A program made the position numbers and the translations under genes. Of a stretch of 64,000 nucleotides of DNA, positions 1-64,000 are shown one piece after another. The first letter of the stretch is position 1. Each line of letters starts with the position of its first letter. The notes beneath the pieces are model-generated. The model worked only from the letters and a program-made list of their open reading frames with translations. It was not told the DNA's origin and did no database searches. The stretch is from an uncultured delta proteobacterium. GTDB lineage: Bacteria > Desulfobacterota > Desulfobacteria > Desulfobacterales > B30-G6. Where the stretch lies: the NCBI GenBank assembly GCA_963823335.1, contig CAWGLD010000001.1, positions 640,001-704,000 of the forward strand. The letters are read 5' to 3'.

Positions 1-1
1 G

Positions 2-49
2 GATATGAAACGATGTGCCAATTTGCGCGTCGTGCCGATTGAAACATAA
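2..49 (+). CDS. Possible 3' end of an upstream CDS (DMKRCANLRVVPIET*), product unknown
   Basis: Open frame from the window edge to TAA at 47-49, followed by a short spacer and the RBS of the next gene. Too short to identify. Confidence 0.3.
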   Translation, partial: DMKRCANLRVVPIET

Positions 50-90
50 GAACGAATACTTGTAGCAAGAAGACTATACAGGGAGTCTCT

Positions 91-666
91 ATGAAAAAAT
101 ATGACATCATTGACACGGCAACACGGCTTTTTGCCACCCAGGGTTTTGATGGGACAACGACGCTGCAGATCGCAAGGGAAGCCAAGGTCACCGAACCCTT
201 GATTTATTACCATTTTGAGGGAAAAGACGATCTTTTTACCCATATCATTCGCAATGGCTTCGAGGCCTACTTTACCCGACTGGAATCGCTGAACCAGAAA
301 ACATCGACACAATTTGAAAAAATTGAAAATATTTTTACCCTGCACTTTGATTTTATCAATGAACGACCGGATGAGATATATCTGGTTGTCAGTGCTTGTC
401 CGGCCAAACTCAAAGACGCCAAACATATCTGCACACAAAAACTCGATAAGCAGCGCAAGTGGCTCGCGGCATATCTGAGAAAATGTATCAAGGAAGGTAT
501 TGCGAGCGGTGAATTCAAAGAGATGCCGGTTTCCGAAACCGTAACGCTGCTACTTGCCGTCATCAGCGGCATCATCCGTCAGCGTACGCTGAAACTTGAG
601 TCCCGCAGGGGAATGAAAAAGGCGGTCGTTGAATTCTGCCGCAGAAGCATGGTGCAGCAGGACTAA
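91..666 (+). CDS. TetR/AcrR family transcriptional regulator
   Basis: N-terminal HTH (ATRLFATQGFDGTTTLQIAREAKVTEPLIYYHFEGKDDLF); GGGAG RBS. Confidence 0.93.
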   Translation: MKKYDIIDTATRLFATQGFDGTTTLQIAREAKVTEPLIYYHFEGKDDLFTHIIRNGFEAYFTRLESLNQKTSTQFEKIENIFTLHFDFINERPDEIYLVVSACPAKLKDAKHICTQKLDKQRKWLAAYLRKCIKEGIASGEFKEMPVSETVTLLLAVISGIIRQRTLKLESRRGMKKAVVEFCRRSMVQQD

Positions 667-673
667 CCCGGGC

Positions 674-1180
674 ATGACACTTGAACCCCAATTGGTTCCC
701 GTCCTCAGGGAGGGAATCGATGTCATCAAGATGGTTCTGTTCCGGGAACTGAAATCATTGCTGCTTTCCAGGGGCAGGGAACCGGTCTATGTAAACAAGC
801 TCACGGGCGCTGTGGTGAATGAACTTTTCGGTATCATGCCTCCGGGAGCGGTCATTGAAAGTTTCAGCCGGACAAACCAGGATGCCGTCCAAAAGACACT
901 GGGAATGATCTCCACAAAACTCGACCACCTCAAGATACCCTTGACAGATGCCCTGCGTATTCAATTTCTTTGTGACAGCCATGAGGGCTTGAACAGCACT
1001 GCTGTTTTGGAAAAAGCCCAAAAGCGTGACATTCTGATTGTAGAAAGGGACGTGCCCCTGCCGGGTGCATTCATGAATATCGTTCGCAGTTTCGGCAGGT
1101 CCTATGGGATCCTTGACCCACAACCATTGACCACACCGGGAACGACACAGACAAACCAGCATGGAGGAATTGTCAAATGA
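674..1180 (+). CDS. Hypothetical protein, translationally coupled to mttB
   Basis: ATG at 674 just after the tetR stop; its TGA overlaps the mttB ATG (ATGA); protein-like composition. Confidence 0.7.
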   Translation: MTLEPQLVPVLREGIDVIKMVLFRELKSLLLSRGREPVYVNKLTGAVVNELFGIMPPGAVIESFSRTNQDAVQKTLGMISTKLDHLKIPLTDALRIQFLCDSHEGLNSTAVLEKAQKRDILIVERDVPLPGAFMNIVRSFGRSYGILDPQPLTTPGTTQTNQHGGIVK

Positions 1181-2673
1181 ATGAAAAAATTCAGCCACAA
1201 AGGTTGAAACCCCCTGCAGCGACGGGACTCCACATGGATATCCTGTCCGAAAAAGAGCTGAATGACCTCCACGACAGCACCCTTAAAGTCCTGGAAAAAA
1301 CGGGTCTCTTTATCGACAATGATGCGGCTTTGGATTGCTTTGAGAGGGCCGGTGCAAGCATAGATCGCAAAAGCGGCATCGTCAAGATACCGCCGCGGCT
1401 GGTGGAAGAAGCCGTTCAATCCGCCCCTTCAAAGGTCATGCTCGCCGGTCGTGATCCAAAACACGACCTGGTGCTCGGAGAAAATCGTGTTCACTTCACC
1501 AATTTCAGCGAAGGCGTCAAAATCAACGACCCATACACCGGTGAAAACAGGCCACCGGTCAAGAAGGATCTTGCGGATGTCGCACGGGTCATCGATTCTC
1601 TGGATGAAATTGACTTCTGTGAGAAAGCCATCGGCGCCCATGACGTACCCCAGGAGACCGTTCCCCTGCACAATGCCGAAGCTTTCCTCACCAACACCAC
1701 CAAACACTGTGCTTTTGGGCCCGGCAACGGAAATCTGCTCAACAAAATCATCGAAATGGCCGCCATCATCGTCGGCGGCGTCAAACAACTGGCAGAACGA
1801 CCCATCGTGTCATTCACTACCTGTCCGGTGAGTCCTTTGAAGCTGATCAAGGAATGCTGCGAGATCATCATGGTGTCAGCCAAAAACAATGTCGTATGCA
1901 ATATATTGTCCATGGCCATGGCCGGCGCCACATCCCCCGCAACCCTTGCCGGCACCCTGGTGACCCACAACGCGGAAATCCTGGGTGGTATCACGCTTTC
2001 GCAGTTGACCCGCAAGGGGGCTCCCGTGATTTACGGAAGTTCCACCACCGCCATGGATTTGAAGCTGGCCGAAGCATCGGTGGGCACACCCGAGTGCGCC
2101 CTCATCAGCGGCGCCGTAGTTCGGTTGGCGCGCTATTATGCGTTACCCAGCTACGTTGCCGGTGGGTAGGGCGACGGCAAGATATCAGACAGCCAGATGG
2201 GCCACGAAAAAACTCTCACCGGACTGATACCCGCATTGGCAGGTGCCGATATGATTTACGGTCCGGGGATGCTTGAAAGTGGCATCACCTTCGATCTTGC
2301 CCAACTGGTTCTCGACTGTGAATTTGCTCGTATGATAAAACATACCGTCAACGGTATTCCCGTTACCGAAGAGACCATTGCCCTGGGTGTTATCCAGGAA
2401 ATCGGGCCATTTGGCGATTTCCTGGCGCACAGGCACACATTTCAACACATGCGGGAACAATCGAGAGCCGAGATCATCGATCGCAGAATGCGAAGCGCCT
2501 GGGAGATGGACGGCGCCACCGACAGCTATACAAGGGCATGTCACAAGGTCCGCCAGATCCTGGAAAACCATTTTCCGGAGCCACTTCCCCCCGGCGTGCT
2601 GGCCAAGATCCGGCGTATCGTGCAAAAAACGGAGACCGAAATGGGTATTGCAAGCCCTGCTGAATCTTCATAG
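1177..2673 (+). CDS. mttB: Trimethylamine:corrinoid methyltransferase, pyrrolysine-containing (in-frame TAG at 2167-2169, codon 331; 498 aa)
   Basis: ORFs 1177-2169 and 2197-2673 are in one frame, separated only by TAG: YVAGG-O-GDGKISDSQMGHEKT, matching the MttB Pyl-site context. SPLK, MAMAGATSPATLAGT and GAPVIYGSST motifs are present. Confidence 0.93.
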
Positions 2674-2705
2674 TTTAATATGCAAACGAGGGTTCGAGGA
2701 GAAAT

Positions 2706-4127
2706 ATGAATAACCGAATTCTAACCAGAATGGGTGACGGCGAACGAAAATGGCACTCAGAATCCGATGTCCGAGCAGATATCGACCAAGGTACAGCCGA
2801 TGCTGCCAAAAGGGCCGCTATCCCCGCATTGACAGACGAAGAGAAAAGCCAGCTTTTCGATATCATGGCAGATCCCTCCAGAATTGTCAGTGTTCATCCC
2901 GGAGAAGAAGTCATTGTCACCGATGATGGTTGCAGCATGAGTTTCTACTCGGGTCAGGACGGCGGTGGTGTGGGTATTCCCATGAGCCGTATGCAGGCCG
3001 TACTCACCTATGAGCGCGCATGCTGCGGTGACACGACATCCATCGGTCACAGTGATTATTCTTTCAAGCCGGTCAAACCCATCATCAATTTTGAAAAAAA
3101 TGATTATTACAACATTTCCATGGTGTCCACGGCACCCCTTTTCTACGGGGCACAACCCAACATGGGTCTTTACTTTCAACCGGACGGACCCTGCCCCAAC
3201 CCTTCGGAACTTCTCCCCATCGGTAAAATTGCCGAAGCACTTCAGGCACAGGAAGAGGCCGCCGAACATCTGACCAGGGATCTGGTCTATGTCGGCAAGA
3301 AAATGGCCGAAGTGGGGTGTGAAGGACTCAATTTCGACACCTCCGGGTCAGCGGGAGATGCAGATTTCCTGGCAGCCCTCAGGGCCGTGGAAGCATTGAA
3401 GCAGGCAGTTCCGGATATGCCGATACTCATGGGGGCTTCCGGAGAATTCGTTATCGGTATGCACGGTGATGTTGCCTATAAGAATCAGCGTCTGGCGGGT
3501 CTCTACCCTCACGAGCAGGCCAAGGTGGTTTCGGACGCAGGTGCCGATGTTTTTGGTCTTGCCATCGGCACCAATACGACCCGGTCCGTGGCCTGGAATC
3601 TTTCCAGAACAGTGACCTTTCTAAAGGAAACCACCGCCACATCCCCTATTCCGGTGCATGCCAACGTGGGCATGGGTGTCTGCGGTATCCCCATGATGGA
3701 ACAGACACCCATCGACAGTGTGACACGCGTTTCCAAGGCCCTGGTTCAGATTGGTAAAGCAGACGGATTGTAGATTGGCGTAGGTGATCCCTTTGGGATG
3801 CATATGGCCCATATTCTGGCTTCATGCATGGGTGGCATTCGGACTTCCGGAGATCTGGTCGCCTGGATGCAAATAACCCGCAGAATGAAAATTAATGAAG
3901 CCAAAAAATATGTGGCCAAAAAATTGAATGTCAATATTCTGGATCTGACCGACGAAGAGGTGATGCGCCCGATCCGTGAAGAACTGGGTATCGGCGTGGT
4001 TACCTCCGTTGCCGGCAGCCCCAAAGGCATCCGGGCAAAATGGAAAATCGCCGAGCTTCTGGACATTTCCATACGCTCGGTCGACCTGTTCAAATCACAA
4101 CTGTCGCCTGAACATATTATGAGATAG
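2706..4127 (+). CDS. mtbB: Dimethylamine:corrinoid methyltransferase, pyrrolysine-containing (in-frame TAG at 3771-3773, codon 356; 473 aa)
   Basis: ORFs 2706-3773 and 3798-4127 are in one frame across [46 protein letters not shown] and [10 protein letters not shown] motifs are typical of MtbB. Confidence 0.93.
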
Positions 4128-4132
4128 CCGGG

Positions 4133-4735
4133 TTAAGACAAGATACGCGTTTTGCTGCCCATGACCCTTCCTTGACATGCAAAATACTGCAGCGCCATCC
4201 ACAGCTTGACGTCACACATGGCGGTGCCGTCTGCAATGATTCGGGATGCCTCGGCAGAGGACAAGAGACAGACCTGGATGGTTTCGGTCCCTTGGTTTTT
4301 TTCGGTGGAAGGAACACCGTCACAGTCGCAATGGACCAGAGCAACCGATTCATCGGTCAGACCGGCGGTGTTGTACAGGGGTGGACTGATGCCCGTGATG
4401 CATTTCAGCGACAAGCCGGTTTCTTCCATGAGTTCCCGCCGGGCAGCCTCCTCAATGCTTTCACCGTCGTCGATCAGGCCTGCCGGAAATTCATATTGAA
4501 AACCTGCCAGCGATACCCGGTATTCCTTAAGCACAACCAATTTTTGTTCGGTGGTGTGAAACGGGATCATCAACACCGCATCAGGGATATTGAATTGACC
4601 CGAAACACACTTGGGCCGGCGGTTTCTCGATACGATCTGCCAGTTTCTCTTTCCGCCGACTTTATCGGTATAAGATATATCGAACAGGTTGATCCATTTG
4701 GCTTCGGTCAGTTTCTTAAATCCAGTTATTTTCAT
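4133..4735 (-). CDS. NUDIX hydrolase (ADP-ribose pyrophosphatase-like)
   Basis: Nudix box GLIDDGESIEEAARRELMEETGL. Confidence 0.9.
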   Translation of the reverse strand: MKITGFKKLTEAKWINLFDISYTDKVGGKRNWQIVSRNRRPKCVSGQFNIPDAVLMIPFHTTEQKLVVLKEYRVSLAGFQYEFPAGLIDDGESIEEAARRELMEETGLSLKCITGISPPLYNTAGLTDESVALVHCDCDGVPSTEKNQGTETIQVCLLSSAEASRIIADGTAMCDVKLWMALQYFACQGRVMGSKTRILS

Positions 4736-4857
4736 GTTATACCTTCTTGGATGTCTAACAGTTGGGATCCCTTTTCGTGTTTTTAAAATTTCGTGTTTTC
4801 GTGATAAGTTTTTTTCCCCGCTTTTTAGATTAACAGCTTATGAAATTCTCATCAACA

Positions 4858-5000
4858 TTGAAGAACCTCGCAGCAAGCTACGAGGAATCTTCGACCGTAA
4901 GGAATTCTGTCTAATCTAGATTCGCTCGCTAACCCCGCAGCATGCGAAGCACTGCCGAACGGCAGAACCTACGGGGAATGCGCTCGCTTTTTCGGTTCAT
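4858..5000. repeat. Two-hairpin intergenic element (CCTCGCAGCAAGCTACGAGG ... CCCCGCAG...CTACGGGG), REP/IS200-IS605-end-like
   Basis: The first hairpin is nearly identical to the palindrome at 60728-60761. Confidence 0.6.
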
Positions 5001-5106
5001 ATAATATCCAGGTATTGCGACATGCCTAGCATTTCACCGGATAACCATCATAAACCTTTTTATACCGCTTGTCATAATAATGTTCCGAAAATAGGATGGC
5101 GGCATA

Positions 5107-5160
5107 AGGGGTTGTAGCAGAAAAACGGTCCTCAATCGGAACCTTTTTCTGACAACCCCT
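5107..5160. repeat. Imperfect inverted repeat (AGGGGTTGT..CAGAAAAA / TTTTTCTGACAACCCCT)
   Basis: Arms read directly; intergenic, upstream of arfB. Confidence 0.55.
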
Positions 5161-5222
5161 ATAAATTTCGGCCGATCCGCTTGCCCCTTGTCCTAGTTGC
5201 TCAGATAGCGTAAAATACCCCC

Positions 5223-5648
5223 ATGATTCAGGTCACATCGAACATTCAAATCCATGAAAGTGATATGACCTTCGATTTCATTCGGGCATCCGGACCGGGA
5301 GGCCAGAATGTGAACAAGGTTTCCACGGCGGTCCAGCTTCGCTTCGCGGCCCTTCAATCCGGCAGTCTTCCCCCCGAGGTTTACTTTCGTCTGAAAAAGC
5401 TGGCGGGAAAACGGATCTCGGCGGAAGGCGTCCTGATTATCCAGGCCAAACGTTTTAGAAGTCAGGAGAAAAACCGTCAGGATGCCATCGAGCGCCTCGT
5501 CAGACTGATCCGGAAAGCAACTGAAAAACCAAAACCGCGCAGGAAAACACGACCTACAAGAGCCTCGAAAGAACGTAAACTGGCTGCCAAACAGCTTAGA
5601 AGCCGTTTGAAAAAAACCCGTCAACGTGTGTCGAGAGCAGACGACTGA
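5223..5648 (+). CDS. arfB: Alternative ribosome rescue peptidyl-tRNA hydrolase
   Basis: RASGPGGQNVNKVSTAV (GGQ motif), RSQEKNR, and a basic C-terminal tail. Confidence 0.95.
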   Translation: MIQVTSNIQIHESDMTFDFIRASGPGGQNVNKVSTAVQLRFAALQSGSLPPEVYFRLKKLAGKRISAEGVLIIQAKRFRSQEKNRQDAIERLVRLIRKATEKPKPRRKTRPTRASKERKLAAKQLRSRLKKTRQRVSRADD

Positions 5649-5708
5649 GCCGATTATTTCATGAAAATTCCATGTTGATAAAGAACCCATGATTGCACCA
5701 AGCACGGG

Positions 5709-6875
5709 TTGAACAGGAGGATGTGTTTGAGTGGACTGATTCTATTTGTTGCGGTGTATCTGAGCATTTATGGCGGCGTACATGTTTATGGTTTTATCAG
5801 AGTAAAACAAGGCTTGGTCTTTGGCTTCTGGCCGGGACTGGTGATGGCGATCTTCATGGTTGTGATGGTGGCGGCGCCCATCATGGTCCGGATTGCCGAA
5901 AAGTTCGGGCACAACTCTATCGCTCACATCCTGGCCATCATCGGATTCATCTGGATGGGCTTTTTGTTTGTATTTGTATCGGCCTTGTTTTTCTTCGACG
6001 TTTACAGGTTTTTCCTGGCCATAGGCCGTTTCGTCTTCCAAACCTATTTGTTATCCATCACACCCACAGCAGGCTTTTCCTGTGTGGTGTCCATGCTTAT
6101 CGCGTGCAGTGTCATGGGTTATGGCTTTTTTGAGGCGCTCAATATCCGCCTGGAGCATGTCACCATCACTACGGACAAACTGCCCAAAAATTTGGACAGC
6201 CTGAGAATCGCCCAGATATCAGATGTCCATCTCGGTGTTCTGGTGGGTGAAATGCGACTGAAAAGAATTCTCGACAAGGTCAAGACGGCAAAGCCCCATA
6301 TGCTGGTGTCCACCGGCGATCTCGTGGATGGGCAGATGGACGACCCGGAGCGGCTGGCAGGCATGTTGCGGGAAATCGTAACACCGCACGGCAAATATGC
6401 CGTCACCGGAAATCACGAGTATTATGCCGGTCTTCCCCGCTCACTCGATTTTACGAAAAAAGCCGGTTTTGTGTTGCTGCAGGGTGAGACCCGAACACTA
6501 CCGAATTCGATCCACATCGCCGGTGTCGAGGACCCTGCCGGAAGATCTCCGGGGACCGCGGACAACGATTCAGAATCTCGTCTGCTGTCCACGCTCTCCA
6601 AGGACCTGTTTACCCTCCTGCTGAAACACCAGCCGGTTGTCGACAAGAACGGCGCCAGGCATTTCGATCTGCAGCTTTCCGGGCATACCCACAAAGGACA
6701 GATTTTCCCCTTCAGTCTGTTGACGAGACTGTTCTATAAAACACATCCGGGTCTGACCCGACTCCAGGATGGTTCTTTTGCTTACGTGAGCCGCGGATCC
6801 GGCACATGGGGACCACCGGTCAGATTTCTGTCACCACCGGAAGTGACACTCATCGAAATCGTGAGAAACCCGTAG
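5709..6875 (+). CDS. Membrane-anchored metallophosphoesterase (YkuE/YaeI-like)
   Basis: N-terminal TM helices; SDVH, GDLVD, GNHE and SGHTH motifs. Confidence 0.9.
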   Translation: MNRRMCLSGLILFVAVYLSIYGGVHVYGFIRVKQGLVFGFWPGLVMAIFMVVMVAAPIMVRIAEKFGHNSIAHILAIIGFIWMGFLFVFVSALFFFDVYRFFLAIGRFVFQTYLLSITPTAGFSCVVSMLIACSVMGYGFFEALNIRLEHVTITTDKLPKNLDSLRIAQISDVHLGVLVGEMRLKRILDKVKTAKPHMLVSTGDLVDGQMDDPERLAGMLREIVTPHGKYAVTGNHEYYAGLPRSLDFTKKAGFVLLQGETRTLPNSIHIAGVEDPAGRSPGTADNDSESRLLSTLSKDLFTLLLKHQPVVDKNGARHFDLQLSGHTHKGQIFPFSLLTRLFYKTHPGLTRLQDGSFAYVSRGSGTWGPPVRFLSPPEVTLIEIVRNP

Positions 6876-6902
6876 CCTGGCTTTTTATACAGCGTTGACT
6901 CC

Positions 6903-7571
6903 CTACCTGATAGCAAGGGACAGCAGTGTCTTGCTTAGATCCGCGATTGTTTCAAAGACAACATCCGGACTGGCTGCGGCGATTTCATCCCGTGAACCAT
7001 AACCGTAAGCCACAGCCGCCGTCATGACCTTGTTTGCTTTGCCGCCCTCGATATCGTATACCCGGTCCCCCACCATTACCGTTGCCGCGGGATCGAGCCC
7101 CTCCTGATGGATGATGTGTGCAATCAACGCTCCTTTGTCCGACAGGTGACCATCCAGTTCGCTTCCATAAACAGTTTGGAAAAACGGGGTCATCTCGAAG
7201 TGATCGAGTATCTGTTGTGCAAACACCCTGGGTTTTGAGGTCGCAAGGAACAGGTTAAACTCAGACTTCTGAAGCTCGTCAAGAGACGAGACAACCCCGG
7301 GGTAAAGAATGTTTTCGAACATGCCCTTTTCAGAGAATCGCTTTCGATAATGAACCAGGGCCTGGTCGAGAATGGTTGCGTCCGTGGTATTCAACAGCTC
7401 TGAGAAAGAGGCTCTCAGGGGTGGACCGACACACCATTTGAGCTGGTCTGACAACGGCATGGCCGCGCCGAGGCGCTCAAGCGCATACTGGATGCAGCGT
7501 GTAATCCCCTCCCCGGGATCCGTCAGCGTACCATCCAGATCAAACAAGATGTTCGAAATATTAGACACCAT
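6903..7571 (-). CDS. HAD-superfamily hydrolase (phosphoglycolate phosphatase/5'-nucleotidase-like)
   Basis: FDLDGTL, ATSK and VGDR motifs; start uncertain (7571-7652). Confidence 0.88.
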   Translation of the reverse strand: MVSNISNILFDLDGTLTDPGEGITRCIQYALERLGAAMPLSDQLKWCVGPPLRASFSELLNTTDATILDQALVHYRKRFSEKGMFENILYPGVVSSLDELQKSEFNLFLATSKPRVFAQQILDHFEMTPFFQTVYGSELDGHLSDKGALIAHIIHQEGLDPAATVMVGDRVYDIEGGKANKVMTAAVAYGYGSRDEIAAASPDVVFETIADLSKTLLSLAIR

Positions 7572-7857
7572 CAAACCAGGGTTTTCCCTCCAGAAACCGA
7601 AACGTGACGTGATCTTCTTTATGCCATGCCTGATAACTTTCACTGTCAACAATACTGGTTAAATACTGAAACACTTTCTCCGGGGTGGTATTTATTTCAA
7701 TGGTATCTGTGAGAACCAGTTCTTCAAACAATGCCATTTGTTAACCTCCCTATCCCGCAAATTTCAAAATCCTTCCCTATCACCCATTTCAAACACGTCC
7801 TTGAGCCGTAGTATCATCCCTCAGTATGAAGGGCCAGAATGTGGGGCTTGCAGCGTA

Positions 7858-8202
7858 TTAAGTATCCTGTGGGCGACCTCTGTACATTTGAACCGCTGCC
7901 TTCTCAAGGGTTACCAGACCCTCCTTGACCACGGTTTCGATGGAGCCAAGAAACAACTGTATTTTTTCAGGTGTATCCACTATCTCCACAACAATAGGCA
8001 AGTCAAGCGAAAGCCTGAGTATTTTTGAGGTATGAATGCGGCTGTTGGCACCAAAGCCCATCAAACCACGCAAAACGGTAGCACCCGCTAAACCTTGTTC
8101 TTTTGCTTGAATTACAAGCCATTCATACAGTGGTTTCCCTTGGTGTTTATCACTCTCCCCAATAAATATTCGCAGGAGTTGGCCATTGGGTGGAAGGTTC
8201 AT
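7858..8202 (-). CDS. DUF190 (PII-like) protein
   Basis: LLRIFIGESD, GLAGATVLRG and LSLDLPIVVEIVD; usual neighbour of crcB. Confidence 0.9.
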   Translation of the reverse strand: MNLPPNGQLLRIFIGESDKHQGKPLYEWLVIQAKEQGLAGATVLRGLMGFGANSRIHTSKILRLSLDLPIVVEIVDTPEKIQLFLGSIETVVKEGLVTLEKAAVQMYRGRPQDT

Positions 8203-8207
8203 CTGTT

Positions 8208-8591
8208 TTATCTCCATATGGATATGGTTGCGAATCTACCCAGCAAGACCGCTGCTAATCCTAAAACGACATGCGTTCCCATGTTTATCAACGCCAGAGA
8301 CAACCCGTGTTCCTGCAACAGATTCAAGGTCTCGTGGCTGAAGGTGGAATAGGTCGTAAAAGAACCCAGGAACCCCACCATCAGAAACAGACGCAATTCT
8401 GCTGTCATACCTGCCTGCGTTTCAACAAGGTGAGAAAATATGCCCATCAGAAAACAGCCTGCAATATTAACAGCAAGGGTGCCATGGGGAAATGTAACAC
8501 TTTGGGTTAAATTCTGAACCAAACCACTCATCAGATATCTTAAAACAGCACCGATAAAACCACCAACACCAACCAAAACGAGTGGGTGCAT
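8208..8591 (-). CDS. crcB: Fluoride efflux channel Fluc
   Basis: GGFIGAVLRY, GTLAVN and GFLGSFTTYSTFS motifs. Confidence 0.95.
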   Translation of the reverse strand: MHPLVLVGVGGFIGAVLRYLMSGLVQNLTQSVTFPHGTLAVNIAGCFLMGIFSHLVETQAGMTAELRLFLMVGFLGSFTTYSTFSHETLNLLQEHGLSLALINMGTHVVLGLAAVLLGRFATISIWR

Positions 8592-8834
8592 ATGTCAATC
8601 CTCTTTACTAATTAAACAATAATCAGATAATTTATTAATCATATCAAATTGTTCTTATCATACGCAAAACAACGAAATAATGTCAAGGACACTTGGGGAG
8701 GTACTTAGGGACGGGTATTCATTACTATTGTTAAGCAGTCTTCACAAGCTTTTGCTTTTCAAGTTTGTAATAATATGTTTCATATTATATACGTCGTTAT
8801 GATACCCAACCGGCAACAAAACAGGGGAAACCTT

Positions 8835-9308
8835 ATGGCTATCGAAAATAAATTCCTGGCCCATTGCGGACTTTACTGCGGCGTTTGCGGTGTTTACTAT
8901 GCCACACGGGACCATAACGACAACTTTCTGGAACGGCTCCTATCCATGTATCAAGAAAAAATTCCGGATCTCGAAGGCGTTTCCATCGAAGATCTCAAAT
9001 GCGAAGGCTGTCTTTCCGACAGGGTCAGTCTGTTCTGCAGGTCTTGTTCCATCAAGGCCTGTACCCAGGAAAGGGGATACAGTGGTTGCCATGAATGTGA
9101 TGACTTTCCCTGTGACCACATCGAAAATTTTCCCATGCCCGTGGGAAAAAAAGTTATTTTACGCGCAGTACCCTATCGACGTGAACAGGGTACCGAAAAA
9201 TGGGTTCACGACGAAGAATCGCGTTATGGCTGTCCGGAATGCGGGCATAGCATTTTCAGAGGTGCGAAACGGTGTAATAAGTGCAAGGTTGCCGTCGATC
9301 TGGACTAG
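8835..9308 (+). CDS. Cys-rich DUF3795-like protein
   Basis: CGLYCGVC, CEGC, C..CSIKAC, CHECDDFPC and a C-terminal CPEC...CNKC. Confidence 0.8.
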   Translation: MAIENKFLAHCGLYCGVCGVYYATRDHNDNFLERLLSMYQEKIPDLEGVSIEDLKCEGCLSDRVSLFCRSCSIKACTQERGYSGCHECDDFPCDHIENFPMPVGKKVILRAVPYRREQGTEKWVHDEESRYGCPECGHSIFRGAKRCNKCKVAVDLD

Positions 9309-9477
9309 AAGCTATCTCAAAAAAGTTTTTTGACCCAATTTCTGTGTTGGTCCCTTGCTTCAACTCCTCGGAATACTTCAGTATGCACCCCAAGGGCATT
9401 TCCTGCGGGCACCTGCGGGTTGAAGTTCGGGCCCGCCTTGAACTTGAGCCAAAACCCTTTTTTTGAGATGGCTTATA
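9306..9477. mobile_element. MITE-like element, copy 1 (TA-flanked; TIR GAAGCTATCTCAAAAAA / TTTTTTGAGATGGCTT)
   Basis: Near-identical to 59856-60001, with about 26 extra internal bases; terminal inverted repeats with TA on both sides. Confidence 0.8.
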
Positions 9478-9504
9478 GTCTTATAGAGGAATCATTCAAA
9501 TCTC

Positions 9505-9966
9505 ATGACAGACAAAAATCAAGAAATCACTATCTCAAAAGAGGATGCCGTTTTCTGGATGGATGGCAATGGCCGGTGGCACAACCAGCACGGGGAATTC
9601 GAACATAAGAAGGTCATCGCTTATTTTAACCAGTCCATCGGATACGACGCTGACGGATATTTTGTCAGCCAGGTGCGGGGAGACGTGGTTGAGAAGGTCT
9701 ATTTTCCATACCAGGAAACCGCCCTCTTCGTCGTCGACATTCTTGGGAATGACAACGTGCGACTCCTGCTCAACACCCGAAAGCAGGTTCCTCTGAATCC
9801 GGAAAAACTCTTCGTCAGAAATGACACCCTGTTCATGCACTTCGAAAACCAGTTGATCAAGTTTACGGATCGGGGCATGATAAAATTGTCCGACCGGCTT
9901 GACGATCTGAACGGGCAGTTCACGATTCGCTTTAACGGCGTGCGCCATGTCATCCCTGAGGCTTGA
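9505..9966 (+). CDS. Conserved hypothetical protein (DUF1285-like)
   Basis: GAGGA RBS; FWMDGNGRWH and EKVYFPY..TALFV pattern. Confidence 0.7.
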   Translation: MTDKNQEITISKEDAVFWMDGNGRWHNQHGEFEHKKVIAYFNQSIGYDADGYFVSQVRGDVVEKVYFPYQETALFVVDILGNDNVRLLLNTRKQVPLNPEKLFVRNDTLFMHFENQLIKFTDRGMIKLSDRLDDLNGQFTIRFNGVRHVIPEA

Positions 9967-9985
9967 ATCGGTCAACCGGTGTCAC

Positions 9986-10792
9986 TCATCCGCCCGTCCG
10001 CAGGGTCGCAGCTTTCAGAACCTTGACGGATTCTGAAAGAATCCCTACCAAGCCGGGGTCTTCGATATGCGCTTCGATCAGTTTTTCGAAGGCGCTCCCC
10101 ACCACGACACCATCCGCCACGGCCGCGATCCCCGCCACATGGTCGGGGGTTGAAATGCCAAAGCCCACACAAATGGGCAGGGCCGTGATTGCTCGCAGAG
10201 GCGTGATCTTCTTGGCAATGTCCGCAAAATCCAGCCCATGACTGCCGGTGACGCCGGTCTTGGAAACCAGATACAAAAACCCCTTGCCGGCCCCGGCTAT
10301 TGCGGCCATACGATCTTGTGGGGTGGTGGGGGCCACCAGGCGTATCAAGGCCAGCTCCTGCCCCCCCCACACATCCGTCATTTCATCCGATTCCTCAGGC
10401 GGCAGGTCCACCACCAGCACACCATCCGCACCTGCACTAAGGGCGTCCCGGTAAAACCGGGCTGCACCGTAATTGAATATGGGATTGTAATAGCTGAAAA
10501 GAACGATGGGTATGCCGGTTTGCGTGCGGACCTTGCGGGTCATGGCCAGGACGGTCGTCAGGGATGTCCCCTTTTCAAGAGATCTTTCCGAAGATCTTTG
10601 AATAACCGGTCCGTCAGCGCTGGGGTCGGAAAACGGGATACCCAGCTCCAGGATATCCAGACCCGATCCACACATACCCAGGATAATTTCCAAAGACAGT
10701 TCAGGCGTCGGGTCACCGGCCGTGACAAACCCCACCAGTGCTTTTTCATTTTTCTGCTGTAGATTTAAAAATGTTTTTTGGATTCGATTCAT
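9986..10792 (-). CDS. trpA: Tryptophan synthase alpha chain
   Basis: [29 protein letters not shown] and ADGVVVGSA; start at MNRIQ. Confidence 0.96.
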
Positions 10793-10937
10793 ATAATACC
10801 CCTTTACTGCATTGTAACCGTTTTCATGAATAGATATTGTTTCCCCGCCGAAGCACCAGTCAAAAGTCAGACGGAACACATACATGGCAACAACTATAAA
10901 GCGGCAAAGCCGCGTCAGATAATATCGTGCAACGCTT

Positions 10938-12158
10938 TTATTCGGGAAATACAATCCCCAGATCCTTGTCTCCCCTGCCGGACAGATTGACCACGATGAT
11001 CTCATCAGGGGACCGCCGGGCCGCTTCCTTGATGGCATGGGCCAGGGCATGAGAGCTTTCCAGCGCCGGAAGAATGCCTTCCAGAGTACAGAGCTTGTGG
11101 AAGGCCGTCAGGGCTTCCGCGTCGGTAACGGTGACGTATTCCGCCCGCCCGATATCCTTGAAAAGAGCATGTTCAGGCCCTACTCCCGGATAATCGAGCC
11201 CGGCCGATATGGAGTGGGCCTCTTTTATCTGCCCGTTTGGATCCTGAAGCACATAGGACTTGGCCCCGTGCAAGACACCGACGCTTCCCGCCGTTAGGGT
11301 TGCAGCATGTTTTCCGGTGTCCATCCCCTGGCCACCGGCCTCCACGCCGATCATGGGCACATGGTCCTGGAGAAAAGGAAAAAAGAGCCCCATGGCATTG
11401 CTGCCGCCCCCCACACAGGCGATAAGAACATCCGGCAGCCGGCGGGTCATCTGCAGGATCTGCTTGCGGGTCTCTTCGCCGATAATTCTCTGAAAGTCGC
11501 GTACCATCTGTGGATATGGGTGGGGGCCTGCCACGGAGCCGATAACATAAAATGTGTCCTGGACCGAAGAAACCCAGAAGCGCATGGCCTCGTTCATGGC
11601 ATCTTTGAGTGTTCCGGTGCCGGTCTTTACCGGAACAATCTGCGCCCCCAAAAGCGTCATACGCCGCACATTGGGTGCCTGGCGGCGGATGTCTTCGGTA
11701 CCCATAAAAATCCGACATTCCATTCCAAAAAGCGCGGCCGTGGTGGCTGTAGCGACGCCATGCTGTCCGGCACCGGTTTCCGCAATCAACTTGCTTTTAC
11801 CTGTCCATTGGGCCAGCAGTCCCTGACCTAGAGTATTGTTGATTTTATGCGCCCCGGTATGGACCAGGTCTTCGCGTTTCAGATAGATGGCGGCACCCTT
11901 GGTATCATCGCTCAATCGACGGGCATGAAACAGGGGCGTCGGCCTGCCGGCATAGGTCTCGAGAAGTCGGCACAGCTCCCGCTGGAACGCAGAGACTCCC
12001 TGTATCTTTTGATATGATTCCTCCAGTTCCAGAAGCGCCGGCATAAGCGTCTCCCCGACATAACGACCCCCATAAGGTCCAAAATGCCCCTTTTTATCGG
12101 GATAGGGATGGGGCCCTGTCTGATCGGGTCCATGATTGGTTTGATCCGTTCTCAACAT
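10938..12158 (-). CDS. trpB: Tryptophan synthase beta chain
   Basis: [37 protein letters not shown] and NLSGRGDKD. Confidence 0.97.
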
Positions 12159-12864
12159 TAAATATCCTCCTGTTTGGTTTGGTTATGAGGGTCTTTTGGG
12201 TGGCCATAATAAATTGCTTCACTTTGCTGAGATCTTTTTCCCCGGGCATACTCTCAACACCGGAACTGACGTCCACAGCATCCGCTTGACATTGCGCTAT
12301 GGCTTGCCTGACATTGTCAACGGTGAGCCCCCCGGCCAGAACAAGGGCGACGTCTCGCCCGAAATTATGTAACAGGGAAAAATCCCAGGCCCTGGCATTG
12401 CCTCCCGGCAGGGGTCCCAGGCCACATTCCACCAGAAAGGCTGGCGCCGGGTAATGGTCGGTTTGGGTGAAAAAGGGTTCACGATGACTGAAAAGCGCCT
12501 TGATGACCGTTAGCCCCTGGTCACTTAATTTTTTCACGAGATCCGGCGGTTCCATACCGTGCAGCTGAACAGCCTGTAACCCAACTTTCCGGGTAACCTG
12601 CATGATGATATCAAAGGTTTCATCCACAAAGACACCCACCCTGCAGACAGACGGCGGCAGTGCCATGCAAATTTCTCGCGCCTGACCGACCGTGACATAT
12701 CTTGGACTTTGGGCATAAAAAACGAGACCGATGGCATCCGCACCCAGGGAGGCACAAGTTACAGCCTCATGGATGCGTGTCAGACCACAGATTTTAACCT
12801 GGGGCGAATAAAGGTTCTTTGCTGAATTCTGCGCCAGTTCTGTTCTGTTCATTCTGTTATGCAC
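12094..12864 (-). CDS. trpF: Phosphoribosylanthranilate isomerase
   Basis: VKICGLT, VQLHG, LAGGL and VDVSSGVE; start uncertain. Confidence 0.93.
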
Positions 12865-13651
12865 ACTGAACCTCCAGGTAGGATCTCAAGCGCTCGCCCG
12901 GGTGGCCGGACCGTACAAGACTTTCACCGATCAGAAAATTGTGCAGACCAGCCCGGCAGTTCCTGACAATGTCAGCCCTGTTCTGAATACCGCTGGCCAC
13001 GACAGGTATCTGCTTCGGGCCAAGCAGTTTGCCCATATCCAGGGCTCTTTCAGTATGGGTTTCAAATGTGGAAAGATCGCGGTTGTTGATACCGATCAGT
13101 CTGGTATCGATCCCCGCGGTCCTGCTGACATCTTCCTGTGAATGCACCTCCACCAGCGCTTCGAGATTCAACTCACGGCATAAGGCAAGATAGCGTGTGA
13201 GCTGCTTCAGGGTCAGAATTCTCACGATCAGCAGAATGGCATCGGCACCCATGGCGGCCGATTCCAACACCTGGTATTCGGATATGATAAAGTCCTTGCG
13301 TAAAACCGGAATGCTTGTCACCGCTTTTACCTGATGCAGATCATCGGGCCCGCCCTTGAAAAATCGGCTGTCCGTCAAAACCGAGATGGCAGCAGCACCC
13401 GATTCTTCATAGATACGTGCCATTTCTGCGGCATCGAGAGTTTCGCGCAATATGCCCTTGGAAGGGGAAGCGCGTTTGATTTCAGCAATAATGTTCACCT
13501 GGCCCGGCCGGCACAAGGCCTGGCTCAACGACCGTCTGGGCCTGTCCTGACGGATGGTTTTCATCAGTGCCGCTTCGGGAGTTCTTCGTCTGGCCTCCGC
13601 AACCTCCTGTTGCTTGTGTTGCACGATGGTTTCAAGAAAGGGTTTTGCCAT
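12857..13651 (-). CDS. trpC: Indole-3-glycerol phosphate synthase
   Basis: IIAEIKRASPSKG, PVLRKDFI and IGINNRDL. Confidence 0.95.
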   Translation of the reverse strand: MAKPFLETIVQHKQQEVAEARRRTPEAALMKTIRQDRPRRSLSQALCRPGQVNIIAEIKRASPSKGILRETLDAAEMARIYEESGAAAISVLTDSRFFKGGPDDLHQVKAVTSIPVLRKDFIISEYQVLESAAMGADAILLIVRILTLKQLTRYLALCRELNLEALVEVHSQEDVSRTAGIDTRLIGINNRDLSTFETHTERALDMGKLLGPKQIPVVASGIQNRADIVRNCRAGLHNFLIGESLVRSGHPGERLRSYLEVQCA

Positions 13652-13702
13652 GCTGCAGCTCCTTTGGATTTCCTTTAATCAGCTTTGCCATAATTCCAGG
13701 GA

Positions 13703-14716
13703 TCACGCCTGATTGGTAAACTGAATAAGCTGGTAGAGCTTATCTTCAGCCGCCCCGGAATCGACGGCCTCACCTGCCAGATGGATACCGTCCTTGATGT
13801 CTGCAGCCTCACCTGCCACCACCAGAGCCGCACCTGCATTCAACAGCACCACATCCCGTCTGGGCCCTTTTTCCCCTTTCAGGATCCCCAGAGTGATGGC
13901 TGCATTCTCAGACGGGCCGCCGCCTGCCAGATCCTGCAAATCGGTGTTCCGGTCAAAGAATTGATCGGGCAACAGATCATAGGTCTTGATTTTTCCGTCG
14001 ATCAATTCGGAGATGCGTGTGGGAGCACTGAGGGATATTTCATCCAGCCCATCGTGGCCATGGACGACAAAAGCGCGCCGGGTTCCCATGCCCTGCAGGG
14101 CCTGGGCGAACATTTCCGTCAATTCGGGGGCATACACGCCCAGGAGTTGACAATTCGCGCCGGCAGGGTTGGTCAGGGGGCCCAGCATATTGAAAATAGA
14201 CCGGATACCCACTTCCTTTCTGGCAGTTGCGGCGAACTTCATGGCGCCATGATACAATGGCGCAAACAGAAACCCGATATTGATGTCGCAAATCCCCTCT
14301 TCAACCATTTCCGGGTCAAGATTCAGGTTGACACCCAGGGCTTCCAGAAGATCGGCGCTGCCGCACCGGCTGGACACGGAACGATTGCCGTGTTTTGCCA
14401 CCGTAACCCCACAACCCGCAACCACCAGGGCCGTGGTGGTGGAAATATTGAAGGTGCTGGCTCCATCACCGCCGGTCCCGCAGGTATCGAGCACAACGGA
14501 GCGGGTGCCCTGAACACGCTTGGCCTTCCTGCGCATGGCCCTGGCAGCACCGATCAGCTCTTCGAAGGTTTCTCCCTTGGTGGACAATGCCCCTATGAAT
14601 GCGCCGATCTGTGAATGGGTGATGGTACCAGACAAAATTTCCGTGATCATCTGCGACATGGTCTCTTCGCTCAAATTCCTGCCCCTGATGATTTCTTGCA
14701 ACCCTTCTTTGAACAT
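13703..14716 (-). CDS. trpD: Anthranilate phosphoribosyltransferase
   Basis: DTCGTGGDG, FNIST and AKHGNRSVSS. Confidence 0.96.
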   Translation of the reverse strand: MFKEGLQEIIRGRNLSEETMSQMITEILSGTITHSQIGAFIGALSTKGETFEELIGAARAMRRKAKRVQGTRSVVLDTCGTGGDGASTFNISTTTALVVAGCGVTVAKHGNRSVSSRCGSADLLEALGVNLNLDPEMVEEGICDINIGFLFAPLYHGAMKFAATARKEVGIRSIFNMLGPLTNPAGANCQLLGVYAPELTEMFAQALQGMGTRRAFVVHGHDGLDEISLSAPTRISELIDGKIKTYDLLPDQFFDRNTDLQDLAGGGPSENAAITLGILKGEKGPRRDVVLLNAGAALVVAGEAADIKDGIHLAGEAVDSGAAEDKLYQLIQFTNQA

Positions 14717-14727
14717 AGACTTTCTCC

Positions 14728-15384
14728 TTATTCGGTCTTAGGCCCTTTTTCGTGTTTTCGTACTTTCGTGATTTGGTGATAAAGATCTTTTTCTTTTCCT
14801 GTTTGTCCGGGTTGGCTTATTGTCTGCGACAAAAAATTTCTCAACAACCGTTTGCCCACCGTGGTCATGATGGATTCCGGATGAAACTGGACACCTTCGG
14901 TTGGGTGTTCCCGGTGACGGATACCCATGATCTCGCCATCATCGGATTCCGACGAAATATCGAACACACCCGGCAGAGTATCTCTGTTTACCGCAAGTGA
15001 ATGATAGCGCATGGCCTTGAACGGCGAACGGATTTTTTGATAAATTGCCTTGCCGTCTCCGGTGACATCGGAAGTTTTGCCATGCATGATGTTTTTTGCA
15101 GAAACAATCTGACCCCCAAAAGCCATGGCAATGGCCTGGTGCCCGAGACACACCCCCAGCAAGGGAATTTTACCGCTGAAGATCTGAATGGTATCAACCG
15201 AAATACCGGCATCCTCGGGTCGCCCAGGTCCCGGTGAAATGACGATACCAGAAGGATCTAAGTCCCTGAGCGCATTCACGCTGGTCTTGTCGTTGCGGAA
15301 CACCTGAACATCCGCCCCGAGTTCCTCCATGTATTGCACCAGGTTATAGGTAAACGAGTCATAGTTATCGATCATAATGATCAT
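14728..15384 (-). CDS. trpG: Anthranilate synthase component II (glutamine amidotransferase)
   Basis: IDNYDSFTYNL, SPGPG, GVCLGHQ and FHPES; AAGGAG RBS before the ATG at 15384. Confidence 0.95.
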   Translation of the reverse strand: MIIMIDNYDSFTYNLVQYMEELGADVQVFRNDKTSVNALRDLDPSGIVISPGPGRPEDAGISVDTIQIFSGKIPLLGVCLGHQAIAMAFGGQIVSAKNIMHGKTSDVTGDGKAIYQKIRSPFKAMRYHSLAVNRDTLPGVFDISSESDDGEIMGIRHREHPTEGVQFHPESIMTTVGKRLLRNFLSQTISQPGQTGKEKDLYHQITKVRKHEKGPKTE

Positions 15385-15471
15385 GTCCGTTCTCCTTTCA
15401 GTAAATCCATTGTATGCTGGAAAACGAGGATGCCTGGAAACTGGGATGCTGCTGTCAGCCACCCTCGAACC

Positions 15472-16947
15472 CTACTCTTGCATCATCTCCAGGGCTTTCT
15501 GGATTGACATGGCTTTGTTGACGGTTTCGGCATACTCCTTCTCCGGGTCGGAATCGACAACAATACCGGCCCCGGCTCTCACGGTCAGACGGCCCTTTTC
15601 GATACAGGCCGTACGAATCGTTATGGCCAGATCCATGTTGCCGCCGAATGAAATGTAGCCCACGGCACCGCCATAAGGTCCCCGCGGTTCGGTTTCGAAC
15701 ATGGAAATCAGCTCCATGGCCCGCACCTTGGGTGCGCCGCTCAGGGTTCCTGCCGGGAAGGTGGCTTTCAGAAGATCCCAGGCGTTCAGGTCACCCCTGA
15801 GATCACAGCAGATATTGGATACCATGTGCATGACGTGCGAATAACGTTCGATGATCATCAGATCCGTAACCTGCACGGTACCTGTCTCGGCAACACGTCC
15901 GAGATCGTTTCTACCCAGATCCACCAGCATGAGATGTTCGGCTTTTTCTTTTTCATCTTTGAGCAGTTCATCGGCCAGGGCGCGGTCCTCTTTTTCTGTT
16001 TCGCCCCTTGGCCGCGTACCGGCGATAGGTCGCAGTGTGGCAACCCCATTTTCAAGACGCACCATGGTTTCCGGCGAAGACCCCACCAGGGTTATGTCGT
16101 CCAGTTTCATGAAATAGAGATACGGTGAGGGATTGATGTAACGCTGGGCCCTGTACAACAGCCATGGGTCAGGAGCCGCGTCATATACAAATGGCTGGGA
16201 AATGACGGCCTGAATGATATCTCCCTGATAAATGAACGCTTTGATTTTCTTGACAATGTCCTGGTACGACGATGCCTGGGGAGATACCCGCAGGACAGGT
16301 TTGTGCGTTAAAAACTTTGTACGCATTTTTGGAACCGGTGAGGCAATAATGTGCAAAATTTCCTTTATGCGGTCATGGGCCTTGTCGAATACGTCTGCGG
16401 GTGCCATGCCATCTGAAATAAATCCCGTCACGACGCAGTAAAGCGTGTGACGGACATTATCAAAAATGATCAACTCATCCGGCAGAATAAAATGCGCCAG
16501 GGGTTTGGCGGAATCATACTGATGTGGAATCGCTTCGAAAAATGAAACCATCTCGTAGGACAGATAACCCACGATACCACCCCAGAAGCGTGGCAGGTCG
16601 GAAATCTGTGCCGGTAAATACCGCGCCATAAAGCCTTTCAGAATCTTTAACGGATCACCCTTGTGGGGAAGACTTTCCGATTGGTCTGCGGTCTGGATTT
16701 CGACTGCCTCGGCATACACCTTGAGGTGACATTTTGCCGATATACCCAAAAAGCTGAAACGACCCCAGCGTTCCCCTCCGGCGGCGCTTTCCAGCAGAAA
16801 GACAGGCTTGGGGGTGTCATAGAATTTCTGTAGAATGGAGACGGGTGTTTCCGTATCCGCCAGAATCTCCACCCAAACCGGTATCACATTAAATTTTTTG
16901 GCAAGTTCGCAAAATCTTGCTTTGTCCGGTAGTTGATTGATCTGCAT
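15472..16947 (-). CDS. trpE: Anthranilate synthase component I
   Basis: FLLES, NPSPY, PIAGTRPRG, EHLMLVDLGRND and GTLSGAPK; AAGGAG RBS. Confidence 0.96.
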   Translation of the reverse strand: MQINQLPDKARFCELAKKFNVIPVWVEILADTETPVSILQKFYDTPKPVFLLESAAGGERWGRFSFLGISAKCHLKVYAEAVEIQTADQSESLPHKGDPLKILKGFMARYLPAQISDLPRFWGGIVGYLSYEMVSFFEAIPHQYDSAKPLAHFILPDELIIFDNVRHTLYCVVTGFISDGMAPADVFDKAHDRIKEILHIIASPVPKMRTKFLTHKPVLRVSPQASSYQDIVKKIKAFIYQGDIIQAVISQPFVYDAAPDPWLLYRAQRYINPSPYLYFMKLDDITLVGSSPETMVRLENGVATLRPIAGTRPRGETEKEDRALADELLKDEKEKAEHLMLVDLGRNDLGRVAETGTVQVTDLMIIERYSHVMHMVSNICCDLRGDLNAWDLLKATFPAGTLSGAPKVRAMELISMFETEPRGPYGGAVGYISFGGNMDLAITIRTACIEKGRLTVRAGAGIVVDSDPEKEYAETVNKAMSIQKALEMMQE

Positions 16948-17081
16948 TGAATCTGTCTCCTTCATACCCATGCTGTTTGTCAGAATAACGTTCCGAAACT
17001 GCTTCGGCAAATAACGTCAAACAGCCGCCGAAGCGTTAGCCTAAAGCCAAACGGAGCATCCTTATGACAACGGCTATAAGC

Positions 17082-17117
17082 AAAAAAAGGGCCGTGGTTG
17101 CAGCCACGGCCCTTTTT
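17082..17117 (-). terminator. Second (distal) terminator hairpin of the trp leader
   Basis: AAAAAGGGCCGTGG-CTGCAA-CCACGGCCC-T7 on the minus strand. Confidence 0.85.
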
Positions 17118-17124
17118 CATGCAT

Positions 17125-17160
17125 AAAAAAAGCCGCGGTGAGTCGAGCTGCCCGCGGCTT
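17125..17160 (-). terminator. Attenuator terminator (3:4) of the trp leader
   Basis: AAGCCGCGG...CCGCGGC-T7; its 5' arm can instead pair with CTGCCTACGG in the leader. Confidence 0.85.
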
Positions 17161-17185
17161 GTTTCAATCTATGTCACTTATGGTA

Positions 17186-17272
17186 TTACACGTATAAAAC
17201 TCCGTAGGCAGGTCTGGATATTTGAACCTGCCACCACCAAAATCGACTGTTTGTTTGTATAAAATGATTCAT
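17186..17272 (-). CDS. trpL: trp operon leader peptide MNHFIQTNSRFWWWQVQISRPAYGVLYV
   Basis: 28-aa ORF with three consecutive TGG codons, GAGGT RBS, followed by attenuator hairpins and trpE. Confidence 0.9.
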   Translation of the reverse strand: MNHFIQTNSRFWWWQVQISRPAYGVLYV

Positions 17273-17353
17273 GACGGTGACCTCTATCACAGTGCGAAAA
17301 CACTGGCAAGTTGTTTCTGTATCGGATCGGCAAAACCCTCCCGGATCATCCGC

Positions 17354-18085
17354 TTATGACTTTTTTCCCAGGCGCTGATGAATCCTCTGAACGGCCGCCA
17401 TGAAAGCAGATCGGCTCTCCGCGGCATAGGGGTTGTAGGTATTCATGTCCTCGAACAACTGCCAGGTGTCGTTTTCCACCACCCCAAGAACATGCAGCAG
17501 TCGCTGGTAACCTTCGGTGTCGACATCCAGGGGCGTGGCCCCGAATTCGGACAGGGACCGGCCGATAAAATGTGTCAGCGCAAGACTGACGGCGATCTGC
17601 CGGTCATGCACTTCCGGTGTGGCTTCGATGACCATCAATCCCTTGGACATCAGATAGGATTTAATTTTATGGCAGGCCGAATCATTGATCCTTTCTGCAC
17701 ACACAACAATCTTTCTCCCCTGGAGCGTATGGGCGGCACTGTCGGGGCCGAACATGGGGTGGGTCGCCAGGATGGACACCTGTTCCGGCAACAACTCTTT
17801 CATCAACCTGACCGGGTATTCCTTGACCGAGCACACATCGATCACCAGGGCATCCGGATCCAGCAGCGGTGCAATCGTTTCGAGGGTATCACGTAAAACA
17901 GATATGGGCACCGAGAGGATGATTATTTTTTGACGACATGCCACGTCAAGAGATGCGGGTTTCGCACCGCTTGCCAGAATCGCATGGGCATTATCACTAC
18001 GGTTGTAGATCATGACATCAAAATCTTTTGCCAGGTAATGTGCCATCAGTTTTCCGAATCGACCAAACCCCAAGATACCGATCAT
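17354..18085 (-). CDS. tyrA: Prephenate/arogenate dehydrogenase
   Basis: GILGFGRFG, DVCSVK, THPMFGP and HD..IA...ALTH. Confidence 0.88.
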   Translation of the reverse strand: MIGILGFGRFGKLMAHYLAKDFDVMIYNRSDNAHAILASGAKPASLDVACRQKIIILSVPISVLRDTLETIAPLLDPDALVIDVCSVKEYPVRLMKELLPEQVSILATHPMFGPDSAAHTLQGRKIVVCAERINDSACHKIKSYLMSKGLMVIEATPEVHDRQIAVSLALTHFIGRSLSEFGATPLDVDTEGYQRLLHVLGVVENDTWQLFEDMNTYNPYAAESRSAFMAAVQRIHQRLGKKS

Positions 18086-19212
18086 AATACGCTCGCAATC
18101 CTTTGAAAACCAGTTATCAGCTCTTTTTCCGGAACAGCATAGGATATCCGGATATGGCCTCCCGTTCCGAAAGCCTCACCGGGGACCACCGCAACACCCC
18201 CTTTTTCGAGAAGATGGGCAGAAAAATTTTCGGATGTGTAGCCTTCTTTCAAATATTGAGACACATCCGGGAAAAGGTAAAAGCCACCCGCGGGCTTAAT
18301 GCAGTCGAACTGTCGACATGCATATTCATAAGCCAGATCTCTTTTTTTCTTCATTCGTGCACAATTCTCTTCCATCAGCAAGGGATCCAGGGAGAGAGCC
18401 GCCAGGGCACCTTCCTGGGCAAAGGTGCATACATTGCCGGTCAGATGGCTTTGAAGCCGGGCCATCGCTGCAATGACTTCTCTGGGTGCCGCCACATAGC
18501 CGACCCTGAAGCCTGTCATACCATAGGTTTTTGAAAAACTCCTCACCACAATAAGTCTGTCCCGAATATCTTCCATACTGGAAAAACCGTCCGACAGACC
18601 GTCTTCATACAGGAAGGCGCAATAGGCTTCATCCGCAATGATGAACAGATTCCTTGATACGGCGATATCGGCAATCTTTCTCAAAACGCTGAAAGGATAG
18701 ACAGCCCCTGTGGGGTTGTTGGGAGAGTTAATGATAATTGCACGGGTCCGATCCGTCACAGCTTCGGCCACAGCCCGGCAGTCGAGCTGGTGCGCCACGG
18801 TGTCCACGAACACCGGAACTGCGGAAGCGAGTCTCACCTGCTCTGAAAAACTGACCCAGTAGGGTCGTGGAACGATCACCTCGTCCAGCGGGTTACAGAT
18901 GATCTGGAAGATGGCATAAAGGGCTTGCTTGGAGCCGTTGGAAATGATGATGTTCTCTTCATTGTAGCCTTCAATCTGTTTGGAAAGCCTGGATCTCAGC
19001 GCCTTGATTCCCTGGACAGCACTGTAACGTGTCTTCCCGTCGTCAAGAGCTTGTTTGGTAGCAGCAACCACAGATAGCGGTGTTTCATGATCGGGTTCAC
19101 CCACGGCCAGGTTGATGATGGACTCACCTTTTGCGGCACGCCTGGCCAACAGGGATGTAAACTGTACGGTTCTGGATTCCGTGACAGCCGTCAGGCGATC
19201 GGAGAGTCTCAT
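18082..19212 (-). CDS. Class I/II PLP aminotransferase (aspartate/prephenate aminotransferase-like)
   Basis: [16 protein letters not shown] and [14 protein letters not shown]; lies between aroC and tyrA. Confidence 0.88.
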
Positions 19213-20300
19213 GACAGATCCTGTTTTCTTGTCTTCTGCAGCAACAGCATGTCTGCGATCACCAGGGCGGCCATCCCTTCCACAATGGGCACGGCACGCG
19301 GGACGACACAGGGATCGTGCCGCCCACTGGCTTCCAGAATCGTTTCGACACCTTCGAAATCAACGGTCTGTTGAGCGATTCCTATGGTGGCCGGGGGTTT
19401 GAAAGCCACCCGGAAATAAATCTGCTCACCGTTGGTAATACCACCCTGGATACCGCCGCTGAAATTGGTTTTGGTCCTCAAACCTTTTTCCGTCGCTATA
19501 AACGGGTCGTTGTGTTCCGAGCCCTGCATTCGGGTTCCGGAAAAGCCGGATCCGATTTCGAAACCCTTCGTGGCTGGAATCGACAGCATGGCCTGAGCCA
19601 GGGCTGCCTCCATTTTCCCGAACACCGGCTCTCCCAGACCTGCCGGAACCTGCCTGCAAACACAGTTCACAATACCGCCAATGGAATCCCGTTTCTCTTT
19701 CAGGGATTTGATGTGTTGGATCATCTTTTCTGCGGTTGCCAGATGGGGGCAGCGAATCAGGTTCTGATCCACCTCTTCCCGTGAGATCTGTTGCATATCG
19801 ATGTCGGGTGCCTGGATATTGCCCACGGCACTTACCCAGGCAACAATCTCCACACCTGAATGCTCCACGAGGATCCTCTCTGCGATGGCACCACCTGCCA
19901 CGCGTGCGATGGTTTCCCTGGCACTGGCCCTGCCACCGCCACTGACGGATCGCGTACCGTATTTTGCCTGGTATGTAAAATCGGCATGGGACGGCCGGGG
20001 AATGGTTCGAAACCGTTCATAATCTCCGGGCACCTGGTCATGGTTGGCCACATAAAAAGCGATGGGTGTTCCCAGCGTACGATCCTCTTCGACACCTGAG
20101 ACAATCGTAACCGTATCGGCTTCTTGTCTATCGGTGGTCAGAGAGCTCTGCCCCGGCCGCCTGCGATTCAACTGTGCTTGAATGTGCGCTTCCGTCAGGA
20201 AAACATTGGCAGGACACCCGTCCAGAACACCGCCCACGCTCTTCCCATGGGATTCCCCAAAACTTGTAAGACGCAACACCTTACCTAAATGACTCGACAT
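19209..20300 (-). CDS. aroC: Chorismate synthase
   Basis: [28 protein letters not shown] and GRHDPC. Confidence 0.97.
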
Positions 20301-20415
20301 GATGACTCCTCAATTATAGGGATAGGCTATAGACTATAGACTGTTAGTCATTTAGCGGCTTGCAGCCTGTAGCTCAACTTTCGGTTTTCACCATCGATAG
20401 AACGAAATGAGTGAT

Positions 20416-22332
20416 TCAATGGCGATTTGTGCTGTTTGAGCCGCTTAGGGCTTCACTTACGGCCGCCCGCATCACCTCAACAGGTGCCTGCATGCCTGTC
20501 CAGAGCTCAAACTGGAACGCACCCTGATAGACGAACATGGGAAGACCATGAATGGTGGCACACCCGGCTGCGGTCGCGTCTCTTAACAGGCGTGTCTGCA
20601 GGGGTGTGTAGATAACATCCATGACCGTCATGTGCTCCTTAAAAAATGTTCCGGGAACCGGTGTCGCGTCGACATTCGGAAACATCCCCACCGGTGTCGT
20701 GTTGATCAGGATATCACACCCCACCCCTTGGATCTCCGCCAGCGGAGAAAACTCAGCGCCAAGATCGTCAGCCAGCTGCTCACCGGTTTTTGTCGTTCTG
20801 TTTACCACGATCACGCTGCCCTTATTTTCCAGGATACCGAACCCGATAGCCCGGGCAGCACCCCCCGCGCCAATAATTGCCACACGCCGGTTTTTTAGGG
20901 AGCTTCTCTCGGTGAGGGCCGACACAGCACCCAGGGCATCTGAATTATATCCGGTCAGGACGCCGTTCTGATTGAGAATCGTGTTCACGGCACCGATTTT
21001 TTCCGCCATGGCATCCACATGATCCAGGTGGGGCATCACCCGGACCTTGTGAGGTAATGTAATACTGGCACCCTTCATATTGAGGGTTTTCATGGCCGAA
21101 ACAGCCCCGGCGATGGTTTTGATTCTAAAGGGGAGATAGACGCCGTTATACCCTGAAAATGCAAAGGCCCTGTTGTGCATGACCGGGCTCAGGCTGTGAG
21201 ATATGGGATCACCAAAAATACCGAAAAGTGCCGGCGTTTCACTTTGCAATCGTCTTTCTGCACCCCTTGAAATATGGGCCCGGGACCGGCTCTCGCCCGT
21301 GGGAGATGTCAGGCACTTCATACCCACTCGAACCTCCTCCAGGGAGAGGGAGCGGACAACCGTACGGCCTAATTTTTCCAGAAGGACAAAATGAATGAAA
21401 CCCCCTTCACGTTTTTTGTCTTTTTGCAGGGCATCCCACACCCGGTCTGCATCCACCGCTATCTGGGTTGGCAGGGCCAGGTCCTGCAACAGACGCTGCA
21501 GTCGTTTGACGTCGGTGTTCTTCAGAAGACCTTTTTCCTCTGAAACAGCCGCAGCAATCATCATGCCCACGCTGACCGCCTCGCCGTGGGAAATACCGGC
21601 GGTCTTTTCGATGGCATGACCAAACGTGTGTCCAAAATTCAGTTTCCGCCGCTCGCCTTTTTCGCGTTCATCCCGGTTGACAACTGCGGCCTTGATCCTG
21701 ACGGACTCATAAACCAGTTTCTCGATGACGGAAAGATCAAGGGCGAGTGCTCGCGCTGCATTCACCTCCAAGTATGCAAACATGTCGGCATCTGCTATGG
21801 CACCATGTTTGACGATCTCTGCAAACCCGCAGGATATCTCCCGGTCAGGCAGGGTCGTCAACAACGACAGATCGCAGATGACGAACTCCGGCTGGTTAAA
21901 CACCCCGACAATATTCTTATACCCCTGGAAATTGACACCGTTTTTGCCTCCCACGCTGGCATCCACCTGTGACAGCAGGGTGGTGGCAACATACCCGAAC
22001 CGCAAACCACGCATGAAGGTCGAAGCAACAAACCCTGTGATATCACATACGATTCCGCCACCGATGCCCACAAGAAATGTCGACCGGTCCGCCCCGAAAG
22101 AGAGAAGCTGCCGATAGATGTTCTGGACGGTTTCAAGACGCTTGACGCTTTCCCCCACTCCGATGGTAACAACCTTACAGGGGGGAAAGCGTTTGCCATA
22201 AATTTCAGCTACGCGGGTATCCGTGATGACAATGGTATTCTGCACAGGTACATAAGTACTTAGACTGTCTATGGATTCCCCCACCAGGATGACAGTATCA
22301 CCCGTGCCCCCTTTTATCTGAATCGTTTTCAC
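20416..22332 (-). CDS. aroB-aroE: Fused 3-dehydroquinate synthase / shikimate dehydrogenase
   Basis: N-terminal GGGIVCD, QVDASVGGKNG and LNFGHTFGH; C-terminal HSLSPVMHN, TLPHK, IGAVNT, GAGGAARA and NTTPVGM. Confidence 0.92.
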   Translation of the reverse strand: MKTIQIKGGTGDTVILVGESIDSLSTYVPVQNTIVITDTRVAEIYGKRFPPCKVVTIGVGESVKRLETVQNIYRQLLSFGADRSTFLVGIGGGIVCDITGFVASTFMRGLRFGYVATTLLSQVDASVGGKNGVNFQGYKNIVGVFNQPEFVICDLSLLTTLPDREISCGFAEIVKHGAIADADMFAYLEVNAARALALDLSVIEKLVYESVRIKAAVVNRDEREKGERRKLNFGHTFGHAIEKTAGISHGEAVSVGMMIAAAVSEEKGLLKNTDVKRLQRLLQDLALPTQIAVDADRVWDALQKDKKREGGFIHFVLLEKLGRTVVRSLSLEEVRVGMKCLTSPTGESRSRAHISRGAERRLQSETPALFGIFGDPISHSLSPVMHNRAFAFSGYNGVYLPFRIKTIAGAVSAMKTLNMKGASITLPHKVRVMPHLDHVDAMAEKIGAVNTILNQNGVLTGYNSDALGAVSALTERSSLKNRRVAIIGAGGAARAIGFGILENKGSVIVVNRTTKTGEQLADDLGAEFSPLAEIQGVGCDILINTTPVGMFPNVDATPVPGTFFKEHMTVMDVIYTPLQTRLLRDATAAGCATIHGLPMFVYQGAFQFELWTGMQAPVEVMRAAVSEALSGSNSTNRH

Positions 22333-23447
22333 CAGAGCGGCTCCTGAATCTTGTCGATAATCCGGGTTGTTGACCCACCGCCATAGGCCATGTTTCTGAA
22401 GTAGTAGCGGCCCAGTTTTTCATGGGCGTTTAAAAGCAACTGTTCGGTCGCTTCCCATGAAATACACTCGTCGGTGATGGAAACCCCATATTTCAAATCG
22501 GCATGGCTACCGCTAAATTTCTGATTTCCCTCATGGAGATTGCTCTCCAGCATCATTCCCATGATCGCGTCGTTACCATTGAGAAACTGGTGCAGAATAT
22601 TTCGCCATACAACCGACTGACCCTGGAATTTCTTTTTGGAATTGGCATGCGAACAATCGACCATGATTTTGGCCGGCAGGTCCTTGGATACCAGGTCGAG
22701 GTGTGCCTCTTCGATACTCAAGGCATCATAATTCGGCCGACTGCCACCTCGAAGAACCACATGCCCGCTTGAATTCCCCATTGTCTGGACAATACAGGTC
22801 TGCCCTTCCTGGTCGATGCCCAGAAACGACTGGGGTGCTCTGGCCGCTAGCATGGCATTGATGGCCGTGGAAAGATTGCCGTCCGTGGCATTCTTAAAAC
22901 CAACCGGCATGGACAGACCGCTTGACATCTCCCGATGAATCTGGGACTCGGTGGTTCGGGCACCGATGGCCGCCCAGGAAATGAGATCGTCCACATACTG
23001 GGGTGTAATGGTTTCCAGGAGCTCCGTTCCGGCCGGCATGCCAATCTCCGTGATGCGGCGTAGAATTCTTCTTGCCTTTCGCAGACCCTCCTGAATATCG
23101 CAGGTACCGTCGAGGTTCGGATCATTGATCAGCCCTTTCCAGCCCACGGAGGTTCTCGGTTTTTCAAAATAAACCCGCATGACGATGAACAGGGTCTTTT
23201 CAACTTTTTTTCTCAACTCGTTCAGTCGCTCAGCATATTCGTAAGCAGCCTTTTCATCGTGAATCGAACAGGGTCCGACAATCACCAATAACCGTCGATC
23301 GATACCCTCAAGAATATTATCGATACACTTGCGACCGAAAATGACTGTTTTTGTGGAAGCTTCGTTCACTGGAATCTCTTTCTTAAGGGCTCTCGGTGGC
23401 ACCAGGGGTTTATAACCACCGACTCTTAAATCCTGTGTCTGTTGCAT
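22329..23447 (-). CDS. aroG: Class I-alpha DAHP synthase (AroF/G/H type)
   Basis: VGPCSIHD, RVYFEKPRT, IGARTTESQ and VDCSHANS. Feedback isoform not determinable. Confidence 0.93.
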   Translation of the reverse strand: MQQTQDLRVGGYKPLVPPRALKKEIPVNEASTKTVIFGRKCIDNILEGIDRRLLVIVGPCSIHDEKAAYEYAERLNELRKKVEKTLFIVMRVYFEKPRTSVGWKGLINDPNLDGTCDIQEGLRKARRILRRITEIGMPAGTELLETITPQYVDDLISWAAIGARTTESQIHREMSSGLSMPVGFKNATDGNLSTAINAMLAARAPQSFLGIDQEGQTCIVQTMGNSSGHVVLRGGSRPNYDALSIEEAHLDLVSKDLPAKIMVDCSHANSKKKFQGQSVVWRNILHQFLNGNDAIMGMMLESNLHEGNQKFSGSHADLKYGVSITDECISWEATEQLLLNAHEKLGRYYFRNMAYGGGSTTRIIDKIQEPLW

Positions 23448-23493
23448 CGTACCTGCCTTTTGTTAGAAGCTAGTTATGATTATCCGCCACACC

Positions 23494-23524
23494 AAAAAAG
23501 GCCGTGCGGTCTCCCCCACGGCCT
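23494..23524 (-). terminator. Second (distal) terminator hairpin of the aro leader
   Basis: AGGCCGTGGGG-GAGA-CCGCACGGCC-T6 on the minus strand. Confidence 0.8.
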
Positions 23525-23530
23525 CAAAAT

Positions 23531-23568
23531 AAAAAAGCCGTGGGATTCCGGTCTGCCCACAGCTTTTT
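23531..23568 (-). terminator. Attenuator terminator (3:4) of the aro leader
   Basis: AAAAAGCTGTGGG...CCCACGGC-T6; it overlaps GGCAGACCGG, the exact complement of CCGGTCTGCC in the leader. Confidence 0.85.
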
Positions 23569-23591
23569 GCGCTTTTTCCTTTTTTGTCTTT

Positions 23592-23666
23592 TCAGCGCAA
23601 CACAGGCAGACCGGTTTTATAGTAAAACCAGTAATAATAGTCGTTGCCTGAATTGGAATATTTCAC
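23592..23666 (-). CDS. aro operon leader peptide (M)KYSNSGNDYYYWFYYKTGLPVLR
   Basis: GTG start with AAAGGA RBS; run of seven aromatic codons; upstream of the attenuator hairpins and DAHP synthase. Confidence 0.85.
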   Translation of the reverse strand: MKYSNSGNDYYYWFYYKTGLPVLR

Positions 23667-23694
23667 TGAAAATCCTTTCGATCGTATATGGGCC

Positions 23695-23723
23695 CGTTTA
23701 CAGGAACCTTCCGGGATTGTCAA
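23695..23723 (-). promoter_or_regulatory. Putative sigma70 promoter of the aro leader
   Basis: TTGACA-N17-TAAACG. Confidence 0.55.
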
Positions 23724-23890
23724 GGCCTTTTTCCACCAGTCTTCTGACCGTTTCCCCATACAAAGGCATTCAGAACCTGCCAACCGCTGGTGAGCTGAAA
23801 CAAGGCCAGCAGCACAAGAACAAGATTGTTCACAGCATGGATCAGGAGCATCTGCCCGGGTATCTCCTTTTTGGTATTGAGCAGCAGTAA
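23720..23890 (-). pseudogene. Possible C-terminal remnant of a membrane protein (DUF4079-like)
   Basis: Translation LLIHAVNNLVLVLLALFQLTSGWQV looks like a real TM segment, but its 5' part is replaced by a hairpin and repeats. The family call is from memory only. Confidence 0.3.
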
Positions 23891-23924
23891 GCCATATGCG
23901 GCGATCGGCATATGGCTTACTGCT
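23883..23924. repeat. Perfect 17-bp inverted repeat AGCAGTAAGCCATATGC with 8-nt loop
   Basis: Read directly; 13 nt downstream of the osmC-family stop; no U-tract. Confidence 0.8.
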
Positions 23925-23937
23925 TAAAGCTTATAGC

Positions 23938-24339
23938 TTAGTTCTCAATCCGATATGAATGTTCAAACTCAGCATTCAGGGAGGCCATGGCGCTGCAGTA
24001 TTTTTTTTCTGAAAGCGCGATGGCCTGTTCCACGGCCTTGGGCTTGATGTCTTTACCGTACAAACGATACACAATGGTAATTTTCGTATAGCGTCTTGGA
24101 TTATCCTCGGCCTGTTCTCCGGAAATCATAATCTCGAACCGGGACAGATCTAGACGTTTTTTCTTCAGAATGGCAATAATATCGATGGCCGTACACCCGG
24201 CCACCCCCATCAGGACCAACTGCATCGGACTGGCACCACTGGCGCCGTCAGTACTGTCCAGGATAACCGCGGGTCCCTCACCTGCCCTTGCTACGAACTG
24301 CAATCCATCCGTCCATTTCAGATGTGCTTGAACCGTCAT
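23938..24339 (-). CDS. OsmC/YhfA family protein
   Basis: SPMQLVLMGVAGCTAID and LSEKKYCS (two catalytic Cys). Confidence 0.9.
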   Translation of the reverse strand: MTVQAHLKWTDGLQFVARAGEGPAVILDSTDGASGASPMQLVLMGVAGCTAIDIIAILKKKRLDLSRFEIMISGEQAEDNPRRYTKITIVYRLYGKDIKPKAVEQAIALSEKKYCSAMASLNAEFEHSYRIEN

Positions 24340-24495
24340 GTGACGCTCCTTTAAGATGATCTGTTTTTGACTTTACTGCACAACAATAGTATGCATAAGG
24401 TCAATTATCAATGATTTGATGCTGGTATAAGCTGCATTCTAAGTTTTAAGCTATAAGCTGCTTAAAGCTTACGGCTTATAGCTTAAAAGGTTACC

Positions 24496-25425
24496 ATGAC
24501 ACGATTCACATATTTATTGCTGTTGTCCATACTCCTGCTGGTTTTCTCCTGCGGCGGCGGCTCCGTCAAAAAAGATCCGGCACCCTCGCATCTGGCCATG
24601 AAACAGCTCCAAAAGGGTCTTGCCTGGTATCAACAGGGCTGTTTTCATCAGTCCCTGGAGGCTTTTACCAAGGCTCACGAGCTGTTTGCCGCATCAGATC
24701 GCCTGCCGGGTGTCGCCATGAGTCTGAATAACATCGGTAATGTCTATCGCTATATCGGCGACTCCCGGAGCGCGCTGCTTTTTTTTCAGGAAGCTTATGA
24801 AATCTATTTCCGGCTCGACAACCTGGAAGGTGTGATTCAGGCACTTTCCAACCAGGCAGCCATCCATCTCCAGAACGATCAGCTCGATGAAGCTGCCGCA
24901 GTGATTCAAACCACTGAGAAAATGGCGGAATCTTCCGGAAAAGTTCTGGCCCACGTCCTGAACAACAAGGGCATTTTGCTCACCAGACAACACCGCTATG
25001 AAGAGGCCGAAACAGTTCTGATGCAGGCACTCGACGCCACAGCACCTGAAAATATCCATGCTTACGCCACTGTCTGCAGCGCTCTTGGAAATCTCATGGC
25101 TGAAAAAAGCGACTACGACAAAGCTCTGGCCTTCTATGAGAAAGCCCTCTTCTTCGATCGACAATCCGAATTCCATCCCGGTCTTGCAGATAACCTGAAG
25201 GCCCTCGGCAGGGTGTCTCTGCAACAGAAAAACTATGACCAGGCAACTGCCTATTTTCAGCGCAGCGTTAAAATTTATGCCCTTTTCGGAAACAGTGAAC
25301 AGGTATCCAGCACCATGAACATCCTTGAAGAGACCGCCAAACACTCGAATACGGATGTGACCCTTACCCGCTATTTTGTCGACAAATGGTCAAGAGGTGA
25401 AATACTCGAGCATCCATGTCAATAA
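24496..25425 (+). CDS. Tetratricopeptide-repeat lipoprotein
   Basis: Signal peptide with lipobox VFSC; repeated TPR motifs (SLNNIGNVY, VLNNKG, ALGNL). Confidence 0.85.
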   Translation: MTRFTYLLLLSILLLVFSCGGGSVKKDPAPSHLAMKQLQKGLAWYQQGCFHQSLEAFTKAHELFAASDRLPGVAMSLNNIGNVYRYIGDSRSALLFFQEAYEIYFRLDNLEGVIQALSNQAAIHLQNDQLDEAAAVIQTTEKMAESSGKVLAHVLNNKGILLTRQHRYEEAETVLMQALDATAPENIHAYATVCSALGNLMAEKSDYDKALAFYEKALFFDRQSEFHPGLADNLKALGRVSLQQKNYDQATAYFQRSVKIYALFGNSEQVSSTMNILEETAKHSNTDVTLTRYFVDKWSRGEILEHPCQ

Positions 25426-25589
25426 CTGTAACGAGAGGGTCCAAGGGTCGGAGGGTGATACAAGGGTTCGAGGGTAGTTGAAAGCAATCAGTCAAAGAAA
25501 ATATCCGTTTCATCAACCCAATGAACCCAAGAAACTCAAAAAACGCAATGAACCCTATTGCCCTCCAACCCTTTACACAAAGACCCATC

Positions 25590-26021
25590 CTACCCCCGGC
25601 CATCATGCAACAGCTCCAGCAGGCGTTTGAGGAGCGGCGGTGCCGGCGGTCGCAATCTGGGGTGCATCGCCAGATCGTCTTTCCATGAAAAATCGACCGC
25701 CTCGAACATTTCAGGGATAAAGTTTTTCCCGTCCAAGCCATAGGTTTTCCGGGGATAGTATTCTACGAATTGCATGCGGCTGGGCGCCACATGAAACTGT
25801 TGGCTGACCATTGTGGCAATATGGCTCGAGCAACTTCTTACCGACATCTTGCTCTCCGGGTGGTCGGTGGCAATAACGACGATGGGTTTCAGGTGTACCA
25901 GGCCGTCAGCCCGATCTTTACTCAAATCATAAATTTTCAATCGGCACTTTCCGCTGGCAAGTTTGAGCTTGCCCCCAAATCCTTTCCAGTTGAAAATGTC
26001 ATCGTAAATAAGCATTACCAC
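25590..26021 (-). CDS. Conserved hypothetical protein, third gene of the NorQ/NorD-like operon
   Basis: Starts right after the vWA gene stop with a GAGG RBS; start uncertain. Confidence 0.7.
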   Translation of the reverse strand: MVMLIYDDIFNWKGFGGKLKLASGKCRLKIYDLSKDRADGLVHLKPIVVIATDHPESKMSVRSCSSHIATMVSQQFHVAPSRMQFVEYYPRKTYGLDGKNFIPEMFEAVDFSWKDDLAMHPRLRPPAPPLLKRLLELLHDGRG

Positions 26022-26022
26022 C

Positions 26023-28830
26023 TCACATACGGGTCATGGCACCATAGATGCGCAACAGCTTGTCCGGAAGTTCTTTGATATCCGATATCAGACTATGCTG
26101 ATATTTTCCATACAAAGCATCCAGATTGGGATCACCGGCCATGTTGACCACAATGGCCTTGAAATAGATATGTTTCGCATACGCTTCAAAAACGGCCTTG
26201 CGCGTATCTGCCACGGCATACCCCTGCTTGTACCCGATATCATTGGGAAAACCATCCGTGAGGGTCAGCAGCAATCGTACCCTGGCTGGCATTTTCTCCA
26301 GTGCCTGGGTGGCATGACGTATGGCCGCACCCATCCGGGTGCTCCGCAGGGGTTCCACCGCATTGATACGCCGGTGAACCCCAACATCGAGTCCATCGGA
26401 AAAATCTTTTATTCTCAGATATTCGACACCGAATCGACCGGCACCTGAAAACCCGGCCACGGCAAACTGATCGCCGGCCACATTCAGGGCCTCCGAGAGT
26501 AGCACCACAGCCTCTTTTTCAATGTCCAGAATTCTGGAAGAGGACCCTGATGCACAGTTTGCCGTAGATTTTGAAAGATCCACCAGGACCAGTACGGCCA
26601 CATCTCTCTGGCGCTTGTCTCGTTTGATATATAAGCGGTCCGAGGGAATCCATCCGGTCTTGCGGTCTACAGCAAAATCAAGCAGCGCCCGGTAATCGAA
26701 CTGATCTCCCTCTATCCATGGTCGCATCATGGCTAACCCTTCGGGTTTCAACTGTTCAAAGGCACGTCGCATGTGATGAACCAGGCCGTGGTAGTGGTCC
26801 AGTGTGGCAGGATAAAAATCCCCGTCCACTTCATCGACCTTGCGGTCGCTAACCCGGACATGACCCGTGAGGTAATCGCCCAGATGACAGTCCCATTCAT
26901 GATAGACAGTGACATCTGCGTACGGATCCTTCTCGAGACCGCCAACCTCCTGGATAGCCCCGCATACGTCTGAAAAGTCGAACCAGGACAAATCGATACG
27001 CTGTCCGGCTGCAAGTGCTTTTCCCGCTTTACCATGGGGCTGCCGATGGACAATCAGACACTGGATGTCATCGGGGGACATTCTTCCATTATTTTCAGTC
27101 AGTTTTTTTCGAACATCCATCCGATATACGCGCAAACCCTTTTGGCGCAATTTTGATTGAATCGAAACGGCCATGCGATCCACCCGGGTGTCCACATGAA
27201 AACGAAAATCCGGTTTGAAACCTCTTCCAAACGGCGTGTTCAACGCCTGCCGTCCGTCCTGATCACTTTTTGAAAACACCTCTCCTGCCATGGCTCGAAC
27301 AACAGATTCATAAGTCAACAACAGGAGGCGCCCGCATGTTTCCACCGCAGGGTTTTTCTTTATTTCCGTTTCAGCCAGATCCCGGATCTTCCGGACCCTG
27401 GCCAGGGTTTGCGGTTCCGGTCCGGCCACTGATTCCGGAGCTATTCCCAGAGCGATGTCGGCGTAAAGAAGGTTCAGAACGTGCTGCTCCCGCACTTCCT
27501 TACAAATTCGCAGCATCTCCTGCTGCATGACCGGCAGGGCCTGGTGGACAATACCGGGATACCGCTGCATGAGGCACCAGCGCATACGCCCGTGTTCAAA
27601 TATGAGGAACAGATCTGCTGCCAGCTTCTGGCAGTCAAACAGATGTAAAAACCGTTCAATCTCGGAGTTGCCCTCCATCGTAAGCAGCGTCGTTCCTTTG
27701 TCTTCGTTCCCCGCCCCTGTTTCCGGAAAAACACCGGATCGTTCCAGGGCTTTATCAGCATCAAAATTGTAAGTTCCAAACTCGATCTGGGCTGATTCAA
27801 GTTTTACCAGGCTCTTGAAGAGGTCCTGGTTTTCCTTTCTGGTATCAAATATATCAATTTCTTTTGGCAGATAAATGGTCTGTTCGTCAGAGAAGACCTT
27901 GATGACGCCGCTTTCACCTGACCTGCCGGATACGCAAAACGCTTCGTTGGCCCTGATGGCGATGGCCTGACCGGTTCGGGTTCTGACATAACGTGAAAGT
28001 TTCCCCTGGATTTGAGACAGGGGTACCGCCACCTGCATTGTCCGGCAGGTTTCCAGAGACACCCTGGATTCAAGAGACAGGAATCGGCAGCCCCGGGCTC
28101 TGCTTCGGTTATATCTTTCCAGACCCATGGCAACAAAACTTTCCAGCGCCTCCTCATGCAGAAGATTCAGTCCCTTTTTCAATCCCGTGATGAAGCATTC
28201 CGCCGCTGACATGTCGATTTTTATGATGCGGGACAATGCCGACATCTGCCAGATACGCTTCAACGGCAACATGGCACCGACGGCCCTTGGAATCGTATAT
28301 GTCATCTGGAGACTCTGCTGATAGCTCAATTCCCGGTCGTAGGCATGACAGAGAAGTTCGAGATACACCCGTCCGCCGGCCAGATCCCCGGCTTCCAGCA
28401 ATCGTGACAATCCTTCCAGAGGTCCCTTCAGGGTATAGGTTCCCTTGCGGCGCATGACCTGGCAGGCTGTCATAAAACCATCGAGGAGGGCCTCGTCACC
28501 GCTCAATAAAACAGGCACCAGGTGGGTTGCCATGATTTTCCCCACAGTCGGCCCATTCCTGCCGGTCTTTCTGACAATCGCTTGAAAGGTCTTTATACCC
28601 AGATTGCGGACTGCCAGAAGCTGCGCATATCCACGACCCACTGCCCTTCCAAAAGAAATTTCCTGTGAAAGTGCCCAGAGGGTTTCCTTCACAAGCATCG
28701 CCAGATCATTTTGCCGAACAGAGGTGCCGGCCATGTCGAGCATGCTTTCAACTTCTGTTGCAAGGTCTGGGTCGGCGACGGCCAAACAGGTCAGGGTATG
28801 ATTCTCATGGGAATGATCCTCATGACGCAT
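26023..28830 (-). CDS. NorD/CbbO-like vWA-domain protein
   Basis: [14 protein letters not shown] (MIDAS), [10 protein letters not shown] and LTDGFPND. Confidence 0.88.
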
Positions 28831-29644
28831 CAAAAATATCCTCTAATAGTTCTGCAAGTGTCTCCTGTAGTCTTTCATCATCGGAAAGAGGGAGACAAAT
28901 GGCCACCCTGCAGGCTTCTTTGGCTGAAATTCCGTTTTGAATCAACTGGGCAGCATAAATCAGCAAACGGCTACTGGCGCCTTCTGTCAAACCATACTCT
29001 CGGATATTGCGGACTTTCCCGGCAAACAAAACCAGCCTGCGTGCCGTCGCATCATCCACTTTGCCTTCGTGGGATACGATTTGGATTTCCTTTTCAGAAG
29101 GGGCATAATCAAACGACAGAGAAATGAATCTCTGGCGGGTGCTTTGCTTGAGGTCCTTTAATACGGATTGGTAGCCCGGGTTGTAGGAGACCACCAGCAT
29201 AAAATCCGGATGGGCGGACAGGATTTCTCCTTTCTTGTCAATGGTCAATATCCGGCGATCATCACTCAAGGGATGGATAACCACCGTGGTGTCTTTTCTG
29301 GCCTCGACGATTTCATCGAGGTAGCAGATGGCACCGGTGCGAACCGCACTTGTCAGGGGTCCATCCATCCAGATTGTTTCATCATTTTTTAGCAGATAAC
29401 GGCCGATAAGATCCGAAGCAAAAAGATCCTCATGACATGGGATGGTAATCAAGGGTCGTTTTAGTTGATATGCCATGTGCTCCACAAATCTTGTCTTACC
29501 GCAACCGGTCGGTCCTTTCAGCATAACCGGGAGTTTTTCCTTGAATGCCGTCTTGAACACCAGCACCTCGTTTCCCAGAGGTATGTAGTAGGGCTCCGAC
29601 TCGATAAACCGTTTATCAATTCCAACCTGGGACAAAGACGCCAC
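28820..29644 (-). CDS. CbbQ/NirQ/NorQ family MoxR AAA+ ATPase
   Basis: [24 protein letters not shown] and [21 protein letters not shown]. Confidence 0.93.
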
Positions 29645-29765
29645 GATTCCTCCTTCATTTCAATCTTAGATTGACATCTAGCGCAAAATTGTTATGGTTC
29701 TGGCCTTGTAATCGTTATCGATGGCTTCTAGAATAACCTGATATGGAACTACAGACAACAGCAAT

Positions 29766-30911
29766 ATGATTCAACATCTCACACTCGGTCAAAAAGAATT
29801 TCTGATAGTCGGGACAGCCCATGTCTCCAAAGAGAGCACCGACCTCGTCAAAGCTACCATCGAAGAGGAAAGACCCGACACGGTCTGTGTTGAACTATGC
29901 GATTCACGCTTCCAGTCAATCCGCCATAAAAGTCGCTGGCAGGATATGAATATTACCAAGGTTATCAAGGAAAAAAAAACATTCCTCCTGCTCTCAAACC
30001 TTCTTCTGGCATCTTTCCAGAAGCGGATTGCAGACAAGCTGGATATCCAGCCGGGTGCGGAGATGATTCAGGCCATTGAAAGTGCCGACGCCATTGAGGC
30101 GGACATCATACTGGCTGACCGGGACATCCGGATAACCCTCTCCAGAATCTGGCGGGTGACCGGGCTGTGGGACAAACTGAAAATTATTTTCCAGCTGGCT
30201 TTGTCACTGGGGGACGTGGAAGAAATAACCGAGCAAGACATCGAAAAAATGAAGCAGGAAGATATGCTTCAGTCCCTGCTTTCCGAGGTTGAAAAGTCAC
30301 TGCCGGTTCTCAGAGAGATTCTGATCGATGAAAGGGACCGCTATCTGTCCCAAAAAATAAAGATGTCGCCGGGAAATAAAATTGTTGCCGTTGTGGGTGC
30401 CGGGCATGTTCCCGGCATTTTAAAATACTGGGAGGAAGAGATCGACACACTGGCACTCGAGGAAATCCCGCCCAAAGGAAAACTGACCGGTGTGTTGAAA
30501 TGGCTTTTGCCTTCCCTGATCCTGGCCCTGTTCATTTTCGGATTTATCTATGGCGGACTTGGCACCGGAACCGACATGCTCACCTGGTGGGTCATGGCAA
30601 ACGGAATTTTGGCGGGACTGGGGGCCACCCTGGCCCTGGCACACCCCCTGACGATCCTGTCTGCCGTTCTTGCCGCGCCCCTGACGTCGCTGAACCCGCT
30701 CATTGCGGCCGGCTGGGTTTCCGGACTCGTGGAAGCCTTTGCAAGCCGGCCCAAAGTTCGCGATATGGAACGCCTGCCAAAGGATATTCTGACCATCAAG
30801 GGTTTCTGGAAAAATAAATTGACGCGTATCCTGCTGGTGGTGGTGTTCACCAACCTGGGAAGCACCATCGGCACACTGGTGGCCATCCCCTTGATGCTGA
30901 AGCTGCTTTAA
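29766..30911 (+). CDS. TraB/GumN (pheromone-shutdown) family protein
   Basis: VGTAHVS, PDTVCVELC, PGAEM, LIDERD, VVGAGH and C-terminal TM helices. Confidence 0.9.
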   Translation: MIQHLTLGQKEFLIVGTAHVSKESTDLVKATIEEERPDTVCVELCDSRFQSIRHKSRWQDMNITKVIKEKKTFLLLSNLLLASFQKRIADKLDIQPGAEMIQAIESADAIEADIILADRDIRITLSRIWRVTGLWDKLKIIFQLALSLGDVEEITEQDIEKMKQEDMLQSLLSEVEKSLPVLREILIDERDRYLSQKIKMSPGNKIVAVVGAGHVPGILKYWEEEIDTLALEEIPPKGKLTGVLKWLLPSLILALFIFGFIYGGLGTGTDMLTWWVMANGILAGLGATLALAHPLTILSAVLAAPLTSLNPLIAAGWVSGLVEAFASRPKVRDMERLPKDILTIKGFWKNKLTRILLVVVFTNLGSTIGTLVAIPLMLKLL

Positions 30912-30964
30912 GTGATAGACTAATAGTCTAATAGTCTAACAGCCTATAGCCTATTTCCTATTGC

Positions 30965-31765
30965 CTATTGTCTGGGCAGCACCCTCACAACCGTTCGTTG
31001 AATCGTTTTTCCGTTCTTTAGATGATGGATCATCTGTTCTGTCCTGAGTCGTCCCTCTGCCGCATACTGAATACATTTTGGGTAAAGCCGCCACTCTTCT
31101 GCCAGACCTTTTTTTTGGATGGCATCGAGATCGTCTGTTTCTGCGATTTCGAAGAATGCCTGACCGATGATGGGACCTGTATCTTCCCCGTAGTCGACAA
31201 AATGAACCGTACATCCCCCCACCTTACAGCCATATCGGAACGTATCGCCGTATCCATCCACACCTGGAAATGCCGGCAACAGGGCCGGATGAATGTTCAT
31301 GATCCGTTGGGTACCCGGTGGATCATTGATCCTGTCGATGAAATAGGGTGTCAGTGTCCGCATAAATCCCGCCAGCACCAGCAGATCGAAGGGGTACAAT
31401 GCCAGATGCTCGAGAAGTCTGGCCTCCGCCTGTATTCGAGTTCGTAAAAAGGTGTTCAACTTTTCTGAATTCTGGTAGCGACCCGTGGCCATCATCGTGG
31501 AAAAAACATGGTCCATATCCAGATCCCGGATATGTCGAACATGCGGTGGGTCTGCTTTGACTTTTTGCGCAACGGCACCATAATCGACTGAAAACCATGG
31601 AATGCCATGCTGTCTCGCCCTTTCCAGGCCGGACGCCGCCGGGTTGTCCGACCCGACAAAAACAACCTTCCCATGGATGCCGCCGGAATCACAGGCGTCG
31701 ATGATGGCCTGCAGATTGGAACCGCCACCCGATATCAGCGCACCGATTTTGATTTTATTCCCCAT
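30965..31765 (-). CDS. purN: Phosphoribosylglycinamide formyltransferase (with internal insertion)
   Basis: SGGGSNLQA, LAGFMR, NIHPALLPAFPG and GCTVHFVD..EDTGPII. Confidence 0.92.
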   Translation of the reverse strand: MGNKIKIGALISGGGSNLQAIIDACDSGGIHGKVVFVGSDNPAASGLERARQHGIPWFSVDYGAVAQKVKADPPHVRHIRDLDMDHVFSTMMATGRYQNSEKLNTFLRTRIQAEARLLEHLALYPFDLLVLAGFMRTLTPYFIDRINDPPGTQRIMNIHPALLPAFPGVDGYGDTFRYGCKVGGCTVHFVDYGEDTGPIIGQAFFEIAETDDLDAIQKKGLAEEWRLYPKCIQYAAEGRLRTEQMIHHLKNGKTIQRTVVRVLPRQ

Positions 31766-31989
31766 GCAACTCTCCAGAAGTAGAGGATTTTCAGTGTTAA
31801 TGTTACATATAACACCCATAACAAGATAAACAACCCATTTGATAATTCGGCTCCTCTCTGTCTGCGGGGTTATTTTATGATACCCTCTTTTTTCCGTAGC
31901 CGGTTCCGGGTTGTAGGTTGACATTGGGAAGACGACTTATTATATTTCAAAAATTCATCTGACTTTTATGATAGAAAGGAACCGATAAC

Positions 31990-32315
<326 letters not shown>

Positions 32316-32316
<1 letters not shown>

Positions 32317-32990
32317 TGCCCAACCCGATGAAGAAACCTGCGTTTCTGCTGATGCTCATCATCTGTGTGTTGTTTGCCGCCTGCTCGTACCGGGATCCGG
32401 ATATCGACAAACCGGCTCATGAGCTTGCAAAAAACGGCATGGACGAGTTTACAGAAAAAGATTACCGAAAAGCCATCGTATATTTTGAAAAGCTTCGAGA
32501 CTGGTATCCCTTCAGCAAATTCGCAAAGCTTGCCGAATTGAAAATCGCAGATGCGCACTTTCATCTCAAAGAATACGATGATGCCATTTCCGCTTACGAA
32601 GAATTTGAACAGCTTCATCCTAACAACGAGGCCATACCCTATGTTATTCAACAGATCGGAAATTCTTATTTCGAACAACTGGATACCATAGACCGTGACC
32701 AGACACCGGCATTAAAGGCCATCGAAACCTACGAACGGTTGATAAAAAATCATCCCGATGATCCGCATTCCAAAGAAATTACGGAAAAGATCAAGATATG
32801 CAAGAAGGGTATCGTTGAAAATCAGATCTATATCGGCCGCTTCTACTACCGCACAAAGCATTATAAGTCGGCCTTGGCCCGATTTCAATCGGTGGCCTCC
32901 ACCGGGGATGAATTTCCCGAACTTCAAGCAAAAGCCCTCGCCTTCATCACGCTGTGTGAAGCGGCAATGATGGCAAAGGATCCAAACTGA
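32316..32990 (+). CDS. bamD: Outer-membrane assembly lipoprotein
   Basis: Lipobox FAAC; YPFSKFA, LHPN, DRDQT and IGRFY..ALARF; start may be ATG 32328. Confidence 0.9.
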
Positions 32991-33094
32991 AAACCTGACA
33001 AAAAAATGTAAAAAGACTTTACACACAGATTGTGTTGGTGTAATAGTGTAGAGTTCAAATATTGTTCGTCATCAAGTGACAAGGAGATACCAAA

Positions 33095-33286
33095 ATGTCA
33101 AGAATGTGTGAGATATGTGGAAAAAAACCCATGGTAGGCAGCAATGTAAGCCATGCACATAATGTAACCAAGAGAAGATTCAATCCCAATCTGCAAACCG
33201 TCCGTGCTCTGGATAAGGGTCAGGCCAAAAGAATGGTTGTCTGCACCAATTGTATTAAATCAGGACGCATCGTCAAAGCACCCTAA
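33095..33286 (+). CDS. rpmB: 50S ribosomal protein L28 (Zn-binding CxxC/CxxC form)
   Basis: [10 protein letters not shown]...[17 protein letters not shown]...CTNC. Confidence 0.96.
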
Positions 33287-35424
33287 CCTAATCGTCTAAC
33301 ACTCTGGACATACTTGATCTTTTTGAGATCCGACAGAACTTTTTCCAGGTGATCGGTACTCACGATTCCGAGCGTTAGCACAGAATCGACGGTCTGGTCG
33401 TCTTTGGTTTGGGTATTCAGACTGAGAATATTTGCATCGTTTTTGCTGATGGCCGCTGCCATGTCCGCCAGGAGACCGACCCTGTCCAGAGAATTGATCC
33501 GTATCCTGACCGGATAAGTCTCCCGTGTATCCAGGCTCCACTCCACATCGATTCGACGTTCGGGGCTCATTTTCAGTGCATTGACACAGTTGGTTCGATG
33601 AATCGTCACTCCATAGCCACGGGTGATGTAGCCGGTAATGATGTCTCCGGGAACCGGCTGGCAGCATTTTCCAAACTTGACCAACATATCGTCAATACCT
33701 TTGACCACGACACCGAGGCTTGGTTTCTTCTTTCTGACACGACTGACAAGCTTGTTGAACAATGACTCATCGGCGTCAAAAGTTTCCGTTTTCAACGCCA
33801 GCCGCCGTGCGATTTGAACCGGCGTGGTTTTCCCGTAACCGACACTTGCGATAAGATCGTCTACGGTCTTGAATCCGAAATGGTTTACGACATCACGCAT
33901 CTCTTCTGTCTTGATCAATGCGTTGAAATTGAGCTTGTGCTTTCGAAATGTTTTTTCACACATTTCTCTGCCAAGAGACAGACTGCGCTCCTTTTCCTGG
34001 GTTTTTATCCACTGCCGTATTCGGGATCGTGCTTTGACAGTTTTGACGAAATTCAGCCAATCCTTACTGGGATGACTTCCTTTGGTGGTGATAATTTCGA
34101 CAATATTGCCGGTCTGCAGTTCATATTTCAGTGGCACCATCCGGCCGTTCACCTTGGCACCCGTACATTGACTACCGACTTCACTGTGAATCATATAAGC
34201 AAAATCAATGGGTGTGGCGCCTTTGGGTAGAGATTTGATCTCCCCTTGGGGTGTAAAAACGTATACCTCATCCGGGAACAAATCGATGCGAACATTTTCC
34301 AGAAATTCCTGTGGGTCCAGAAACTCGGCCTGATTTTCCACCAGATTTTGAATCCAGGCAAATTTTTCACTGGCCTGGTTATCGATCCGTTTGCCTTCCT
34401 TATAGCCCCAGTGTGCCGCAATGCCGGATTTGGCAACCTGATCCATTTCCCGCGTCCGAATCTGAATTTCGATACGTTCCCCATAAGGACCGACTACCGT
34501 GGTATGAAGTGACTGGTACATATTCGCCTTGGGAACCCCGATATAGTCTTTGAATTTTTTTGCAATGGGTTTCCACAACGAATGGACGAGGCCCAAAGCC
34601 TCATAGCACTTTGGTATGGTTTCCAATATAATTCGAAAAGCGATGATGTCGTAGACTTCTTCAAAACTGAGATTCTGCTGGACCATCTTTTGATGGATGC
34701 TGGAAATATGCTTGTGACGACCGAGAACTTCACACACCAGTCCGCTGTCATCCATTTTCTTCTTTATATAACTTTTGACCTCTTCGATATATTTTTCCCG
34801 TTCCGCGATGTCCTTGTTTATGAAACGATCGATACGCTCATATTCTTCCGGCTGAAGATAGCGGAAGGACATGTCTTCCAATTCATTTTTTATCCAGTAG
34901 ATCCCCAGACGTGCAGATATGGGAGCGTAAATATCCATGGTTTCCTTGGCAATGGCTCTACGCTTATTTTCTTTATGAAACTGAAGGGTTTTCATGTTGT
35001 GCAGGCGGTCGGCCAGTTTGATCAGAATCACCCGGATATCATCAGCCATGGCCAGAAGCATTTTACGGATACTCTCTGCCTGGCGGGCCTCACTGCTGTT
35101 GAAGGGAAGTTTGCTTAACTTGGTAACACCGGAAACAATGTGTTTTATCTCGGGGCCGAAAATATCTTCAATCTCTTCAGGAGTTGCCTTGGTATCTTCG
35201 ATAACATCGTGGAGAAGACCAGCGGCGATACTCTCTTCATCCAGCCTCATCTCCGATAAGATTGCTGCAACTTCGAGGGGATGAGACAGATACGGCTCTC
35301 CTGACAATCGCATCTGGCCCATATGAACCCTGGCAGAATATATGTAAGCACGCTCGATAACATCGACGTTTGCGCCTGGATTGTATTCCACCACCCTGTC
35401 GACAATATCATTGATTCTGATCAT
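33283..35424 (-). CDS. spoT: Bifunctional (p)ppGpp synthetase/hydrolase
   Basis: Intact HD motif (LLHDVIEDT), [20 protein letters not shown], and TGS and ACT domains. Confidence 0.95.
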
Positions 35425-35577
35425 ACAGAAATCTCACGCTTAATTATAGCGCTTAGGTTGTTTAGACAATTTAGGTTATTTAGGCGGTAGTCTGTTAGGC
35501 TGTTAGGGTTTGTTTTTTCGTAGCTCACACACGATCTCCGCCTACAGCCTACAGTCTAACAGCCTAACGGCCTATGA

Positions 35578-37098
35578 TTAGTAGGCTTTGGCAAATACCA
35601 CCTCATGCACCGCCGGCTTTCCGCAACAGATGCAGGCTCCGTTGACAGGCGCGCCATCAAAGGGGATACAGCGTATGGAAACACTCAGATCGTCTTTGAT
35701 TTTCAATTCACAAGCCTCGTCGCCACACCATGGCGATACGGCGAACCCGCCATGAATTTCTGGTTTTTCCAGGTTCTTGGGTGTAAAATACGCATAAAAA
35801 AGGTCTCGTTGTTCAATATTTTCCGTATGTGCCTCTCTAAAAGCCACGGCACGGTTGAAAAGCGTTGTCTGGATGTCGTCCAGTGTCCTGGTAAATTCAG
35901 CTACAAACGTGTCCCTGTTGATGGACACCTTCTCCTTGTGGTGCCGGTCCCGCCGTCCAACAAAAACTGAATTTTCGGCAATATCCCGGGGTCCGATCTC
36001 GACGCGAATGGGAATCCCCTTTTTGATCCAGTCCCAGCCTCTGGCTCCCCCGATATCTCTGTCGTCAATCTCGATATTCAGCAAGCGTCGATGATAGGTC
36101 TGTGCCCGTAATTCGGTTGCCAGTTGCTCCACAAAAGGCATGACCTTTGCACGATCTTCAGGTTTGCGGATGATGGGAAGAATGACGGCATGCGATGAGG
36201 CCACCCTGGGGGGCAGAATGATACCGTCATCATCGCCGTGAGCCATAATAAGTCCCCCCACCAGGCGGGTCGAGGTCCCCCAGGAGGTTGTCCAGGCATA
36301 GGCTTCTTTTTCGTCTGCAGTCTGAAACTTGATATTGGATGCCCGGGCGAAATTCTGCCCCAGGAAATGGGAGGTCCCTGCCTGGAGCGCCTTTCTGTCC
36401 TGCATCATGGCTTCGATACACAAGGTGTCAACTGCGCCTGGAAATCTTTCGGCCGGCGACTTTCTGCCTTTCAGCACCGGAATTGCCAGATAGTCTTCAA
36501 CGCATCTGGCATAAACGTCGAGCATCATCCGGGTTCGCTCCTGGGCCTCTTCCTTGGTGGCATGTGCCGTGTGACCTTCCTGCCACAGAAATTCGCTCGT
36601 TCTTAAAAAGATTCGTGTCCGCATCTCCCACCGGACCACATTGGCCCATTGATTGATGAGCAGCGGCAGATCCCGATAACTGGTAATCCATCGGGAAAAA
36701 GAATCGCCGATAATCGTTTCCGAGGTGGGTCGCACCACCAGAGGTTCACTCAACCGGCCGGCCGGTACCAGGGTGCCGTCAGCACCCTTTTCAAGGCGAT
36801 GATGGGTGACCACCGCACACTCCTTGGCAAAACCCTCCACATGCTCGGCCTCTTTCTCCAAAAACCCGATGGGAATGAACAAGGGAAAATAGGCGTTGCG
36901 TACCCCCGTGGCCTTGAACAGGTCGTCCATTTCACGAACAATATTCTCCCACAGGGAATAGCCCCAGGGCTTGATGACCATACACCCTCTAACGGATGAT
37001 TTTTCAGCCATTTCCGAGGCCCTGACGACCTGCTGATACCATTCAGGATAGTCTTCAGCGCGAGTGGGTGTTATGGCTGTTTTTACCTTTTTTCCCAT
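35578..37098 (-). CDS. proS: Proline--tRNA ligase, archaeal/eukaryotic type
   Basis: VRGCMVIKPWG, RPTSET, FLRTSEFLWQEGHT, ALQAGTSHFLGQNF and C-terminal FAKAY. Confidence 0.95.
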   Translation of the reverse strand: MGKKVKTAITPTRAEDYPEWYQQVVRASEMAEKSSVRGCMVIKPWGYSLWENIVREMDDLFKATGVRNAYFPLFIPIGFLEKEAEHVEGFAKECAVVTHHRLEKGADGTLVPAGRLSEPLVVRPTSETIIGDSFSRWITSYRDLPLLINQWANVVRWEMRTRIFLRTSEFLWQEGHTAHATKEEAQERTRMMLDVYARCVEDYLAIPVLKGRKSPAERFPGAVDTLCIEAMMQDRKALQAGTSHFLGQNFARASNIKFQTADEKEAYAWTTSWGTSTRLVGGLIMAHGDDDGIILPPRVASSHAVILPIIRKPEDRAKVMPFVEQLATELRAQTYHRRLLNIEIDDRDIGGARGWDWIKKGIPIRVEIGPRDIAENSVFVGRRDRHHKEKVSINRDTFVAEFTRTLDDIQTTLFNRAVAFREAHTENIEQRDLFYAYFTPKNLEKPEIHGGFAVSPWCGDEACELKIKDDLSVSIRCIPFDGAPVNGACICCGKPAVHEVVFAKAY

Positions 37099-38203
37099 GT
37101 TGATCCTTCCATGATTCTTCTTTTTTATCCAAGTATTGCCGTTCATACTCGGCAATTTCCATCAGGAAAACTTCGATGAGCCTGTCCTGGGAAAATGTCT
37201 TCACGACGTCCCCCTTTTTGAAAAGAACCCCGCGACCGTCACCACCTGCAATTCCAATATCGGCTTCTTTGGCTTCACCGGGACCGTTGACCACACACCC
37301 CATGATGGCGATTTTGATAGGTGCGATATGGTTTTTTGTGGCTCTTTCCACCTCGTCCACGATATGAAACAGGTCGATATTGCATCTCCCGCATGTGGGG
37401 CAGGATATAATATCAGGCCCCCTTTGCCGAAGATTCAAAGCCTTGAGAATTTCAAAGCCGGCACGCACCTCCTCCACTGGATCCCGTGTCAGGGACACGC
37501 GGATGGTATCTCCAATACCTTCGGCCAACAAGGTCCCGATACCGATGGCGGATTTGACAAGTCCTGGAAAAAGCCCACCCGCCTCTGTGACCCCCACATG
37601 GACTGGAAAATCACTTTTTAAGGAAAAGAGCCTGTAGGCTTCGATGGTGCGTCCCACATCCGAGGCCTTGAGGGAGACTTTCAGGTTGTCAAATCCAAAG
37701 GACCCGATCATATCCAAATGCCGCATGGCACTTTCTACCATGGCTGCAGCTGTTGGAGCCTTGTGTTTTTTTAAGAGTTCCTTTTCGATGGAACCCGAAT
37801 TCACCCCGACCCTTATGGAGATGCCATGATCCCCGGCACAATCGATCACGGCCTTGATCTTTGTTTTACCTCCGATGTTGCCGGGATTGATTCTGAGGGC
37901 ATCGGCACCGGATCGTGCGGCAGCGATTGCCAGACGGTAACTGAAGTGGATATCTGCAATGACCGGTATGGCAACCTGCTGTTTGATGGCTGTGATGGCC
38001 TCTGCGGCGGCTTCATCAGGCACAGCGACCCGTACAATTTCACATCCGGCGTCCTGCAGCCGGACAATCTGGGAAACCGTACTGTCGACATCCGCCGTAA
38101 AAGTGTTGGTCATGGACTGTACAGCAATGGGAGCCCCATCACCCAAGGCTACATTGCCGACGTAAATTTGACGGGTTTTTTTCCTGTTTATTTCAAAGGA
38201 CAT
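37055..38203 (-). CDS. ispG: 4-hydroxy-3-methylbut-2-en-1-yl diphosphate synthase
   Basis: VQSMTNT, ADIHF, RINPGN, CPTCGR and MGCVVNGPGEA. Confidence 0.96.
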   Translation of the reverse strand: MSFEINRKKTRQIYVGNVALGDGAPIAVQSMTNTFTADVDSTVSQIVRLQDAGCEIVRVAVPDEAAAEAITAIKQQVAIPVIADIHFSYRLAIAAARSGADALRINPGNIGGKTKIKAVIDCAGDHGISIRVGVNSGSIEKELLKKHKAPTAAAMVESAMRHLDMIGSFGFDNLKVSLKASDVGRTIEAYRLFSLKSDFPVHVGVTEAGGLFPGLVKSAIGIGTLLAEGIGDTIRVSLTRDPVEEVRAGFEILKALNLRQRGPDIISCPTCGRCNIDLFHIVDEVERATKNHIAPIKIAIMGCVVNGPGEAKEADIGIAGGDGRGVLFKKGDVVKTFSQDRLIEVFLMEIAEYERQYLDKKEESWKDQHGKKGKNSHNTHSR

Positions 38204-38439
38204 TCTATTGGATTTTCACCTGTCATTGAATCACTGGAACACGCACCAGACTGTCCAGCTGCAGATCGACGCATACAACACCTGTATTCCATGCTGAAAA
38301 GCATTTAAAGTACCAAACCAGTGAAGAAAATTCAAGAAAAATAGGATGTTTTCAGGATATTGTCTTTTCAGAATATTTCCATTATACTCCATCGACGTTA
38401 AACCACAACAGATAGAAAATTCCCTGTGGTTTTTCGAGA

Positions 38440-39864
38440 ATGTGGCATCTTCCCGGAGAACGGTATTCCAAGTTGAAACGATTGCACCCACTGCTGATGT
38501 TTCCCATGATAGGTCTTCTTGTTCTTGTACTGGGAGCCTCCTGTGACGTTGATTTGTCTTCCTTTAAAACAGACGCTTCCGCCCTGACCGAAATTATCGA
38601 GAAAGGGAAGTTGACGGTTATTACCCGAAACAACGCCCATTGCTATTACTCCTACCGCGACCAGGAGATGGGGTTCGAATATGACCTGGCCAAAGCATTT
38701 GCGTCTTACCTGGGGGTGTCGCTCAACATACGAATCGCCGATAAATGGGAAGGAATGATTCCCAGTCTGATAGATGGTACCGGCGACCTGATAGCCGCCA
38801 GCATGACCATTACACCAAAACGCAGCCGGGAGGTCTTGTTTTCAAATGGCTACATGGATATTCAACAACATATCATTGTCCATCGCAACAACCACTCCAT
38901 TCGAACCATCGAAGACCTTTCGGGCCGGACCATCCACATTCGCAGAGGAACATCCTATCAGGAACGCCTTGAAGACCTTGCAACCCAGATACCGAACCTG
39001 AACATCGTGCTGCATGAGGATGTGCCCACAGAAGCATTCATTCGTCAGGTGGCTGAAAACGAGATCGACCTCACTGTCGCCGACAGTAATATCGCCCTGC
39101 TGAATCGCAGGTATTACCCCCAGGCAATAATGGGACTGCCTATTGGCAAAAAAGAACAACTCGGATGGGCTGTTAACCCGAAAGCCAGGAGTCTGCAGTT
39201 AAAAATCAATCAGTTTTTCAAAGAGATCCATGAAAACGGTGTGTATGAGGAGCTCCACAGACAATATTATGCAGAGGTGGAACGCTTCGATTACGTTGAC
39301 ATGAAAGTATACCATCGAAGACTGGCCACGAGACTGCCCAAATACCAGCCCATACTCATGGCTGCAGCCAGGGAGTTCGATTTCGACTGGCGCCTGATTG
39401 CAGCCCAGATGTATCAGGAATCGCATTTCCGGCGATATGCCCGCAGCCACGCCGGTGCCTACGGCTTGATGCAGTTGACCAGACGAACCGCTATAAGTCT
39501 TGGGGTCAACGACATTACCGATCCTGAACAGAATATTTATGCAGGCGTCAAACATCTCCGCAATCTGTTCAATTACTTTGATATCGAAAACGAGTCGGAT
39601 AGAGAGTCCATCGCCCTGGCTGCCTACAATATTGGGCAGGGGCATGTCAGGGACGCACAGAACCTGGCCAATTCGCTGCGTATGGATCCTTTGAAATGGT
39701 CGTCCTTGGAAAAAACACTGCCTTTGTTAAGACAACAGAGATACTACAAAAATGCAACTTATGGATTCTGTGAAGGTATGGAGCCGGTGACATACGTCAA
39801 ACAGATCAGGATCTACTACGACATCCTGAAGCGGCAGGCGATTGACTATGACGATAGACACTAG
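38440..39864 (+). CDS. mltF: Membrane-bound lytic murein transglycosylase F
   Basis: SBP domain (GFEYDLA) plus SLT domain (YQESHF, GLMQL, ALAAYN.G); start uncertain. Confidence 0.9.
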   Translation: MWHLPGERYSKLKRLHPLLMFPMIGLLVLVLGASCDVDLSSFKTDASALTEIIEKGKLTVITRNNAHCYYSYRDQEMGFEYDLAKAFASYLGVSLNIRIADKWEGMIPSLIDGTGDLIAASMTITPKRSREVLFSNGYMDIQQHIIVHRNNHSIRTIEDLSGRTIHIRRGTSYQERLEDLATQIPNLNIVLHEDVPTEAFIRQVAENEIDLTVADSNIALLNRRYYPQAIMGLPIGKKEQLGWAVNPKARSLQLKINQFFKEIHENGVYEELHRQYYAEVERFDYVDMKVYHRRLATRLPKYQPILMAAAREFDFDWRLIAAQMYQESHFRRYARSHAGAYGLMQLTRRTAISLGVNDITDPEQNIYAGVKHLRNLFNYFDIENESDRESIALAAYNIGQGHVRDAQNLANSLRMDPLKWSSLEKTLPLLRQQRYYKNATYGFCEGMEPVTYVKQIRIYYDILKRQAIDYDDRH

Positions 39865-39935
39865 AAAAGCAAGGGTAGGAGGCTTGGAGGGGGATACAAG
39901 GGTTTGAGGGTAGCGGACAGGTGAGGAAATTGTGG

Positions 39936-41225
39936 CTATTGAAGAAAAACCTTTTCCAGGCCTTTAATCAAAAAGTCTGCCTCATCATCACTGATATTGA
40001 GGGGTGGAGAGATACGTATGGTATGCCCGTGACTGTCATTTACGATAATGCCTAAATCAAGCAACTTTCTGCAAAACATCATGGCATCTCGATTTTCCAC
40101 TTCGATACCGATGAACAACCCCTTTCCCCTGACTTCCTTGATATGTTTTGACCTGACCGCAATTTTCATGATGCTATGTTTTAGCTTTTTTCCTTGTATT
40201 TCTGATGCCTTCGCCAACTGCTCCTCTTGGAGCACTTCCAAAGCAGATACACCTGCAACACAGGCAAGCGGATAACCACCAAATGTCGAACCATCAGATC
40301 CTTTACTAAATGCGATATCCATTAATTTTGCGTTCGTAACAAAGACAGACAAAGGAATAAGACCACCTGACAATGCCTTCCCCAAAATAAGTCCATCCGG
40401 AACAATGTTGTCATGCTCGAAACAAAAATTTTTTCCCGTACGTCCCAGACCGACCTGTATCTCGTCAAACATCAATAGCAGATCATTGTCATCCGCAATT
40501 TCGCGAAGCCCTTGCAAAAATCCAGAGGGAGGTATTCTCATGCCCCCTTCCCCCTGCATGGGTTCCACCAAAATGCCGCAGGTATGTTTGTTAATGACTG
40601 CTTTCACAGCATCCAGGTTGCCGAATTCAACCGATACAAATCCCGGTGTCAAGGGGCCGAAGCCATCTCGATATTTGGGCTGTGATGAAAAAGATATCAC
40701 CGTGATCATACGGCCATGAAAATTATTGTTAAAAACGATAATTTCCTGTTTGCCGTCGGGTATATTCTTTATTTTCCAACCATAGTAACGGGCCATTTTG
40801 ATGGCGGTGTCAACAGACTCCACACCACCGTTTTTCGGCATGACCTTGTTGCCATTCGATCCGAAACGCGGTCCCAACTGAGGAACGAATCCAGCTGTCT
40901 TGGATAAAAACAATGCCAAAGGATCTGTATAGACAACATTAGAAATGACGGAGGCGTAATTGCCGGTAAGCGCCTTTATGATGGCACTGACCACTTTTGG
41001 ATGGTGATGGCCGAGATTGGCAGCAGAATACGCAGCCAGACAATCCAGATACTTTTTACCGCTTACATCCGTAATCCAGCTGCCTTGAGCCGTTCTAGCC
41101 ACGACATCGAGTCGATTGTAATGCTTGGCACCAGACGATTGCTCCAGAGCATACGTCTCCGCATCTGTTACACGCGAAAACCCACACACAGGGGTATCAA
41201 ATGATATTGTCGGCAGATTCAGCAT
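39936..41225 (-). CDS. rocD: Ornithine aminotransferase-like class III aminotransferase
   Basis: DCLAAYSAANLGHHHP, NFHGR, EPMQGEGG, DEIQVGLGRTG, LGKALSGG and GSTFGG. Confidence 0.82.
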   Translation of the reverse strand: MLNLPTISFDTPVCGFSRVTDAETYALEQSSGAKHYNRLDVVARTAQGSWITDVSGKKYLDCLAAYSAANLGHHHPKVVSAIIKALTGNYASVISNVVYTDPLALFLSKTAGFVPQLGPRFGSNGNKVMPKNGGVESVDTAIKMARYYGWKIKNIPDGKQEIIVFNNNFHGRMITVISFSSQPKYRDGFGPLTPGFVSVEFGNLDAVKAVINKHTCGILVEPMQGEGGMRIPPSGFLQGLREIADDNDLLLMFDEIQVGLGRTGKNFCFEHDNIVPDGLILGKALSGGLIPLSVFVTNAKLMDIAFSKGSDGSTFGGYPLACVAGVSALEVLQEEQLAKASEIQGKKLKHSIMKIAVRSKHIKEVRGKGLFIGIEVENRDAMMFCRKLLDLGIIVNDSHGHTIRISPPLNISDDEADFLIKGLEKVFLQ

Positions 41226-41249
41226 GGCGGTTCCTCCATGGCACCTTTT

Positions 41250-41298
41250 TAGTTGCTATCTTGGTAGCAACTATCGCACAAATACGGTCGCTTGTCAA
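41250..41298 (-). promoter_or_regulatory. rocD promoter with overlapping palindromic operator
   Basis: TTGACA-N17-GATAGT; the -10 overlaps TAGTTGCTA-N6-TAGCAACTA. Confidence 0.7.
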
Positions 41299-41431
41299 CA
41301 AATGTTCATCAATACCGGATAGGTAATATTGATCCTCAACAAGGGGCAAAGACAGTTGTGGGGTTTGACACGCCCCCCATTTTTATGTAAAAGTTCCTGA
41401 GCGGACAGATGCAATGGTGGGGCCAGATCGA

Positions 41432-41453
41432 TGTTGCCACCAAATTAGCAACA
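41432..41453. promoter_or_regulatory. Second copy of the operator, upstream of the TrmB gene
   Basis: TGTTGCCA-N6-TAGCAACA, same half-sites and spacing. Confidence 0.7.
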
Positions 41454-41469
41454 AAATAAGGAGACATGC

Positions 41470-42258
41470 ATGGATATTGCGTCTATTTTAAGGGAGTTTG
41501 CTTTTTCAAAATACGAATCGTCCTGCTACCTGGCACTACTTGCCAAGCACCCGTCGAATGGTTCCCAATTGAGCACCCTTTCAGGGATTGCCAGGTCAAG
41601 AATTTATGATGTTCTCCGCGGACTGTCAAAAAAAAAACTTGTTTTTGAGATCGAGAAAGGACTGTATGTGCCACTGCCTTTCGAGGAATTGAAAAAACGT
41701 CTTCGGAGTCAATTCGATTCAAATCTCAAGATTCTTGATGACCAGCTTGATGCCATGGTCGAACAGTCCAGTTTTGAGTACCTGTTTACCCTCAATGGTG
41801 TGGACGAAGTCATTGCAAAAGCAACGGATATCATCAATTCAGCCAAACAAGAACTCTATCTGCGTCTTTTCCCTGAAACATGGAGGCGGCTGCAGAAACA
41901 TATTCAGCGGGCTATTCATCGAGGTGTCGTTGTCCGTTTTATATCCATGGGTCCTATGGACTTTGTTTACGACATTCAGGTATTTCATCCGGATGTCGAA
42001 CAAATTAAGACCCGGCTCGGAGGTGAATCAATCGATATCATCGCCGATAAATCTGAAGCCATTGCCGGCATATTCGAAACAGACAATCTTAACCGTTCTC
42101 CCTTCATCTGGACCCGAAACCACTGGTTTGTCATCGCCAATCGGGATAGCCTTCGTCATGACTTTTATCATTATTTTTTAGATAAGCTCTATGAAAGAAG
42201 GGAAGCTCTTTCCACACGCGACAAACAGATATATGCGTTTATCAAAGCCGATGATTAA
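41470..42258 (+). CDS. TrmB family transcriptional regulator
   Basis: FSKYESSCYLALL...LSTLSGIARSRIYDVLRGL winged HTH. Confidence 0.9.
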   Translation: MDIASILREFAFSKYESSCYLALLAKHPSNGSQLSTLSGIARSRIYDVLRGLSKKKLVFEIEKGLYVPLPFEELKKRLRSQFDSNLKILDDQLDAMVEQSSFEYLFTLNGVDEVIAKATDIINSAKQELYLRLFPETWRRLQKHIQRAIHRGVVVRFISMGPMDFVYDIQVFHPDVEQIKTRLGGESIDIIADKSEAIAGIFETDNLNRSPFIWTRNHWFVIANRDSLRHDFYHYFLDKLYERREALSTRDKQIYAFIKADD

Positions 42259-43562
42259 TGGATGGTATGAACTGCCGGCAAGGGCTTGATAAAATTTTGC
42301 CTCAGGCTGTAGGTATAAGCACCCTGGGTCGGAATCATCAAAATATCACCCACTTGAATATCGTTACCGAAATACATATACCCCCAGATGTCATGGGGTG
42401 TACACAAGGCGCCGAGGATAAGGCACGGCTTTTCATCAAGGGAGGGGCGCGTCAGATTGAGGATGGGAAAATAGTCGTTTTCAAAACGCTCCCAGCCAAC
42501 CGTGTTGGTGCCGGCATCGGTAATCACCAAGTCCGGGGCCTTTTTGTCGACTACCGAAAGAAGCAGGTGCACGGCATCATTGCAAATCCAGCGACCCGGC
42601 TCCAGACAAATCCGGCACGAAACAACGCTGAAAAGATGTTTATGGATAGCAGCGCCGAGTTTTTCAGCAAATTCCTCAATGGGGACCGCCGGCAAACGGT
42701 GATGGGAATCAACGGGACCCGCAGACTGTCCCAGAGCCTCGCACAAACGGCCCTCCAATGTGCCGGCCGGCTGCAGCCATTCACCCTGGGAGGGCCAGTA
42801 ACCACCGCCAATATCGATAAATTCGAGTTGTGTTTGAAACAAAAGGGGCATCTGGGCCAGCGCTTTTCCGAGGGTGGCGATAAAATCGATCTGCTTATGT
42901 GGAGAGAGGTTCCAGCTGGAATGGAACTGTAATCCGATCAATTTGACATGACTGCATCGGCTGGTCTGCTCCCAGAATTTCTGCAGGTCCGATACAGGGA
43001 TGCCGAACTTGCGCCACAAACCATCCGGGTTGCTGTTCAGACGTACCCCACAGTGAATTTTTTTATTCAACTGCGCAGCAATGTCCTCCAGCCGGCTCAA
43101 TTCACCAAAACTGTCCATGAGAATCACCACTCGATCGGTATTGGAAACTGCAAGCCGCAGTTCTTGGGCTGTTTTCCCTGGACCGCTGAACACAATATCC
43201 CGGGCACCGAGTTTCAATGCCATCTCCAGTTCGATGCCACTGGAAACATCCAGACCAAAGCCTGCCTTTATCAGCGTTTCGGAAATATCGGGATGATTGT
43301 TGCTTTTAACGGCGTAATAGAATCCCACCGATGGCAGAACTGCCTGAAAGGCCTCCCTCAACTGGGCGGCCCTGGCCCTGAGAACCGACGCATCCTGCAG
43401 ATAAAGCGGCGCCGGGTGGTTGCTCAAAACCTGCAGATAGAGATCCCGCCTATCAAAATAATAGCTGACAAAGGAGGACAGTTCTTCTTTTGGCAGCAGG
43501 GGACTGCTCTGGGAGAGCAGCGCCTGAAACGTCTGCTGCAAATTGGATCGTTGGGTTGCCAT
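42255..43562 (-). CDS. PLP-dependent decarboxylase, Orn/DAP/Arg family 2 (alanine-racemase fold)
   Basis: YAVKSN, FSGPGK, KFG, DIGGG, EPGR, GALCTPHD and GAY. Confidence 0.88.
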   Translation of the reverse strand: MATQRSNLQQTFQALLSQSSPLLPKEELSSFVSYYFDRRDLYLQVLSNHPAPLYLQDASVLRARAAQLREAFQAVLPSVGFYYAVKSNNHPDISETLIKAGFGLDVSSGIELEMALKLGARDIVFSGPGKTAQELRLAVSNTDRVVILMDSFGELSRLEDIAAQLNKKIHCGVRLNSNPDGLWRKFGIPVSDLQKFWEQTSRCSHVKLIGLQFHSSWNLSPHKQIDFIATLGKALAQMPLLFQTQLEFIDIGGGYWPSQGEWLQPAGTLEGRLCEALGQSAGPVDSHHRLPAVPIEEFAEKLGAAIHKHLFSVVSCRICLEPGRWICNDAVHLLLSVVDKKAPDLVITDAGTNTVGWERFENDYFPILNLTRPSLDEKPCLILGALCTPHDIWGYMYFGNDIQVGDILMIPTQGAYTYSLRQNFIKPLPAVHTIH

Positions 43563-43568
43563 CGATAT

Positions 43569-44834
43569 CTACACTATCTCCACGATCAGTTTCTCGAGCA
43601 GTTCCCGGCATTCTACCTGCGGCTCGCCGCGTCCGTCAGGGTGAAAGATGACATGCCCCAGAATCCAGGAATCATAGTCTTCGGGTGGCATCTTGATCCG
43701 GTGTCCTGGCCTGTGCTTTAAATAGACCTCGGCCACACGTTTGTCCTGCTGCAGCCGGCCGACATCGACTGTTTTCAATGTGCCTCCACTGCCGGCATGA
43801 AGTCGCAACCCGATACAGGTACCCGAACCAGTTTTTTTTAATAATCGCAACGGCCGGCCCCGGGAAAAATCCAAAAACAACTTCAATATATCCAGGTTCC
43901 TACACCGCCGCAAAAGAAACGGCAGGCAGTCACCCCCGGGTCGTGGTGCCAGCTCAAGTAAAACGAGCCGGCCCTTATGAATGATAAAATCAAGCATGCA
44001 GACAGCCCGTACAAGACCCAGGGCTCCGGCGCTCGAGACAAGGGTTTGCAGAAAGTGCTCTTCATCCACTGTGGTCGGCAGTTCTGCTGGCAGCAGATAT
44101 CCCAGGGTCGTTCCAAAAGGCCCGCCGGAGGAAAGGATCTTACGGGTCAGCCGGATGACTCTGGCCTGTCCGTTTTCCAGCACGAAATCGCAGCTGTACT
44201 CGTCACCGTCCACCAAGGCTTCGGCCAGTATGACGGGTTCCTCCAAGAAAAAGGATTTGTAAAGACGGTTTCCCTGCCGCTGTTGCAGCCCCTGCTGTAT
44301 ATCACGAAAACGCTTCTCACAGGTACGGGTATCTCTACAGTCAAAGATCAATTCACTGCCACTGCCACTGACCGGTTTTAGCACACAGGCTCCGCCTAGG
44401 TCGCTGAAAAATTCAGCGGCTTCGGTAGCAGATCCTATTTGTTTAACCTGTGGGGTGTTCAGACCCTGTTTTTGCCAGAGAATTTTGGAAAGGTATTTAT
44501 CGCGGCAGTTTTTGACAGCCTGTACAGACGGATAGGACAACGAATATTCCCGGGCAAGAACGGCGGCCAGTTCCATGGATTCACAATCATAGCAGACAAC
44601 CCCATCCAGGTGCAGGCCATATTTGTGAAGGTGTCGTTGCAGCGAATGTCGCACCTGCCCTTCATCGGACAAATCGCACAGGGCTTCTTCAGCGGGTGCC
44701 GGGCAAGGTTCTCGGGCACCGCGGCGTAACACGGGGTCGGTCAGAAACAGGGCCTCCCCAGGACTGCTGCTCCGGATCCAATCGATGTAATCCGGGGTTG
44801 CACCAACCACCAGAACCCTATTGCTATATTGCAC
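43569..44834 (-). CDS. ATP-grasp ligase (L-amino-acid ligase-like)
   Basis: CRDKY, VLKPVSGSGS, EALVDGDEYSCD and LELAPRPGGD; start uncertain (GTG 44834). Confidence 0.85.
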   Translation of the reverse strand: MQYSNRVLVVGATPDYIDWIRSSSPGEALFLTDPVLRRGAREPCPAPAEEALCDLSDEGQVRHSLQRHLHKYGLHLDGVVCYDCESMELAAVLAREYSLSYPSVQAVKNCRDKYLSKILWQKQGLNTPQVKQIGSATEAAEFFSDLGGACVLKPVSGSGSELIFDCRDTRTCEKRFRDIQQGLQQRQGNRLYKSFFLEEPVILAEALVDGDEYSCDFVLENGQARVIRLTRKILSSGGPFGTTLGYLLPAELPTTVDEEHFLQTLVSSAGALGLVRAVCMLDFIIHKGRLVLLELAPRPGGDCLPFLLRRCRNLDILKLFLDFSRGRPLRLLKKTGSGTCIGLRLHAGSGGTLKTVDVGRLQQDKRVAEVYLKHRPGHRIKMPPEDYDSWILGHVIFHPDGRGEPQVECRELLEKLIVEIV

Positions 44835-45801
44835 AGGCAACCTGCAGACCGTCGACGGCCTCCTGCCAGGCGACGGTTGCAACCGGTACCGGTAGATTGA
44901 ACATCCTGTATAGGGGCCGTGCGGTCAGATGAAAACGATTTTTCCAGTTGAATTCGCCGCACAGAAAATCGACTTCCTTTAGACGCTGCCGGCAAGCCCA
45001 CTCTATATGATGGAAATTGATCAATTTGGCAACACCCGGAAAATCCGGGTGGGTACCCCCGGCCAGGACTGTATAGGACCGGTTCCAGACAGCGCCGACA
45101 TCCACGGCAGCAATTCGACCGCCCATGAGAACGGTTGTCACACGCAGCATCTTGTTGGCCTGCAGCCAGGCCAACAGGTTCTCAAAGGCCCTTAAGAAAC
45201 GGGCATCATAGAAATAGGATTGCTCCTTGAAGTTATCCAGGTTCATACGAAACAAATGCGCTAGATCATCGAAACAGTCATAACGGTAAGATACGCCTCC
45301 GTCTGTCAAGCGGTTCAGTTCGCTGCGCATTTTTTTACGGGATTTACCCGAAAAAGACTGCATGTAGGTCTGAAAGGAAAAATCATATTGCTGCGGATAG
45401 AACAGATATCCGATCTCGTCAACAACAGCCGCAGAATCACTCGCCAGACGCGGATCATGGGTGAGATAGCGGACCTTGGCCATTCCGGGAATGTGATTTA
45501 CCAGGGCACTGAAGACCTCCGGGTCACTGGCCAGGATTTTATTTTGTTCCAGCCAGGTTTTGCCATGCCATACTTCTCCCGGAAAATTACCGTAGCACTG
45601 CTGCTCGTCAATCCAGCTAAGGGCCAGCATTCCACGAAATTTATGATTTTCACTGGCAACGATAAAATAGGGCATGTAGTTGAATTGGGATTGAAAGCAA
45701 TAACGCACCGGCCAAAGGTCAAAAAGACATTGCTGCGGCCAGTGACGCTGCCAAAGTCCCCGAGCCGCTTCAAGATTTTTACATATATCGATGTTAAGCA
45801 T
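44824..45801 (-). CDS. GNAT-fold acyltransferase (FemAB/acetyltransf_6-like)
   Basis: SGKSRKKMRSE, G...DFPGVAKLIN...IEWAC and VDFLCG...WK.RF. Confidence 0.75.
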   Translation of the reverse strand: MLNIDICKNLEAARGLWQRHWPQQCLFDLWPVRYCFQSQFNYMPYFIVASENHKFRGMLALSWIDEQQCYGNFPGEVWHGKTWLEQNKILASDPEVFSALVNHIPGMAKVRYLTHDPRLASDSAAVVDEIGYLFYPQQYDFSFQTYMQSFSGKSRKKMRSELNRLTDGGVSYRYDCFDDLAHLFRMNLDNFKEQSYFYDARFLRAFENLLAWLQANKMLRVTTVLMGGRIAAVDVGAVWNRSYTVLAGGTHPDFPGVAKLINFHHIEWACRQRLKEVDFLCGEFNWKNRFHLTARPLYRMFNLPVPVATVAWQEAVDGLQVACAI

Positions 45802-45880
45802 CACGCGTCTCCCCAACCGATCTTTTCACTTATACATACCCGTCCGAAATTATGCTCATACAGCATGCGAGACTGTACAG

Positions 45881-45896
45881 AGCAGGTTTCATGCCA
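45881..45896 (-). promoter_or_regulatory. Sigma54 (-24/-12) promoter
   Basis: TGGCATGAAACCTGCT = GG-N10-GC, about 80 nt upstream of the GNAT start. Confidence 0.8.
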
Positions 45897-45983
45897 CCAC
45901 AAGAAGAATTTTTTAACATGCCGATATAATTAAATATTAATTATTGACGGCATGTTTTAAAAGGGCAATTCCGTACAGATAAA

Positions 45984-46025
45984 GTAAATATTTACCGATT
46001 TATGTTGATATTTGTAAAATTTTAC
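45984..46025. promoter_or_regulatory. Two palindromic upstream activator sites GTAAA-N2-TTTAC, 30 bp apart
   Basis: GTAAATATTTAC (45984-45995) and GTAAAATTTTAC (46014-46025); an AT-rich tract separates them from the promoter. Confidence 0.65.
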
Positions 46026-46094
46026 CGTAATTTGCAAGCAGGTTGGCAATGGCGTCATAACAGGACAGCGGTAGCCCGCCCTATTCAATTGGGA

Positions 46095-46240
46095 TATTAA
46101 CCCGGCGACTAAATAGCCAACCTCCGCCATGCCGGACTTGATCCGGCATCCAGTGTCTTTCTGGATAGCGCTAAAGCTTCACTTCGTGCCCCGCCTGTGC
46201 GGGAATGACAACCGTAGGGTATTTAACCGCCGGAGCAATA
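46095..46240. mobile_element. MITE/REP-like palindromic element
   Basis: Imperfect terminal IRs (17/23 by eye) enclosing ATGCCGGA-CTTGA-TCCGGCAT and CCCGC..GCGGGAATGAC hairpins. Confidence 0.6.
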
Positions 46241-46360
46241 TGAACACCAACAGTGAGCGCTCTCCCCATGGTTTGCTGGAACGAAGCCGAACTCCCGCCT
46301 GCGGGGCTGCGAGATTCTTGACTTTTTTCGGTATTATTTTACCGTTAATGGAAAAATAAC

Positions 46361-47803
46361 ATGCTCATCCGCGTTGGATTAAGTGTTAAAAGCAGAAACC
46401 TGCAAAACCATCTGGAGAAAGCTCTTTCATACTCGGATGTAAGGGTGGAATCCTTTGGACACCTGCGCTCTGCCTGGTTGAAAGTGGTTCGCAGCGGGTG
46501 CGAGGTCATCGTCATCAGTGAAGCACTCATCCCCCGCCCAACGGATAACGGTCTGGCAATTTTGAATGATCTGCCTGAAAACCCGACCACCGTAATCATC
46601 CATGAAAGTGATTCCGCCGAAGAGCATGCCCAACTGGCGGCGGCAGGAGCCGATGTGGTTCTTTTTGCAGGCATTTCCCGAAAAAGCATGCTGGAGGCAC
46701 TGGAAACGACGCTGGAATCCCGGCGCCAGTTTATCCGTATGAAACGGTTTCACCGGCGGGGTCTGTCCGAGCCAAAAATCGCCGACTTTGTTTCCGAAAG
46801 CCATGTCATGCAGCTTTTTATGGAAGAGGTCCGTCAGATAATTCCGAGTGATTCGCCCATTTTACTGTTGGGGGAAACCGGTGTCGGCAAAGAGCATCTG
46901 GCCAAGGCCATCCATGCCGAAAGCCCGCGCTCCGCCGGCCCTTTTATTTCGGTCAACATGGCGGGCATGCCTGAACAATTGATTGAAAGTGAACTGTTCG
47001 GTCATGAGCAGGGCGCTTTCACCGGCGCAATTCGGTATCGGCGTGGTGCTTTTGAACTGGCCCACGGGGGTACCATCTTTTTGGATGAAATCGGTGATAT
47101 GCCGCTGCACATGCAGGCCAAACTGTTGCGGGTACTGCAGAACTATGAGATCAAGCCCTTGGGCGGTGAAAACCCGTTGGAACTGGACGTGCGCGTCATC
47201 GCAGCGACCAACCAGAAGATTGAAGACGAAATCATGCGGGGTAATTTCAGGCAGGATCTTTATTATCGTCTCAGCGTTTTGATGCAGACCATCCCACCCC
47301 TGCGAGATCGCATTGAAGACATCCCCACACTGGTCAGACGTTTTATCGCATATTACCGCTATAAAATCGGACGGGAAATCAATGGTATTTCCGAAAAAGC
47401 CCTTCAGGCGCTCTGCAGTTACGACTGGCCGGGCAACGTCCGCGAATTGATGAACGTCATCGAACGCGCCATACTGCTGTGTAAAACCGATGCCATCAGC
47501 ATCGTGGAATTGCCTCACGTTTTTCAGGGCGGTGCCGCCTCTCCAAACATGAGCATGTCAGGTCTTCATTTTGAAAACACTGCGTGGTCAGACAAGACCT
47601 TGCCCGAAGTACAAAAAGAGATCATGGATCAAATCGAAAAACTATATCTTGAACAAGTGCTGAAAAAGACACATGGGCGTGTCGACCAGGCTGCCCGGAT
47701 TGCCGGCATCCATCCCAGGGGGTTGTTTACCAAGATGAAGCGACTCGGCTTACGTAAAGAGAATTTCAAAAAGCCGGTCTCTGAAAATTCGGCTGCCGAA
47801 TAG
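46361..47803 (+). CDS. Sigma54-dependent enhancer-binding protein (Fis family) with degenerate receiver domain
   Basis: [38 protein letters not shown] and a C-terminal HTH. Confidence 0.93.
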
Positions 47804-47958
47804 AATTCTCACAGGCCTTCGTTCATGCTTGCATTTCAGCATTCAGGACTGTAGGCTTGGGAACTTTCTGCATTGCAACGTCGACTTATCAGATCGATTT
47901 TTTCTAGATTGAAAAACAGGGCCCCGGGGCCCGGGTATCGAATAATCCGAGGTCTTCT

Positions 47959-48546
47959 ATGTATTCGCCATTACATTACCAAACTTCTGAATACGATTGT
48001 GTGCCAACAGCCTTTATCAATGCCATAAGCTACCTTTTTAAACGAAATGAGATTCCGCCCATGGTCATCCGCCACATTTATCTGTACAGCCTGGATACCG
48101 TGGGTAAAAACGCAAGATTCGGTATCGGTGGTACCAGCAGATATGCAGTCAAATTGATAGGCAACTGGCTGACTTCCTACAAAATTAAAAAGTTTTCAGT
48201 CACCACAAAATTCCTTGAGGGAGACAGGGTACACTTACGCAAAGGATGCAGGATCTATGCCTGCCTCAAAGACGGCGGTATTGCCCTTTGCAATATTCTA
48301 TTGGGCAAGAGAGAGCCGCATTACCTCATGATCATCAGGCACGTGGATGACTGGCTCTACTGTTTTGATCCCTATAAGAGAGACTCTTTGCGTGGAATAG
48401 AAAACCACGTGTCTATTCTACCTAATGAAAACGGTCGTTCCCCCAATTTAAAGATCAGGACCCAATGGATGGATCAGGAATCAAGAATGCGGTTTTGTCT
48501 GGGCCCTGTTTCCATTCGGGAATGTCTTTTGATGTGGAGAAAATAG
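47959..48546 (+). CDS. Peptidase C39-like protein
   Basis: Q-x5-C motif (YQTSEYDC), a later His (PHY) and FDPY. Confidence 0.65.
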   Translation: MYSPLHYQTSEYDCVPTAFINAISYLFKRNEIPPMVIRHIYLYSLDTVGKNARFGIGGTSRYAVKLIGNWLTSYKIKKFSVTTKFLEGDRVHLRKGCRIYACLKDGGIALCNILLGKREPHYLMIIRHVDDWLYCFDPYKRDSLRGIENHVSILPNENGRSPNLKIRTQWMDQESRMRFCLGPVSIRECLLMWRK

Positions 48547-48550
48547 CTCA

Positions 48551-49936
48551 ATGGAACTTCATTCGAAACGGAAAAACAAAAAGGCTTCCATGGAAATGTA
48601 TCAAATGGATATCCAGCGGGCTTTGTCCATTTCACTGGCTGCGACGGACAATCTCACAGAAGGGTTAAACTTGTGCCTCGAAGCGAGTCTGCAGATTTCC
48701 GGTATGGATTGTGGCGGTGTCTACCTTTTCGATACCCGCCATGAAAATCTTGATTTGGTCGTTCACAAAGGACTTTCGAAAAATTTCGTCAAGCACATCG
48801 CAACATATGACAAAAATGCAGCAAATGTATTGCTTATTCAGAAAGGCAAGCCCCTCTATACCGTAACAACGAAGCTGGGGGTGCCCCGGTCTCCGGCGCA
48901 AAAACGCGAAGGCTTGCGAGCCCTGGCATCGTTACCATTGTATGACAAATCAAGGATTGTTGGATGTATCAATGTTGCGTCTCACGTTTTTGATGAGATT
49001 TCCCCTTCCTCCCGCATTGCCCTTGAAACTATTGCTGCGCAGGCAGGCAGTGTCATTGCTCGTCTGCAAGCAAAACAGGCGCTCCAGGAAAGCGAAGAGC
49101 ATTTAAGTTCGTTAATGCTTAACGCTGAGCATTACGCTGTTTATCGGTTACAAATCGATGGTTCAGACCCCCACGGGCTAAGAGTTGTTTTTGTAAGCCC
49201 TTCCATAGCAGATATCACGGGGGTTGCCGACCCGGAGAGGTTCGAGACCTGGTTTGAGAATGTCCATGCCGATGACAGGCAAAGAGTTCTATCAGCAAAT
49301 CAGAAAGCGTTCGAAACCAATGAATTTAATGAAGCCATGAAGATCAACCATCCCCGAAAAAAAGAGCATCGCTGGATCCATTCTATCTCTAAAGGTATTC
49401 GCTCCCAAGATGGCAAGATACAATTTGTCAATGGCATCATCATCGATATTACAGAACGAAAACTTGCCGAGCAGGCATTGCTTGCAAAAGAGAAAGAATT
49501 GGAATCAAAAACAAGCAAGCTCGAGGAGATCAACACCGCCCTGAACGTCCTGTTAGAAAAAAGAGAGCAGGATAAAATCCTTTTGCAGGAGCAGGTGCTG
49601 TCGAATGTGAAAAAACTGGTGATCCCATCCGTTGAAAAGCTGAAAAAAGGCACCCTCAACGAAATACAATCAGCCTTACTGGATGTTATCGAGTCAAGTC
49701 TGCATGAAATCGTTTCACCCTTTTCCCATAAACTGTCCTCTGAATTTTTCGGATTAACGCCCGCTGAAATAGAAGTGGCTGCTCTTGTCAGACAGGGCAA
49801 AGGAACAAAAGAAGTTGCAACAATCCGAAATCTTTCACACAAAACAGTGGCACGTCACAGGGAGAATATAAGGAACAAGCTCGGTATAAAAAATAAAAAA
49901 ATTAATCTGCAATCCTACCTGAACGCCCTCGCATAA
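48551..49936 (+). CDS. GAF-PAS-LuxR transcriptional regulator
   Basis: GAF region, PAS (VHADDR...DITERK) and LuxR HTH (LTPAEIEVA...HRENIRNKLG). Confidence 0.88.
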   Translation: MELHSKRKNKKASMEMYQMDIQRALSISLAATDNLTEGLNLCLEASLQISGMDCGGVYLFDTRHENLDLVVHKGLSKNFVKHIATYDKNAANVLLIQKGKPLYTVTTKLGVPRSPAQKREGLRALASLPLYDKSRIVGCINVASHVFDEISPSSRIALETIAAQAGSVIARLQAKQALQESEEHLSSLMLNAEHYAVYRLQIDGSDPHGLRVVFVSPSIADITGVADPERFETWFENVHADDRQRVLSANQKAFETNEFNEAMKINHPRKKEHRWIHSISKGIRSQDGKIQFVNGIIIDITERKLAEQALLAKEKELESKTSKLEEINTALNVLLEKREQDKILLQEQVLSNVKKLVIPSVEKLKKGTLNEIQSALLDVIESSLHEIVSPFSHKLSSEFFGLTPAEIEVAALVRQGKGTKEVATIRNLSHKTVARHRENIRNKLGIKNKKINLQSYLNALA

Positions 49937-49993
49937 TACCCATTTCGAGTAGGCACTATATAGGCAATAAAATGGCCTTGATTGTCTTGTGCT

Positions 49994-50878
49994 TCATGAC
50001 CCGTTGACCCTGTGTGCGCCATCATGGGTCAGAAGGGGTGTATAGAGGGCAGGTCTACGATCCCTGAAGAGCCCCCAGCCACTTCTTTCTGCCGCCATGG
50101 CATCCAGGTCAACCTCCGCCGAGACAACCGTTTCCGAAGTACGGTCAGCCCGCTCCATTAGCCGGCCTTTATTGTCGGTAATAAAGGAAGACCCGTAAAA
50201 AGTAATCGCAGAACCATCGATGTTTTCTCTTCCCACACGATTTGACACCACCACAGGCACCATATTTGCAGCGGCATGTCCTTGTATACAGGTTTGCCAG
50301 TGATCCCTGGAGTCATATTCATGATCTTGCGGCTCGGAACCGATAGCGGTTGGGTAAAGGAGAATTTCAGCGCCCATGAGAACCATGCTCCTTGCAGCTT
50401 CAGGAAACCACTGATCCCAGCAGATGCCGATCCCGATGGTGCCGTAACGGGTTTTCCAGACACGAAAGCCGGTGTCACCGGGGCTGAAATAATATTTTTC
50501 CTGATACCCAGGCCCGTCCGGTATGTGTGATTTGCGATAGATGCCTAGAATGGCACCGTCTGCGTCGACAACCGCAATCGTGTTGTAATAGGTCTGATTC
50601 TTTTTTTCGAAAAAGCTGATGGGCAGCACAACCCTCAACTGTCTGGCGAGTGCTGAAAAATGTCGCACCCCGGGGTTGTCCTGAATATCGGCGGCGAGAC
50701 CGAAGAAATCCTGTTTCTGGGATTGACAAAAATAGAGCGTTTCAAAAAGTTCCTGAAGCAAAATGATCTGCGCGCCGCTGGAGGCGGCCTCCCGCACCAG
50801 TGTTTCAGCCTTGGCGATGTTTTCATCCCGGTCCGTGCTGCACATCATCTGGGTAGCGGCAATGGTTACTTTTCGCAT
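49994..50878 (-). CDS. aguB: N-carbamoylputrescine amidase
   Basis: LQELF, YRKSHIPDGPGYQEKYYFSPGDTGF, ICWDQWFPE and YPTAIGSEP. Confidence 0.95.
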   Translation of the reverse strand: MRKVTIAATQMMCSTDRDENIAKAETLVREAASSGAQIILLQELFETLYFCQSQKQDFFGLAADIQDNPGVRHFSALARQLRVVLPISFFEKKNQTYYNTIAVVDADGAILGIYRKSHIPDGPGYQEKYYFSPGDTGFRVWKTRYGTIGIGICWDQWFPEAARSMVLMGAEILLYPTAIGSEPQDHEYDSRDHWQTCIQGHAAANMVPVVVSNRVGRENIDGSAITFYGSSFITDNKGRLMERADRTSETVVSAEVDLDAMAAERSGWGLFRDRRPALYTPLLTHDGAHRVNGS

Positions 50879-50910
50879 GTGCGTCTTCTCCTTCGAGCCG
50901 CAACAATTTA

Positions 50911-52008
50911 TCAGACGGCCGGGACCTGCTGGGTGATACAATGGATGTTCCCGCCGCCGAGCAAAATCTCGCGGGTCTGTACACCCACGATCACCCGCTC
51001 GGGGAAAAGAGCTTGCAGGGATTGCCTGGCCGCCACATCGTGGGGATCGTCAAAAAACGGCATGACGATGCCTCCGTTGGCCATGTAAAAATTGATGTAG
51101 GACCCGGCCAGCCGGTCCCCGGGATTCCTGGGTCGCGTGTTGTCACTGGAATCGAGACCCTCACTTTCTGTTGCGGTCATAAAAAGAGGGCCTGGCTGAT
51201 GAATTTTATGAATTACGAGGTTTCTTCCCCGGGCATCTTTTGACCGGGATAAAAAATCGAAAGCTTCTTCAGATATTTTTCGCTGGGGATCGGTGACATC
51301 ATCCGTCCATGTGAGAGCAACGACCCCCGGTCTTATGAAACAGCACAGGTTGTCCACATGCCCGTCTGTCTCATCGTGGTAGACCCCTTGGGGGAGCCAG
51401 ATGATTTTTTCCACGTTTAAAAAGGATTCCAGATAATCTTCAATCTGCCTCTTTGAAAGTTGTGGGTTACGGTTGGCATTCAAAAGACAGCCTTCGGTGG
51501 TAATGAGCGTTCCTTCTCCATCCACATGAATGGCGCCCCCTTCCATGATGAATGGCGCCCGGTATCGATCCCTGTTTTCAATTTCGAGTACCTTTTTGGC
51601 AACCCGGTCGTCCTGGTCCCACGGAAAATAGAGTCCTTTTTCGAGCCCGCCCCAGGCGTTGAAGCGCCAGTCAATACCACGGACCACGCAAGTCCTGTCA
51701 TTTACGACAAAGGTGGGGCCCACATCCCGCATCCAGGCATCGTCGGAAGATATCTCCAGGACCCGCACTTGCCCGGGCAACCCAAGGCGGGCATTTTCGA
51801 GCTGGTGTCCTGACACCCCTACAGAAACCTGCTCGAAACGGGATATGGCCGCAGCGACTGCAGCAAACGCTTTTTGTGCGGGCTTGGCAGCAAGCCGCCA
51901 GGTGTCTTGTCGCTCCGGCCAGAGCATCCAGCAGCCCTGGTGGGGCTCGAACTCACCCGGCATGCGAAAACCGTCATTCCGTGGATGGTTGTTCAAAGTC
52001 GTTGACAT
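50911..52008 (-). CDS. aguA: Agmatine deiminase
   Basis: [33 protein letters not shown] and [11 protein letters not shown]. Confidence 0.96.
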
Positions 52009-52020
52009 GTGGATCCATGA

Positions 52021-52054
52021 TAAACACCCCCGTGCATACGCACGGGGGTGTTTA
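52021..52054. terminator. Perfect 15-bp hairpin between potD and aguA (terminator or mRNA stabiliser)
   Basis: TAAACACCCCCGTGC-ATAC-GCACGGGGGTGTTTA. Confidence 0.7.
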
Positions 52055-52056
52055 TT

Positions 52057-53103
52057 TTAATGCGATTTTGCCCGTGTCCAGGCTTCATCCATGTAACGGT
52101 TCTTATTCCCAAGGTCCTTGGTAAAATGAAGTGTCTTCATGATGTCATCCGTGGGATAAATTCCAGGATTTGTCACGTCTTCCGGTGTAATATAAGGCAT
52201 GGACGCCGCATTGGGCGTGGCATACTGATTATAGTTGGAAAGTTCGGCACCCACCTGCGGCTCGAGAATCCAGTTAATCCACTTGTGGGCTGCATCGGAA
52301 TTAGGCGCCTTGGCAGGGATGCACATGGAGTCAAACCAGATCTCGCTTCCTTCCTTGGGGATGATAAACGCCAGGGTATCCGGCTCCTCGGTAACCGACT
52401 GGATGGCATCTCCATTATAGACGATGGCGGCCGCAGCGGTTCCTGCAACCACATCGTTTTTCCCGCCGACGCCGGGCTTAAACCCCATACAGTCCTTTAA
52501 CTTTTTCGTCGCCACCAGCAGATCGGCAGCTGCCTTGAGCTCTTTGGGTTCGGTGCTGTTGAAATCGTATCCCAGATAAAGGAGTGAGATACCCATCATT
52601 TCGCGGACCGAATCAATCAGCCAGAAAGCGCCGGGGTTCTTTTTTTGATCAAACAGAATCGACCAGGACTGGGCGTCTTCGGGCTTGATCTGGTCTTTTC
52701 GATACATGAGACCCACCGTGCCCCACTGCCATGCCACGGACCATTTGTTCCCTGGATCATAAGAGGTTTCCCGGAAAATAGGCTTCAGGTTCTTCATGTT
52801 CGGAATCTTGGCATGATCGAGCGGTTGAATCAGCTTCTGGTTGATCAACACAGGCATGATATAGTCCGACGGTACGATGATATCGTACTGACTGACACCG
52901 CCGGCCTGGAGCTTGGCCACCATCTCTTCATTGTTTTCGTAAATGTCGAGCCTGACTTTGATCCCTGTCGCTTCTTCGAAAGCGGCCGGCATCGCCTCCT
53001 CATCCATATACTCGGACCAGATGAAAATCTTCAGTTCTTCAGCCACTACCACGGCTGGAACCAGCAACGACAACACGATAAAAACCATAAATAATTTACG
53101 CAT
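52057..53103 (-). CDS. potD: Polyamine ABC transporter substrate-binding protein
   Basis: Signal peptide; WSEY, YDIIVPSDY, DPGNK..V.W.WGT and IPKEG..IWFD. Confidence 0.92.
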   Translation of the reverse strand: MRKLFMVFIVLSLLVPAVVVAEELKIFIWSEYMDEEAMPAAFEEATGIKVRLDIYENNEEMVAKLQAGGVSQYDIIVPSDYIMPVLINQKLIQPLDHAKIPNMKNLKPIFRETSYDPGNKWSVAWQWGTVGLMYRKDQIKPEDAQSWSILFDQKKNPGAFWLIDSVREMMGISLLYLGYDFNSTEPKELKAAADLLVATKKLKDCMGFKPGVGGKNDVVAGTAAAAIVYNGDAIQSVTEEPDTLAFIIPKEGSEIWFDSMCIPAKAPNSDAAHKWINWILEPQVGAELSNYNQYATPNAASMPYITPEDVTNPGIYPTDDIMKTLHFTKDLGNKNRYMDEAWTRAKSH

Positions 53104-53205
53104 CTCTCTCTCCTTTCTCTTGGTTAGTGCCTGTTAACACCTTAACAACTTGTTACCTTTACACAACTCACTCGACCCCTGGAATCCTCGAACCCTTCAG
53201 TTACA

Positions 53206-53997
53206 TCATCCTTTACGTGAAATACGCTCGGTGCCGATAACAAGAACCACCGTAATGATCATGATAAGGGTCGACAAAGCATGAATCTGGGGAGTCACAC
53301 CCCGGCGAACGGCTGCAAAAATGTAAAGAGGCAGCGTCTGGGATTCAGGCCCGGCGGTAAAGAAGCTGATTACAAAATCATCCAGAGAAAGCGTGAAGGC
53401 CAGCATACCCCCGGCCACAATACCGGGCATCAGTAATGGCAGCATGATGCGTCTTAGCAGATACCAGTTGCTGGCAAACAGATCACGTGCCGCTTCTTCA
53501 ATTTCATGGCCGATGGCGATAAGTCGGCTGCGTACCACAAGCGCGACAAATGCAACTTGAAAGGTGATGTGCCCGATGATCATGTTCAGAAGCCCGGGTT
53601 CAAACATGGTTGAGAGTACCCGCAAAAGCCCGAAGGCGACCACGAGTGCTGCCGCCAAAATAATATCCGGAATAACCACCGGGATGTGCAAGACAATATC
53701 GAGGGCGTTGCTGGTTCTGCGGGTCCAGGGAAAGCGGTCCATACCGATGGCCAATACGGTTCCCAAAACCGTGGCCACAAGGGTCGACACCACTGCCAGT
53801 ACCAGCGTGTTCCAGGCTGCTTCCAGAATCCATTCATTGCTGAAAAGTTTGACATACCAGTCGAGAGTAAACCCTTTCCAGACCAGACCACGCCGGGCCG
53901 AATTCACCGAGAAAACGGCAACGCCCAACAAAGGGATGTAGAGAAAACCCATGGTGAACAAGGCCAGAGAGGTAATGATGGGATGAGTTCGTTTCAT
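53206..53997 (-). CDS. potC: Polyamine ABC transporter permease
   Basis: FLYIPL, GFTLDWY, EEAARDL, AFTLSLDDF and TLPLYIF. Confidence 0.93.
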   Translation of the reverse strand: MKRTHPIITSLALFTMGFLYIPLLGVAVFSVNSARRGLVWKGFTLDWYVKLFSNEWILEAAWNTLVLAVVSTLVATVLGTVLAIGMDRFPWTRRTSNALDIVLHIPVVIPDIILAAALVVAFGLLRVLSTMFEPGLLNMIIGHITFQVAFVALVVRSRLIAIGHEIEEAARDLFASNWYLLRRIMLPLLMPGIVAGGMLAFTLSLDDFVISFFTAGPESQTLPLYIFAAVRRGVTPQIHALSTLIMIITVVLVIGTERISRKG

Positions 53998-54903
53998 ACG
54001 TGCTCGATCTCCTTGCTCCTGCGCCGATAGATCTGGAGGCTGATCATGGTCAGCACCATGAGCCCCATGCTGATGGCTGCACCAAAAGGCCAGTCCCTGC
54101 TGGATCCGAACTGTTGCTGGATCAGATTTCCAACCAGCATGTACTTGGCGCCTCCCAAAAGATCGGGAACGATAAACATACCCATGGCCGGAACAAAGGT
54201 CAGAATGACCCCCACGGACAATCCGGGCATCGTCTGGGGCAGAATGGCCTGGGTAAATACACGTATCCGTGATGCATACAGATCCTGGGCAGCTTCCACC
54301 AGGGACCAGTCGAGTTTTTCCACACTAGCGTACAGCGGCAAGGTGACAAAAGGTAAAAACATGGAAACCATACCGATATAGACCGCGAAGGCATTCGGAT
54401 AGAGAGGTGCCCCCTCGCTGATAAATCCCAGCGCGGCGGCCAGCTTGGCAAATGGAAGTTCCGGTGCCAAAATCAAAAACCAGGCATAGGTTCTGAATGA
54501 CCATGTTGGTCCAGAAGGGGATGATCACCAGTGTCAGCCACATGTAACGGCTTCTTTCTTCCCGTGCGGCAATAAAAAAGCACAGAGGATATGAAAGCAG
54601 GATGGATACCAGGGTCGTTACCAGAGCCACCACCACCGATCGCCACAGGATGAGCAGGTAATCGGACGTCCATCCAAACAGGCTGAAGCCCATGAGCCGT
54701 TTGTAGTTTTCAATGGTGAATTCCCATACCAGCTGGCCGTAGGCCCCACGCGTGGCAAAACTGACCACCACCAGAACCAGTCCGGGCAGTACCAGAAAAA
54801 CCAAGAGCCAGAGCATTCCGCTTGAAAGGAAAAAAAACCCGCGTTTCAGGAGTTGCGCCTGGGTGGTCAGTTCTCCGTACCATATGAGGAGCCTATGTTT
54901 CAT
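53994..54903 (-). pseudogene. potB: Polyamine ABC permease split by a +1 frameshift near 54496 (may be a sequencing error)
   Basis: Removing one T from ATG GTC ATTC AGA restores the conserved IPFWTNMVIRTYAW; both halves are otherwise intact. Confidence 0.8.
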
Positions 54904-55958
54904 CGGTATTATCCAGTATTACCAGTTCGTTGGGCGAAAGTTCAAGCCAAACTTGATCACCGGGCTTAAAATTTTTATAAGAACTGGTACGGACACGAAG
55001 AGGGCCGGGATTGAGCCAGAGATCAAAATTGGTGCCCCGGTAAATGACTTCACTGACCGTCGCCCTTACACCGTTTGTTTCAGGCTGGGAATCCCGAATC
55101 CAGACCCACTCGGGCCGGATCGCCAATAGACCGCTTTCCCATGGAGGCTCTTTTTCTACTTTCAATACACCGAAGGGGGTCTGGATACCACCGGTGACTT
55201 TCTCTGCCTTTGATGAGGTTTGCAGCACCCAGAAACTCCGCCACAAATCTGTTTTTGGGAAAGTCGTACACTTCCTGCGGCGTTCCGTATTGAACCACCC
55301 GTCCTTCATGCATCACCGCCAGACGATCGCTGCAGACCAGTGCTTCGGACTGGTCATGGGTAACCAGAAGAAAGGTTTTCCCGAGACGGCGCTGGATGCG
55401 CCGAAGATCCTCTTGAACCTGTGCCCGCAATTTGGCATCGAGGGCGGACATGGGCTCGTCCAGCAACAGAATCTCCGGTTCGTTCACCAGCGCCCGTGCA
55501 AGTGCCACGCGCTGTTTTTGACCACCTGACAACTGATCAGGTCGACGGTTTTTCATCTCCTGAAGCCCCAGCATCTCCATCCGTTTGTCCACCCGCTTTT
55601 CTACCTCGCTGTTGGGGAATTTTCGCGAGCGCAGTCCGAAGGCAATATTTTCATAGACACTCAGATGGGGAAAAAGCGCATAACTCTGAAAGACCGTATT
55701 CACCTGTCTTTTGGTGGCGGGCAGGGAAGTAACATCCTGCCCCCCCAGATAGACGTGACCTGTATCTGGTAATTCCAGACCGGCAATAATGCGAAGCAAC
55801 GTGGTTTTACCACAACCGGAAGGTCCCAGCAGGGTCAGAAATTCACCACTGTATACCTCCAGATCCACGTCCTTGAGGGCTTCCACATTTCCGAAGCGCT
55901 TGTTGATACCCTTGACAATCAATCCGTCTTTGTTTGCAGAAATCATCTTTCCTGGCAT
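54893..55958 (-). pseudogene. potA: Polyamine ABC ATPase with a +1 frameshift near 55210 (may be a sequencing error)
   Basis: GPSGCGKT, LSGGQKQR and LLLDEP; removing one A from ATCAAAGGCA joins the TOBE-domain frame (LAIRPE, IYRG). Confidence 0.8.
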
Positions 55959-56003
55959 TTCTCTATTAAGGTTAAGATACCTCTTTTACCTGCCTGGGGT
56001 GTA

Positions 56004-56549
56004 TCAGCCCATATAACCGGGTGTGCGTGGAACACGAACAGCTGCATTCAGAACATTTTGAGCGAGTCGGTGTCGTTTCTCGCCGGCCGTACCGGCTGAA
56101 ATGCGCTGTTTCATCTGGCTATTCCGAAGTTTGCGGGAATTTTTATCCGGTTCTTTGAACAGCAAAGCCCCGTAATTGCATTCATCCACACAGACCGGCG
56201 TGCCGCCACAAAGATCACACTTGAATGCCTTGCCGGACCCGTATTGCTCGATCATACCATAAGGGCAGGCATCGACACAATCACCGCACCCGTCACATTT
56301 GCTCACATCCACCACAACGACGCCCCTGTCGTTTTTGAAGATGGCCTCCACCGGACAGGCCTCCATACAGTCTGGTTTCGGACACTGAAAACAGATGTTC
56401 TGTACCGAATACCCCTGGAGCGGAAAATTGTTTATTTTCATTCGTGCCTTCGAGGGCATGAACAAACCTTCTTTTGCAGCAGCACAGGCATATGTGCAAC
56501 GATTGCACCCTGTGCAGCGATTGGGTATGGCCAACAGATGCTTTTCCAT
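56004..56549 (-). CDS. 4Fe-4S dicluster electron-transfer protein (AOR partner type)
   Basis: CTGCNRC...C, CFQC...CMEACP, CDGCGDCVDACPYG and KCDLC...CVDEC. Confidence 0.9.
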   Translation of the reverse strand: MEKHLLAIPNRCTGCNRCTYACAAAKEGLFMPSKARMKINNFPLQGYSVQNICFQCPKPDCMEACPVEAIFKNDRGVVVVDVSKCDGCGDCVDACPYGMIEQYGSGKAFKCDLCGGTPVCVDECNYGALLFKEPDKNSRKLRNSQMKQRISAGTAGEKRHRLAQNVLNAAVRVPRTPGYMG

Positions 56550-56608
56550 CGTACTCCTCCATCGTTATATATCAAACCTGCGGTTAGCGATGCTAACACG
56601 TTTATTTT

Positions 56609-59600
56609 TTAAAGACCTTCAAGACCAAGTTTTTCCAACTTGTCTTCACCGGGCCTGCCGTCAGCATCCCATCCGCGAAGATGATAATAGAGTAGTTTCA
56701 TCTCCTCCAGGTCTTCGAAACGTAAAACACGCCCTTCATGGGGACCATTTTCGAGGGTCTTTTTGATCAATTTATCCGACAGCACATCATCCTTTGCCGT
56801 AAAGCCTGCCCGAAGATTGTAAAGACGCATGAGGTTCCAGATCCGTTCGCCCGCTTTGTCCAAATCTTCGGCAGAAAATTGCCGACCCATACCTGCGGTC
56901 AACAGACCCGCCATGATCTGTGTATCGACAGATCCCCAGAAGTCACAAAAGCACATGCACCATTTGATGGCATTGCCGTTCTGACCCTTGATCACTTCTT
57001 TGACCATTGAATCGAGTTTGAAGGGGTCTTCCGCAAACAAGGTAAACGCTCTTAGATGGCAGGCACCACGCTCACTGGTGGCATACGCCAAGCCCATCCC
57101 ATAACTTCCCCTGGGGTCGTAAGCGGGCATTTCCAGTCCTTTGGCATGGGCCGCTTTTCCGGACTCCCCATATAACGCATCCAGTTTTGCGGCACCCTGG
57201 GCCAGTGTACGGCCTCTCTCCGTGGACAGACGCGCGATTTCCTCCACCACCGCCAGGTACCCCTCTGGCTGACCGAATGCCAGTTCAAAGTCATTCAGCC
57301 CCGCTTCGGTCAGATCCATGGCCAGGGCGATGGTACTGCCTGTAGACATGGTGTCCAGACCAAGATCATCGCAAATGCGGTTAAAACGCATGACCTGCTC
57401 CAGGTCATTGATCTCGCAGTTGGAACCACCCAGGCATAATGTCTCGTATTCAGGTCCTTCCATTTCGACCCCGTTAACGGAGGTAAAATTGCCGCAGCCC
57501 AGCGGACACGATGCACAGGCCCTGTCTCCGATCTGGATGGACTTGATGGCTTCCGAATCGAGTGAATTGCGTCGGGGATTCATACCCTGAGTGTAATTGC
57601 GGGTGGGATGTATACCCATCTCATTGGTAACTTCCACCAGCATAGGCGTGCCTTTATTCTTGGCCCACAGGTTTCCTTCGGTCAACAGGTTGGACTCTGT
57701 GGCATCGGCCACCTTCCCCAGGAAAACACCCATATCAGCAACCTGAACCCCTCCTGTGCCGATACAGGCAAGCGCCTTGAGCTTCTTGGCTCCGAAAAGA
57801 GACCCCGCGCCTCCACGTCCCATCTGCCGATAGGCTTCTGAGCCGATACAGGCAAAGGGGATGATATTTTCGCCAGCCGGGCCGATGGAGAGACTCTTGA
57901 CCTCATGCCCCATGGTCTCCTGCAGCCATTCCTCTGTCTCGAATATTCCTTTACCCCAGACAGCATCCGCTTTTTCCAGGCTTACCCGGTCATCTTCGAT
58001 ACGCAGATAAACCGGGCTATCCGCCTGACCCGTAATGACGATACCGTCATACCCGGCGAATTTGAGTTCGGGACCGAAGGCACCACCTATGTTTGATTCG
58101 AAAATCGTGCCTGTGGCCGGCGACTTGGAAACAAGACAGAGCCGGGATGCCGTGGGTGCCAGGGTGCCGCACAATGGACCGGTCATGATCACGATGGGGG
58201 TGTCCGGTGACAGGGCATCGGCGGTGGGATCCGAAAGATCGTAGAAATACCGTGTCGCAAGACCCCACCCGCCGATGTAGTCATTTAGCCAGTTTTTGTT
58301 AATAGGCTTGGCTGTAACGGTTCGGGATGAAAGATCCACATGCAGCAGTTGGCCGGCGTAGAGATTCATGGTCTGGGGTCTTTTGGGCAGTTCGATGGAT
58401 TTGAAAACATCTTCGAGCCGGTTGAGAATTTCATCTAAAATTTTCTGGGGCACATTCAAGGCCGGTTCAAATCGGATGTTTTTTGCATTGGTCAGGGTTC
58501 CGGCCGTGAGGACGCCTCGCGAAAATAGACCCGAAGCGACTTTGTACCCGATGCCGTCTGTGGAAAATTCCATGCCTATCAAAAGCCCCAGACCCCTGAC
58601 ATTGGCCAGTACCCCGGGATATCGATCCTGAAGTTGTCTCAACTGGCTGCGCACATAGTGGCCTTTGGTTTTAGCCTGCCCGGCCAGATCTTCCTCCAAT
58701 AAAACCGTGATCGCCGCCAGGGCGGATGCACACGCCAGGGGATTTCCGCCGGTGGTGGTAGTGTGCATAAAGGGGTTGGGCTCCATGCATTCCCATATTT
58801 TCGCGGTGGACATAAAGGCGGACATGGGCACCACACCACCTCCCAGGGCTTTGCCCAGGCAGAGGATGTCCGGTGCGACATTCCAGTGATCCACACCGAA
58901 GATCTCTCCGGTACGGCCCATGCCGGTCTGGACCTCATCCGCGATAAGGAGCACGCCGTAATGACTGCAGATTTCACGTAAACGCGGCCAGTAATCATCG
59001 GGTGGCACGATGGCGCCGGCTTCACCCTGTATGGGCTCCGCAACGACAGCGGCAATACCGTCACCCACCGCTTTGGCAGCCGCCAGGGCTTGTTCCACAG
59101 CCTGGGCATCGCCAAAAGGAACATGCCGGACCCCCTCGAGCAGGGGCAGCAGGGGCTCCCGATACGTCTTTTTACCCATCAATGAAAGCGCTCCCAGGGT
59201 CTTGCCGTGAAAGGCCTTGAGCATGGAGATGAATCCGCTTTTTCCGGTGTAGAGCTTGGCCAGCTTCATGGCGCCTTCCACCGCTTCCGTTCCGGAATTG
59301 GCGAAAAAGCCGTATTGAATCTTTCCCGGTGTCAGCAACGCCAGGACCCTGGCCAGTTGGGCGCGCAAGGGATCGAGCATCTCCTGGCTGTACTGGGGCG
59401 AACGGTCCAGCTGGGCTTTGACGGCCTGCACAATCTTCGGGTGACGAATTCCGTAGGAGTATAAACCAAAGCCGCCCAGAAGGTCCAGATACTCGCGGTC
59501 GAGGGCATCCACAAGGACAGAGCCCTGACCCGTCCACTCTGTAATGGCAAAATTCGTCGCCTCGGTGACGGATTTTCTGTAATTGAGAAAGCCTTTGTTG

Positions 59601-59773
59601 ATGTGGTCCCTGAAATTGCGTTCGGTTTTCAGAGCGACTTCCTGGCGTACATCGAGGGCTGTCTGTTCCAGGGGGGTCAATATGATATCAACCATTTGCA
59701 CGGCCTCTTTCAGAGCCGTCTGTATGTCCCTTCCCCGATAATCGCTCTTATAATTTTTTTCAAAATCTCGCAT
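56609..59773 (-). CDS. Fusion of putrescine aminotransferase (PatA-like, 59773-58370) and aldehyde:ferredoxin oxidoreductase (58369-56609), 1054 aa
   Basis: N-terminal HINKGFLNYRKSVT, FHGKTLG, EPIQGEAG, DEVQTGMGRTG, LGKALGGG and HTTTTGGNP; C-terminal SKSPATG, GPELKFAGYD, GRGG.G, CASCPLGC, EYET, DDLGLD, KGLEMPAYDPR and RGACH. Confidence 0.92.
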   Translation of the reverse strand: MRDFEKNYKSDYRGRDIQTALKEAVQMVDIILTPLEQTALDVRQEVALKTERNFRDHINKGFLNYRKSVTEATNFAITEWTGQGSVLVDALDREYLDLLGGFGLYSYGIRHPKIVQAVKAQLDRSPQYSQEMLDPLRAQLARVLALLTPGKIQYGFFANSGTEAVEGAMKLAKLYTGKSGFISMLKAFHGKTLGALSLMGKKTYREPLLPLLEGVRHVPFGDAQAVEQALAAAKAVGDGIAAVVAEPIQGEAGAIVPPDDYWPRLREICSHYGVLLIADEVQTGMGRTGEIFGVDHWNVAPDILCLGKALGGGVVPMSAFMSTAKIWECMEPNPFMHTTTTGGNPLACASALAAITVLLEEDLAGQAKTKGHYVRSQLRQLQDRYPGVLANVRGLGLLIGMEFSTDGIGYKVASGLFSRGVLTAGTLTNAKNIRFEPALNVPQKILDEILNRLEDVFKSIELPKRPQTMNLYAGQLLHVDLSSRTVTAKPINKNWLNDYIGGWGLATRYFYDLSDPTADALSPDTPIVIMTGPLCGTLAPTASRLCLVSKSPATGTIFESNIGGAFGPELKFAGYDGIVITGQADSPVYLRIEDDRVSLEKADAVWGKGIFETEEWLQETMGHEVKSLSIGPAGENIIPFACIGSEAYRQMGRGGAGSLFGAKKLKALACIGTGGVQVADMGVFLGKVADATESNLLTEGNLWAKNKGTPMLVEVTNEMGIHPTRNYTQGMNPRRNSLDSEAIKSIQIGDRACASCPLGCGNFTSVNGVEMEGPEYETLCLGGSNCEINDLEQVMRFNRICDDLGLDTMSTGSTIALAMDLTEAGLNDFELAFGQPEGYLAVVEEIARLSTERGRTLAQGAAKLDALYGESGKAAHAKGLEMPAYDPRGSYGMGLAYATSERGACHLRAFTLFAEDPFKLDSMVKEVIKGQNGNAIKWCMCFCDFWGSVDTQIMAGLLTAGMGRQFSAEDLDKAGERIWNLMRLYNLRAGFTAKDDVLSDKLIKKTLENGPHEGRVLRFEDLEEMKLLYYHLRGWDADGRPGEDKLEKLGLEGL

Positions 59774-59855
59774 TTTATACTCCTATCTTTCTTTTTGCTG
59801 CCATGCCGCAATTGACCTTGATGGCATGTGCGCACAAAAGCGGTCTGACCCAAAC

Positions 59856-60001
59856 TAGAAGCTATCTCAAAAAAGTTTTTTGACCCAATTTCTGTGTTGG
59901 TTTCTTGCTTCAACTCCTCGGAATACTGCAGTATGCCTGCGGGTTGACGTTCGGGCCCGCCTTGAACTTGAGCCAAAACTCTTTTTTTGAGATGGCTTCT
60001 A
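59856..60001. mobile_element. MITE-like element, copy 2
   Basis: TA-GAAGCTATCTCAAAAAA...TTTTTTGAGATGGCTTC-TA; near-identical to 9306-9477. Confidence 0.8.
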
Positions 60002-60601
60002 AACTGTCGGCTGCTTTAACAATTTGACGGCGATCTCCTTTGAAGCTTTGGCAAAGGTCTCAAATGGCTGACCATCGGAAAGAAACTGTGTGTGGAATTC
60101 CAACCCTTCCATAAGGGTTACAATAAAATCCGCCGCCATTTTTACATCTTTTGCCTTTGTGATACCCGCTTCCTGGTATATTTCCAGCTCATGCACCAGA
60201 TAATCTCGAAACCGTTTGAACATTTCCCTGAAGCGTTTCCGAATCACCGGTTTCCTGAAGCTGAGATAGTAAAACCCGAAGTGAACACCCGTATCCACAG
60301 TCCTTGACCACTCAAGGGAAAAAATAGTATCCATCAGCGCTTGAAACCGCTCATTTAAATCCGGGATGTGACTGAAATCAAGAAATTCCGGTGCCTCGTA
60401 TTTCTCGATGATGAGGTCTACGAGCTCGATGGTCATATTTTCTTTGGTTTTAAAGTAGTGAATGATCAGACTGGGATGGATTTTCGCGCGCTTTGCGATC
60501 TTGCCGATGGATGCGCCCTCCAGTCCTTCCTTCATGATTACCTGGTAGTAATTTTCTAGAATTTCTGATTTGCGTATTTCAGCTTTTTGATTTTTCCGCA
60601 T
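59999..60601 (-). CDS. TetR family transcriptional regulator
   Basis: EGLEGASIGKIAKRAKIHPSLIIHYFKTKE. Confidence 0.9.
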   Translation of the reverse strand: MRKNQKAEIRKSEILENYYQVIMKEGLEGASIGKIAKRAKIHPSLIIHYFKTKENMTIELVDLIIEKYEAPEFLDFSHIPDLNERFQALMDTIFSLEWSRTVDTGVHFGFYYLSFRKPVIRKRFREMFKRFRDYLVHELEIYQEAGITKAKDVKMAADFIVTLMEGLEFHTQFLSDGQPFETFAKASKEIAVKLLKQPTV

Positions 60602-60624
60602 GGGTCGCTTGCGCTCCGGAGAAA

Positions 60625-60670
60625 ATTATATGAATATTCATTTAATAATCTTGGCGAAAAGGGCTGTCAA
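60625..60670 (-). promoter_or_regulatory. Promoter (-35 TTGACA) with near-perfect 22-bp palindrome, putative TetR operator
   Basis: ATTATATGAATATTCATTTAAT at 60625-60646; TTGACA at 60670-60665. Confidence 0.6.
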
Positions 60671-60727
60671 GAAAAAATTTGAAACAAAAAAAACGATCGC
60701 ACCCCCGCTAGGCTCTGCCATATGGCA

Positions 60728-60761
60728 GAAGATTCCTCGCAGCTTGCTGCGAGGAATCTTC
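60728..60761. repeat. Palindrome GAAGATTCCTCGCAGC-TT-GCTGCGAGGAATCTTC
   Basis: Perfect 16-bp arms; related to 4860-4893; lies after the DUF4143 gene stop. Confidence 0.75.
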
Positions 60762-60784
60762 AATAGCGATCTTCTACTGACACC

Positions 60785-62080
60785 CTATATTGCTCGGCTC
60801 AGCGGGAAATTTGGTGGCTGAAACAGTCTGTGCGACGGCACGGCCCAGATATCCGGCTCGGCAAGGGGTTTGATGGACTTCCCGGTGTGGATCACCAGGC
60901 CACCCAGCCACTTTTTACCGAGCTGTTGTGCGACTGTGCGCATGGCACGCGTATCTTTGGTGTGTGCGGTGGCGCGGGATTTAATTTCCATTGCGATGAT
61001 GCCGGCCGGTGTTTCAAGCAGCAGGTCCAACTCCATGCCGGATCTTGTGCGGTAAAAATACAGTTCGGCTTCTTTGCCGCGGGTTCGCATCCATTTGATA
61101 ATTTCCGCAACCACCATGGTTTCATAAAGCTGGCCGCTGGTTTCTCCCCTATAACCGGTCAGTTGACGCCAGATCCCGACATCAGTCCAGAAAAGCTTGG
61201 GCGTTTTGATCGTAGAACTTGTGATGTTTTTATAATAGGGCTGCAGCAGAAAGGTCTGATAGGAGAGCCGCAAATATTCCATGTACCTTCTGGCTGAATC
61301 GACGCTGATACCGGTATCTCTTGCCAGTTCTGAATAGTTGAGCAGCATGCCGGAGCGCAGAGCAGAGAGCTTTTGGTATTTTCGAAACGGCATCAAATCA
61401 TCCAGACGGGCCAAATCAGCGAGGTCGCGTTCCAAATAGGTATATCCATAGTTTTTTAGCCATTCCCATCGTTCTGCGTCCGACAATGGGAGCAAGGCAG
61501 GCATACCGCCCCAGGCAAGTATATGTTGTTCCGCCTGACGACAGGCCAAATCGTCGGCTTCAAGCAAAACCGACTGAATGCCAGTAAGTATCCGGGCTAC
61601 TGGATGCCCTGAAAAAAACGCATCGATCAGCGGCACGGGGCGTTCTGCATTGCCGTCCTTTGCCTTCTGGAGCAGTTCACACGGCATTAGTGGCCAAAGT
61701 TCGTAAAAGAAAGCCCTGCCTGCCAATGATTCGCGAATCTTTTTGAGCAATAGAATCTGACTCGATCCGGTAAGCACCGTAAAGGAGATCGCCCCTTCAT
61801 CAAAAGCGTATTTCACTTTTTCAAAAATGGAAGGCTCTTTTTGAGCTTCGTCAATAACTGCATTGCCCACGGTTTGCGCCCAGGCCAGGGTTGAAAGCTG
61901 GCGAAGTGTGTCACGGTTTTCCGGGGCATCCAAGTTGATATATCGCAAGGCCGAATAAGCGGTCCTGCAAAGGGTGGTTTTCCCGGTTTGGCGCGCGCCG
62001 GTGAGAACCACGATTCGATGGGTTGCAGCGTTGGGTAAGCGTTGGTTGACTTGGCGGTATTTGTGTGAATCAAACGACAT
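60785..62080 (-). CDS. AAA_14 ATPase with DUF4143 / PD-(D/E)xK-like C-terminus
   Basis: TGARQTGKT, IDEAQ, LTGSS, ESLAGR, GGMP, KTPKLFWTDVG and ELDLLL...AMEIKS. Confidence 0.88.
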   Translation of the reverse strand: MSFDSHKYRQVNQRLPNAATHRIVVLTGARQTGKTTLCRTAYSALRYINLDAPENRDTLRQLSTLAWAQTVGNAVIDEAQKEPSIFEKVKYAFDEGAISFTVLTGSSQILLLKKIRESLAGRAFFYELWPLMPCELLQKAKDGNAERPVPLIDAFFSGHPVARILTGIQSVLLEADDLACRQAEQHILAWGGMPALLPLSDAERWEWLKNYGYTYLERDLADLARLDDLMPFRKYQKLSALRSGMLLNYSELARDTGISVDSARRYMEYLRLSYQTFLLQPYYKNITSSTIKTPKLFWTDVGIWRQLTGYRGETSGQLYETMVVAEIIKWMRTRGKEAELYFYRTRSGMELDLLLETPAGIIAMEIKSRATAHTKDTRAMRTVAQQLGKKWLGGLVIHTGKSIKPLAEPDIWAVPSHRLFQPPNFPLSRAI

Positions 62081-62239
62081 GAACGTATAATAGGCTGTAA
62101 AATTTACGATGTCAACATAAAATATACATCAGTATCGCCTTTTGTAAAACAGGGATTCGATGCAAAAGTCATTGCCTGACAAGCCTAACCAACCCCCGTT
62201 TCAAGGTCTGATCGATCACCTTGCCTTGGGCGAACCATG

Positions 62240-63463
62240 TTAGTCACGTCCGTCTTTATATGTTTCCTCCACGGTTACACCTAATTTGGCCAGTTCCTTG
62301 AAATAATAGGTCCGGGCTTTCTTTTCGAGCTGCTCTGGAACGTACAATCCTTTTTTCGTAAAAACGTCCTCCACCATCATTTTTACAAAAACCGCCGCAC
62401 ATTGCCCTGTCATAAAAGCCTCATGGGTCAATCCGGAGCTCTTGAAAGCATCAACCAGACCCGGTGCGTTGGCATAGGTATCGACCCGGACAGGTTTACC
62501 ATTCTTGAAGCCATCGACCCGGACAAGAAAGGCGGCTTCTTCGGTGATCACCCCTTCATCGATAATGCTCTGTATTTCATCTGAATATTTAGGGGCAGGC
62601 GGGCAGAGTTCCAGAACCAGGTCCATGGGTATCACGGAAGCACCATTGACGGTCACCGGCTTGGTGGAGAGCAGTCCGAGCTTATACAGATCTTCGGACA
62701 GCTCGACCCCGGACCCGCCGTACTTGAATTCGACATTTTTAACACCTTTGAGGGCTTTATCGGCCATCAGTCCCATGGTAACAGGCTCATCATGTTCATG
62801 GTCGACCAACCGTACCGGGTGGTCGATCCCCTTGAATTTCATCCAGATAGGTCGGCTAAAGGGTTTGTCTATGATGTGCTCCCCGTCCTCATAGCGAAAT
62901 GTTTTGTAGGCCATGTCTCCGAAAGCCACTTCCGGCGACCACCAGAAAGGCGTAAACCGCTTGGTCTTCAAGCCCTCGTATACATATATGCCGATGGTGT
63001 CGCATGAATCCATTTTTTCGACTGCCTCCCTGGCCATGACGTTGGCCAGGCCGGGGGCGGAGCCTCCACCGAGAAGCGCTGACAGACCCTTTGCCTTGAA
63101 TTTTCGATGCCATTTTGTAAACATCATCTGATAGCTTTCAACAAAACCGACGTCTTCCATGGGGCCGGCCATGTCAAAATAGGACGCATTCACGGCCAGA
63201 GCCGCTTCCATGATGTTCAGGTTGTACTCCAGGGGCAACCCGTTCACTATCAGGTCACAGCCCTGAGCAGCTTGAATCACGTTATCGACATCGCTGGCGT
63301 CCAACTGGAGCGCCTTGGCCTTTTTTAAAGAGCCGCTCAATTTTTGGGCGGCTTTCTGATCATAATCCGCACAGATAATTTCCGATACCTGGGGATGTTC
63401 ATCCATCCTTTTGGCGATGGTGCTTCCTTGAGCGCCAACACCGACCACAATTATTTTTTTCAC
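62240..63463 (-). CDS. Saccharopine dehydrogenase family protein (carboxy(nor)spermidine dehydrogenase-like)
   Basis: VVGVGAQG, LDASD, YFDMA, GSAPGLAN, WSPE and HDE; GTG start with AAAGGA RBS. Confidence 0.8.
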   Translation of the reverse strand: MKKIIVVGVGAQGSTIAKRMDEHPQVSEIICADYDQKAAQKLSGSLKKAKALQLDASDVDNVIQAAQGCDLIVNGLPLEYNLNIMEAALAVNASYFDMAGPMEDVGFVESYQMMFTKWHRKFKAKGLSALLGGGSAPGLANVMAREAVEKMDSCDTIGIYVYEGLKTKRFTPFWWSPEVAFGDMAYKTFRYEDGEHIIDKPFSRPIWMKFKGIDHPVRLVDHEHDEPVTMGLMADKALKGVKNVEFKYGGSGVELSEDLYKLGLLSTKPVTVNGASVIPMDLVLELCPPAPKYSDEIQSIIDEGVITEEAAFLVRVDGFKNGKPVRVDTYANAPGLVDAFKSSGLTHEAFMTGQCAAVFVKMMVEDVFTKKGLYVPEQLEKKARTYYFKELAKLGVTVEETYKDGRD

Positions 63464-63631
63464 AATTCTTCCTTTCAATTTGTAATGATTGTGTGTTAGT
63501 TTTGCCAAAATAGTAGGCCGCCCATGTTCGTTTGTCAATAAAAATATATCATAATTCGGCGGATATGGTTAAATTACTATAAAATAAACGCGGATTACGA
63601 TGGAAAATAACTATTGATCCGGGAGGACCCC

Positions 63632-64000
63632 ATGATGAAAAAAGAGAAAAAGACCAGCAGGAAAAAGATTGACCGGGTCGATCAAGACATGATCCGATTG
63701 CTCCAAAAAGATGGACGAATGTCGATTGTAGATATCGCCAAGGAACTCGGTATTTCAGAAACCACGGCCCGTACCCGCCTCAAGCGCTTGATCCGTAAAG
63801 AAATTATCAATGTGGTGGCGGTCAGCAATCCCATCAAACTCGGGTTTGAAATCATCGGCAATCTCAAACTCACCATCGATCTTAAAAAGAAAGACCATAT
63901 CCTGAGCAGGCTGGTCAAAAACGACAAATTGAATTATATTGCGCTGACCACCGGTGGAACAGACCTGGACGTCGAGTTTATCGCTCGTTCTCTGGATGAA
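63632..64000 (+). CDS. Lrp/AsnC family regulator (runs off the window end; absent from the ORF track)
   Basis: IDRVDQDMIRLLQKDGRMSIVDIAKELGISETTARTRLKRL...NPIKLG; GGAGG RBS. Confidence 0.9.
   Translation, partial: MMKKEKKTSRKKIDRVDQDMIRLLQKDGRMSIVDIAKELGISETTARTRLKRLIRKEIINVVAVSNPIKLGFEIIGNLKLTIDLKKKDHILSRLVKNDKLNYIALTTGGTDLDVEFIARSLDE

Follow-up and report, generated by a model that had tools for sequence, protein, structure and literature searches.

The stretch of DNA analysed here (64,000 nucleotides, referred to as the window) holds, with very high probability, an intact Desulfobacterales mttB–mtbB gene pair in which both internal UAG codons encode pyrrolysine (Pyl) and each message bears an RNA hairpin kept by selection, the likely role of which, at roughly even chances, is the enhancement of read-through (Table 1). 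From the position of the codon, its conservation and the complete set of pyl genes, all of which are observed directly, we infer that Pyl is probably incorporated at residue 331 and that trimethylamine is probably used by MttB. Taken alone, the gene is a typical example of a kind already in print, from another relative of sulfate reducers that may compete with methanogens for trimethylamine; the hairpin may be the long-sought signal separating Pyl codons from real stops.

Table 1. Features of the mttB–mtbB region, in window coordinates
Feature	Position	Strand	Basis or remark
TetR-family regulator, heads the gene run upstream of mttB	91..666	+	upstream of mttB in 6/59 related loci
Hypothetical protein, 168 aa, stop overlaps mttB start	674..1180	+	no Pfam or NCBIfam match
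mttB, Pyl-type trimethylamine:corrinoid methyltransferase, 498 aa, terminal TAG	1177..2673	+	frames, PF06253, TIGR02369, 7xcl alignment
In-frame TAG of mttB, residue 331, Pyl334 column	2167..2169	+	alignment; TAG in 59/59 related loci
mttB RNA hairpin, whole	2219..2266	+	inner stem plus weaker outer stem, 2219-2226 with 2259-2266
mttB inner 6-pair stem and AGGU loop	2235-2240 with 2245-2250; loop 2241-2244	+	loop 74 nt after U of UAG
mtbB, Pyl-type dimethylamine:corrinoid methyltransferase, 473 aa, terminal TAG	2706..4127	+	TIGR02368 544.9 bits, cut-off 369.1; PF09505
In-frame TAG of mtbB, residue 356	3771..3773	+	TAG in 29/29 alignments spanning the column
mtbB RNA hairpin	3835..3870	+	outer stem 3835-3842 with 3863-3870
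mtbB inner stem and AGAU loop	3847-3850 with 3855-3858; loop 3851-3854	+	loop 80 nt after U of UAG

The Gene Pair and Its Internal Amber Codons

The mttB frame begins with the ATG at 1177, meets TAG at 2167–2169 and is reopened until a second TAG at 2671–2673. The preliminary description had reported two open reading frames of the same frame split only by the TAG at 2167–2169, and its coordinates, the product of 498 aa and the sequence YVAGG-TAG-GDGKISDSQMGHEKT were found to be exact. The read-through product matches PF06253 and reaches 718.2 bits on TIGR02369, for which the curated cut-off is 525, and a frame staying open for 167 codons past a stop has a chance of approximately 0.003, as estimated from the stop-triplet frequency of the genome. 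In the alignment to Methanosarcina MttB (PDB 7xcl), the TAG, as residue 331, coincides with the X standing for Pyl334 (numbered as in the accessible text of PMC9842639). This alignment had been named beforehand as the comparison that could overturn the placement of the TAG at the Pyl site of MttB, and the placement survives it.

A scan of species genomes yielded 59 related mttB loci with 52–90% identity to the window gene, the closest named ones being from Desulfobacterales. The internal codon is TAG in all 59 and never TAA or TGA; mtbB lies beside mttB in 32 of these loci and has TAG in each of the 29 alignments that span its column. Both internal TAGs are also carried by L212, a 99%-identical contig from a separate assembly, and because the same TAG occurs in the 59 relatives as well as in this separately assembled contig, that of mttB is not a sequencing error. 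For mttB (59 loci), the median pN/pS against the window gene, from uncorrected simple counts, is 0.21 in the part preceding the TAG and 0.29 in the part following it, and for mtbB (28 loci) the two values are 0.21 and 0.22; judged by these ratios, both halves of mttB are evidently under purifying selection. The earlier proposal of an intact gene that standard callers split, which they do into frames of 330 and 158 aa, is thus borne out by the 59 conserved TAG codons and by the selection on both sides of them. With at most three candidates scored per genome, Pyl-type mttB was found in only 3 of the 401 genomes of a phylum-wide sample. As for RNA data, 18 runs contain part of the stretch and four were examined; X1 contigs bridge both TAGs, and as the cover also spans flanking DNA and there is no silent control, this is not evidence of transcription.

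Both genes terminate in TAG besides carrying it internally, and the terminal TAG was considered, and rejected, as a meaningful signal, being kept in only 5 of 54 mttB and 7 of 29 mtbB relatives. No solved structure matching MtbB was found. A homologue of the hypothetical protein upstream of mttB is encoded near mttB in 11 of the 59 related loci, and the TetR-family regulator has a 43%-identical paralogue beside the mttB–mtbB pair that lies with the pyl genes on contig C2. A Nudix gene lies on the opposite strand, convergent with the mttB–mtbB gene run.

Pyrrolysine Machinery and Use of UAG in the Host Genome

The host assembly comprises 4.37 Mb and is 93.9% complete and 4.6% contaminated. The search for pyl genes that the preliminary description had called for recovered every one of them: tRNA-Pyl(CUA), which folds as a cloverleaf, lies at C2:80111-80184 at the head of the order pylT-pylSc-pylC-pylD-pylSn, with a corrinoid gene and another mttB–mtbB pair nearby, and pylB is intact on contig C1, in a run with genes for a methyl-THF:corrinoid methyltransferase, an aminotransferase and an aldehyde oxidoreductase. 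All five proteins (PylSc, PylSn, PylB, PylC and PylD) score above their profile cut-offs, which completes the bacterial pyrrolysine set; tRNA-Sec is encoded as well. The usual bacterial pyl cassette is a single one with pylB between pylSc and pylC, a layout that is not obligatory. That layout is not seen here, with pylB standing apart on C1, and among the relatives pylB adjoins the cassette in eight and lies on another contig in at least six. Loss of pylB (desmethyl-Pyl) was considered and rejected, as the gene, though absent from the C2 cassette, is intact on C1. An MttB match at E 1e-100 was obtained in 18 genomes of a set of 41; pylSc is present in 17 of these 18, as is pylB in 17, and neither gene was found in the 23 others, the genomes being kin and not independent.

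The genome encodes six full-length Pyl-mttB genes and one fragment, along with many non-Pyl genes of the MttB family (26 matches in all); the Pyl-mttB paralogues are 37–59% identical to the window MttB. Five Pyl-mtbB genes, corrinoid proteins, four RACo-type activases, a methyl-THF:corrinoid methyltransferase and acetyl-CoA synthase are also encoded. The host was characterised as a sediment relative of sulfate reducers. A sulfate-reducing host had been thought probable, and the presence of dsrA (615.8 bits, above cut-off), the sole sulfate-reduction gene tested, together with the Desulfobacterales affiliation of the closest relatives, agrees with that; by analogy with these relatives, the host would be a dissimilatory sulfate reducer that also encodes sat, aprAB, dsrB and dsrD and runs the pathway in the reductive direction.

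TAG ends 465 of the 2169 long non-overlapping frames called in this analysis (~21%), and since UAG is therefore a common stop in this genome, its decoding is ambiguous, serving as both stop and sense. The genome thus differs from those with a genome-wide TAG=Pyl code (Code 34; described in the accessible part of 10.1101/2024.09.30.615893) in that TAG is not sense throughout. In a genome-wide scan, the flanks of 133 TAG sites were coding-like, and 9 of the 11 known Pyl genes were among them; judged by eye, only the methyltransferases seemed credible as Pyl proteins, the others resembling adjacent genes or shadow frames. Paralogues with Sec plus Pyl, or with two Pyl residues, were likewise rejected: 11 regions have extra stops, and those that fall within the alignments are terminal stops or belong to a broken gene.

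An RNA Hairpin Behind Both Amber Codons

Downstream of each internal TAG the message can form a hairpin, with the core AUUGGC-AGGU-GCCGAU (2235-2250) in mttB and CCGG-AGAU-CUGG (3847-3858) in mtbB, the folding z-scores being -2.5 and -2.3, respectively, for segments chosen after the fact. A scan of synonymous variability, which drew on 28 of 60 mttB genes (<85% nucleotide identity) and 17 of 29 mtbB genes, places the lowest value of the whole mttB gene at codons +17 to +28 past the TAG (10-codon observed/expected ratio 0.44, median 1.02) and that of the whole mtbB gene from codon +25 on (0.51, median about 1.0). Consistent with that, the Leu-Ala dipeptide at this place is coded TTG GCA in 99 of 111 Pyl-mttB genes, as against none of 9 non-Pyl homologues and 271 of 8178 occurrences (3.3%) genome-wide; this dipeptide was chosen as a fair control because most non-Pyl homologues differ in peptide there.

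The pairing itself is also preserved. The six stem pairs of mttB are formed in 92.6% of cases across 47 rows of <90% identity, compared with 27–52% for slid partners, and the closing pair of the stem is A-U in 27, G-C in 14 and G-U in 2 of the 47; in mtbB, 12 pairs are 94.2% formed across 23 rows and four of them change on both sides, and slid-partner controls for the two genes together give 21–57%. For mttB and mtbB alike the covariation score was reached by none of 500 shuffles, counts that are not probabilities and are inflated because the sequences are related. The outer stem of mttB is only 72.6% paired, and RNAalifold draws only three pairs on the 47-row mttB alignment. Judging from these comparisons, selection maintains an RNA hairpin in both messages with high probability.

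Two other candidates for a signal in this region were rejected. A classical PYLIS right behind the UAG is not apparent, the first 70–100 nt having z-scores of -1.1 to +1.2 and the synonymous conservation just past the TAG ranking 31–78 among ~420 segments (5–15 codons). Re-initiation at the ATG behind the AGGU loop is at odds with the paralogues, in which that codon is CTG, GTC or another.

Occurrence Across Genes, Genomes and Phyla

A stem of six pairs capped by an AG(G/A)N loop, invariably at +74, is found in 98 of 128 Pyl-mttB genes vs none of 52 non-Pyl homologues, and the mtbB hairpin of at least 4 pairs at +80 in all 38 mtbB genes, where both sets (128 and 38 rows) include paralogues from relatives and the hairpin rule was drawn from these same genes. 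When only cluster representatives of <70% identity are counted, the hairpin occurs in 18 of 25 mttB (0.18 expected under a synonymous-codon null) and in 21 of 24 mtbB genes (2.18 expected under the same null), and among clusters at 60% identity in 9 of 15 and 9 of 11, respectively. Loci outside the defining set show 6 pairs in 30 of 35 mttB and at least 4 pairs in 66 of 71 mtbB genes, many of them close kin and one row in each group being the genome's own C2 gene. The distant mtbB genes (44–61%) score 464–558 bits on TIGR02368, like Desulfobacterales genes, and have bacterial-looking neighbours (18 scanned).

For a test in another phylum, the class of a Thermoleophilia genome was used, with a GC content of 64–72%. 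Its best 30 loci comprise 27 distinct Pyl-mttB rows; the stem of six pairs at +74 is retained in 26 of them, where 0.02 would be expected, and in mtbB at least 4 pairs are formed in 15 of 23 (0.32 expected), with an AGA(C/U) loop in 23 of 23. For Pyl-mtmB of this phylum, the preset interval (+66 to +90) fails in 11 of 11 genes; after the fact, 10 of the 11 were seen to form a long hairpin with AGGN in its loop at +116, which is built of otherwise near-unused codons (CTA 1/222, ATA 0/207, GTA 2/300, AAT 1/99), and another frozen hairpin is located around codon +66.

Within the genome under study, when the interval behind each of the 465 TAG-ended long frames is examined, a stem of at least 6 pairs is seen in 8 cases, every one a Pyl gene; with at least 4 pairs the number is 21, of which 10 are Pyl genes. 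The terminal TAGs of mttB and mtbB of the window have no hairpin stem in the interval tested. Conversely, even a 4-pair hairpin is absent from 26 of 163 Pyl-mttB rows: 13 of these form one clade of related genomes with no trace of it, 8 form a clade of paralogues that includes this genome's gene on contig C6 and has an imperfect, partly compensated hairpin, and 5 others have a mismatch beside the loop.

Possible Role of the Hairpin

It is proposed that the hairpin would raise the yield of full-length protein at the Pyl UAG, acting as a non-essential enhancer bound by a putative factor, and the chances that its role is that of raising read-through, as opposed to mRNA protection or feedback, appear about even. 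In the more far-reaching form of this proposal, which is held tentatively and falls somewhat short of an even chance, the AG(G/A)N-loop hairpin would be a true bacterial PYLIS, that is, a cis mark of Pyl codons in genomes where UAG stays a common stop, present in three unrelated families (mttB at 74, mtbB at 80 and mtmB at 116 nt), by way of which one putative factor would favour Pyl over release. The occurrence of the same loop in three unrelated families suggests that there is one reader.

As to what the reader might be, no extra SelB-like gene was found in the genome, which has one SelB, two EF-Tu-like matches and no separate SelB wing domain, and SelB, being present in 5 of 5 other-phylum Pyl genomes tested, does not discriminate. 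The pyl regions of both phyla (17 from Desulfobacterota and 17 from the other phylum) share PylSc, PylSn, PylB, PylC, PylD and a corrinoid protein, with an aldehyde oxidoreductase in 1 and 4 loci, respectively, and no further gene common to them was found. Four sites of the heterodisulfide-reductase type in this genome, which we take to be likely Sec sites, have the AGGU loop of the mttB hairpin as well, at about +22 to +25.

According to a different explanation, a serious one that is nonetheless held with rather less than even confidence, the Pyl UAG is read simply by tRNA-Pyl in competition with release factor 1, and the hairpin, although real, serves mRNA stability, a block to Rho termination after ribosome drop-off, or the sensing of Pyl supply for feedback. 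That would fit the distance of the loop from the UAG (74–116 nt), far beyond the roughly 16–25 nt at which hairpin loops follow likely Sec codons in this genome, as well as the variation of this distance by family (74, 80, 116) and the existence of Pyl-mttB genes that have no hairpin. It would also fit reports, in the parts of the papers that are accessible, that the archaeal PYLIS is non-essential, being dispensable in Methanosarcina (PMC2933860), and that amber is ambiguous in that genus (PMC12626013). What such competition would leave unexplained is that the hairpin is tied to genes with an internal TAG and absent from non-Pyl homologues with the same peptide, and that the AG(G/A)N loop is common to three unrelated families.

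The role of the hairpin is directly testable, since synonymous changes suffice to break its 16 nt and to rebuild them, and it is present in a relative in culture, Desulfocicer vacuolatum DSM 3385, which has a 72%-identical mttB with the TAG, an mtbB next to it and pylSc. If the hairpin does act on read-through, the ability of these bacteria to maintain UAG as the end of about one-fifth of their genes would be accounted for; Pyl proteins would also become easier to predict, and amber suppression in genetic-code expansion might be improved.

Active Site and Proposed Trimethylamine Pathway

The column of Tyr364, which is catalytic in M. barkeri MttB (PMC9842639, accessible text), is occupied by Tyr361 in the window MttB and keeps Tyr in 162 of 163 Pyl rows, and the Met249 column is kept too. 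Gly110, which contributes a main-chain carbonyl in a cis peptide, is described in the same text as invariant in 66 Pyl-MttB. Its column holds Ser111 here and Ser in 80 of 82 relatives at >=63% identity (the other 2 being unaligned), and Gly in 78 of 81 more distant Pyl-MttB; with Ser in this column, the substrate or kinetics of the window MttB may therefore differ. The active site, as read from the alignment, presumably shares its mode of action with the archaeal one and differs from it in detail.

In the proposed pathway, PylBCD would make Pyl, PylSc and PylSn would charge tRNA-Pyl, and UAG 331 would be read through. MttB would then bind trimethylamine at the Pyl imine and methylate a corrinoid protein, following which MtbB would transfer the next methyl group, from the dimethylamine product, to a corrinoid protein. 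The methyl group would most likely pass to tetrahydrofolate and then enter the reverse Wood-Ljungdahl pathway, to be oxidised there at the expense of sulfate, as suggested by gene content and by the accessible part of PMC8318568. The sole MtmB-family gene of the genome has no internal stop and encodes Val at the Pyl202 column, and the third demethylation is therefore not covered by a Pyl enzyme.

It is conceivable, if unlikely, that the window MttB contains Pyl but prefers another methylated amine, with the six Pyl-MttB paralogues splitting the work. Their divergence (37–59% identity), the Ser at the Gly110 column in this clade and the lack of a corrinoid or transporter gene at this locus are compatible with such a division; against it stand the 718 bits on TIGR02369, a trimethylamine equivalog, and the direct coupling to Pyl-mtbB in 32 of the 59 loci, which fits a sequential demethylation of trimethylamine.

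Less Probable Readings

A DNA operator in place of an RNA structure, with an inverted repeat to which the adjacent TetR or some other regulator would bind, is very unlikely to account for the conserved stretch. The mttB core is indeed a near-perfect inverted repeat, and TetR genes adjoin two of the mttB–mtbB pairs, but G-U pairs are tolerated (in the mttB stem of the window) or invariant (mtbB pair 79–86, 23 of 23), no sequence relationship exists between the stems of mttB, mtbB and mtmB, the loop alone being shared, and TetR stands beside mttB in only 6 of the 59 loci. That the mttB TAG arose by nonsense mutation or misassembly, or separates two genes, can practically be dismissed in spite of the two frames that standard calling returns and the imperfect completeness and purity of the assembly (93.9% and 4.6%, as above), given the identical codon throughout the relatives, never replaced by TAA or TGA, the purifying selection on either side, the catalytic Tyr encoded after the TAG and the complete pyl set.

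Comparison with Known Systems

The bacterial SECIS is a hairpin that stands behind a recoded stop and is read by SelB. The elements described here share with it a hairpin in the coding region 3' of the recoded stop, and differ from it in that the loop is not close behind the codon but 74–80 nt away and that no dedicated elongation factor for it was found, one SelB being encoded.

The closest structural reference is M. barkeri MttB (PDB 7XCL/7XCM/7XCN; PMC9842639, accessible text), to which the window MttB aligns over its full length at E 4e-110, with the columns of Pyl, Tyr364 and Met249 kept; it differs in having Ser-Glu where the archaeal enzyme has Gly110-Thr111, and in its bacterial rather than archaeal host. 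A mutagenesis primer for M. barkeri mttB1 in the same source reads GCC GGT GCC AAC, without the first loop A of the bacterial hairpin, this archaeal contrast being drawn from one primer and the Rfam consensus, in which few pairs are formed.

That Pyl-MttB occurs in sulfate-reducing Desulfobacterales is already published, as the accessible parts of two studies document (PMC8318568, PMC1976440). Kivenson et al. (2021, PMC8318568) described Pyl- and Sec-using marine Desulfobacterales that encode both Pyl-MttB and MtbB, with mttB in as many as five copies, along with the pyl and sel genes, dsr and a reverse Wood-Ljungdahl route, and a genome named there carries a 72%-identical orthologue of the window mttB (L059). 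Compared with those genomes, the present one has six full Pyl-mttB plus a fragment, five Pyl-mtbB and pylB on another contig, and an mRNA element such as the hairpin found here is not among the features described in the accessible part of that paper. The delta-1 symbiont of Olavius algarvensis, a deltaproteobacterium, was reported in 2007 to have pylT, pylSn, pylSc, pylBCD and eight Pyl methyltransferases (PMC1976440); according to the accessible text no common RNA structure was found in it, whereas the locus of its 67%-identical mttB orthologue (L056) carries both hairpins in the present analysis.

With respect to RNA elements, the window scores 73.8 bits on RF02509 (PYLIS_2, mtbB; gathering threshold 36) and 72.4 bits on RF02510 (PYLIS_3, mttB; threshold 38), much of which is coding-sequence likeness. 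RF02509 draws a hairpin, its loop being aGAc, where the mtbB hairpin lies, whereas RF02510 has no counterpart of the mttB hairpin, and according to Theil Have et al. (2013, PMC3639795) mttB genes do not share a structure; a loop common to the methyltransferase families is not among the features described in the accessible part of that study. As stated in the accessible parts of more recent work (2025, PMC12626013; also 10.1101/2024.09.30.615893), there is no validated mechanism for targeted Pyl insertion in any organism. No description of a bacterial mttB hairpin, or of a loop common to the families, was found in the literature searched, subscription journals lying mostly outside it. Within that literature the mttB hairpin is thus new, while the mtbB hairpin is one that Rfam RF02509 already draws.

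MttB- and MtmB-Family Genes beyond the Window

The host genome (G000, with contigs C1, C2 and so on) holds a short mttB fragment that retains the Pyl TAG together with the hairpin motif and is apparently a remnant, as well as a broken non-Pyl MttB-family gene with an internal TGA. In 25 of the 59 related mttB loci (L025-L031, L040-L060 and others), the Pyl-mttB is adjoined upstream by a distant non-Pyl MttB-family gene, the product of which shows 24-30% identity and, where Pyl would be placed, carries the motif GTSGSG.

The MtmB-family protein encoded on C7 of the host has Val in the Pyl202 column, and its gene is accompanied by those of a corrinoid protein, an MtaA-like methyltransferase and a non-Pyl MttB. 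Similar MtmB-family matches occur in 16 of the 41 genomes searched, and none of the 20 matches from that search contains an internal stop. Activity of non-Pyl MtmB on quaternary amines has been reported (PMC13044021).

In the Pyl-mtmB genes of the other phylum (that of a genome titled Thermoleophilia), a second hairpin lies approximately 200 nt 3' of the UAG and is frozen more strongly, with an observed/expected value of 0.07. One genome of the same phylum (G724) contains a match to pylSc that includes an internal TAG.

Genomic Surroundings

The host pylB, the stop codon of which is itself TAG, ends a run comprising genes for a methyl-THF:corrinoid methyltransferase, a 4-aminobutyrate aminotransferase and an aldehyde oxidoreductase, the last of which is also found near pyl genes in locus L357 and in four loci of the other phylum. 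On C2, the mttB-mtbB pair is separated from the corrinoid-pylT cluster by a hydantoinase/oxoprolinase-family gene.

Elsewhere in the window, a long run presumably consists of trpA, trpB, trpF, trpC, trpD, trpG, trpE, aroC, a fused aroB-aroE and a DAHP synthase gene, and a separate frame with a GGQ motif is taken by us to encode a ribosome-rescue factor of the ArfB/YaeJ kind.

Positions of the features discussed (L numbers, individual loci)
Feature	Position	Remark
Run ending in pylB	G000:C1:1457355-1462490 = L015:5356-10488	
Second hairpin in Pyl-mtmB	codons +62 to +79 after TAG	L325-L335
MtmB-family gene, no amber codon	G000:C7:374563-375909 = L009:12549-13931	minus strand
Hydantoinase/oxoprolinase-family gene	L002:1267-3279 (G000:C2)	
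pylSc match with internal TAG	G724:C9:10153-10875	
Presumed aromatic amino-acid biosynthesis run	window 9986-23447	minus strand
Frame with GGQ motif	window 5223-5648	~1 kb beyond mtbB
Ser-Glu at Gly110-Thr111 columns of MttB	window 1507-1512	
Terminal TAGs of mttB and mtbB, with would-be read-through extensions	window 2671-2709 and 4125-4136	
Short mttB fragment	G000:C5:313321-313494	
Non-Pyl MttB-family gene, in pieces	G000:C8:3433-4719 (L092)	

The mttB-mtbB Pair of the Window

Both mttB and mtbB of the window also terminate in TAG, read-through of which would lengthen MtbB by 3 residues and MttB by 12, the latter up to a TGA overlapping the start of mtbB; these terminal TAGs show no conservation among relatives. 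The Ser-Glu at the Gly110-Thr111 columns of the window MttB marks its whole clade, being present in 80 of 82 relatives at an identity of at least 63%, in contrast to the reported invariance of a residue there.

Follow-up and report, generated by a model that had tools for sequence, protein, structure and literature searches.

The window analyzed here is the whole 64,000-nucleotide stretch of DNA from an uncultured delta proteobacterium. It contains a compact set of three genes on the minus strand, coding for a FemX-like double-GNAT transferase, an ATP-grasp ligase and a PLP-dependent decarboxylase, which lie behind a predicted sigma-54 promoter and opposite a divergent activator gene (Table 1).

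Table 1. Features of the operon and its surroundings, with positions counted from the first nucleotide of the window
Feature	Position	Strand	Remarks
Ornithine-aminotransferase-like gene	39936-41225		Context near operon
PLP decarboxylase gene, fold III (alanine-racemase fold)	42255-43562	-	435 aa; Pfam Orn_Arg_deC_N (PF02784) and Orn_DAP_Arg_deC (PF00278)
ATP-grasp ligase gene, L-amino-acid-ligase type	43569-44834	-	About 421 aa; Pfam ATP-grasp_4/3, weak LAL_C2
FemX-like double-GNAT transferase gene	44824-45801	-	325 aa; Acetyltransf_6 (PF13480), 84 bits
Sigma-54 (-24/-12) promoter TGGCATGAAACCTGCT	45881-45896	-	About 80 nt 5' of the GNAT ATG
Two GTA-N6-TAC dyads, putative activator sites	45984-45995, 46014-46025	.	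30 bp apart; about -100/-129 from the promoter
Third GTA-N6-TAC dyad	46331-46342	.	19 nt ahead of the activator start codon
Sigma-54 enhancer-binding protein gene, divergent	46361-47803	+	480 aa; Pfam Sigma54_activat, AAA_lid and HTH_8
Papain/C39-like Cys-His protein gene	47959-48546	+	195 aa; immediately 3' of the activator gene
aguB	49994-50941	-	Pfam CN_hydrolase; context, outside operon
aguA	50911-52008	-	Pfam PAD_porph; context, outside operon

ORF calling returned the decarboxylase and activator genes with the boundaries in Table 1, and gave 43569-44882 (-) and 44824-45816 (-) as the longest ORFs of the ligase and GNAT genes. For the ligase, three start positions come into question, namely a GTG at 44834, which is likely, the start of the longest ORF at 44882 and that of the database record at 44810. 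Six nucleotides separate the ligase stop codon from the decarboxylase ATG, and the GNAT stop overlaps the GTG start of the ligase by 11 nt (a gap of 13 nt if the start at 44810 is taken), so that the tight linkage of the three genes noted in an earlier sequence-only reading is borne out. The same reading placed them in a polyamine island. The genes aguA and aguB and a PotD-type ABC transporter do lie 2-9 kb from the operon, and an ornithine-aminotransferase-like gene is also nearby, but these neighbors are common only to the nearest relatives.

The proposed regulatory elements, that is, a GG-N10-GC promoter, two GTAAA-N2-TTTAC sites and a divergent activator with a GAFTGA motif, were all recovered. 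The promoter is the sole match to the pattern TGGCAY-N5-YTGCW in the window, and a TGGCA[CT]-N5-xTGC element occupies the equivalent position in related loci. The two dyads, GTAAATATTTAC (45984) and GTAAAATTTTAC (46014), are the only matches in the window to the pattern of that reading, even with one mismatch allowed. Dyad counts taken singly are within chance (reached by 35 to 36 of 100 shuffles), and the weight of the dyads comes from their placement and conservation, not from counts. Across 48 related loci the dyad is about 37-fold enriched 5' of the promoter, with at least one copy in 26 loci and at least two in 14, and its positions relative to the promoter cluster at -98 to -102 and -127 to -132, repeating the spacing of the window; a second cluster is found at -216 to -286. 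The third dyad of the window, close to the activator start, is possibly autoregulatory.

The activator consists of a degenerate receiver-like N-domain, an AAA+ domain with GAFTGA and a Fis-type HTH. Its Response_reg score is only 15.6 bits, under the Pfam cut-off, and Ser53 stands at the presumed phospho-Asp position, where Ser is the commonest residue (56 of 64 orthologues); GAFTGA is kept in 62 of the 64. The genome also has rpoN, with a Sigma54_DBD match of 207 bits. The -24 GG and -12 GC at canonical spacing, the GAFTGA motif with the HTH, the dyads and rpoN are thus those expected of a predicted sigma-54-dependent operon under an enhancer-binding protein.

The trio is common to many sulfate-reducing and other anaerobic bacteria. 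The ligase has 272 genome relatives; of 401 genomes sampled from the class Desulfobacteria, 93 have an orthologue, and these belong to 37 of 151 genera. Co-occurrence was counted on 64 context-complete loci: ligase and decarboxylase are present in all 64, the GNAT in 60 and the divergent activator in 55, and the order GNAT-ATP-grasp-decarboxylase is identical in 60. The possibility raised at the outset, that the genes do not co-occur elsewhere, is thereby disposed of. Beyond the cassette, no gene family is shared by more than 16 of 80 loci. Many relatives carry additional genes described below, and the window trio is a reduced form of a cassette of four to five genes. Our literature search found no paper describing the cassette, in agreement with the earlier statement that no described pathway with this trio was known.

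The decarboxylase has the PLP-lysine motif YYAVKSNN, GGG, EPGR and the Cys-loop CTPHD (residues 387-391), the last of which had been singled out earlier as replacing the CESGD of LysA. CTPHD is kept in 73 of 75 orthologs, and K86, GGG, EPGR and C387 are invariant. Although LysA is still the best-scoring NCBIfam model in a single-sequence HMM search, its score (TIGR01048) is 149 bits against a cut-off of 297.9. Two canonical LysA-like genes with the loops CESGD and CENND are present elsewhere in the genome, and one of these candidates adjoins an LL-DAP aminotransferase gene and scores 297.3 bits, just below the cut-off. A plain LysA or ODC can therefore be rejected, the loop also differing from CE(S/T)GD, and the enzyme is no FslC equivalog either, scoring 89 bits against the NCBIfam cut-off of 500. 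When the family profile was compared with PDB, the N-citrylornithine decarboxylase FigC (7kh2) was the best match (E 1e-37, full length), with LysA, SbnH and BtrK next. The corresponding loops in these alignments are CMQHD in FigC, CETGD in LysA, CTPKD in SbnH and CTPED in BtrK, which confirms the CTPxD motif ascribed to BtrK/SbnH-like enzymes in the earlier reading. The fourth loop position, H390 here, aligns with FigC H357 and SbnH K347, which are given in the excerpt of PMC7857480 as substrate-specificity residues contacting the tethered moiety. Having the C-x-x-(H/K/E)-D loop, PLP-Lys, Gly loop and catalytic Cys, the protein is predicted to be a decarboxylase of the FigC/SbnH/BtrK type.

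In the ligase, the ATP-grasp core is recognized by PF13535 (55.8 bits), and the LAL_C2 match (22 bits) falls short of the cut-off of 29.4. Its profile matched 4dim, the L-amino acid ligase BL00235 (3vot; E 4e-19), BacD and 4wd3 in PDB, and the nearest solved relatives are L-amino-acid ligases; there are also more than 120 uncharacterized homologues at 54% identity or higher. ATP-grasp core, LAL domain and likeness to solved LALs together suggest an enzyme of this type. LAL-type ligases usually make alpha-dipeptides. As a known case of ATP-grasp enzymes working on polyamines, HsvB and HsvC acylate them with amino acids in phevamine synthesis, according to the excerpt of PMC6187163. A graspetide cluster was considered and rejected, with a ligase of 413-421 aa whose nearest relatives are L-amino-acid ligases and no precursor in the window; the graspetide survey PMC8939145 makes no mention of decarboxylase, FemAB, sigma-54, Desulfobacter or AdoMet.

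What had been labeled simply a GNAT can be refined to a FemX-like double-GNAT protein whose nearest structures are aminoacyl-tRNA-dependent enzymes. It gave a weak LPG_synthase_C match beside PF13480, no match to the NCBIfam models and no match to any solved member in a sequence search of PDB. Its AlphaFold model (pLDDT 89, pTM 0.86) has the double-GNAT fold of the FemABX family, and the best Foldseek matches were the aminoacyl-tRNA-dependent peptide synthases Sba18/Sbb17, FemX and the MprF C-domain (E 5e-12 to 1e-8), with TM-scores of only 0.53-0.63. In an alignment of 37 sequences, W286, K287 and F290 do not vary, and K153, R155 and K156 hardly do; K287 belongs to the last GNAT domain, close to the C-terminus, and a basic helix is conserved as well. 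CoA-dependent tandem GNATs are among the fold matches at lower rank, and the enzyme could use an acyl-CoA.

On this gene content and order, their conservation, the regulatory architecture and the family and fold assignments, we base the following model. We lean, with modest confidence, towards a cytoplasmic, NRPS-independent pathway, encoded by a sigma-54-dependent operon, to an amide-linked conjugate of an amino acid and a diamine such as putrescine, and we infer its substrates, step order and product. An NRPS-independent route to an acylated amino-acid/diamine conjugate had been proposed from the sequence, and the co-occurrence of the genes and the non-LysA decarboxylase support this route. 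The operon would be turned on by its own divergent enhancer-binding protein, bound to the two GTA-N6-TAC dyads about 100 and 130 bp 5' of the -24/-12 promoter. The LAL-type ligase would activate a carboxylate as acyl phosphate and couple the acyl group to an amine, so that an amino acid would be attached by its side chain and keep both its alpha-amino and its alpha-carboxyl group unblocked. We assume such a tether; in an alpha-dipeptide, the alpha-amine of the C-terminal residue is not free, and a PLP decarboxylase could therefore not act on that residue. The FigC/SbnH/BtrK-like decarboxylase would then strip the alpha-carboxylate of the tethered residue to yield a new primary amine, and the FemX-like enzyme may transfer a further aminoacyl group from aminoacyl-tRNA onto the free amine. 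Since no exporter is present, a secreted natural product is unlikely.

The diamine may be supplied in different ways. In 44 of the 64 context-complete loci a pyruvoyl AdoMet_dc gene lies directly 5' of the GNAT gene, and certain Gln, Thr, Ser, His, Phe, Tyr and Cys residues do not vary among its products. Four of these, Gln, Thr, Phe and Tyr, are the diagnostic residues of SpeDC ornithine decarboxylases in the excerpt of PMC10407285, and the cassette gene fits this type as far as its residues tell. In many relatives, this AdoMetDC-derived gene of the operon would supply putrescine. No AdoMet_dc gene was found in the window or anywhere in its genome, and two other loci (L008 and L011) have decayed SpeDC remnants; the lineage of the window would have lost the gene and may draw on the nearby aguA/aguB route from agmatine to putrescine. 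Of the 20 genomes with a SpeDC-less cassette, 15 have aguA, versus 5 of the 29 that keep SpeDC; five SpeDC-less genomes are also without aguA, and the complementarity comes down to three independent pairs on supported branches (sign test p 0.5). The agu genes are a possible diamine supplier in the genome of the window, by a link that is not statistically secure.

A more specific form of the proposed pathway, which we put forward tentatively and regard as possible but rather doubtful, has the cassette produce polyamine analogues of a new, amide-linked class inside the cell. An example would be an aminoacylated (aminoacyl)-putrescine, for which ligation would be followed by decarboxylation of the tethered residue and then by tRNA-dependent extension, and in fuller versions a conserved small basic protein would carry, sense or bind the product. 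If this is true, about a quarter of Desulfobacteria-class genomes and members of several other anaerobic phyla switch on a polyamine analogue via a dedicated sigma-54 activator.

The small protein is encoded by an ORF of 57-85 aa that is the promoter-proximal gene in 34 of 80 loci (E<1e-3) and in 27 of the 64 context-complete ones, with the conserved core KxSGKRxHRKKTxKDxxW. In the split cassettes of Desulfobacula it accompanies the ligase and decarboxylase genes, and the genes for SpeDC and GNAT are elsewhere with the activator. This companionship could mean a protein-bound substrate. In such a scheme, following the logic of BtrI/BtrJ/BtrK, the ligase would load this leader protein, or an unrecognized equivalent in the genome of the window, decarboxylase and GNAT would act on the tethered residue, and a papain-like enzyme would release or transfer the product. 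BtrK, a close structural relative of our decarboxylase, uses carrier-bound glutamate according to the excerpt of PMC7857480, and papain/C39-like genes recur, being found 3' of the decarboxylase in 15 of 64 loci and, as the gene of the 195-aa protein described below, in 5. We nevertheless consider the scheme unlikely, because the small ORF is missing in 37 of 64 loci and was not found by HMM search in the genome of the window (93.9% complete; best E-value 4.2), and because it has no Pfam family, invariant residue, universal C-terminus or universal Ser. A butirosin-type carrier was rejected likewise: no ORF for an acyl carrier protein or with a phosphopantetheine site is present in the cluster of the window, and the small ORF has no invariant Ser. 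The earlier remark that no carrier protein is visible therefore stands for the window, but relatives keep this conserved small ORF.

The 195-aa papain/C39-like protein is a sporadic accessory and not part of the core, its gene being adjacent in 5 of 80 loci and shared by just 4 of 40 other genomes with the cassette. It has no Pfam match and is a language-model look-alike of 'Peptidase C39' clusters (score 0.99). Its model (pLDDT 82) is closest in fold to the PCAT1 C39 domain, cathepsins, PeiR and CtaG, at TM-scores of 0.4-0.5, and Q8, C14, H121 and D137 are invariant among 30 sequences.

Sigma-54 often controls nitrogen scavenging, and with agu genes, uptake system and ornithine-aminotransferase-like gene near the operon, the cassette could be read as serving the salvage or catabolism of a polyamine or amino acid, e.g., for conjugation-based breakdown or storage. 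Those neighbors are confined to the nearest relatives, however, the cassette often has its own amine-producing decarboxylase, and ATP-driven ligation with tRNA-dependent addition would be costly for catabolism, all of which makes this reading improbable. Modification of the cell envelope, in which the FemX/MprF-like enzyme would attach an aminoacyl residue to a peptidoglycan precursor or to the head group of a lipid, with the other two enzymes preparing or trimming this residue, would agree with FemX (peptidoglycan) and MprF aminoacyl-phosphatidylglycerol synthases as fold neighbors and with the LPG_synthase_C match. We judge it very improbable, as the three enzymes have no convincing membrane segments, mur, lipid or transporter genes are not conserved nearby, the best GNAT fold matches act on a small-molecule amine and the pyruvoyl decarboxylase partner points to amines. 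A siderophore-like or secreted chelator as in rhizoferrin or staphyloferrin B, with ATP-grasp replacing the NIS synthetase, would suit the FigC and SbnH matches and the ligase-then-decarboxylase logic, but is most improbable for conserved neighbors without NIS synthetase, exporter, receptor or iron regulator, under sigma-54 and not an iron repressor, and in strict anaerobes, for which ferrous iron is usually soluble.

The conjugate pathway that we favor can be compared with several known systems. For SpeDC, the comparison concerns relatives and not the window: the AdoMet_dc protein of the fuller cassette keeps the processing residues Ser, His and Cys in addition to the diagnostic ones, whereas published SpeDC genes cluster with speD/speE, CASDH/CASDC or hss, and the searched text of that source has no mention of ATP-grasp (PMC10407285). 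The phevamine genes hsvA, hsvB and hsvC of Pseudomonas syringae, compared by their description in the excerpt of PMC6187163, also form a three-gene operon in which ATP-grasps condense amino acids with a polyamine amine, but they code for an amidinotransferase and two ATP-grasps, with no decarboxylase or FemX-like enzyme, and for a secreted virulence factor of a plant pathogen. With the small-molecule FemX-type transferases (Orf11, Sba18/Sbb17, PacB, VlmA, DhpH/DhpK), the modeled GNAT shares the double-GNAT fold, and its conserved Lys near the C-terminus is a candidate counterpart of FemX K305, whose role is described in the excerpt of PMC12945691; sequence similarity to solved members is not detectable.

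FigA/FigC (FslA/FslC, rhizoferrin) and SbnE/SbnH (staphyloferrin B) each combine an amide ligase, whose product contains an amino acid tethered by its side chain, with a fold-III decarboxylase related to DAPDC that then acts on this amino acid, and the window decarboxylase shares the loop position of H390 with FigC and SbnH. The window ligase is an ATP-grasp and not an NIS synthetase, however, no citrate chemistry is implied, and the set has a FemX-like transferase and no transport or iron-regulation genes. The butirosin side-chain system BtrI/BtrJ/BtrK likewise pairs an ATP-grasp ligase, BtrJ, with the CTPxD-type decarboxylase BtrK, but the window has no acyl carrier protein, phosphopantetheine domain or aminoglycoside genes. 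Finally, although the window decarboxylase scores 98 bits against the TIGR03099 cut-off of 478 and no exosortase/PEP-CTERM genes are nearby, the exosortase-A-associated set, whose partners are presumably FemAB-like and acyl-CoA-ligase proteins, is like the present one an orphan trio of a FemAB-like protein, a carboxylate-activating ligase and a DAPDC-like decarboxylase.

The gene set in the window is real and conserved, and the evidence best supports reading it as a cytoplasmic pathway whose product would be an amide-linked amino-acid/diamine conjugate. The four genes claimed in the sequence-only reading, encoding a GNAT, an ATP-grasp ligase, a fold-III PLP decarboxylase and a divergent sigma-54 activator, were confirmed as ORFs at the positions claimed for them. 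The three enzyme genes are tightly packed: ligase and decarboxylase are separated by 6 nt, and the GNAT stop overlaps a GTG at 44834 that is a plausible ligase start; the database record for the same protein places the start at 44810. No convincing membrane segments were found in the three enzymes, and no conserved exporter among the neighbours.

Positions of the features discussed (in the window, or in the named locus of a related genome)
Feature	Position	Strand	Length	Basis or remark
Ornithine-aminotransferase-like gene	39936-41225			
TrmB-like regulator	41470-42258			Convergent on decarboxylase
Fold-III PLP decarboxylase	42255-43562	-	435 aa	Pfam
ATP-grasp ligase	43569-44882	-		Pfam; weak L-amino-acid-ligase C-domain
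Acetyltransf_6 GNAT	44824-45816, ATG at 45801	-		Pfam
GG-N10-GC promoter, TGGCATGAAACCTGCT	45881-45896	-		
Dispersed repeat element	46096-46238		143 bp	Between dyads and activator gene
Divergent sigma-54 activator	46361-47803	+	480 aa	Pfam and sequence; GAFTGA
h195	47959-48546		195 aa	After activator
GAF-PAS-LuxR(GerE) regulator	48551-49936			Between h195 and aguB
Small leader ORF of relatives	L004:5210-5458, L013:5239-5421, L014:5779-5970			About 30 more loci
AdoMetDC-like remnant	L011:5809-6018		69 aa	Internally deleted ORF directly upstream of GNAT
AdoMetDC-like remnant	L008, about 5909-6001		31 residues	C-terminal piece directly upstream of GNAT
Desulfobacula-type GNAT orthologue, L085	G005:C240:8826-9767			Three in-frame TGA codons

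The claimed linkage of these genes recurs elsewhere. Among 64 loci whose flanks extend over at least 3.5 kb upstream and at least 2.5 kb downstream, ligase and decarboxylase occur together in all 64, the GNAT in 60, the divergent activator in 55, an AdoMet_dc-family gene directly upstream of the GNAT in 44, a small leader ORF in 27, a C39-like peptidase gene 3' of the decarboxylase in 15 and the h195 family in 5, and no further recurrent neighbour family was found in more than 16 of 80 loci. More than 120 ligase homologues at 54% identity or above, all uncharacterised, come mostly from Desulfobacterales metagenomes. A scan with one genome per species gave 272 ligase relatives, and the best 80 of these 272 loci belong to MAGs of Desulfobacterales, Nitrospirota, Krumholzibacteria, Omnitrophota and Planctomycetota and to two cultured strains, Desulfosarcina alkanivorans PL12 and Desulfospira joergensenii DSM 10085 (loci L033 and L064, respectively). 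In a sample of the window's class, a ligase orthologue (E<=1e-80) was present in 93 of 401 genomes and 37 of 151 genera, and in the window's own genus in one of two other genomes; the cassette is therefore a patchy accessory module.

As had been proposed, the decarboxylase is not a plain LysA: it obtains 149 bits on the LysA model (cut-off 298), with 98 bits on an exosortase-associated model and 89 bits on the FslC model. Two other fold-III decarboxylases are encoded in the genome, one with CESGD and one with CENND; the latter, with 297.3 bits, falls just short of the LysA cut-off of 297.9, and its gene adjoins that of an LL-DAP aminotransferase. The CTPHD motif noticed earlier is kept in 73 of 75 orthologues. 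When a profile of 34 orthologues was compared with PDB, the N-citrylornithine decarboxylase FigC/FslC was the top match over the full length (E 1e-37), followed by Aquifex LysA and then by SbnH and BtrK. The sequence-only reading was right in ascribing CTPxD to enzymes like the last two, the aligned loops being CTPKD in SbnH and CTPED in BtrK; FigC has CMQHD and Aquifex LysA has CETGD in the same alignments. [quoted passage not shown] H390 of the present decarboxylase occupies the position of these two residues. Both this position and the kinship with FigC, SbnH and BtrK support a substrate that would be an amino acid tethered via its side chain.

The best solved relatives of the ligase profile are 4dim, deposited as a GAR-synthetase-like protein, the L-amino-acid ligase BL00235, BacD and 4wd3. 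Eight cysteines are invariant in an alignment of 16 diverse ligase orthologues (A1), which is unusual among ATP-grasp enzymes. For the GNAT, no match in PDB was found by sequence, and its predicted model is a double-GNAT (pLDDT 89). The top Foldseek matches of this model are the aminoacyl-tRNA-dependent peptide synthases Sba18/Sbb17 with bound streptothrisamine, and FemX and the MprF aminoacyl-lipid synthase domain come next, with CoA-dependent tandem GNATs lower. W286, K287 and F290 are invariant in GNAT orthologues, and K153, R155 and K156 of a basic helix are nearly invariant. According to the available text of a review (PMC12945691), members of this family have a tRNA-binding helix of basic character and a Lys that is catalytic (K305 in FemX, K329 in DhpH-C), and we infer that the conserved Lys and basic helix of the GNAT correspond to them.

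A putative link to a diamine comes from the AdoMet_dc-family protein of the fuller cassettes (78 bits), which retains the pyruvoyl-processing residues Ser, His and Cys. Around these residues Gln, Thr, Phe and Tyr are invariant, and these four residue types are diagnostic of SpeDC ornithine decarboxylases (PMC10407285, available text); comparison with PDB, by single sequence and by profile, gave no relevant match. Neither an AdoMet_dc gene nor a pyruvoyl arginine decarboxylase gene was found in the window's genome (completeness 93.9%), in which aguA and aguB are located 2-6 kb from the activator. The decayed remnants in two relatives (L011 and L008) show that the AdoMetDC-like gene has been lost repeatedly from the cassette. 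Among 49 classified genomes (50 were searched, and L074 was not classifiable), aguA is present in 15 of the 20 with a SpeDC-less cassette versus 5 of the 29 keeping SpeDC, and five genomes have neither. The raw Fisher p is 8e-5; after correction for kinship, using a ligase tree of 46 rows from which three rows with the ligase ORF outside the cluster had been dropped, 3 independent contrasts on supported branches give a sign-test p of 0.5. Because the signal is lost after this correction, the complementarity was rejected as a firm result, and the pattern only hints at a need of the cassette for a source of diamine.

The four loci without GNAT among the 64 are all from Desulfobacula, and in five Desulfobacula-type genomes searched the GNAT lies at a second locus. 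In this split form, the small ORF stays with the ligase and decarboxylase (L053-L058), and the activator, a SpeDC-like gene and the GNAT are together at the other locus (L084-L088). The split ligase locus also has a second SpeDC-like gene, divergently placed about 2 kb upstream, and a downstream gene whose product is a strongly acidic protein of 127 aa containing an EFWPD-like motif. The TGA codons in the L085 GNAT orthologue may reflect recoding, decay to a pseudogene or an error in the assembly.

The small ORF directly follows the promoter in 34 of 80 loci (E<1e-3) and encodes a very charged product of 57-85 aa, with an acidic N-half and a basic core of the consensus KxSGKRxHRKKTxKDxxW. No family was found for it in Pfam or Atlas, and its alignment has no invariant residue. 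When it was searched for in the window and the rest of the genome, the best match had E 4.2, and the intergenic ORFs of the window included nothing similar. Complex prediction for the ATP-grasp ligase of L013 with the small ORF product, performed without controls, gave a score of 0.00 and a mark of 0.32 and is neutral either way. Carrier, regulator and leader peptide are candidate roles of this product.

The architecture of the window (activator, h195, GNAT, ligase, decarboxylase) is common only to its three nearest relatives, L001, L002 and L006. This clade branches as the sister of L004 in the ligase tree, and L004 contains the small ORF as well as the AdoMet_dc gene; the window cassette is therefore a derived, reduced form. 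The TrmB-like regulator, which has a 4-nt overlap with the decarboxylase end, and the ornithine-aminotransferase-like gene are kept only in the same three relatives; since these two and MltF are confined to L001, L002 and L006, they were rejected as parts of the module. The GAF-PAS-LuxR(GerE) regulator is found also in L002. Conservation is strong in the h195 family (59% identity or more among at least 120 clusters), which has no Pfam domain; Q8, C14, H121 and D137 are invariant, and the predicted model (pLDDT 82) resembles C39/papain-like enzymes with TM of 0.4-0.5. As a neighbour h195 is sporadic, adjoining the cassette in 5 of 80 loci and occurring in 4 of 40 other genomes with a cassette. 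No match between h195 and the other C39-like family (A5) was obtained with hhalign, and the papain-like nature of each rests on separate evidence.

Regarding regulation, the claimed GG-N10-GC promoter is the sole match to TGGCAY-N5-YTGCW in the window, and rpoN is present in the genome. Clustering found the activator in at most 61 loci, and in 48 loci TGG[CT]A[CT]-N5-xTGC stands between the activator gene and the operon. The two GTAAA-N2-TTTAC dyads reported earlier are present and are the only matches in the window, but this exact form did not hold as a general site, being found in only 7 of the 48 loci. The conserved form is the looser GTA-N6-TAC, whose spacer is AT-rich; within 280 bp upstream of the promoter it shows a 37-fold enrichment, with at least one site in 26 of 48 loci and at least two in 14. 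Its commonest spacing is 30 bp, its positions cluster at -98 to -102 and -127 to -132, and the two window dyads occupy both of these positions; a third window dyad is located 19 nt 5' of the activator start codon. The promoter and dyad counts are singly within chance, as 35-36 of 100 shuffles reach them, and the regulatory case rests on position and conservation of the elements. The N-domain of the activator gives 15.6 bits against Response_reg and has Ser at the presumed phospho-Asp position, where Ser is the commonest residue (56 of 64 orthologues), and we read it as a putative pseudo-receiver.

Contigs from four estuary metatranscriptome runs, which represent at most three samples and studies, match the greater part of the operon with 95-100% identity. 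Since contigs from RNA libraries give no information on transcription, strand or 5' ends, only the presence of the operon is claimed from them. The 143-bp element in the regulatory region is a dispersed repeat, for which blastn gives 17 other matches, full or partial, in the genome (71-96% identity). It is skipped in contigs from three of the estuary runs (two samples) and is therefore an insertion polymorphism.

Graspetide, exosortase-associated and siderophore readings of the cassette were rejected. Should the cassette indeed be a pathway to an amino-acid/diamine conjugate, an undescribed polyamine-like metabolite would be made by many sulfate reducers of environmental importance. The route, compact and NRPS-independent, would bring together three kinds of amine chemistry: ATP-grasp ligation, tRNA-dependent aminoacylation and the decarboxylation of an amino acid in tethered form. 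FigC/SbnH/BtrK-type decarboxylases would then have a wider known range, as would FemX-like enzymes with small-molecule substrates, and a class of AdoMetDC-derived decarboxylase genes outside classical polyamine clusters would gain a function. In agreement with the sequence-only reading, a search of the main texts of freely accessible papers found no described pathway with this trio. Among the matches listed, only phevamine and E-64 are relevant, as analogues, and HsvB/HsvC of phevamine provide a precedent for polyamine acylation by such ATP-grasp enzymes (PMC6187163, available text).

Follow-up and report, generated by a model that had tools for sequence, protein, structure and literature searches.

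The window, which is the whole stretch of 64,000 nucleotides that was analysed, carries on its minus strand a string of genes in the order tetR, fusion gene, Fe-S gene, potABCD, aguA and aguB (Table 1). The span 56004-59773 holds two of these genes, and the fusion gene by itself occupies 56609-59773, as a stop-free frame of 1054 codons on the minus strand with AGGAG 8 nt upstream of its ATG. Pfam models matched three parts of the encoded protein: Aminotran_3 (PF00202) at residues 76-456 (E = 6.7e-95), AFOR_N (PF02730) at 475-672 (E = 7.6e-73) and AFOR_C (PF01314) at 703-1051 (E = 3e-108). The AOR part begins at M469 (58367-58369). The best NCBIfam models of three transporter genes stay below their cut-offs: the best model is PotA for potA (370.6 bits, cut-off 482) and PotC for potC (222 bits, cut-off 326), while potD scored best with both PotD and PotF, under cut-off in either case. 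The context is that of a putative polyamine catabolism locus.

Table 1. Features of the fusion locus, in window coordinates.
Feature	Position	Strand	Evidence
TetR-family regulator, upstream, co-directional	59999..60601	-	Pfam TetR_N, TetR_C_37, TetR_C_6
Putative PatA/YgjG-type putrescine (diamine) aminotransferase domain, residues 1-457	58403..59773	-	Aminotran_3; NF008570; YgjG 4uox match
Linker KSIELPKRPQT, residues 458-468	58370..58402	-	fixed length, variable sequence, pLDDT ~60
Putative AOR/WOR (tungstopterin aldehyde:ferredoxin oxidoreductase) domain, residues 469-1054 and stop codon	56609..58369	-	AFOR_N and AFOR_C
WorS/AorA-type poly-ferredoxin (P0002), 4x[4Fe-4S], 181 aa, no Tat motif	56004..56549	-	16 Cys, Fer4_11 and related models
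potA-like ABC ATPase, two frames in assembly	54893..55958	-	ABC_tran and TOBE_2 in two ORFs
potB-like permease, two frames in assembly	53994..55053	-	BPD_transp_1; tblastn
potC-like permease	53206..53997	-	BPD_transp_1
potD/potF-like polyamine-binding protein	52057..53103	-	SBP_bac_8
Agmatine deiminase AguA	50911..52008	-	TIGR03380, 576.5 vs cut-off 381.8
N-carbamoylputrescine amidase AguB	49994..50941	-	TIGR03381, 461.4 vs cut-off 410.25

Assembly quality was a fair worry, because potA and potB are frame-broken in this same window, although the fusion gene is untouched by these breaks. One base of potA at 55206 is missing from 4/4 compared runs. Locus L020 has an unbroken potA of 350 aa, and its intact 352-aa PotB placed a frame switch of potB at about 54490-54608 (tblastn). 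Another locus, 92% identical (L051), is full of frame breaks. The junction (58367-58402) was nevertheless bridged by the contig of an independent DNA run (X2 record 14, 58076-58576; one differing letter, no gaps) and, again without indels, by contigs of two RNA-library runs (X10 record 5, 58188-58485; X9 record 29, 58091-58409), and no indel was listed across 56609-59773 in the run contigs. The three Pfam domains form a single ORF in all of the best 120 database clusters listed (71-100% identical; ENA, JGI, NCBI and Logan assemblies), and an uninterrupted frame crosses the junction in 27 of the 401 genomes of the host's order, from 14 families. The linker has 11 residues in 41 of 45 fused homologues and 12 in the other four, with variable sequence, and the former AOR start methionine is retained in just 18 of the 45. 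That an indel or a missing stop codon merged two adjacent genes in a long-read-like assembly is refuted by these results and has a negligible chance of being true. The fusion is real, old and widely conserved, and the first-pass annotation, which had described a single ORF with PLP domain, linker and AOR domain and had named absence from relatives as the mark of an artefact, was right about the architecture. Most of the fusion gene is covered by RNA-library contigs from two studies, a weak hint of expression, as contigs from such libraries are not proof of transcription. Fusion proteins of this kind have been deposited many times in databases as 'putrescine aminotransferase'. No PDB chain covers both halves and we found no description in the literature of a characterised enzyme with this architecture, in agreement with what had been stated at the outset.

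The N-terminal half is, as judged from its sequence, a putative PatA/YgjG-type diamine aminotransferase. It matched E. coli YgjG (4uox) with about 463-465 bits, 48% identity and a TMt of 0.93, the next aminotransferases in the PDB match list being PigE (4ppm, 244 bits) and an acetylornithine aminotransferase (229 bits). The score for NF008570 (637.7) exceeds the cut-off of 612, while that for TIGR03372, an older putrescine aminotransferase model, lies below its own (487.2 against 658.65). The residues of the PLP and putrescine sites of YgjG are named in the available part of PMC4244111, where Q119 and E243 contact the substrate amines, K183 is a lysine in place of the carboxylate-binding arginine, and F91, L419 and F327 form a narrow, hydrophobic entrance. 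In the alignment to 4uox_A all 16 of these site residues are identical in the fusion. At the PLP site they are K308 (Lys300 of YgjG, which forms the Schiff base), G161 (G150), T162 (T151), F188 (F180), D279 (D271), V281 (V273), Q282 (Q274) and T340 (T332); at the diamine site, K191 (K183), Q130 (Q119), E251 (E243), F102 (F91), L427 (L419), F335 (F327), Y410 (Y402) and R434 (R426). The PLP domain had been called complete and PatA-like, and the conservation of every known residue of both sites upholds this.

The C-terminal half appears, as had also been claimed, to be a complete AOR-family domain with Fe-S cysteines; it keeps the glutamate and histidine as well. It aligned over its full length with 9mqx_D (435 bits, 40% identity, TMt 0.93) and with P. 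furiosus AOR (1aor; 420 bits, 38% identity). Cysteines C753, C756, C760 and C943, shared by 45/45 fused homologues and by 51-52 of the 52 other AORs compared, align to the [4Fe-4S] ligands of the P. furiosus enzyme (C288, C291, C295 and C494). The motifs EGPEYE and GACH are retained (E775 in 44/45, E777 in 45/45 and H906 in 45/45 fused homologues), and with them the active-site glutamate and histidine near the metal, E313 and H448 in P. furiosus AOR. We assume that two copies of D-x-x-G-L-(C/D) are the pterin-binding motifs of AORs and that the position of W938 is that of the aspartate of one of them. The first such motif, DDLGLDT (802-808), is retained in the fusion; in the second, W938 stands at the aspartate position, within a W-C/S-M-C-F-C string found in 45/45 fused homologues. 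Among the 52 other AORs this position, which adjoins the fourth cluster cysteine, is aspartate in 27 and tryptophan in 4, and the pair K937-W938 is a signature of the fused clade. In a tree of 70 rows the fused AOR domains formed one clade (SH-aLRT 100), whose long stem (0.72) sets it off from the other sampled AORs. The metal of the pterin site would be tungsten rather than molybdenum; about 14 further AOR-like places in the genome suggest that the cofactor is supplied, and nothing more.

An AlphaFold model of the fusion (pLDDT 91.2, pTM 0.65, linker pLDDT about 60) placed each domain confidently, but not the two relative to each other, and defined no interface between them. Since their relative position is uncertain, no tunnel can be claimed, and the channelling of the unstable aldehyde that the first-pass annotation had proposed finds no support in the model. 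Any kinetic benefit of the fusion would come from proximity and a fixed 1:1 stoichiometry.

The Fe-S gene lies directly 3' of the fusion in 16/16 fused loci. The cysteines of its product fall into four CxxCxxCxxxC-like groups, its N-terminus (MEKHLLAIPNR) lacks a twin-arginine, and its best PDB matches are small subunits of AOR complexes (9mqx_E, 8c0z_C and 6x6u_B), which identifies the predicted 4Fe-4S partner as a poly-ferredoxin of the WorS/AorA type. We compared the gene content with the WOR classes described in the available part of PMC13328260. The string from tetR to aguAB contains neither a WorN/AorC FAD/NAD subunit nor a WorABC bifurcating module, and, within the reach of the queries used, none of the 16 fused loci showed a gene for a FAD subunit. 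As no WorN/AorC or WorABC adjoins them, the fusion and its partner would be WorL and WorS of the ferredoxin-linked Class II type in that scheme, by gene content. An AorABC-type (Class III, NAD-linked) identity was considered and set aside, there being no gene in the string for the FAD-containing AorC/WorN. The final acceptor is most likely ferredoxin.

The surroundings of PatA in relatives were also compared. In 10 of 16 fused loci, as in three Desulfobulbales loci, the gene immediately 5' of PatA encodes a TetR protein 56-94% identical to that of the window. In five Desulfuromonadales loci the orthologous AOR (61% identical), Fe-S protein (51-55%) and PatA (67-71%) are unfused and in another order, AOR-FeS-PatA, followed by potA, potC and potD matches. 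The three Desulfobulbales loci have tetR, PatA and a non-orthologous AOR (28-29%), again followed by potA, potC and potD matches, and in many loci a saccharopine-dehydrogenase-family gene accompanies the pot genes. The linkage of PatA and AOR genes thus appears not to depend on fusion. Nor does an AOR seem obligatory beside PatA: in two species (G264 and G289) of a genus that also has fused forms, only the PatA half was matched at the threshold used. In the former (locus L096) potACD are the next genes after PatA, and the locus lacks both an AOR and an Fe-S gene. Pontiella loci have PatA without AOR. Two further proteins, P0185 (cNMP_binding, Aldedh and Aminotran_3) and P0217, fuse PatA-like domains to NAD-type aldehyde dehydrogenases, and therefore the AOR can be seen as occupying the place of an aminoaldehyde dehydrogenase.

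GabT proteins over the cut-off of TIGR00700 were found in or near six PatA-AOR clusters (10 proteins scanned). In the host genome a six-frame search gave a sole place over the cut-off of the GabT model, and an AOR starts 23 bases after it; because of this gabT-AOR succession, the succinate-semialdehyde step may use an AOR as well. No PatD/YdcW equivalog over cut-off was detected in the genome (best score 418.7, cut-off 615). Three generic NAD(P) aldehyde dehydrogenases, with 367-419 bits to the PatD model, could be alternative oxidisers of 4-aminobutanal.

We propose, with a probability of roughly three in four, that the fusion and WorS convert putrescine via 4-aminobutanal to GABA and pass the electrons to WorS and ferredoxin. 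Putrescine would be taken up by PotABCD or derived from agmatine via AguA and AguB. The N-terminal PLP domain would transfer one of its amino groups to a 2-oxo acid, yielding 4-aminobutanal in equilibrium with 1-pyrroline, and the C-terminal tungstopterin domain, replacing the NAD-dependent PatD/YdcW of E. coli, would oxidise the aldehyde to GABA. Two electrons would move from the [4Fe-4S] cluster of the AOR domain through the four WorS clusters to a low-potential acceptor, and GABA would be converted to succinate via GabT and a second AOR, which is unfused and encoded at another place in the genome. Neighbouring genes in the window and in relatives (pot transporter, aguAB, gabT) fit the conversion of putrescine to GABA put forward earlier. 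The AORs that have been characterised accept a broad range of substrates; 4-aminobutanal exists largely in its cyclic form, 1-pyrroline, and this may not be a substrate for an AOR.

The fusion is probably a bifunctional enzyme of anaerobic putrescine catabolism that acts on cadaverine too. That the same chemistry instead serves cadaverine, 1,3-diaminopropane or a spermidine-derived aminoaldehyde or diamine, with 5-aminovalerate or beta-alanine as product, is unlikely, although E. coli YgjG also accepts cadaverine (PMC4244111, available in part), the PotD-type proteins score below the PotD/PotF equivalog cut-offs and so do not fix the imported polyamine, and both the saccharopine-dehydrogenase-family gene and the TIGR03372 score leave room for it. 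Against it stand the identity of the putrescine contacts Q119, E243, F91 and L419, the presence in the same string of aguA and aguB, both over cut-off, which yield putrescine, and the clustering in six loci of GabT, the GABA-specific next step. The enzyme might also run in reverse, reduced ferredoxin and AOR reducing GABA or another omega-amino acid to an aminoaldehyde that the aminotransferase turns into a diamine. In favour of this, AOR catalysis is reversible, and the reduction of acids by an AOR in vivo is reported in the available part of PMC10816221. The acid/aldehyde couple, too, is very low in potential. Against it, the locus encodes a transporter for uptake and a TetR-type repressor, aguAB already supply putrescine, the GabT linkage fits GABA consumption, and the NAD-type aldehyde dehydrogenases fused to PatA-like domains are effectively one-way oxidisers; we give this direction very little credence. 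Equally improbable to us is an AOR domain that is a general aldehyde detoxifier merely attached to PatA. Characterised clade-87 AORs are broad-range and often detoxifying (PMC13328260, available in part) and no interface was predicted, but at least 14 families keep the fusion with its fixed linker length, AORs of this clade are linked to PatA when unfused as well, a non-orthologous AOR takes its place in Desulfobulbales, and PatA-like domains are also joined to NAD-type enzymes.

The preferred reading, oxidation of putrescine to GABA, may be part of a wider one. Of the 70 tree rows, 37 belong to the fused AOR domains together with sister AORs that are unfused and accompanied by WorS, and sister branches adjoin GMC (choline-dehydrogenase-like) oxidoreductases, ETF, MttB-type methyltransferases and corrinoid proteins. 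Tentatively, and at less than even odds, this group could be the tungsten-dependent counterpart of aminoaldehyde/betaine-aldehyde dehydrogenases, specialised for omega-ammonio aldehydes, the PatA branch making GABA and the sister branches oxidising betaine aldehyde; with the gabT-AOR pair, polyamine and choline oxidation would be ferredoxin-linked. If true, anaerobic Desulfobacterota would possess an undescribed, wholly ferredoxin-linked oxidation of polyamines and choline in which low-potential electrons are conserved at each aldehyde step.

Among known systems, PutA (proline dehydrogenase and P5C dehydrogenase) has a demonstrated channel, whereas no interface is predicted for the fusion. Its folds are unrelated and its cofactors are FAD and NAD instead of PLP and W-pterin/Fe-S; like PutA, the fusion would oxidise an amine-derived compound in two steps, by two enzymes in one chain, with an aldehyde intermediate that cyclises to an imine. 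The architecture and reaction of PutA are given in the available part of PMC12041015.

P0185 and P0217 likewise join a PatA-like Aminotran_3 domain (44-47% identical to that of the fusion) to an aldehyde-oxidising enzyme, but their partner belongs to the Aldedh family and is N-terminal, with an additional cNMP-binding domain in P0185; to our knowledge, fusions of this type are equally uncharacterised. The AOR domain shares the full AFOR_N and AFOR_C fold with P. furiosus AOR (1aor), the Acetomicrobium-type electron-bifurcating WOR (9mqx), A. aromaticum AorABC (8c0z) and C. autoethanogenum AOR (9g7j), at 34-40% identity and TMt 0.90-0.93. Like known AORs of the clade-87 type it keeps the cluster cysteines, glutamate and histidine and has a four-cluster small subunit; unlike these enzymes, described as broad-range or detoxifying, it carries a built-in substrate supplier, a 468-residue stretch of PLP enzyme plus linker, at its N-terminus. 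With the E. coli PatA-PatD-GabT/PuuE-GabD pathway the first enzyme is common, 4-aminobutanal and GABA are probably the shared intermediate and product, and GabT follows. The NAD(P)-dependent PatD/YdcW would be replaced here by a tungstopterin/Fe-S AOR fused to PatA, and electrons would leave at the ferredoxin level, so that in this sulfate-reducer-type bacterium those from putrescine oxidation are most likely saved on iron-sulfur carriers.

One minus-strand gene of the window encodes a PatA/YgjG-type aminotransferase joined to an AOR, with AGGAG 8 nt upstream of its ATG and worS 59 bases downstream. This layout had been proposed in the first-pass annotation (a 1054-aa ORF with PatA-like domain, linker and AOR domain, and a 4Fe-4S partner gene) and proved correct throughout when the ORF, Pfam domains and cysteine motifs were assessed. 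To suspect an artefact was reasonable, as potA and potB are frame-broken in the window and L051, a 92% identical locus, is full of frame breaks. A search of 5.8 billion proteins gave 678 matches among 8000 scored candidates, the best 120 of which were inspected for domains. All 120 fusion matches listed (71-100% identity, 978-1093 aa; ENA, JGI, NCBI and Logan assemblies) contained PF00202, PF02730 and PF01314. The fusion was uninterrupted in 4 of 41 related genomes and split over three frames in a fifth, while an uninterrupted frame spanned the junction in 27 of 401 sampled genomes of the order, from 14 families. By tblastn of 73 loci on public genome contigs, the halves were contiguous in one frame at 14, with 2 more showing frame breaks. 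The junction sequence, singled out for checking in the first-pass annotation, was crossed without a gap by contigs of other runs, from DNA (X2, 58076-58576) and from RNA libraries (X10 and X9). The sole indel listed over the 5.7 kb compared with four runs was an extra base at 55206 in potA. The database matches, the 27 genomes and the gap-free contigs refute the possibility that the fusion is an assembly artefact absent from relatives.

Coordinates and domain content of the fusion, its partner and the compared genes
Feature	Location or length	Strand	Description
fusion PatA-AOR	56609..59773	-	single open frame, 1054 codons
worS	56004..56549	-	181-aa product; 16 Cys, four ferredoxin-type motifs
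Aminotran_3	fusion residues 76-456		Pfam E 6.7e-95
linker KSIELPKRPQT	fusion residues 458-468		named in the first-pass annotation
AOR part start M469	58367-58369		
AFOR_N	fusion residues 475-672		Pfam E 7.6e-73
AFOR_C	fusion residues 703-1051		Pfam E 3e-108
gabT-AOR-pylB (window's own genome)	G000:C1:1458318-1461331 (L003:152-4408)		TIGR00700 over cut-off; AOR 33% to fused AOR; pylB TIGR03910 455 vs 348
P0185	989 aa		cNMP_binding + Aldedh + Aminotran_3; aldehyde dehydrogenase N-terminal
P0217	672 aa		Aldedh + Aminotran_3; aldehyde dehydrogenase N-terminal

Linker length is fixed in 45 fused homologues (11 residues in 41, 12 in the other 4), only 18 of which retain the former AOR start methionine. 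The fused domains formed one clade (SH-aLRT 100) when 70 AOR sequences of the compared loci were placed in a tree; it includes the domain of L035, where the fused gene is frame-broken. Clustering at 50% left one representative (P0031) covering both domains among the best 150 of 6764 matches (E up to 1e-30). Record titles of carriers include Desulfosarcina, Desulfobacula, Desulfobacteraceae and the Olavius Delta-1 symbiont. We conclude that this is a single old fusion, maintained by selection in Desulfobacterales. Several further candidates were rejected: aminotransferase and AOR matches lying in one frame (L034, L058) or in two (L071) are separate adjacent ORFs, a stop separates AOR from AguB in L021 and AOR from a small protein in L020, and the genome G382, marked 'open frame 1046', has no fusion.

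The closest PDB match of the N-terminal half was E. coli putrescine aminotransferase YgjG (463 bits, 48% identity, TMt 0.93), followed among aminotransferases by PigE (4ppm, 244 bits) and acetylornithine aminotransferase (229 bits). This half passed the NCBIfam equivalog NF008570 (637.7 vs 612) and scored under the cut-off of TIGR03372 (487 vs 659). The available part of PMC4244111 names, for YgjG, the PLP residues K300, D271, G150, T151, F180, V273 and T332, the strictly conserved E243, Q274 and R426, the substrate-amine residues Q119 and E243, the narrow hydrophobic entrance of F91, L419 and F327, Y402, and K183, which occupies the position of the carboxylate-binding Arg in ornithine, acetylornithine and GABA aminotransferases. 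All 16 named residues are identical in the fusion when aligned to 4uox_A, whose numbering is that of the paper.

The C-terminal half aligned end to end with solved tungsten AORs (9mqx_D, 435 bits; 1aor, 420; 9g7j, 361; 8c0z, 354) at 34-40% identity and TMt 0.90-0.93. Four cysteines aligned to those that bind the [4Fe-4S] cluster in P. furiosus AOR, together with the metal-adjacent Glu and His, are kept in 44-45 of 45 fused homologues. The clade bears a signature around the fourth Fe-S cysteine, N934, K937, W938, C941 and W946-G947 (P0001 934-947, window ~56933-56974). W938 is invariant in the 45 fused homologues; in 27 of 52 other AORs this position beside the fourth Cys is occupied by an Asp, part of a pterin-binding motif. 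The best solved relatives of the worS product are small subunits of AOR complexes (9mqx_E, 8c0z_C, 6x6u_B), and it has no twin-arginine signal. Class II WORs consist of WorL and WorS with ferredoxin as carrier, according to the available part of PMC13328260. By gene content the fusion and worS belong to 'Class II', because no FAD/NAD subunit or bifurcating module is encoded near the fusion; for the fusion enzyme itself, we infer the electron acceptor, the metal and the direction of the reaction. In the AlphaFold model each domain was predicted with confidence (mean pLDDT 91.2), and the position of one relative to the other was uncertain (pTM 0.65, linker ~60), which leaves the initial proposal of aldehyde channelling without support. 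Complex prediction between PatA 76-461 and AOR 468-1054 scored 0.00 (mark 0.32), which speaks neither for nor against a domain interface.

The fusion lies in a minus-strand string with short gaps: tetR, fusion, worS, potA, potB, potC, potD-like genes, aguA (TIGR03380, 576 vs cut-off 382) and aguB (TIGR03381, 461 vs cut-off 410), that is, polyamine uptake and agmatine-to-putrescine conversion. This order recurs at fused loci: worS comes next in 16 of 16 and potA then in 11 of 16 (three others reach the contig end), and tetR is upstream in 10. In the window assembly potA shifts frame at ~55206 and potB at ~54490-54608; L020, a 93% identical relative, has both genes unbroken, at 350 and 352 aa. 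All four runs lack the base at 55206, so that the potA break, at least, reflects either an error of the assembly or a private mutation. Between the tetR stop and the fusion start (59856-59998) lies a MITE-like element of ~146 bp with terminal inverted repeats, which folds into an extended hairpin (-51 kcal/mol, z -4.4) and has ~40 copies in the genome at 70-97% identity. Read depth spikes to ~300x there in all four runs, with loose ends at 59856, 59888 and 59998. No Rfam match was found in 55900-60700, this element included, at E up to 0.1, and promoter and terminator sites in 49800-60800 were no commoner than in shuffles. A 432-aa saccharopine-dehydrogenase-family protein (62240-63538, minus strand) gave a weak carboxynorspermidine synthase match (66 bits vs cut-off 800), and its orthologues (58-88%) accompany pot genes at loci of Desulfobacterales, Desulfuromonadales and Desulfobulbales; the protein may act as a dehydrogenase that cleaves or forms polyamine C-N bonds and so supplies the same pathway. 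The two closest relatives have a further AOR (30-32%) beside aguA or aguB (L020:20095-22053 and L021:18704-21628), which the cluster in the window lacks. Behind the L020 copy, after a stop and in the same frame, comes a small ThiS/MoaD-like protein with a terminal GG ('WorX'-like).

GabT over the TIGR00700 cut-off was found in or near six PatA-AOR clusters, with 10 proteins scanned: between worS and potA in L021, after potD in L031, and in L030, L071, L041 and L082. A six-frame search of the window's genome found one place over the GabT cut-off (548 vs 507), and a 593-aa AOR starts 23 bases after it. This second aminotransferase-to-AOR pair is a candidate for converting GABA to succinate; the pylB that follows is a sign that the organism makes pyrrolysine. 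In the tree, the gabT-linked AOR groups with an AOR adjoining an aminotransferase in a Bacillota MAG (L078). The genome has three generic aldehyde dehydrogenases and no PatD/YdcW equivalog over the cut-off (best 419 vs 615). The most economical reading is that the fusion would convert putrescine, by way of 4-aminobutanal, into GABA, which GabT and the second AOR would carry through succinate semialdehyde to succinate; for the mechanism stated for the fusion we estimate a probability of about 0.75. Counted against it is that the AOR is dispensable in some lineages: two genomes (G264, G289) match only the PatA half at the threshold used, PatA being directly followed by potACD in G264 (L096), where neither an AOR nor an Fe-S gene is present, and the AOR is likewise absent from Pontiella loci. 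Part of the fusion gene is present in contigs of eight RNA libraries, two of which cover most of it; such contigs cannot prove transcription.

Unfused orthologues occur in a different gene order, at five Desulfuromonadales/Geobacteraceae loci, as AOR (61%), worS (51-55%) and PatA (67-71%) followed by potA, potC and potD matches. Their AORs are the sister clade of the fused ones, and both together (37 rows, support 100) are set on a stem of 0.72 from every other AOR sampled. In Desulfobulbales, three loci, of which L071 comes from the cultured Desulfopila sp. IMCC35006, carry separate ORFs for tetR, PatA (71-73%) and another AOR from a distant clade (28-29%), then potA, potC and potD matches. 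Genome G079 carries the string gabT-like, AOR, small ORF, PatA, AOR. Elsewhere, unfused sister-clade AOR and WorS occur in gene sets resembling choline/glycine-betaine catabolism: with ETF beta and ETF alpha before and a GMC oxidoreductase after them (L042), with a dimethylglycine-dehydrogenase-like gene and MttB (L044), and with MttB and a B12-binding protein (L038). In that setting the substrate of the sister AOR would be betaine aldehyde, which is likewise an ammonio-aldehyde. Two proteins (P0153, 992 aa; P0190, 832 aa) fuse a complete AOR to an OMPdecase/HUMPS-family, hexulose-phosphate-synthase-like domain, possibly linking formaldehyde release to formaldehyde oxidation.

Biomass decay releases putrescine and cadaverine. 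The acid/aldehyde couple has a potential of about -580 mV, and an AOR replacing PatD would allow an energy-limited sulfate reducer to hold the electrons of the aldehyde step at the level of ferredoxin, not NADH. Data from 15 studies of marine, estuarine and aquatic sediment contain the fusion gene, as does the gutless-worm symbiont Delta-1 (L033). For biocatalysis, a natural aminotransferase-AOR chain would lead from amines to acids or, in reverse with low-potential electrons, from acids to amines. In a 2026 classification of tungsten oxidoreductases, a physiological role is stated to be defined for only five of 92 clades (PMC13328260). The fusion gene itself names the substrate supplier, and the whole AOR clade is therefore directly testable by one assay.

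The fusion is a real, conserved, uncharacterised predicted bifunctional enzyme, present many times in databases under the name 'putrescine aminotransferase' only. In the PDB, no single chain spans both halves (TMq at most 0.54), and literature searches found no description of a fused PatA-AOR protein or of a putrescine route that depends on an AOR, in agreement with the initial statement that no characterised enzyme of this architecture was known to its author. The words aminotransferase, transaminase, fusion, putrescine and polyamine are all absent from the main text of PMC13328260, whose supplementary datasets, outside the search, may list such neighbourhoods. For putrescine, the gamma-aminobutyraldehyde dehydrogenases named in the available part of PMC12041015 are all of the NAD(P) type. 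PatA-like domains (44-47% identical) are joined to NAD-type aldehyde dehydrogenases in P0185 and P0217, the NAD-world parallel of the PatA-AOR fusion; these are two non-homologous solutions, and the AOR therefore holds the place of an aminoaldehyde dehydrogenase. Taken singly, the halves of the fusion are ordinary members of known families; what is new is their covalent pairing, and together with it a predicted form of the putrescine transaminase pathway that is linked to ferredoxin.
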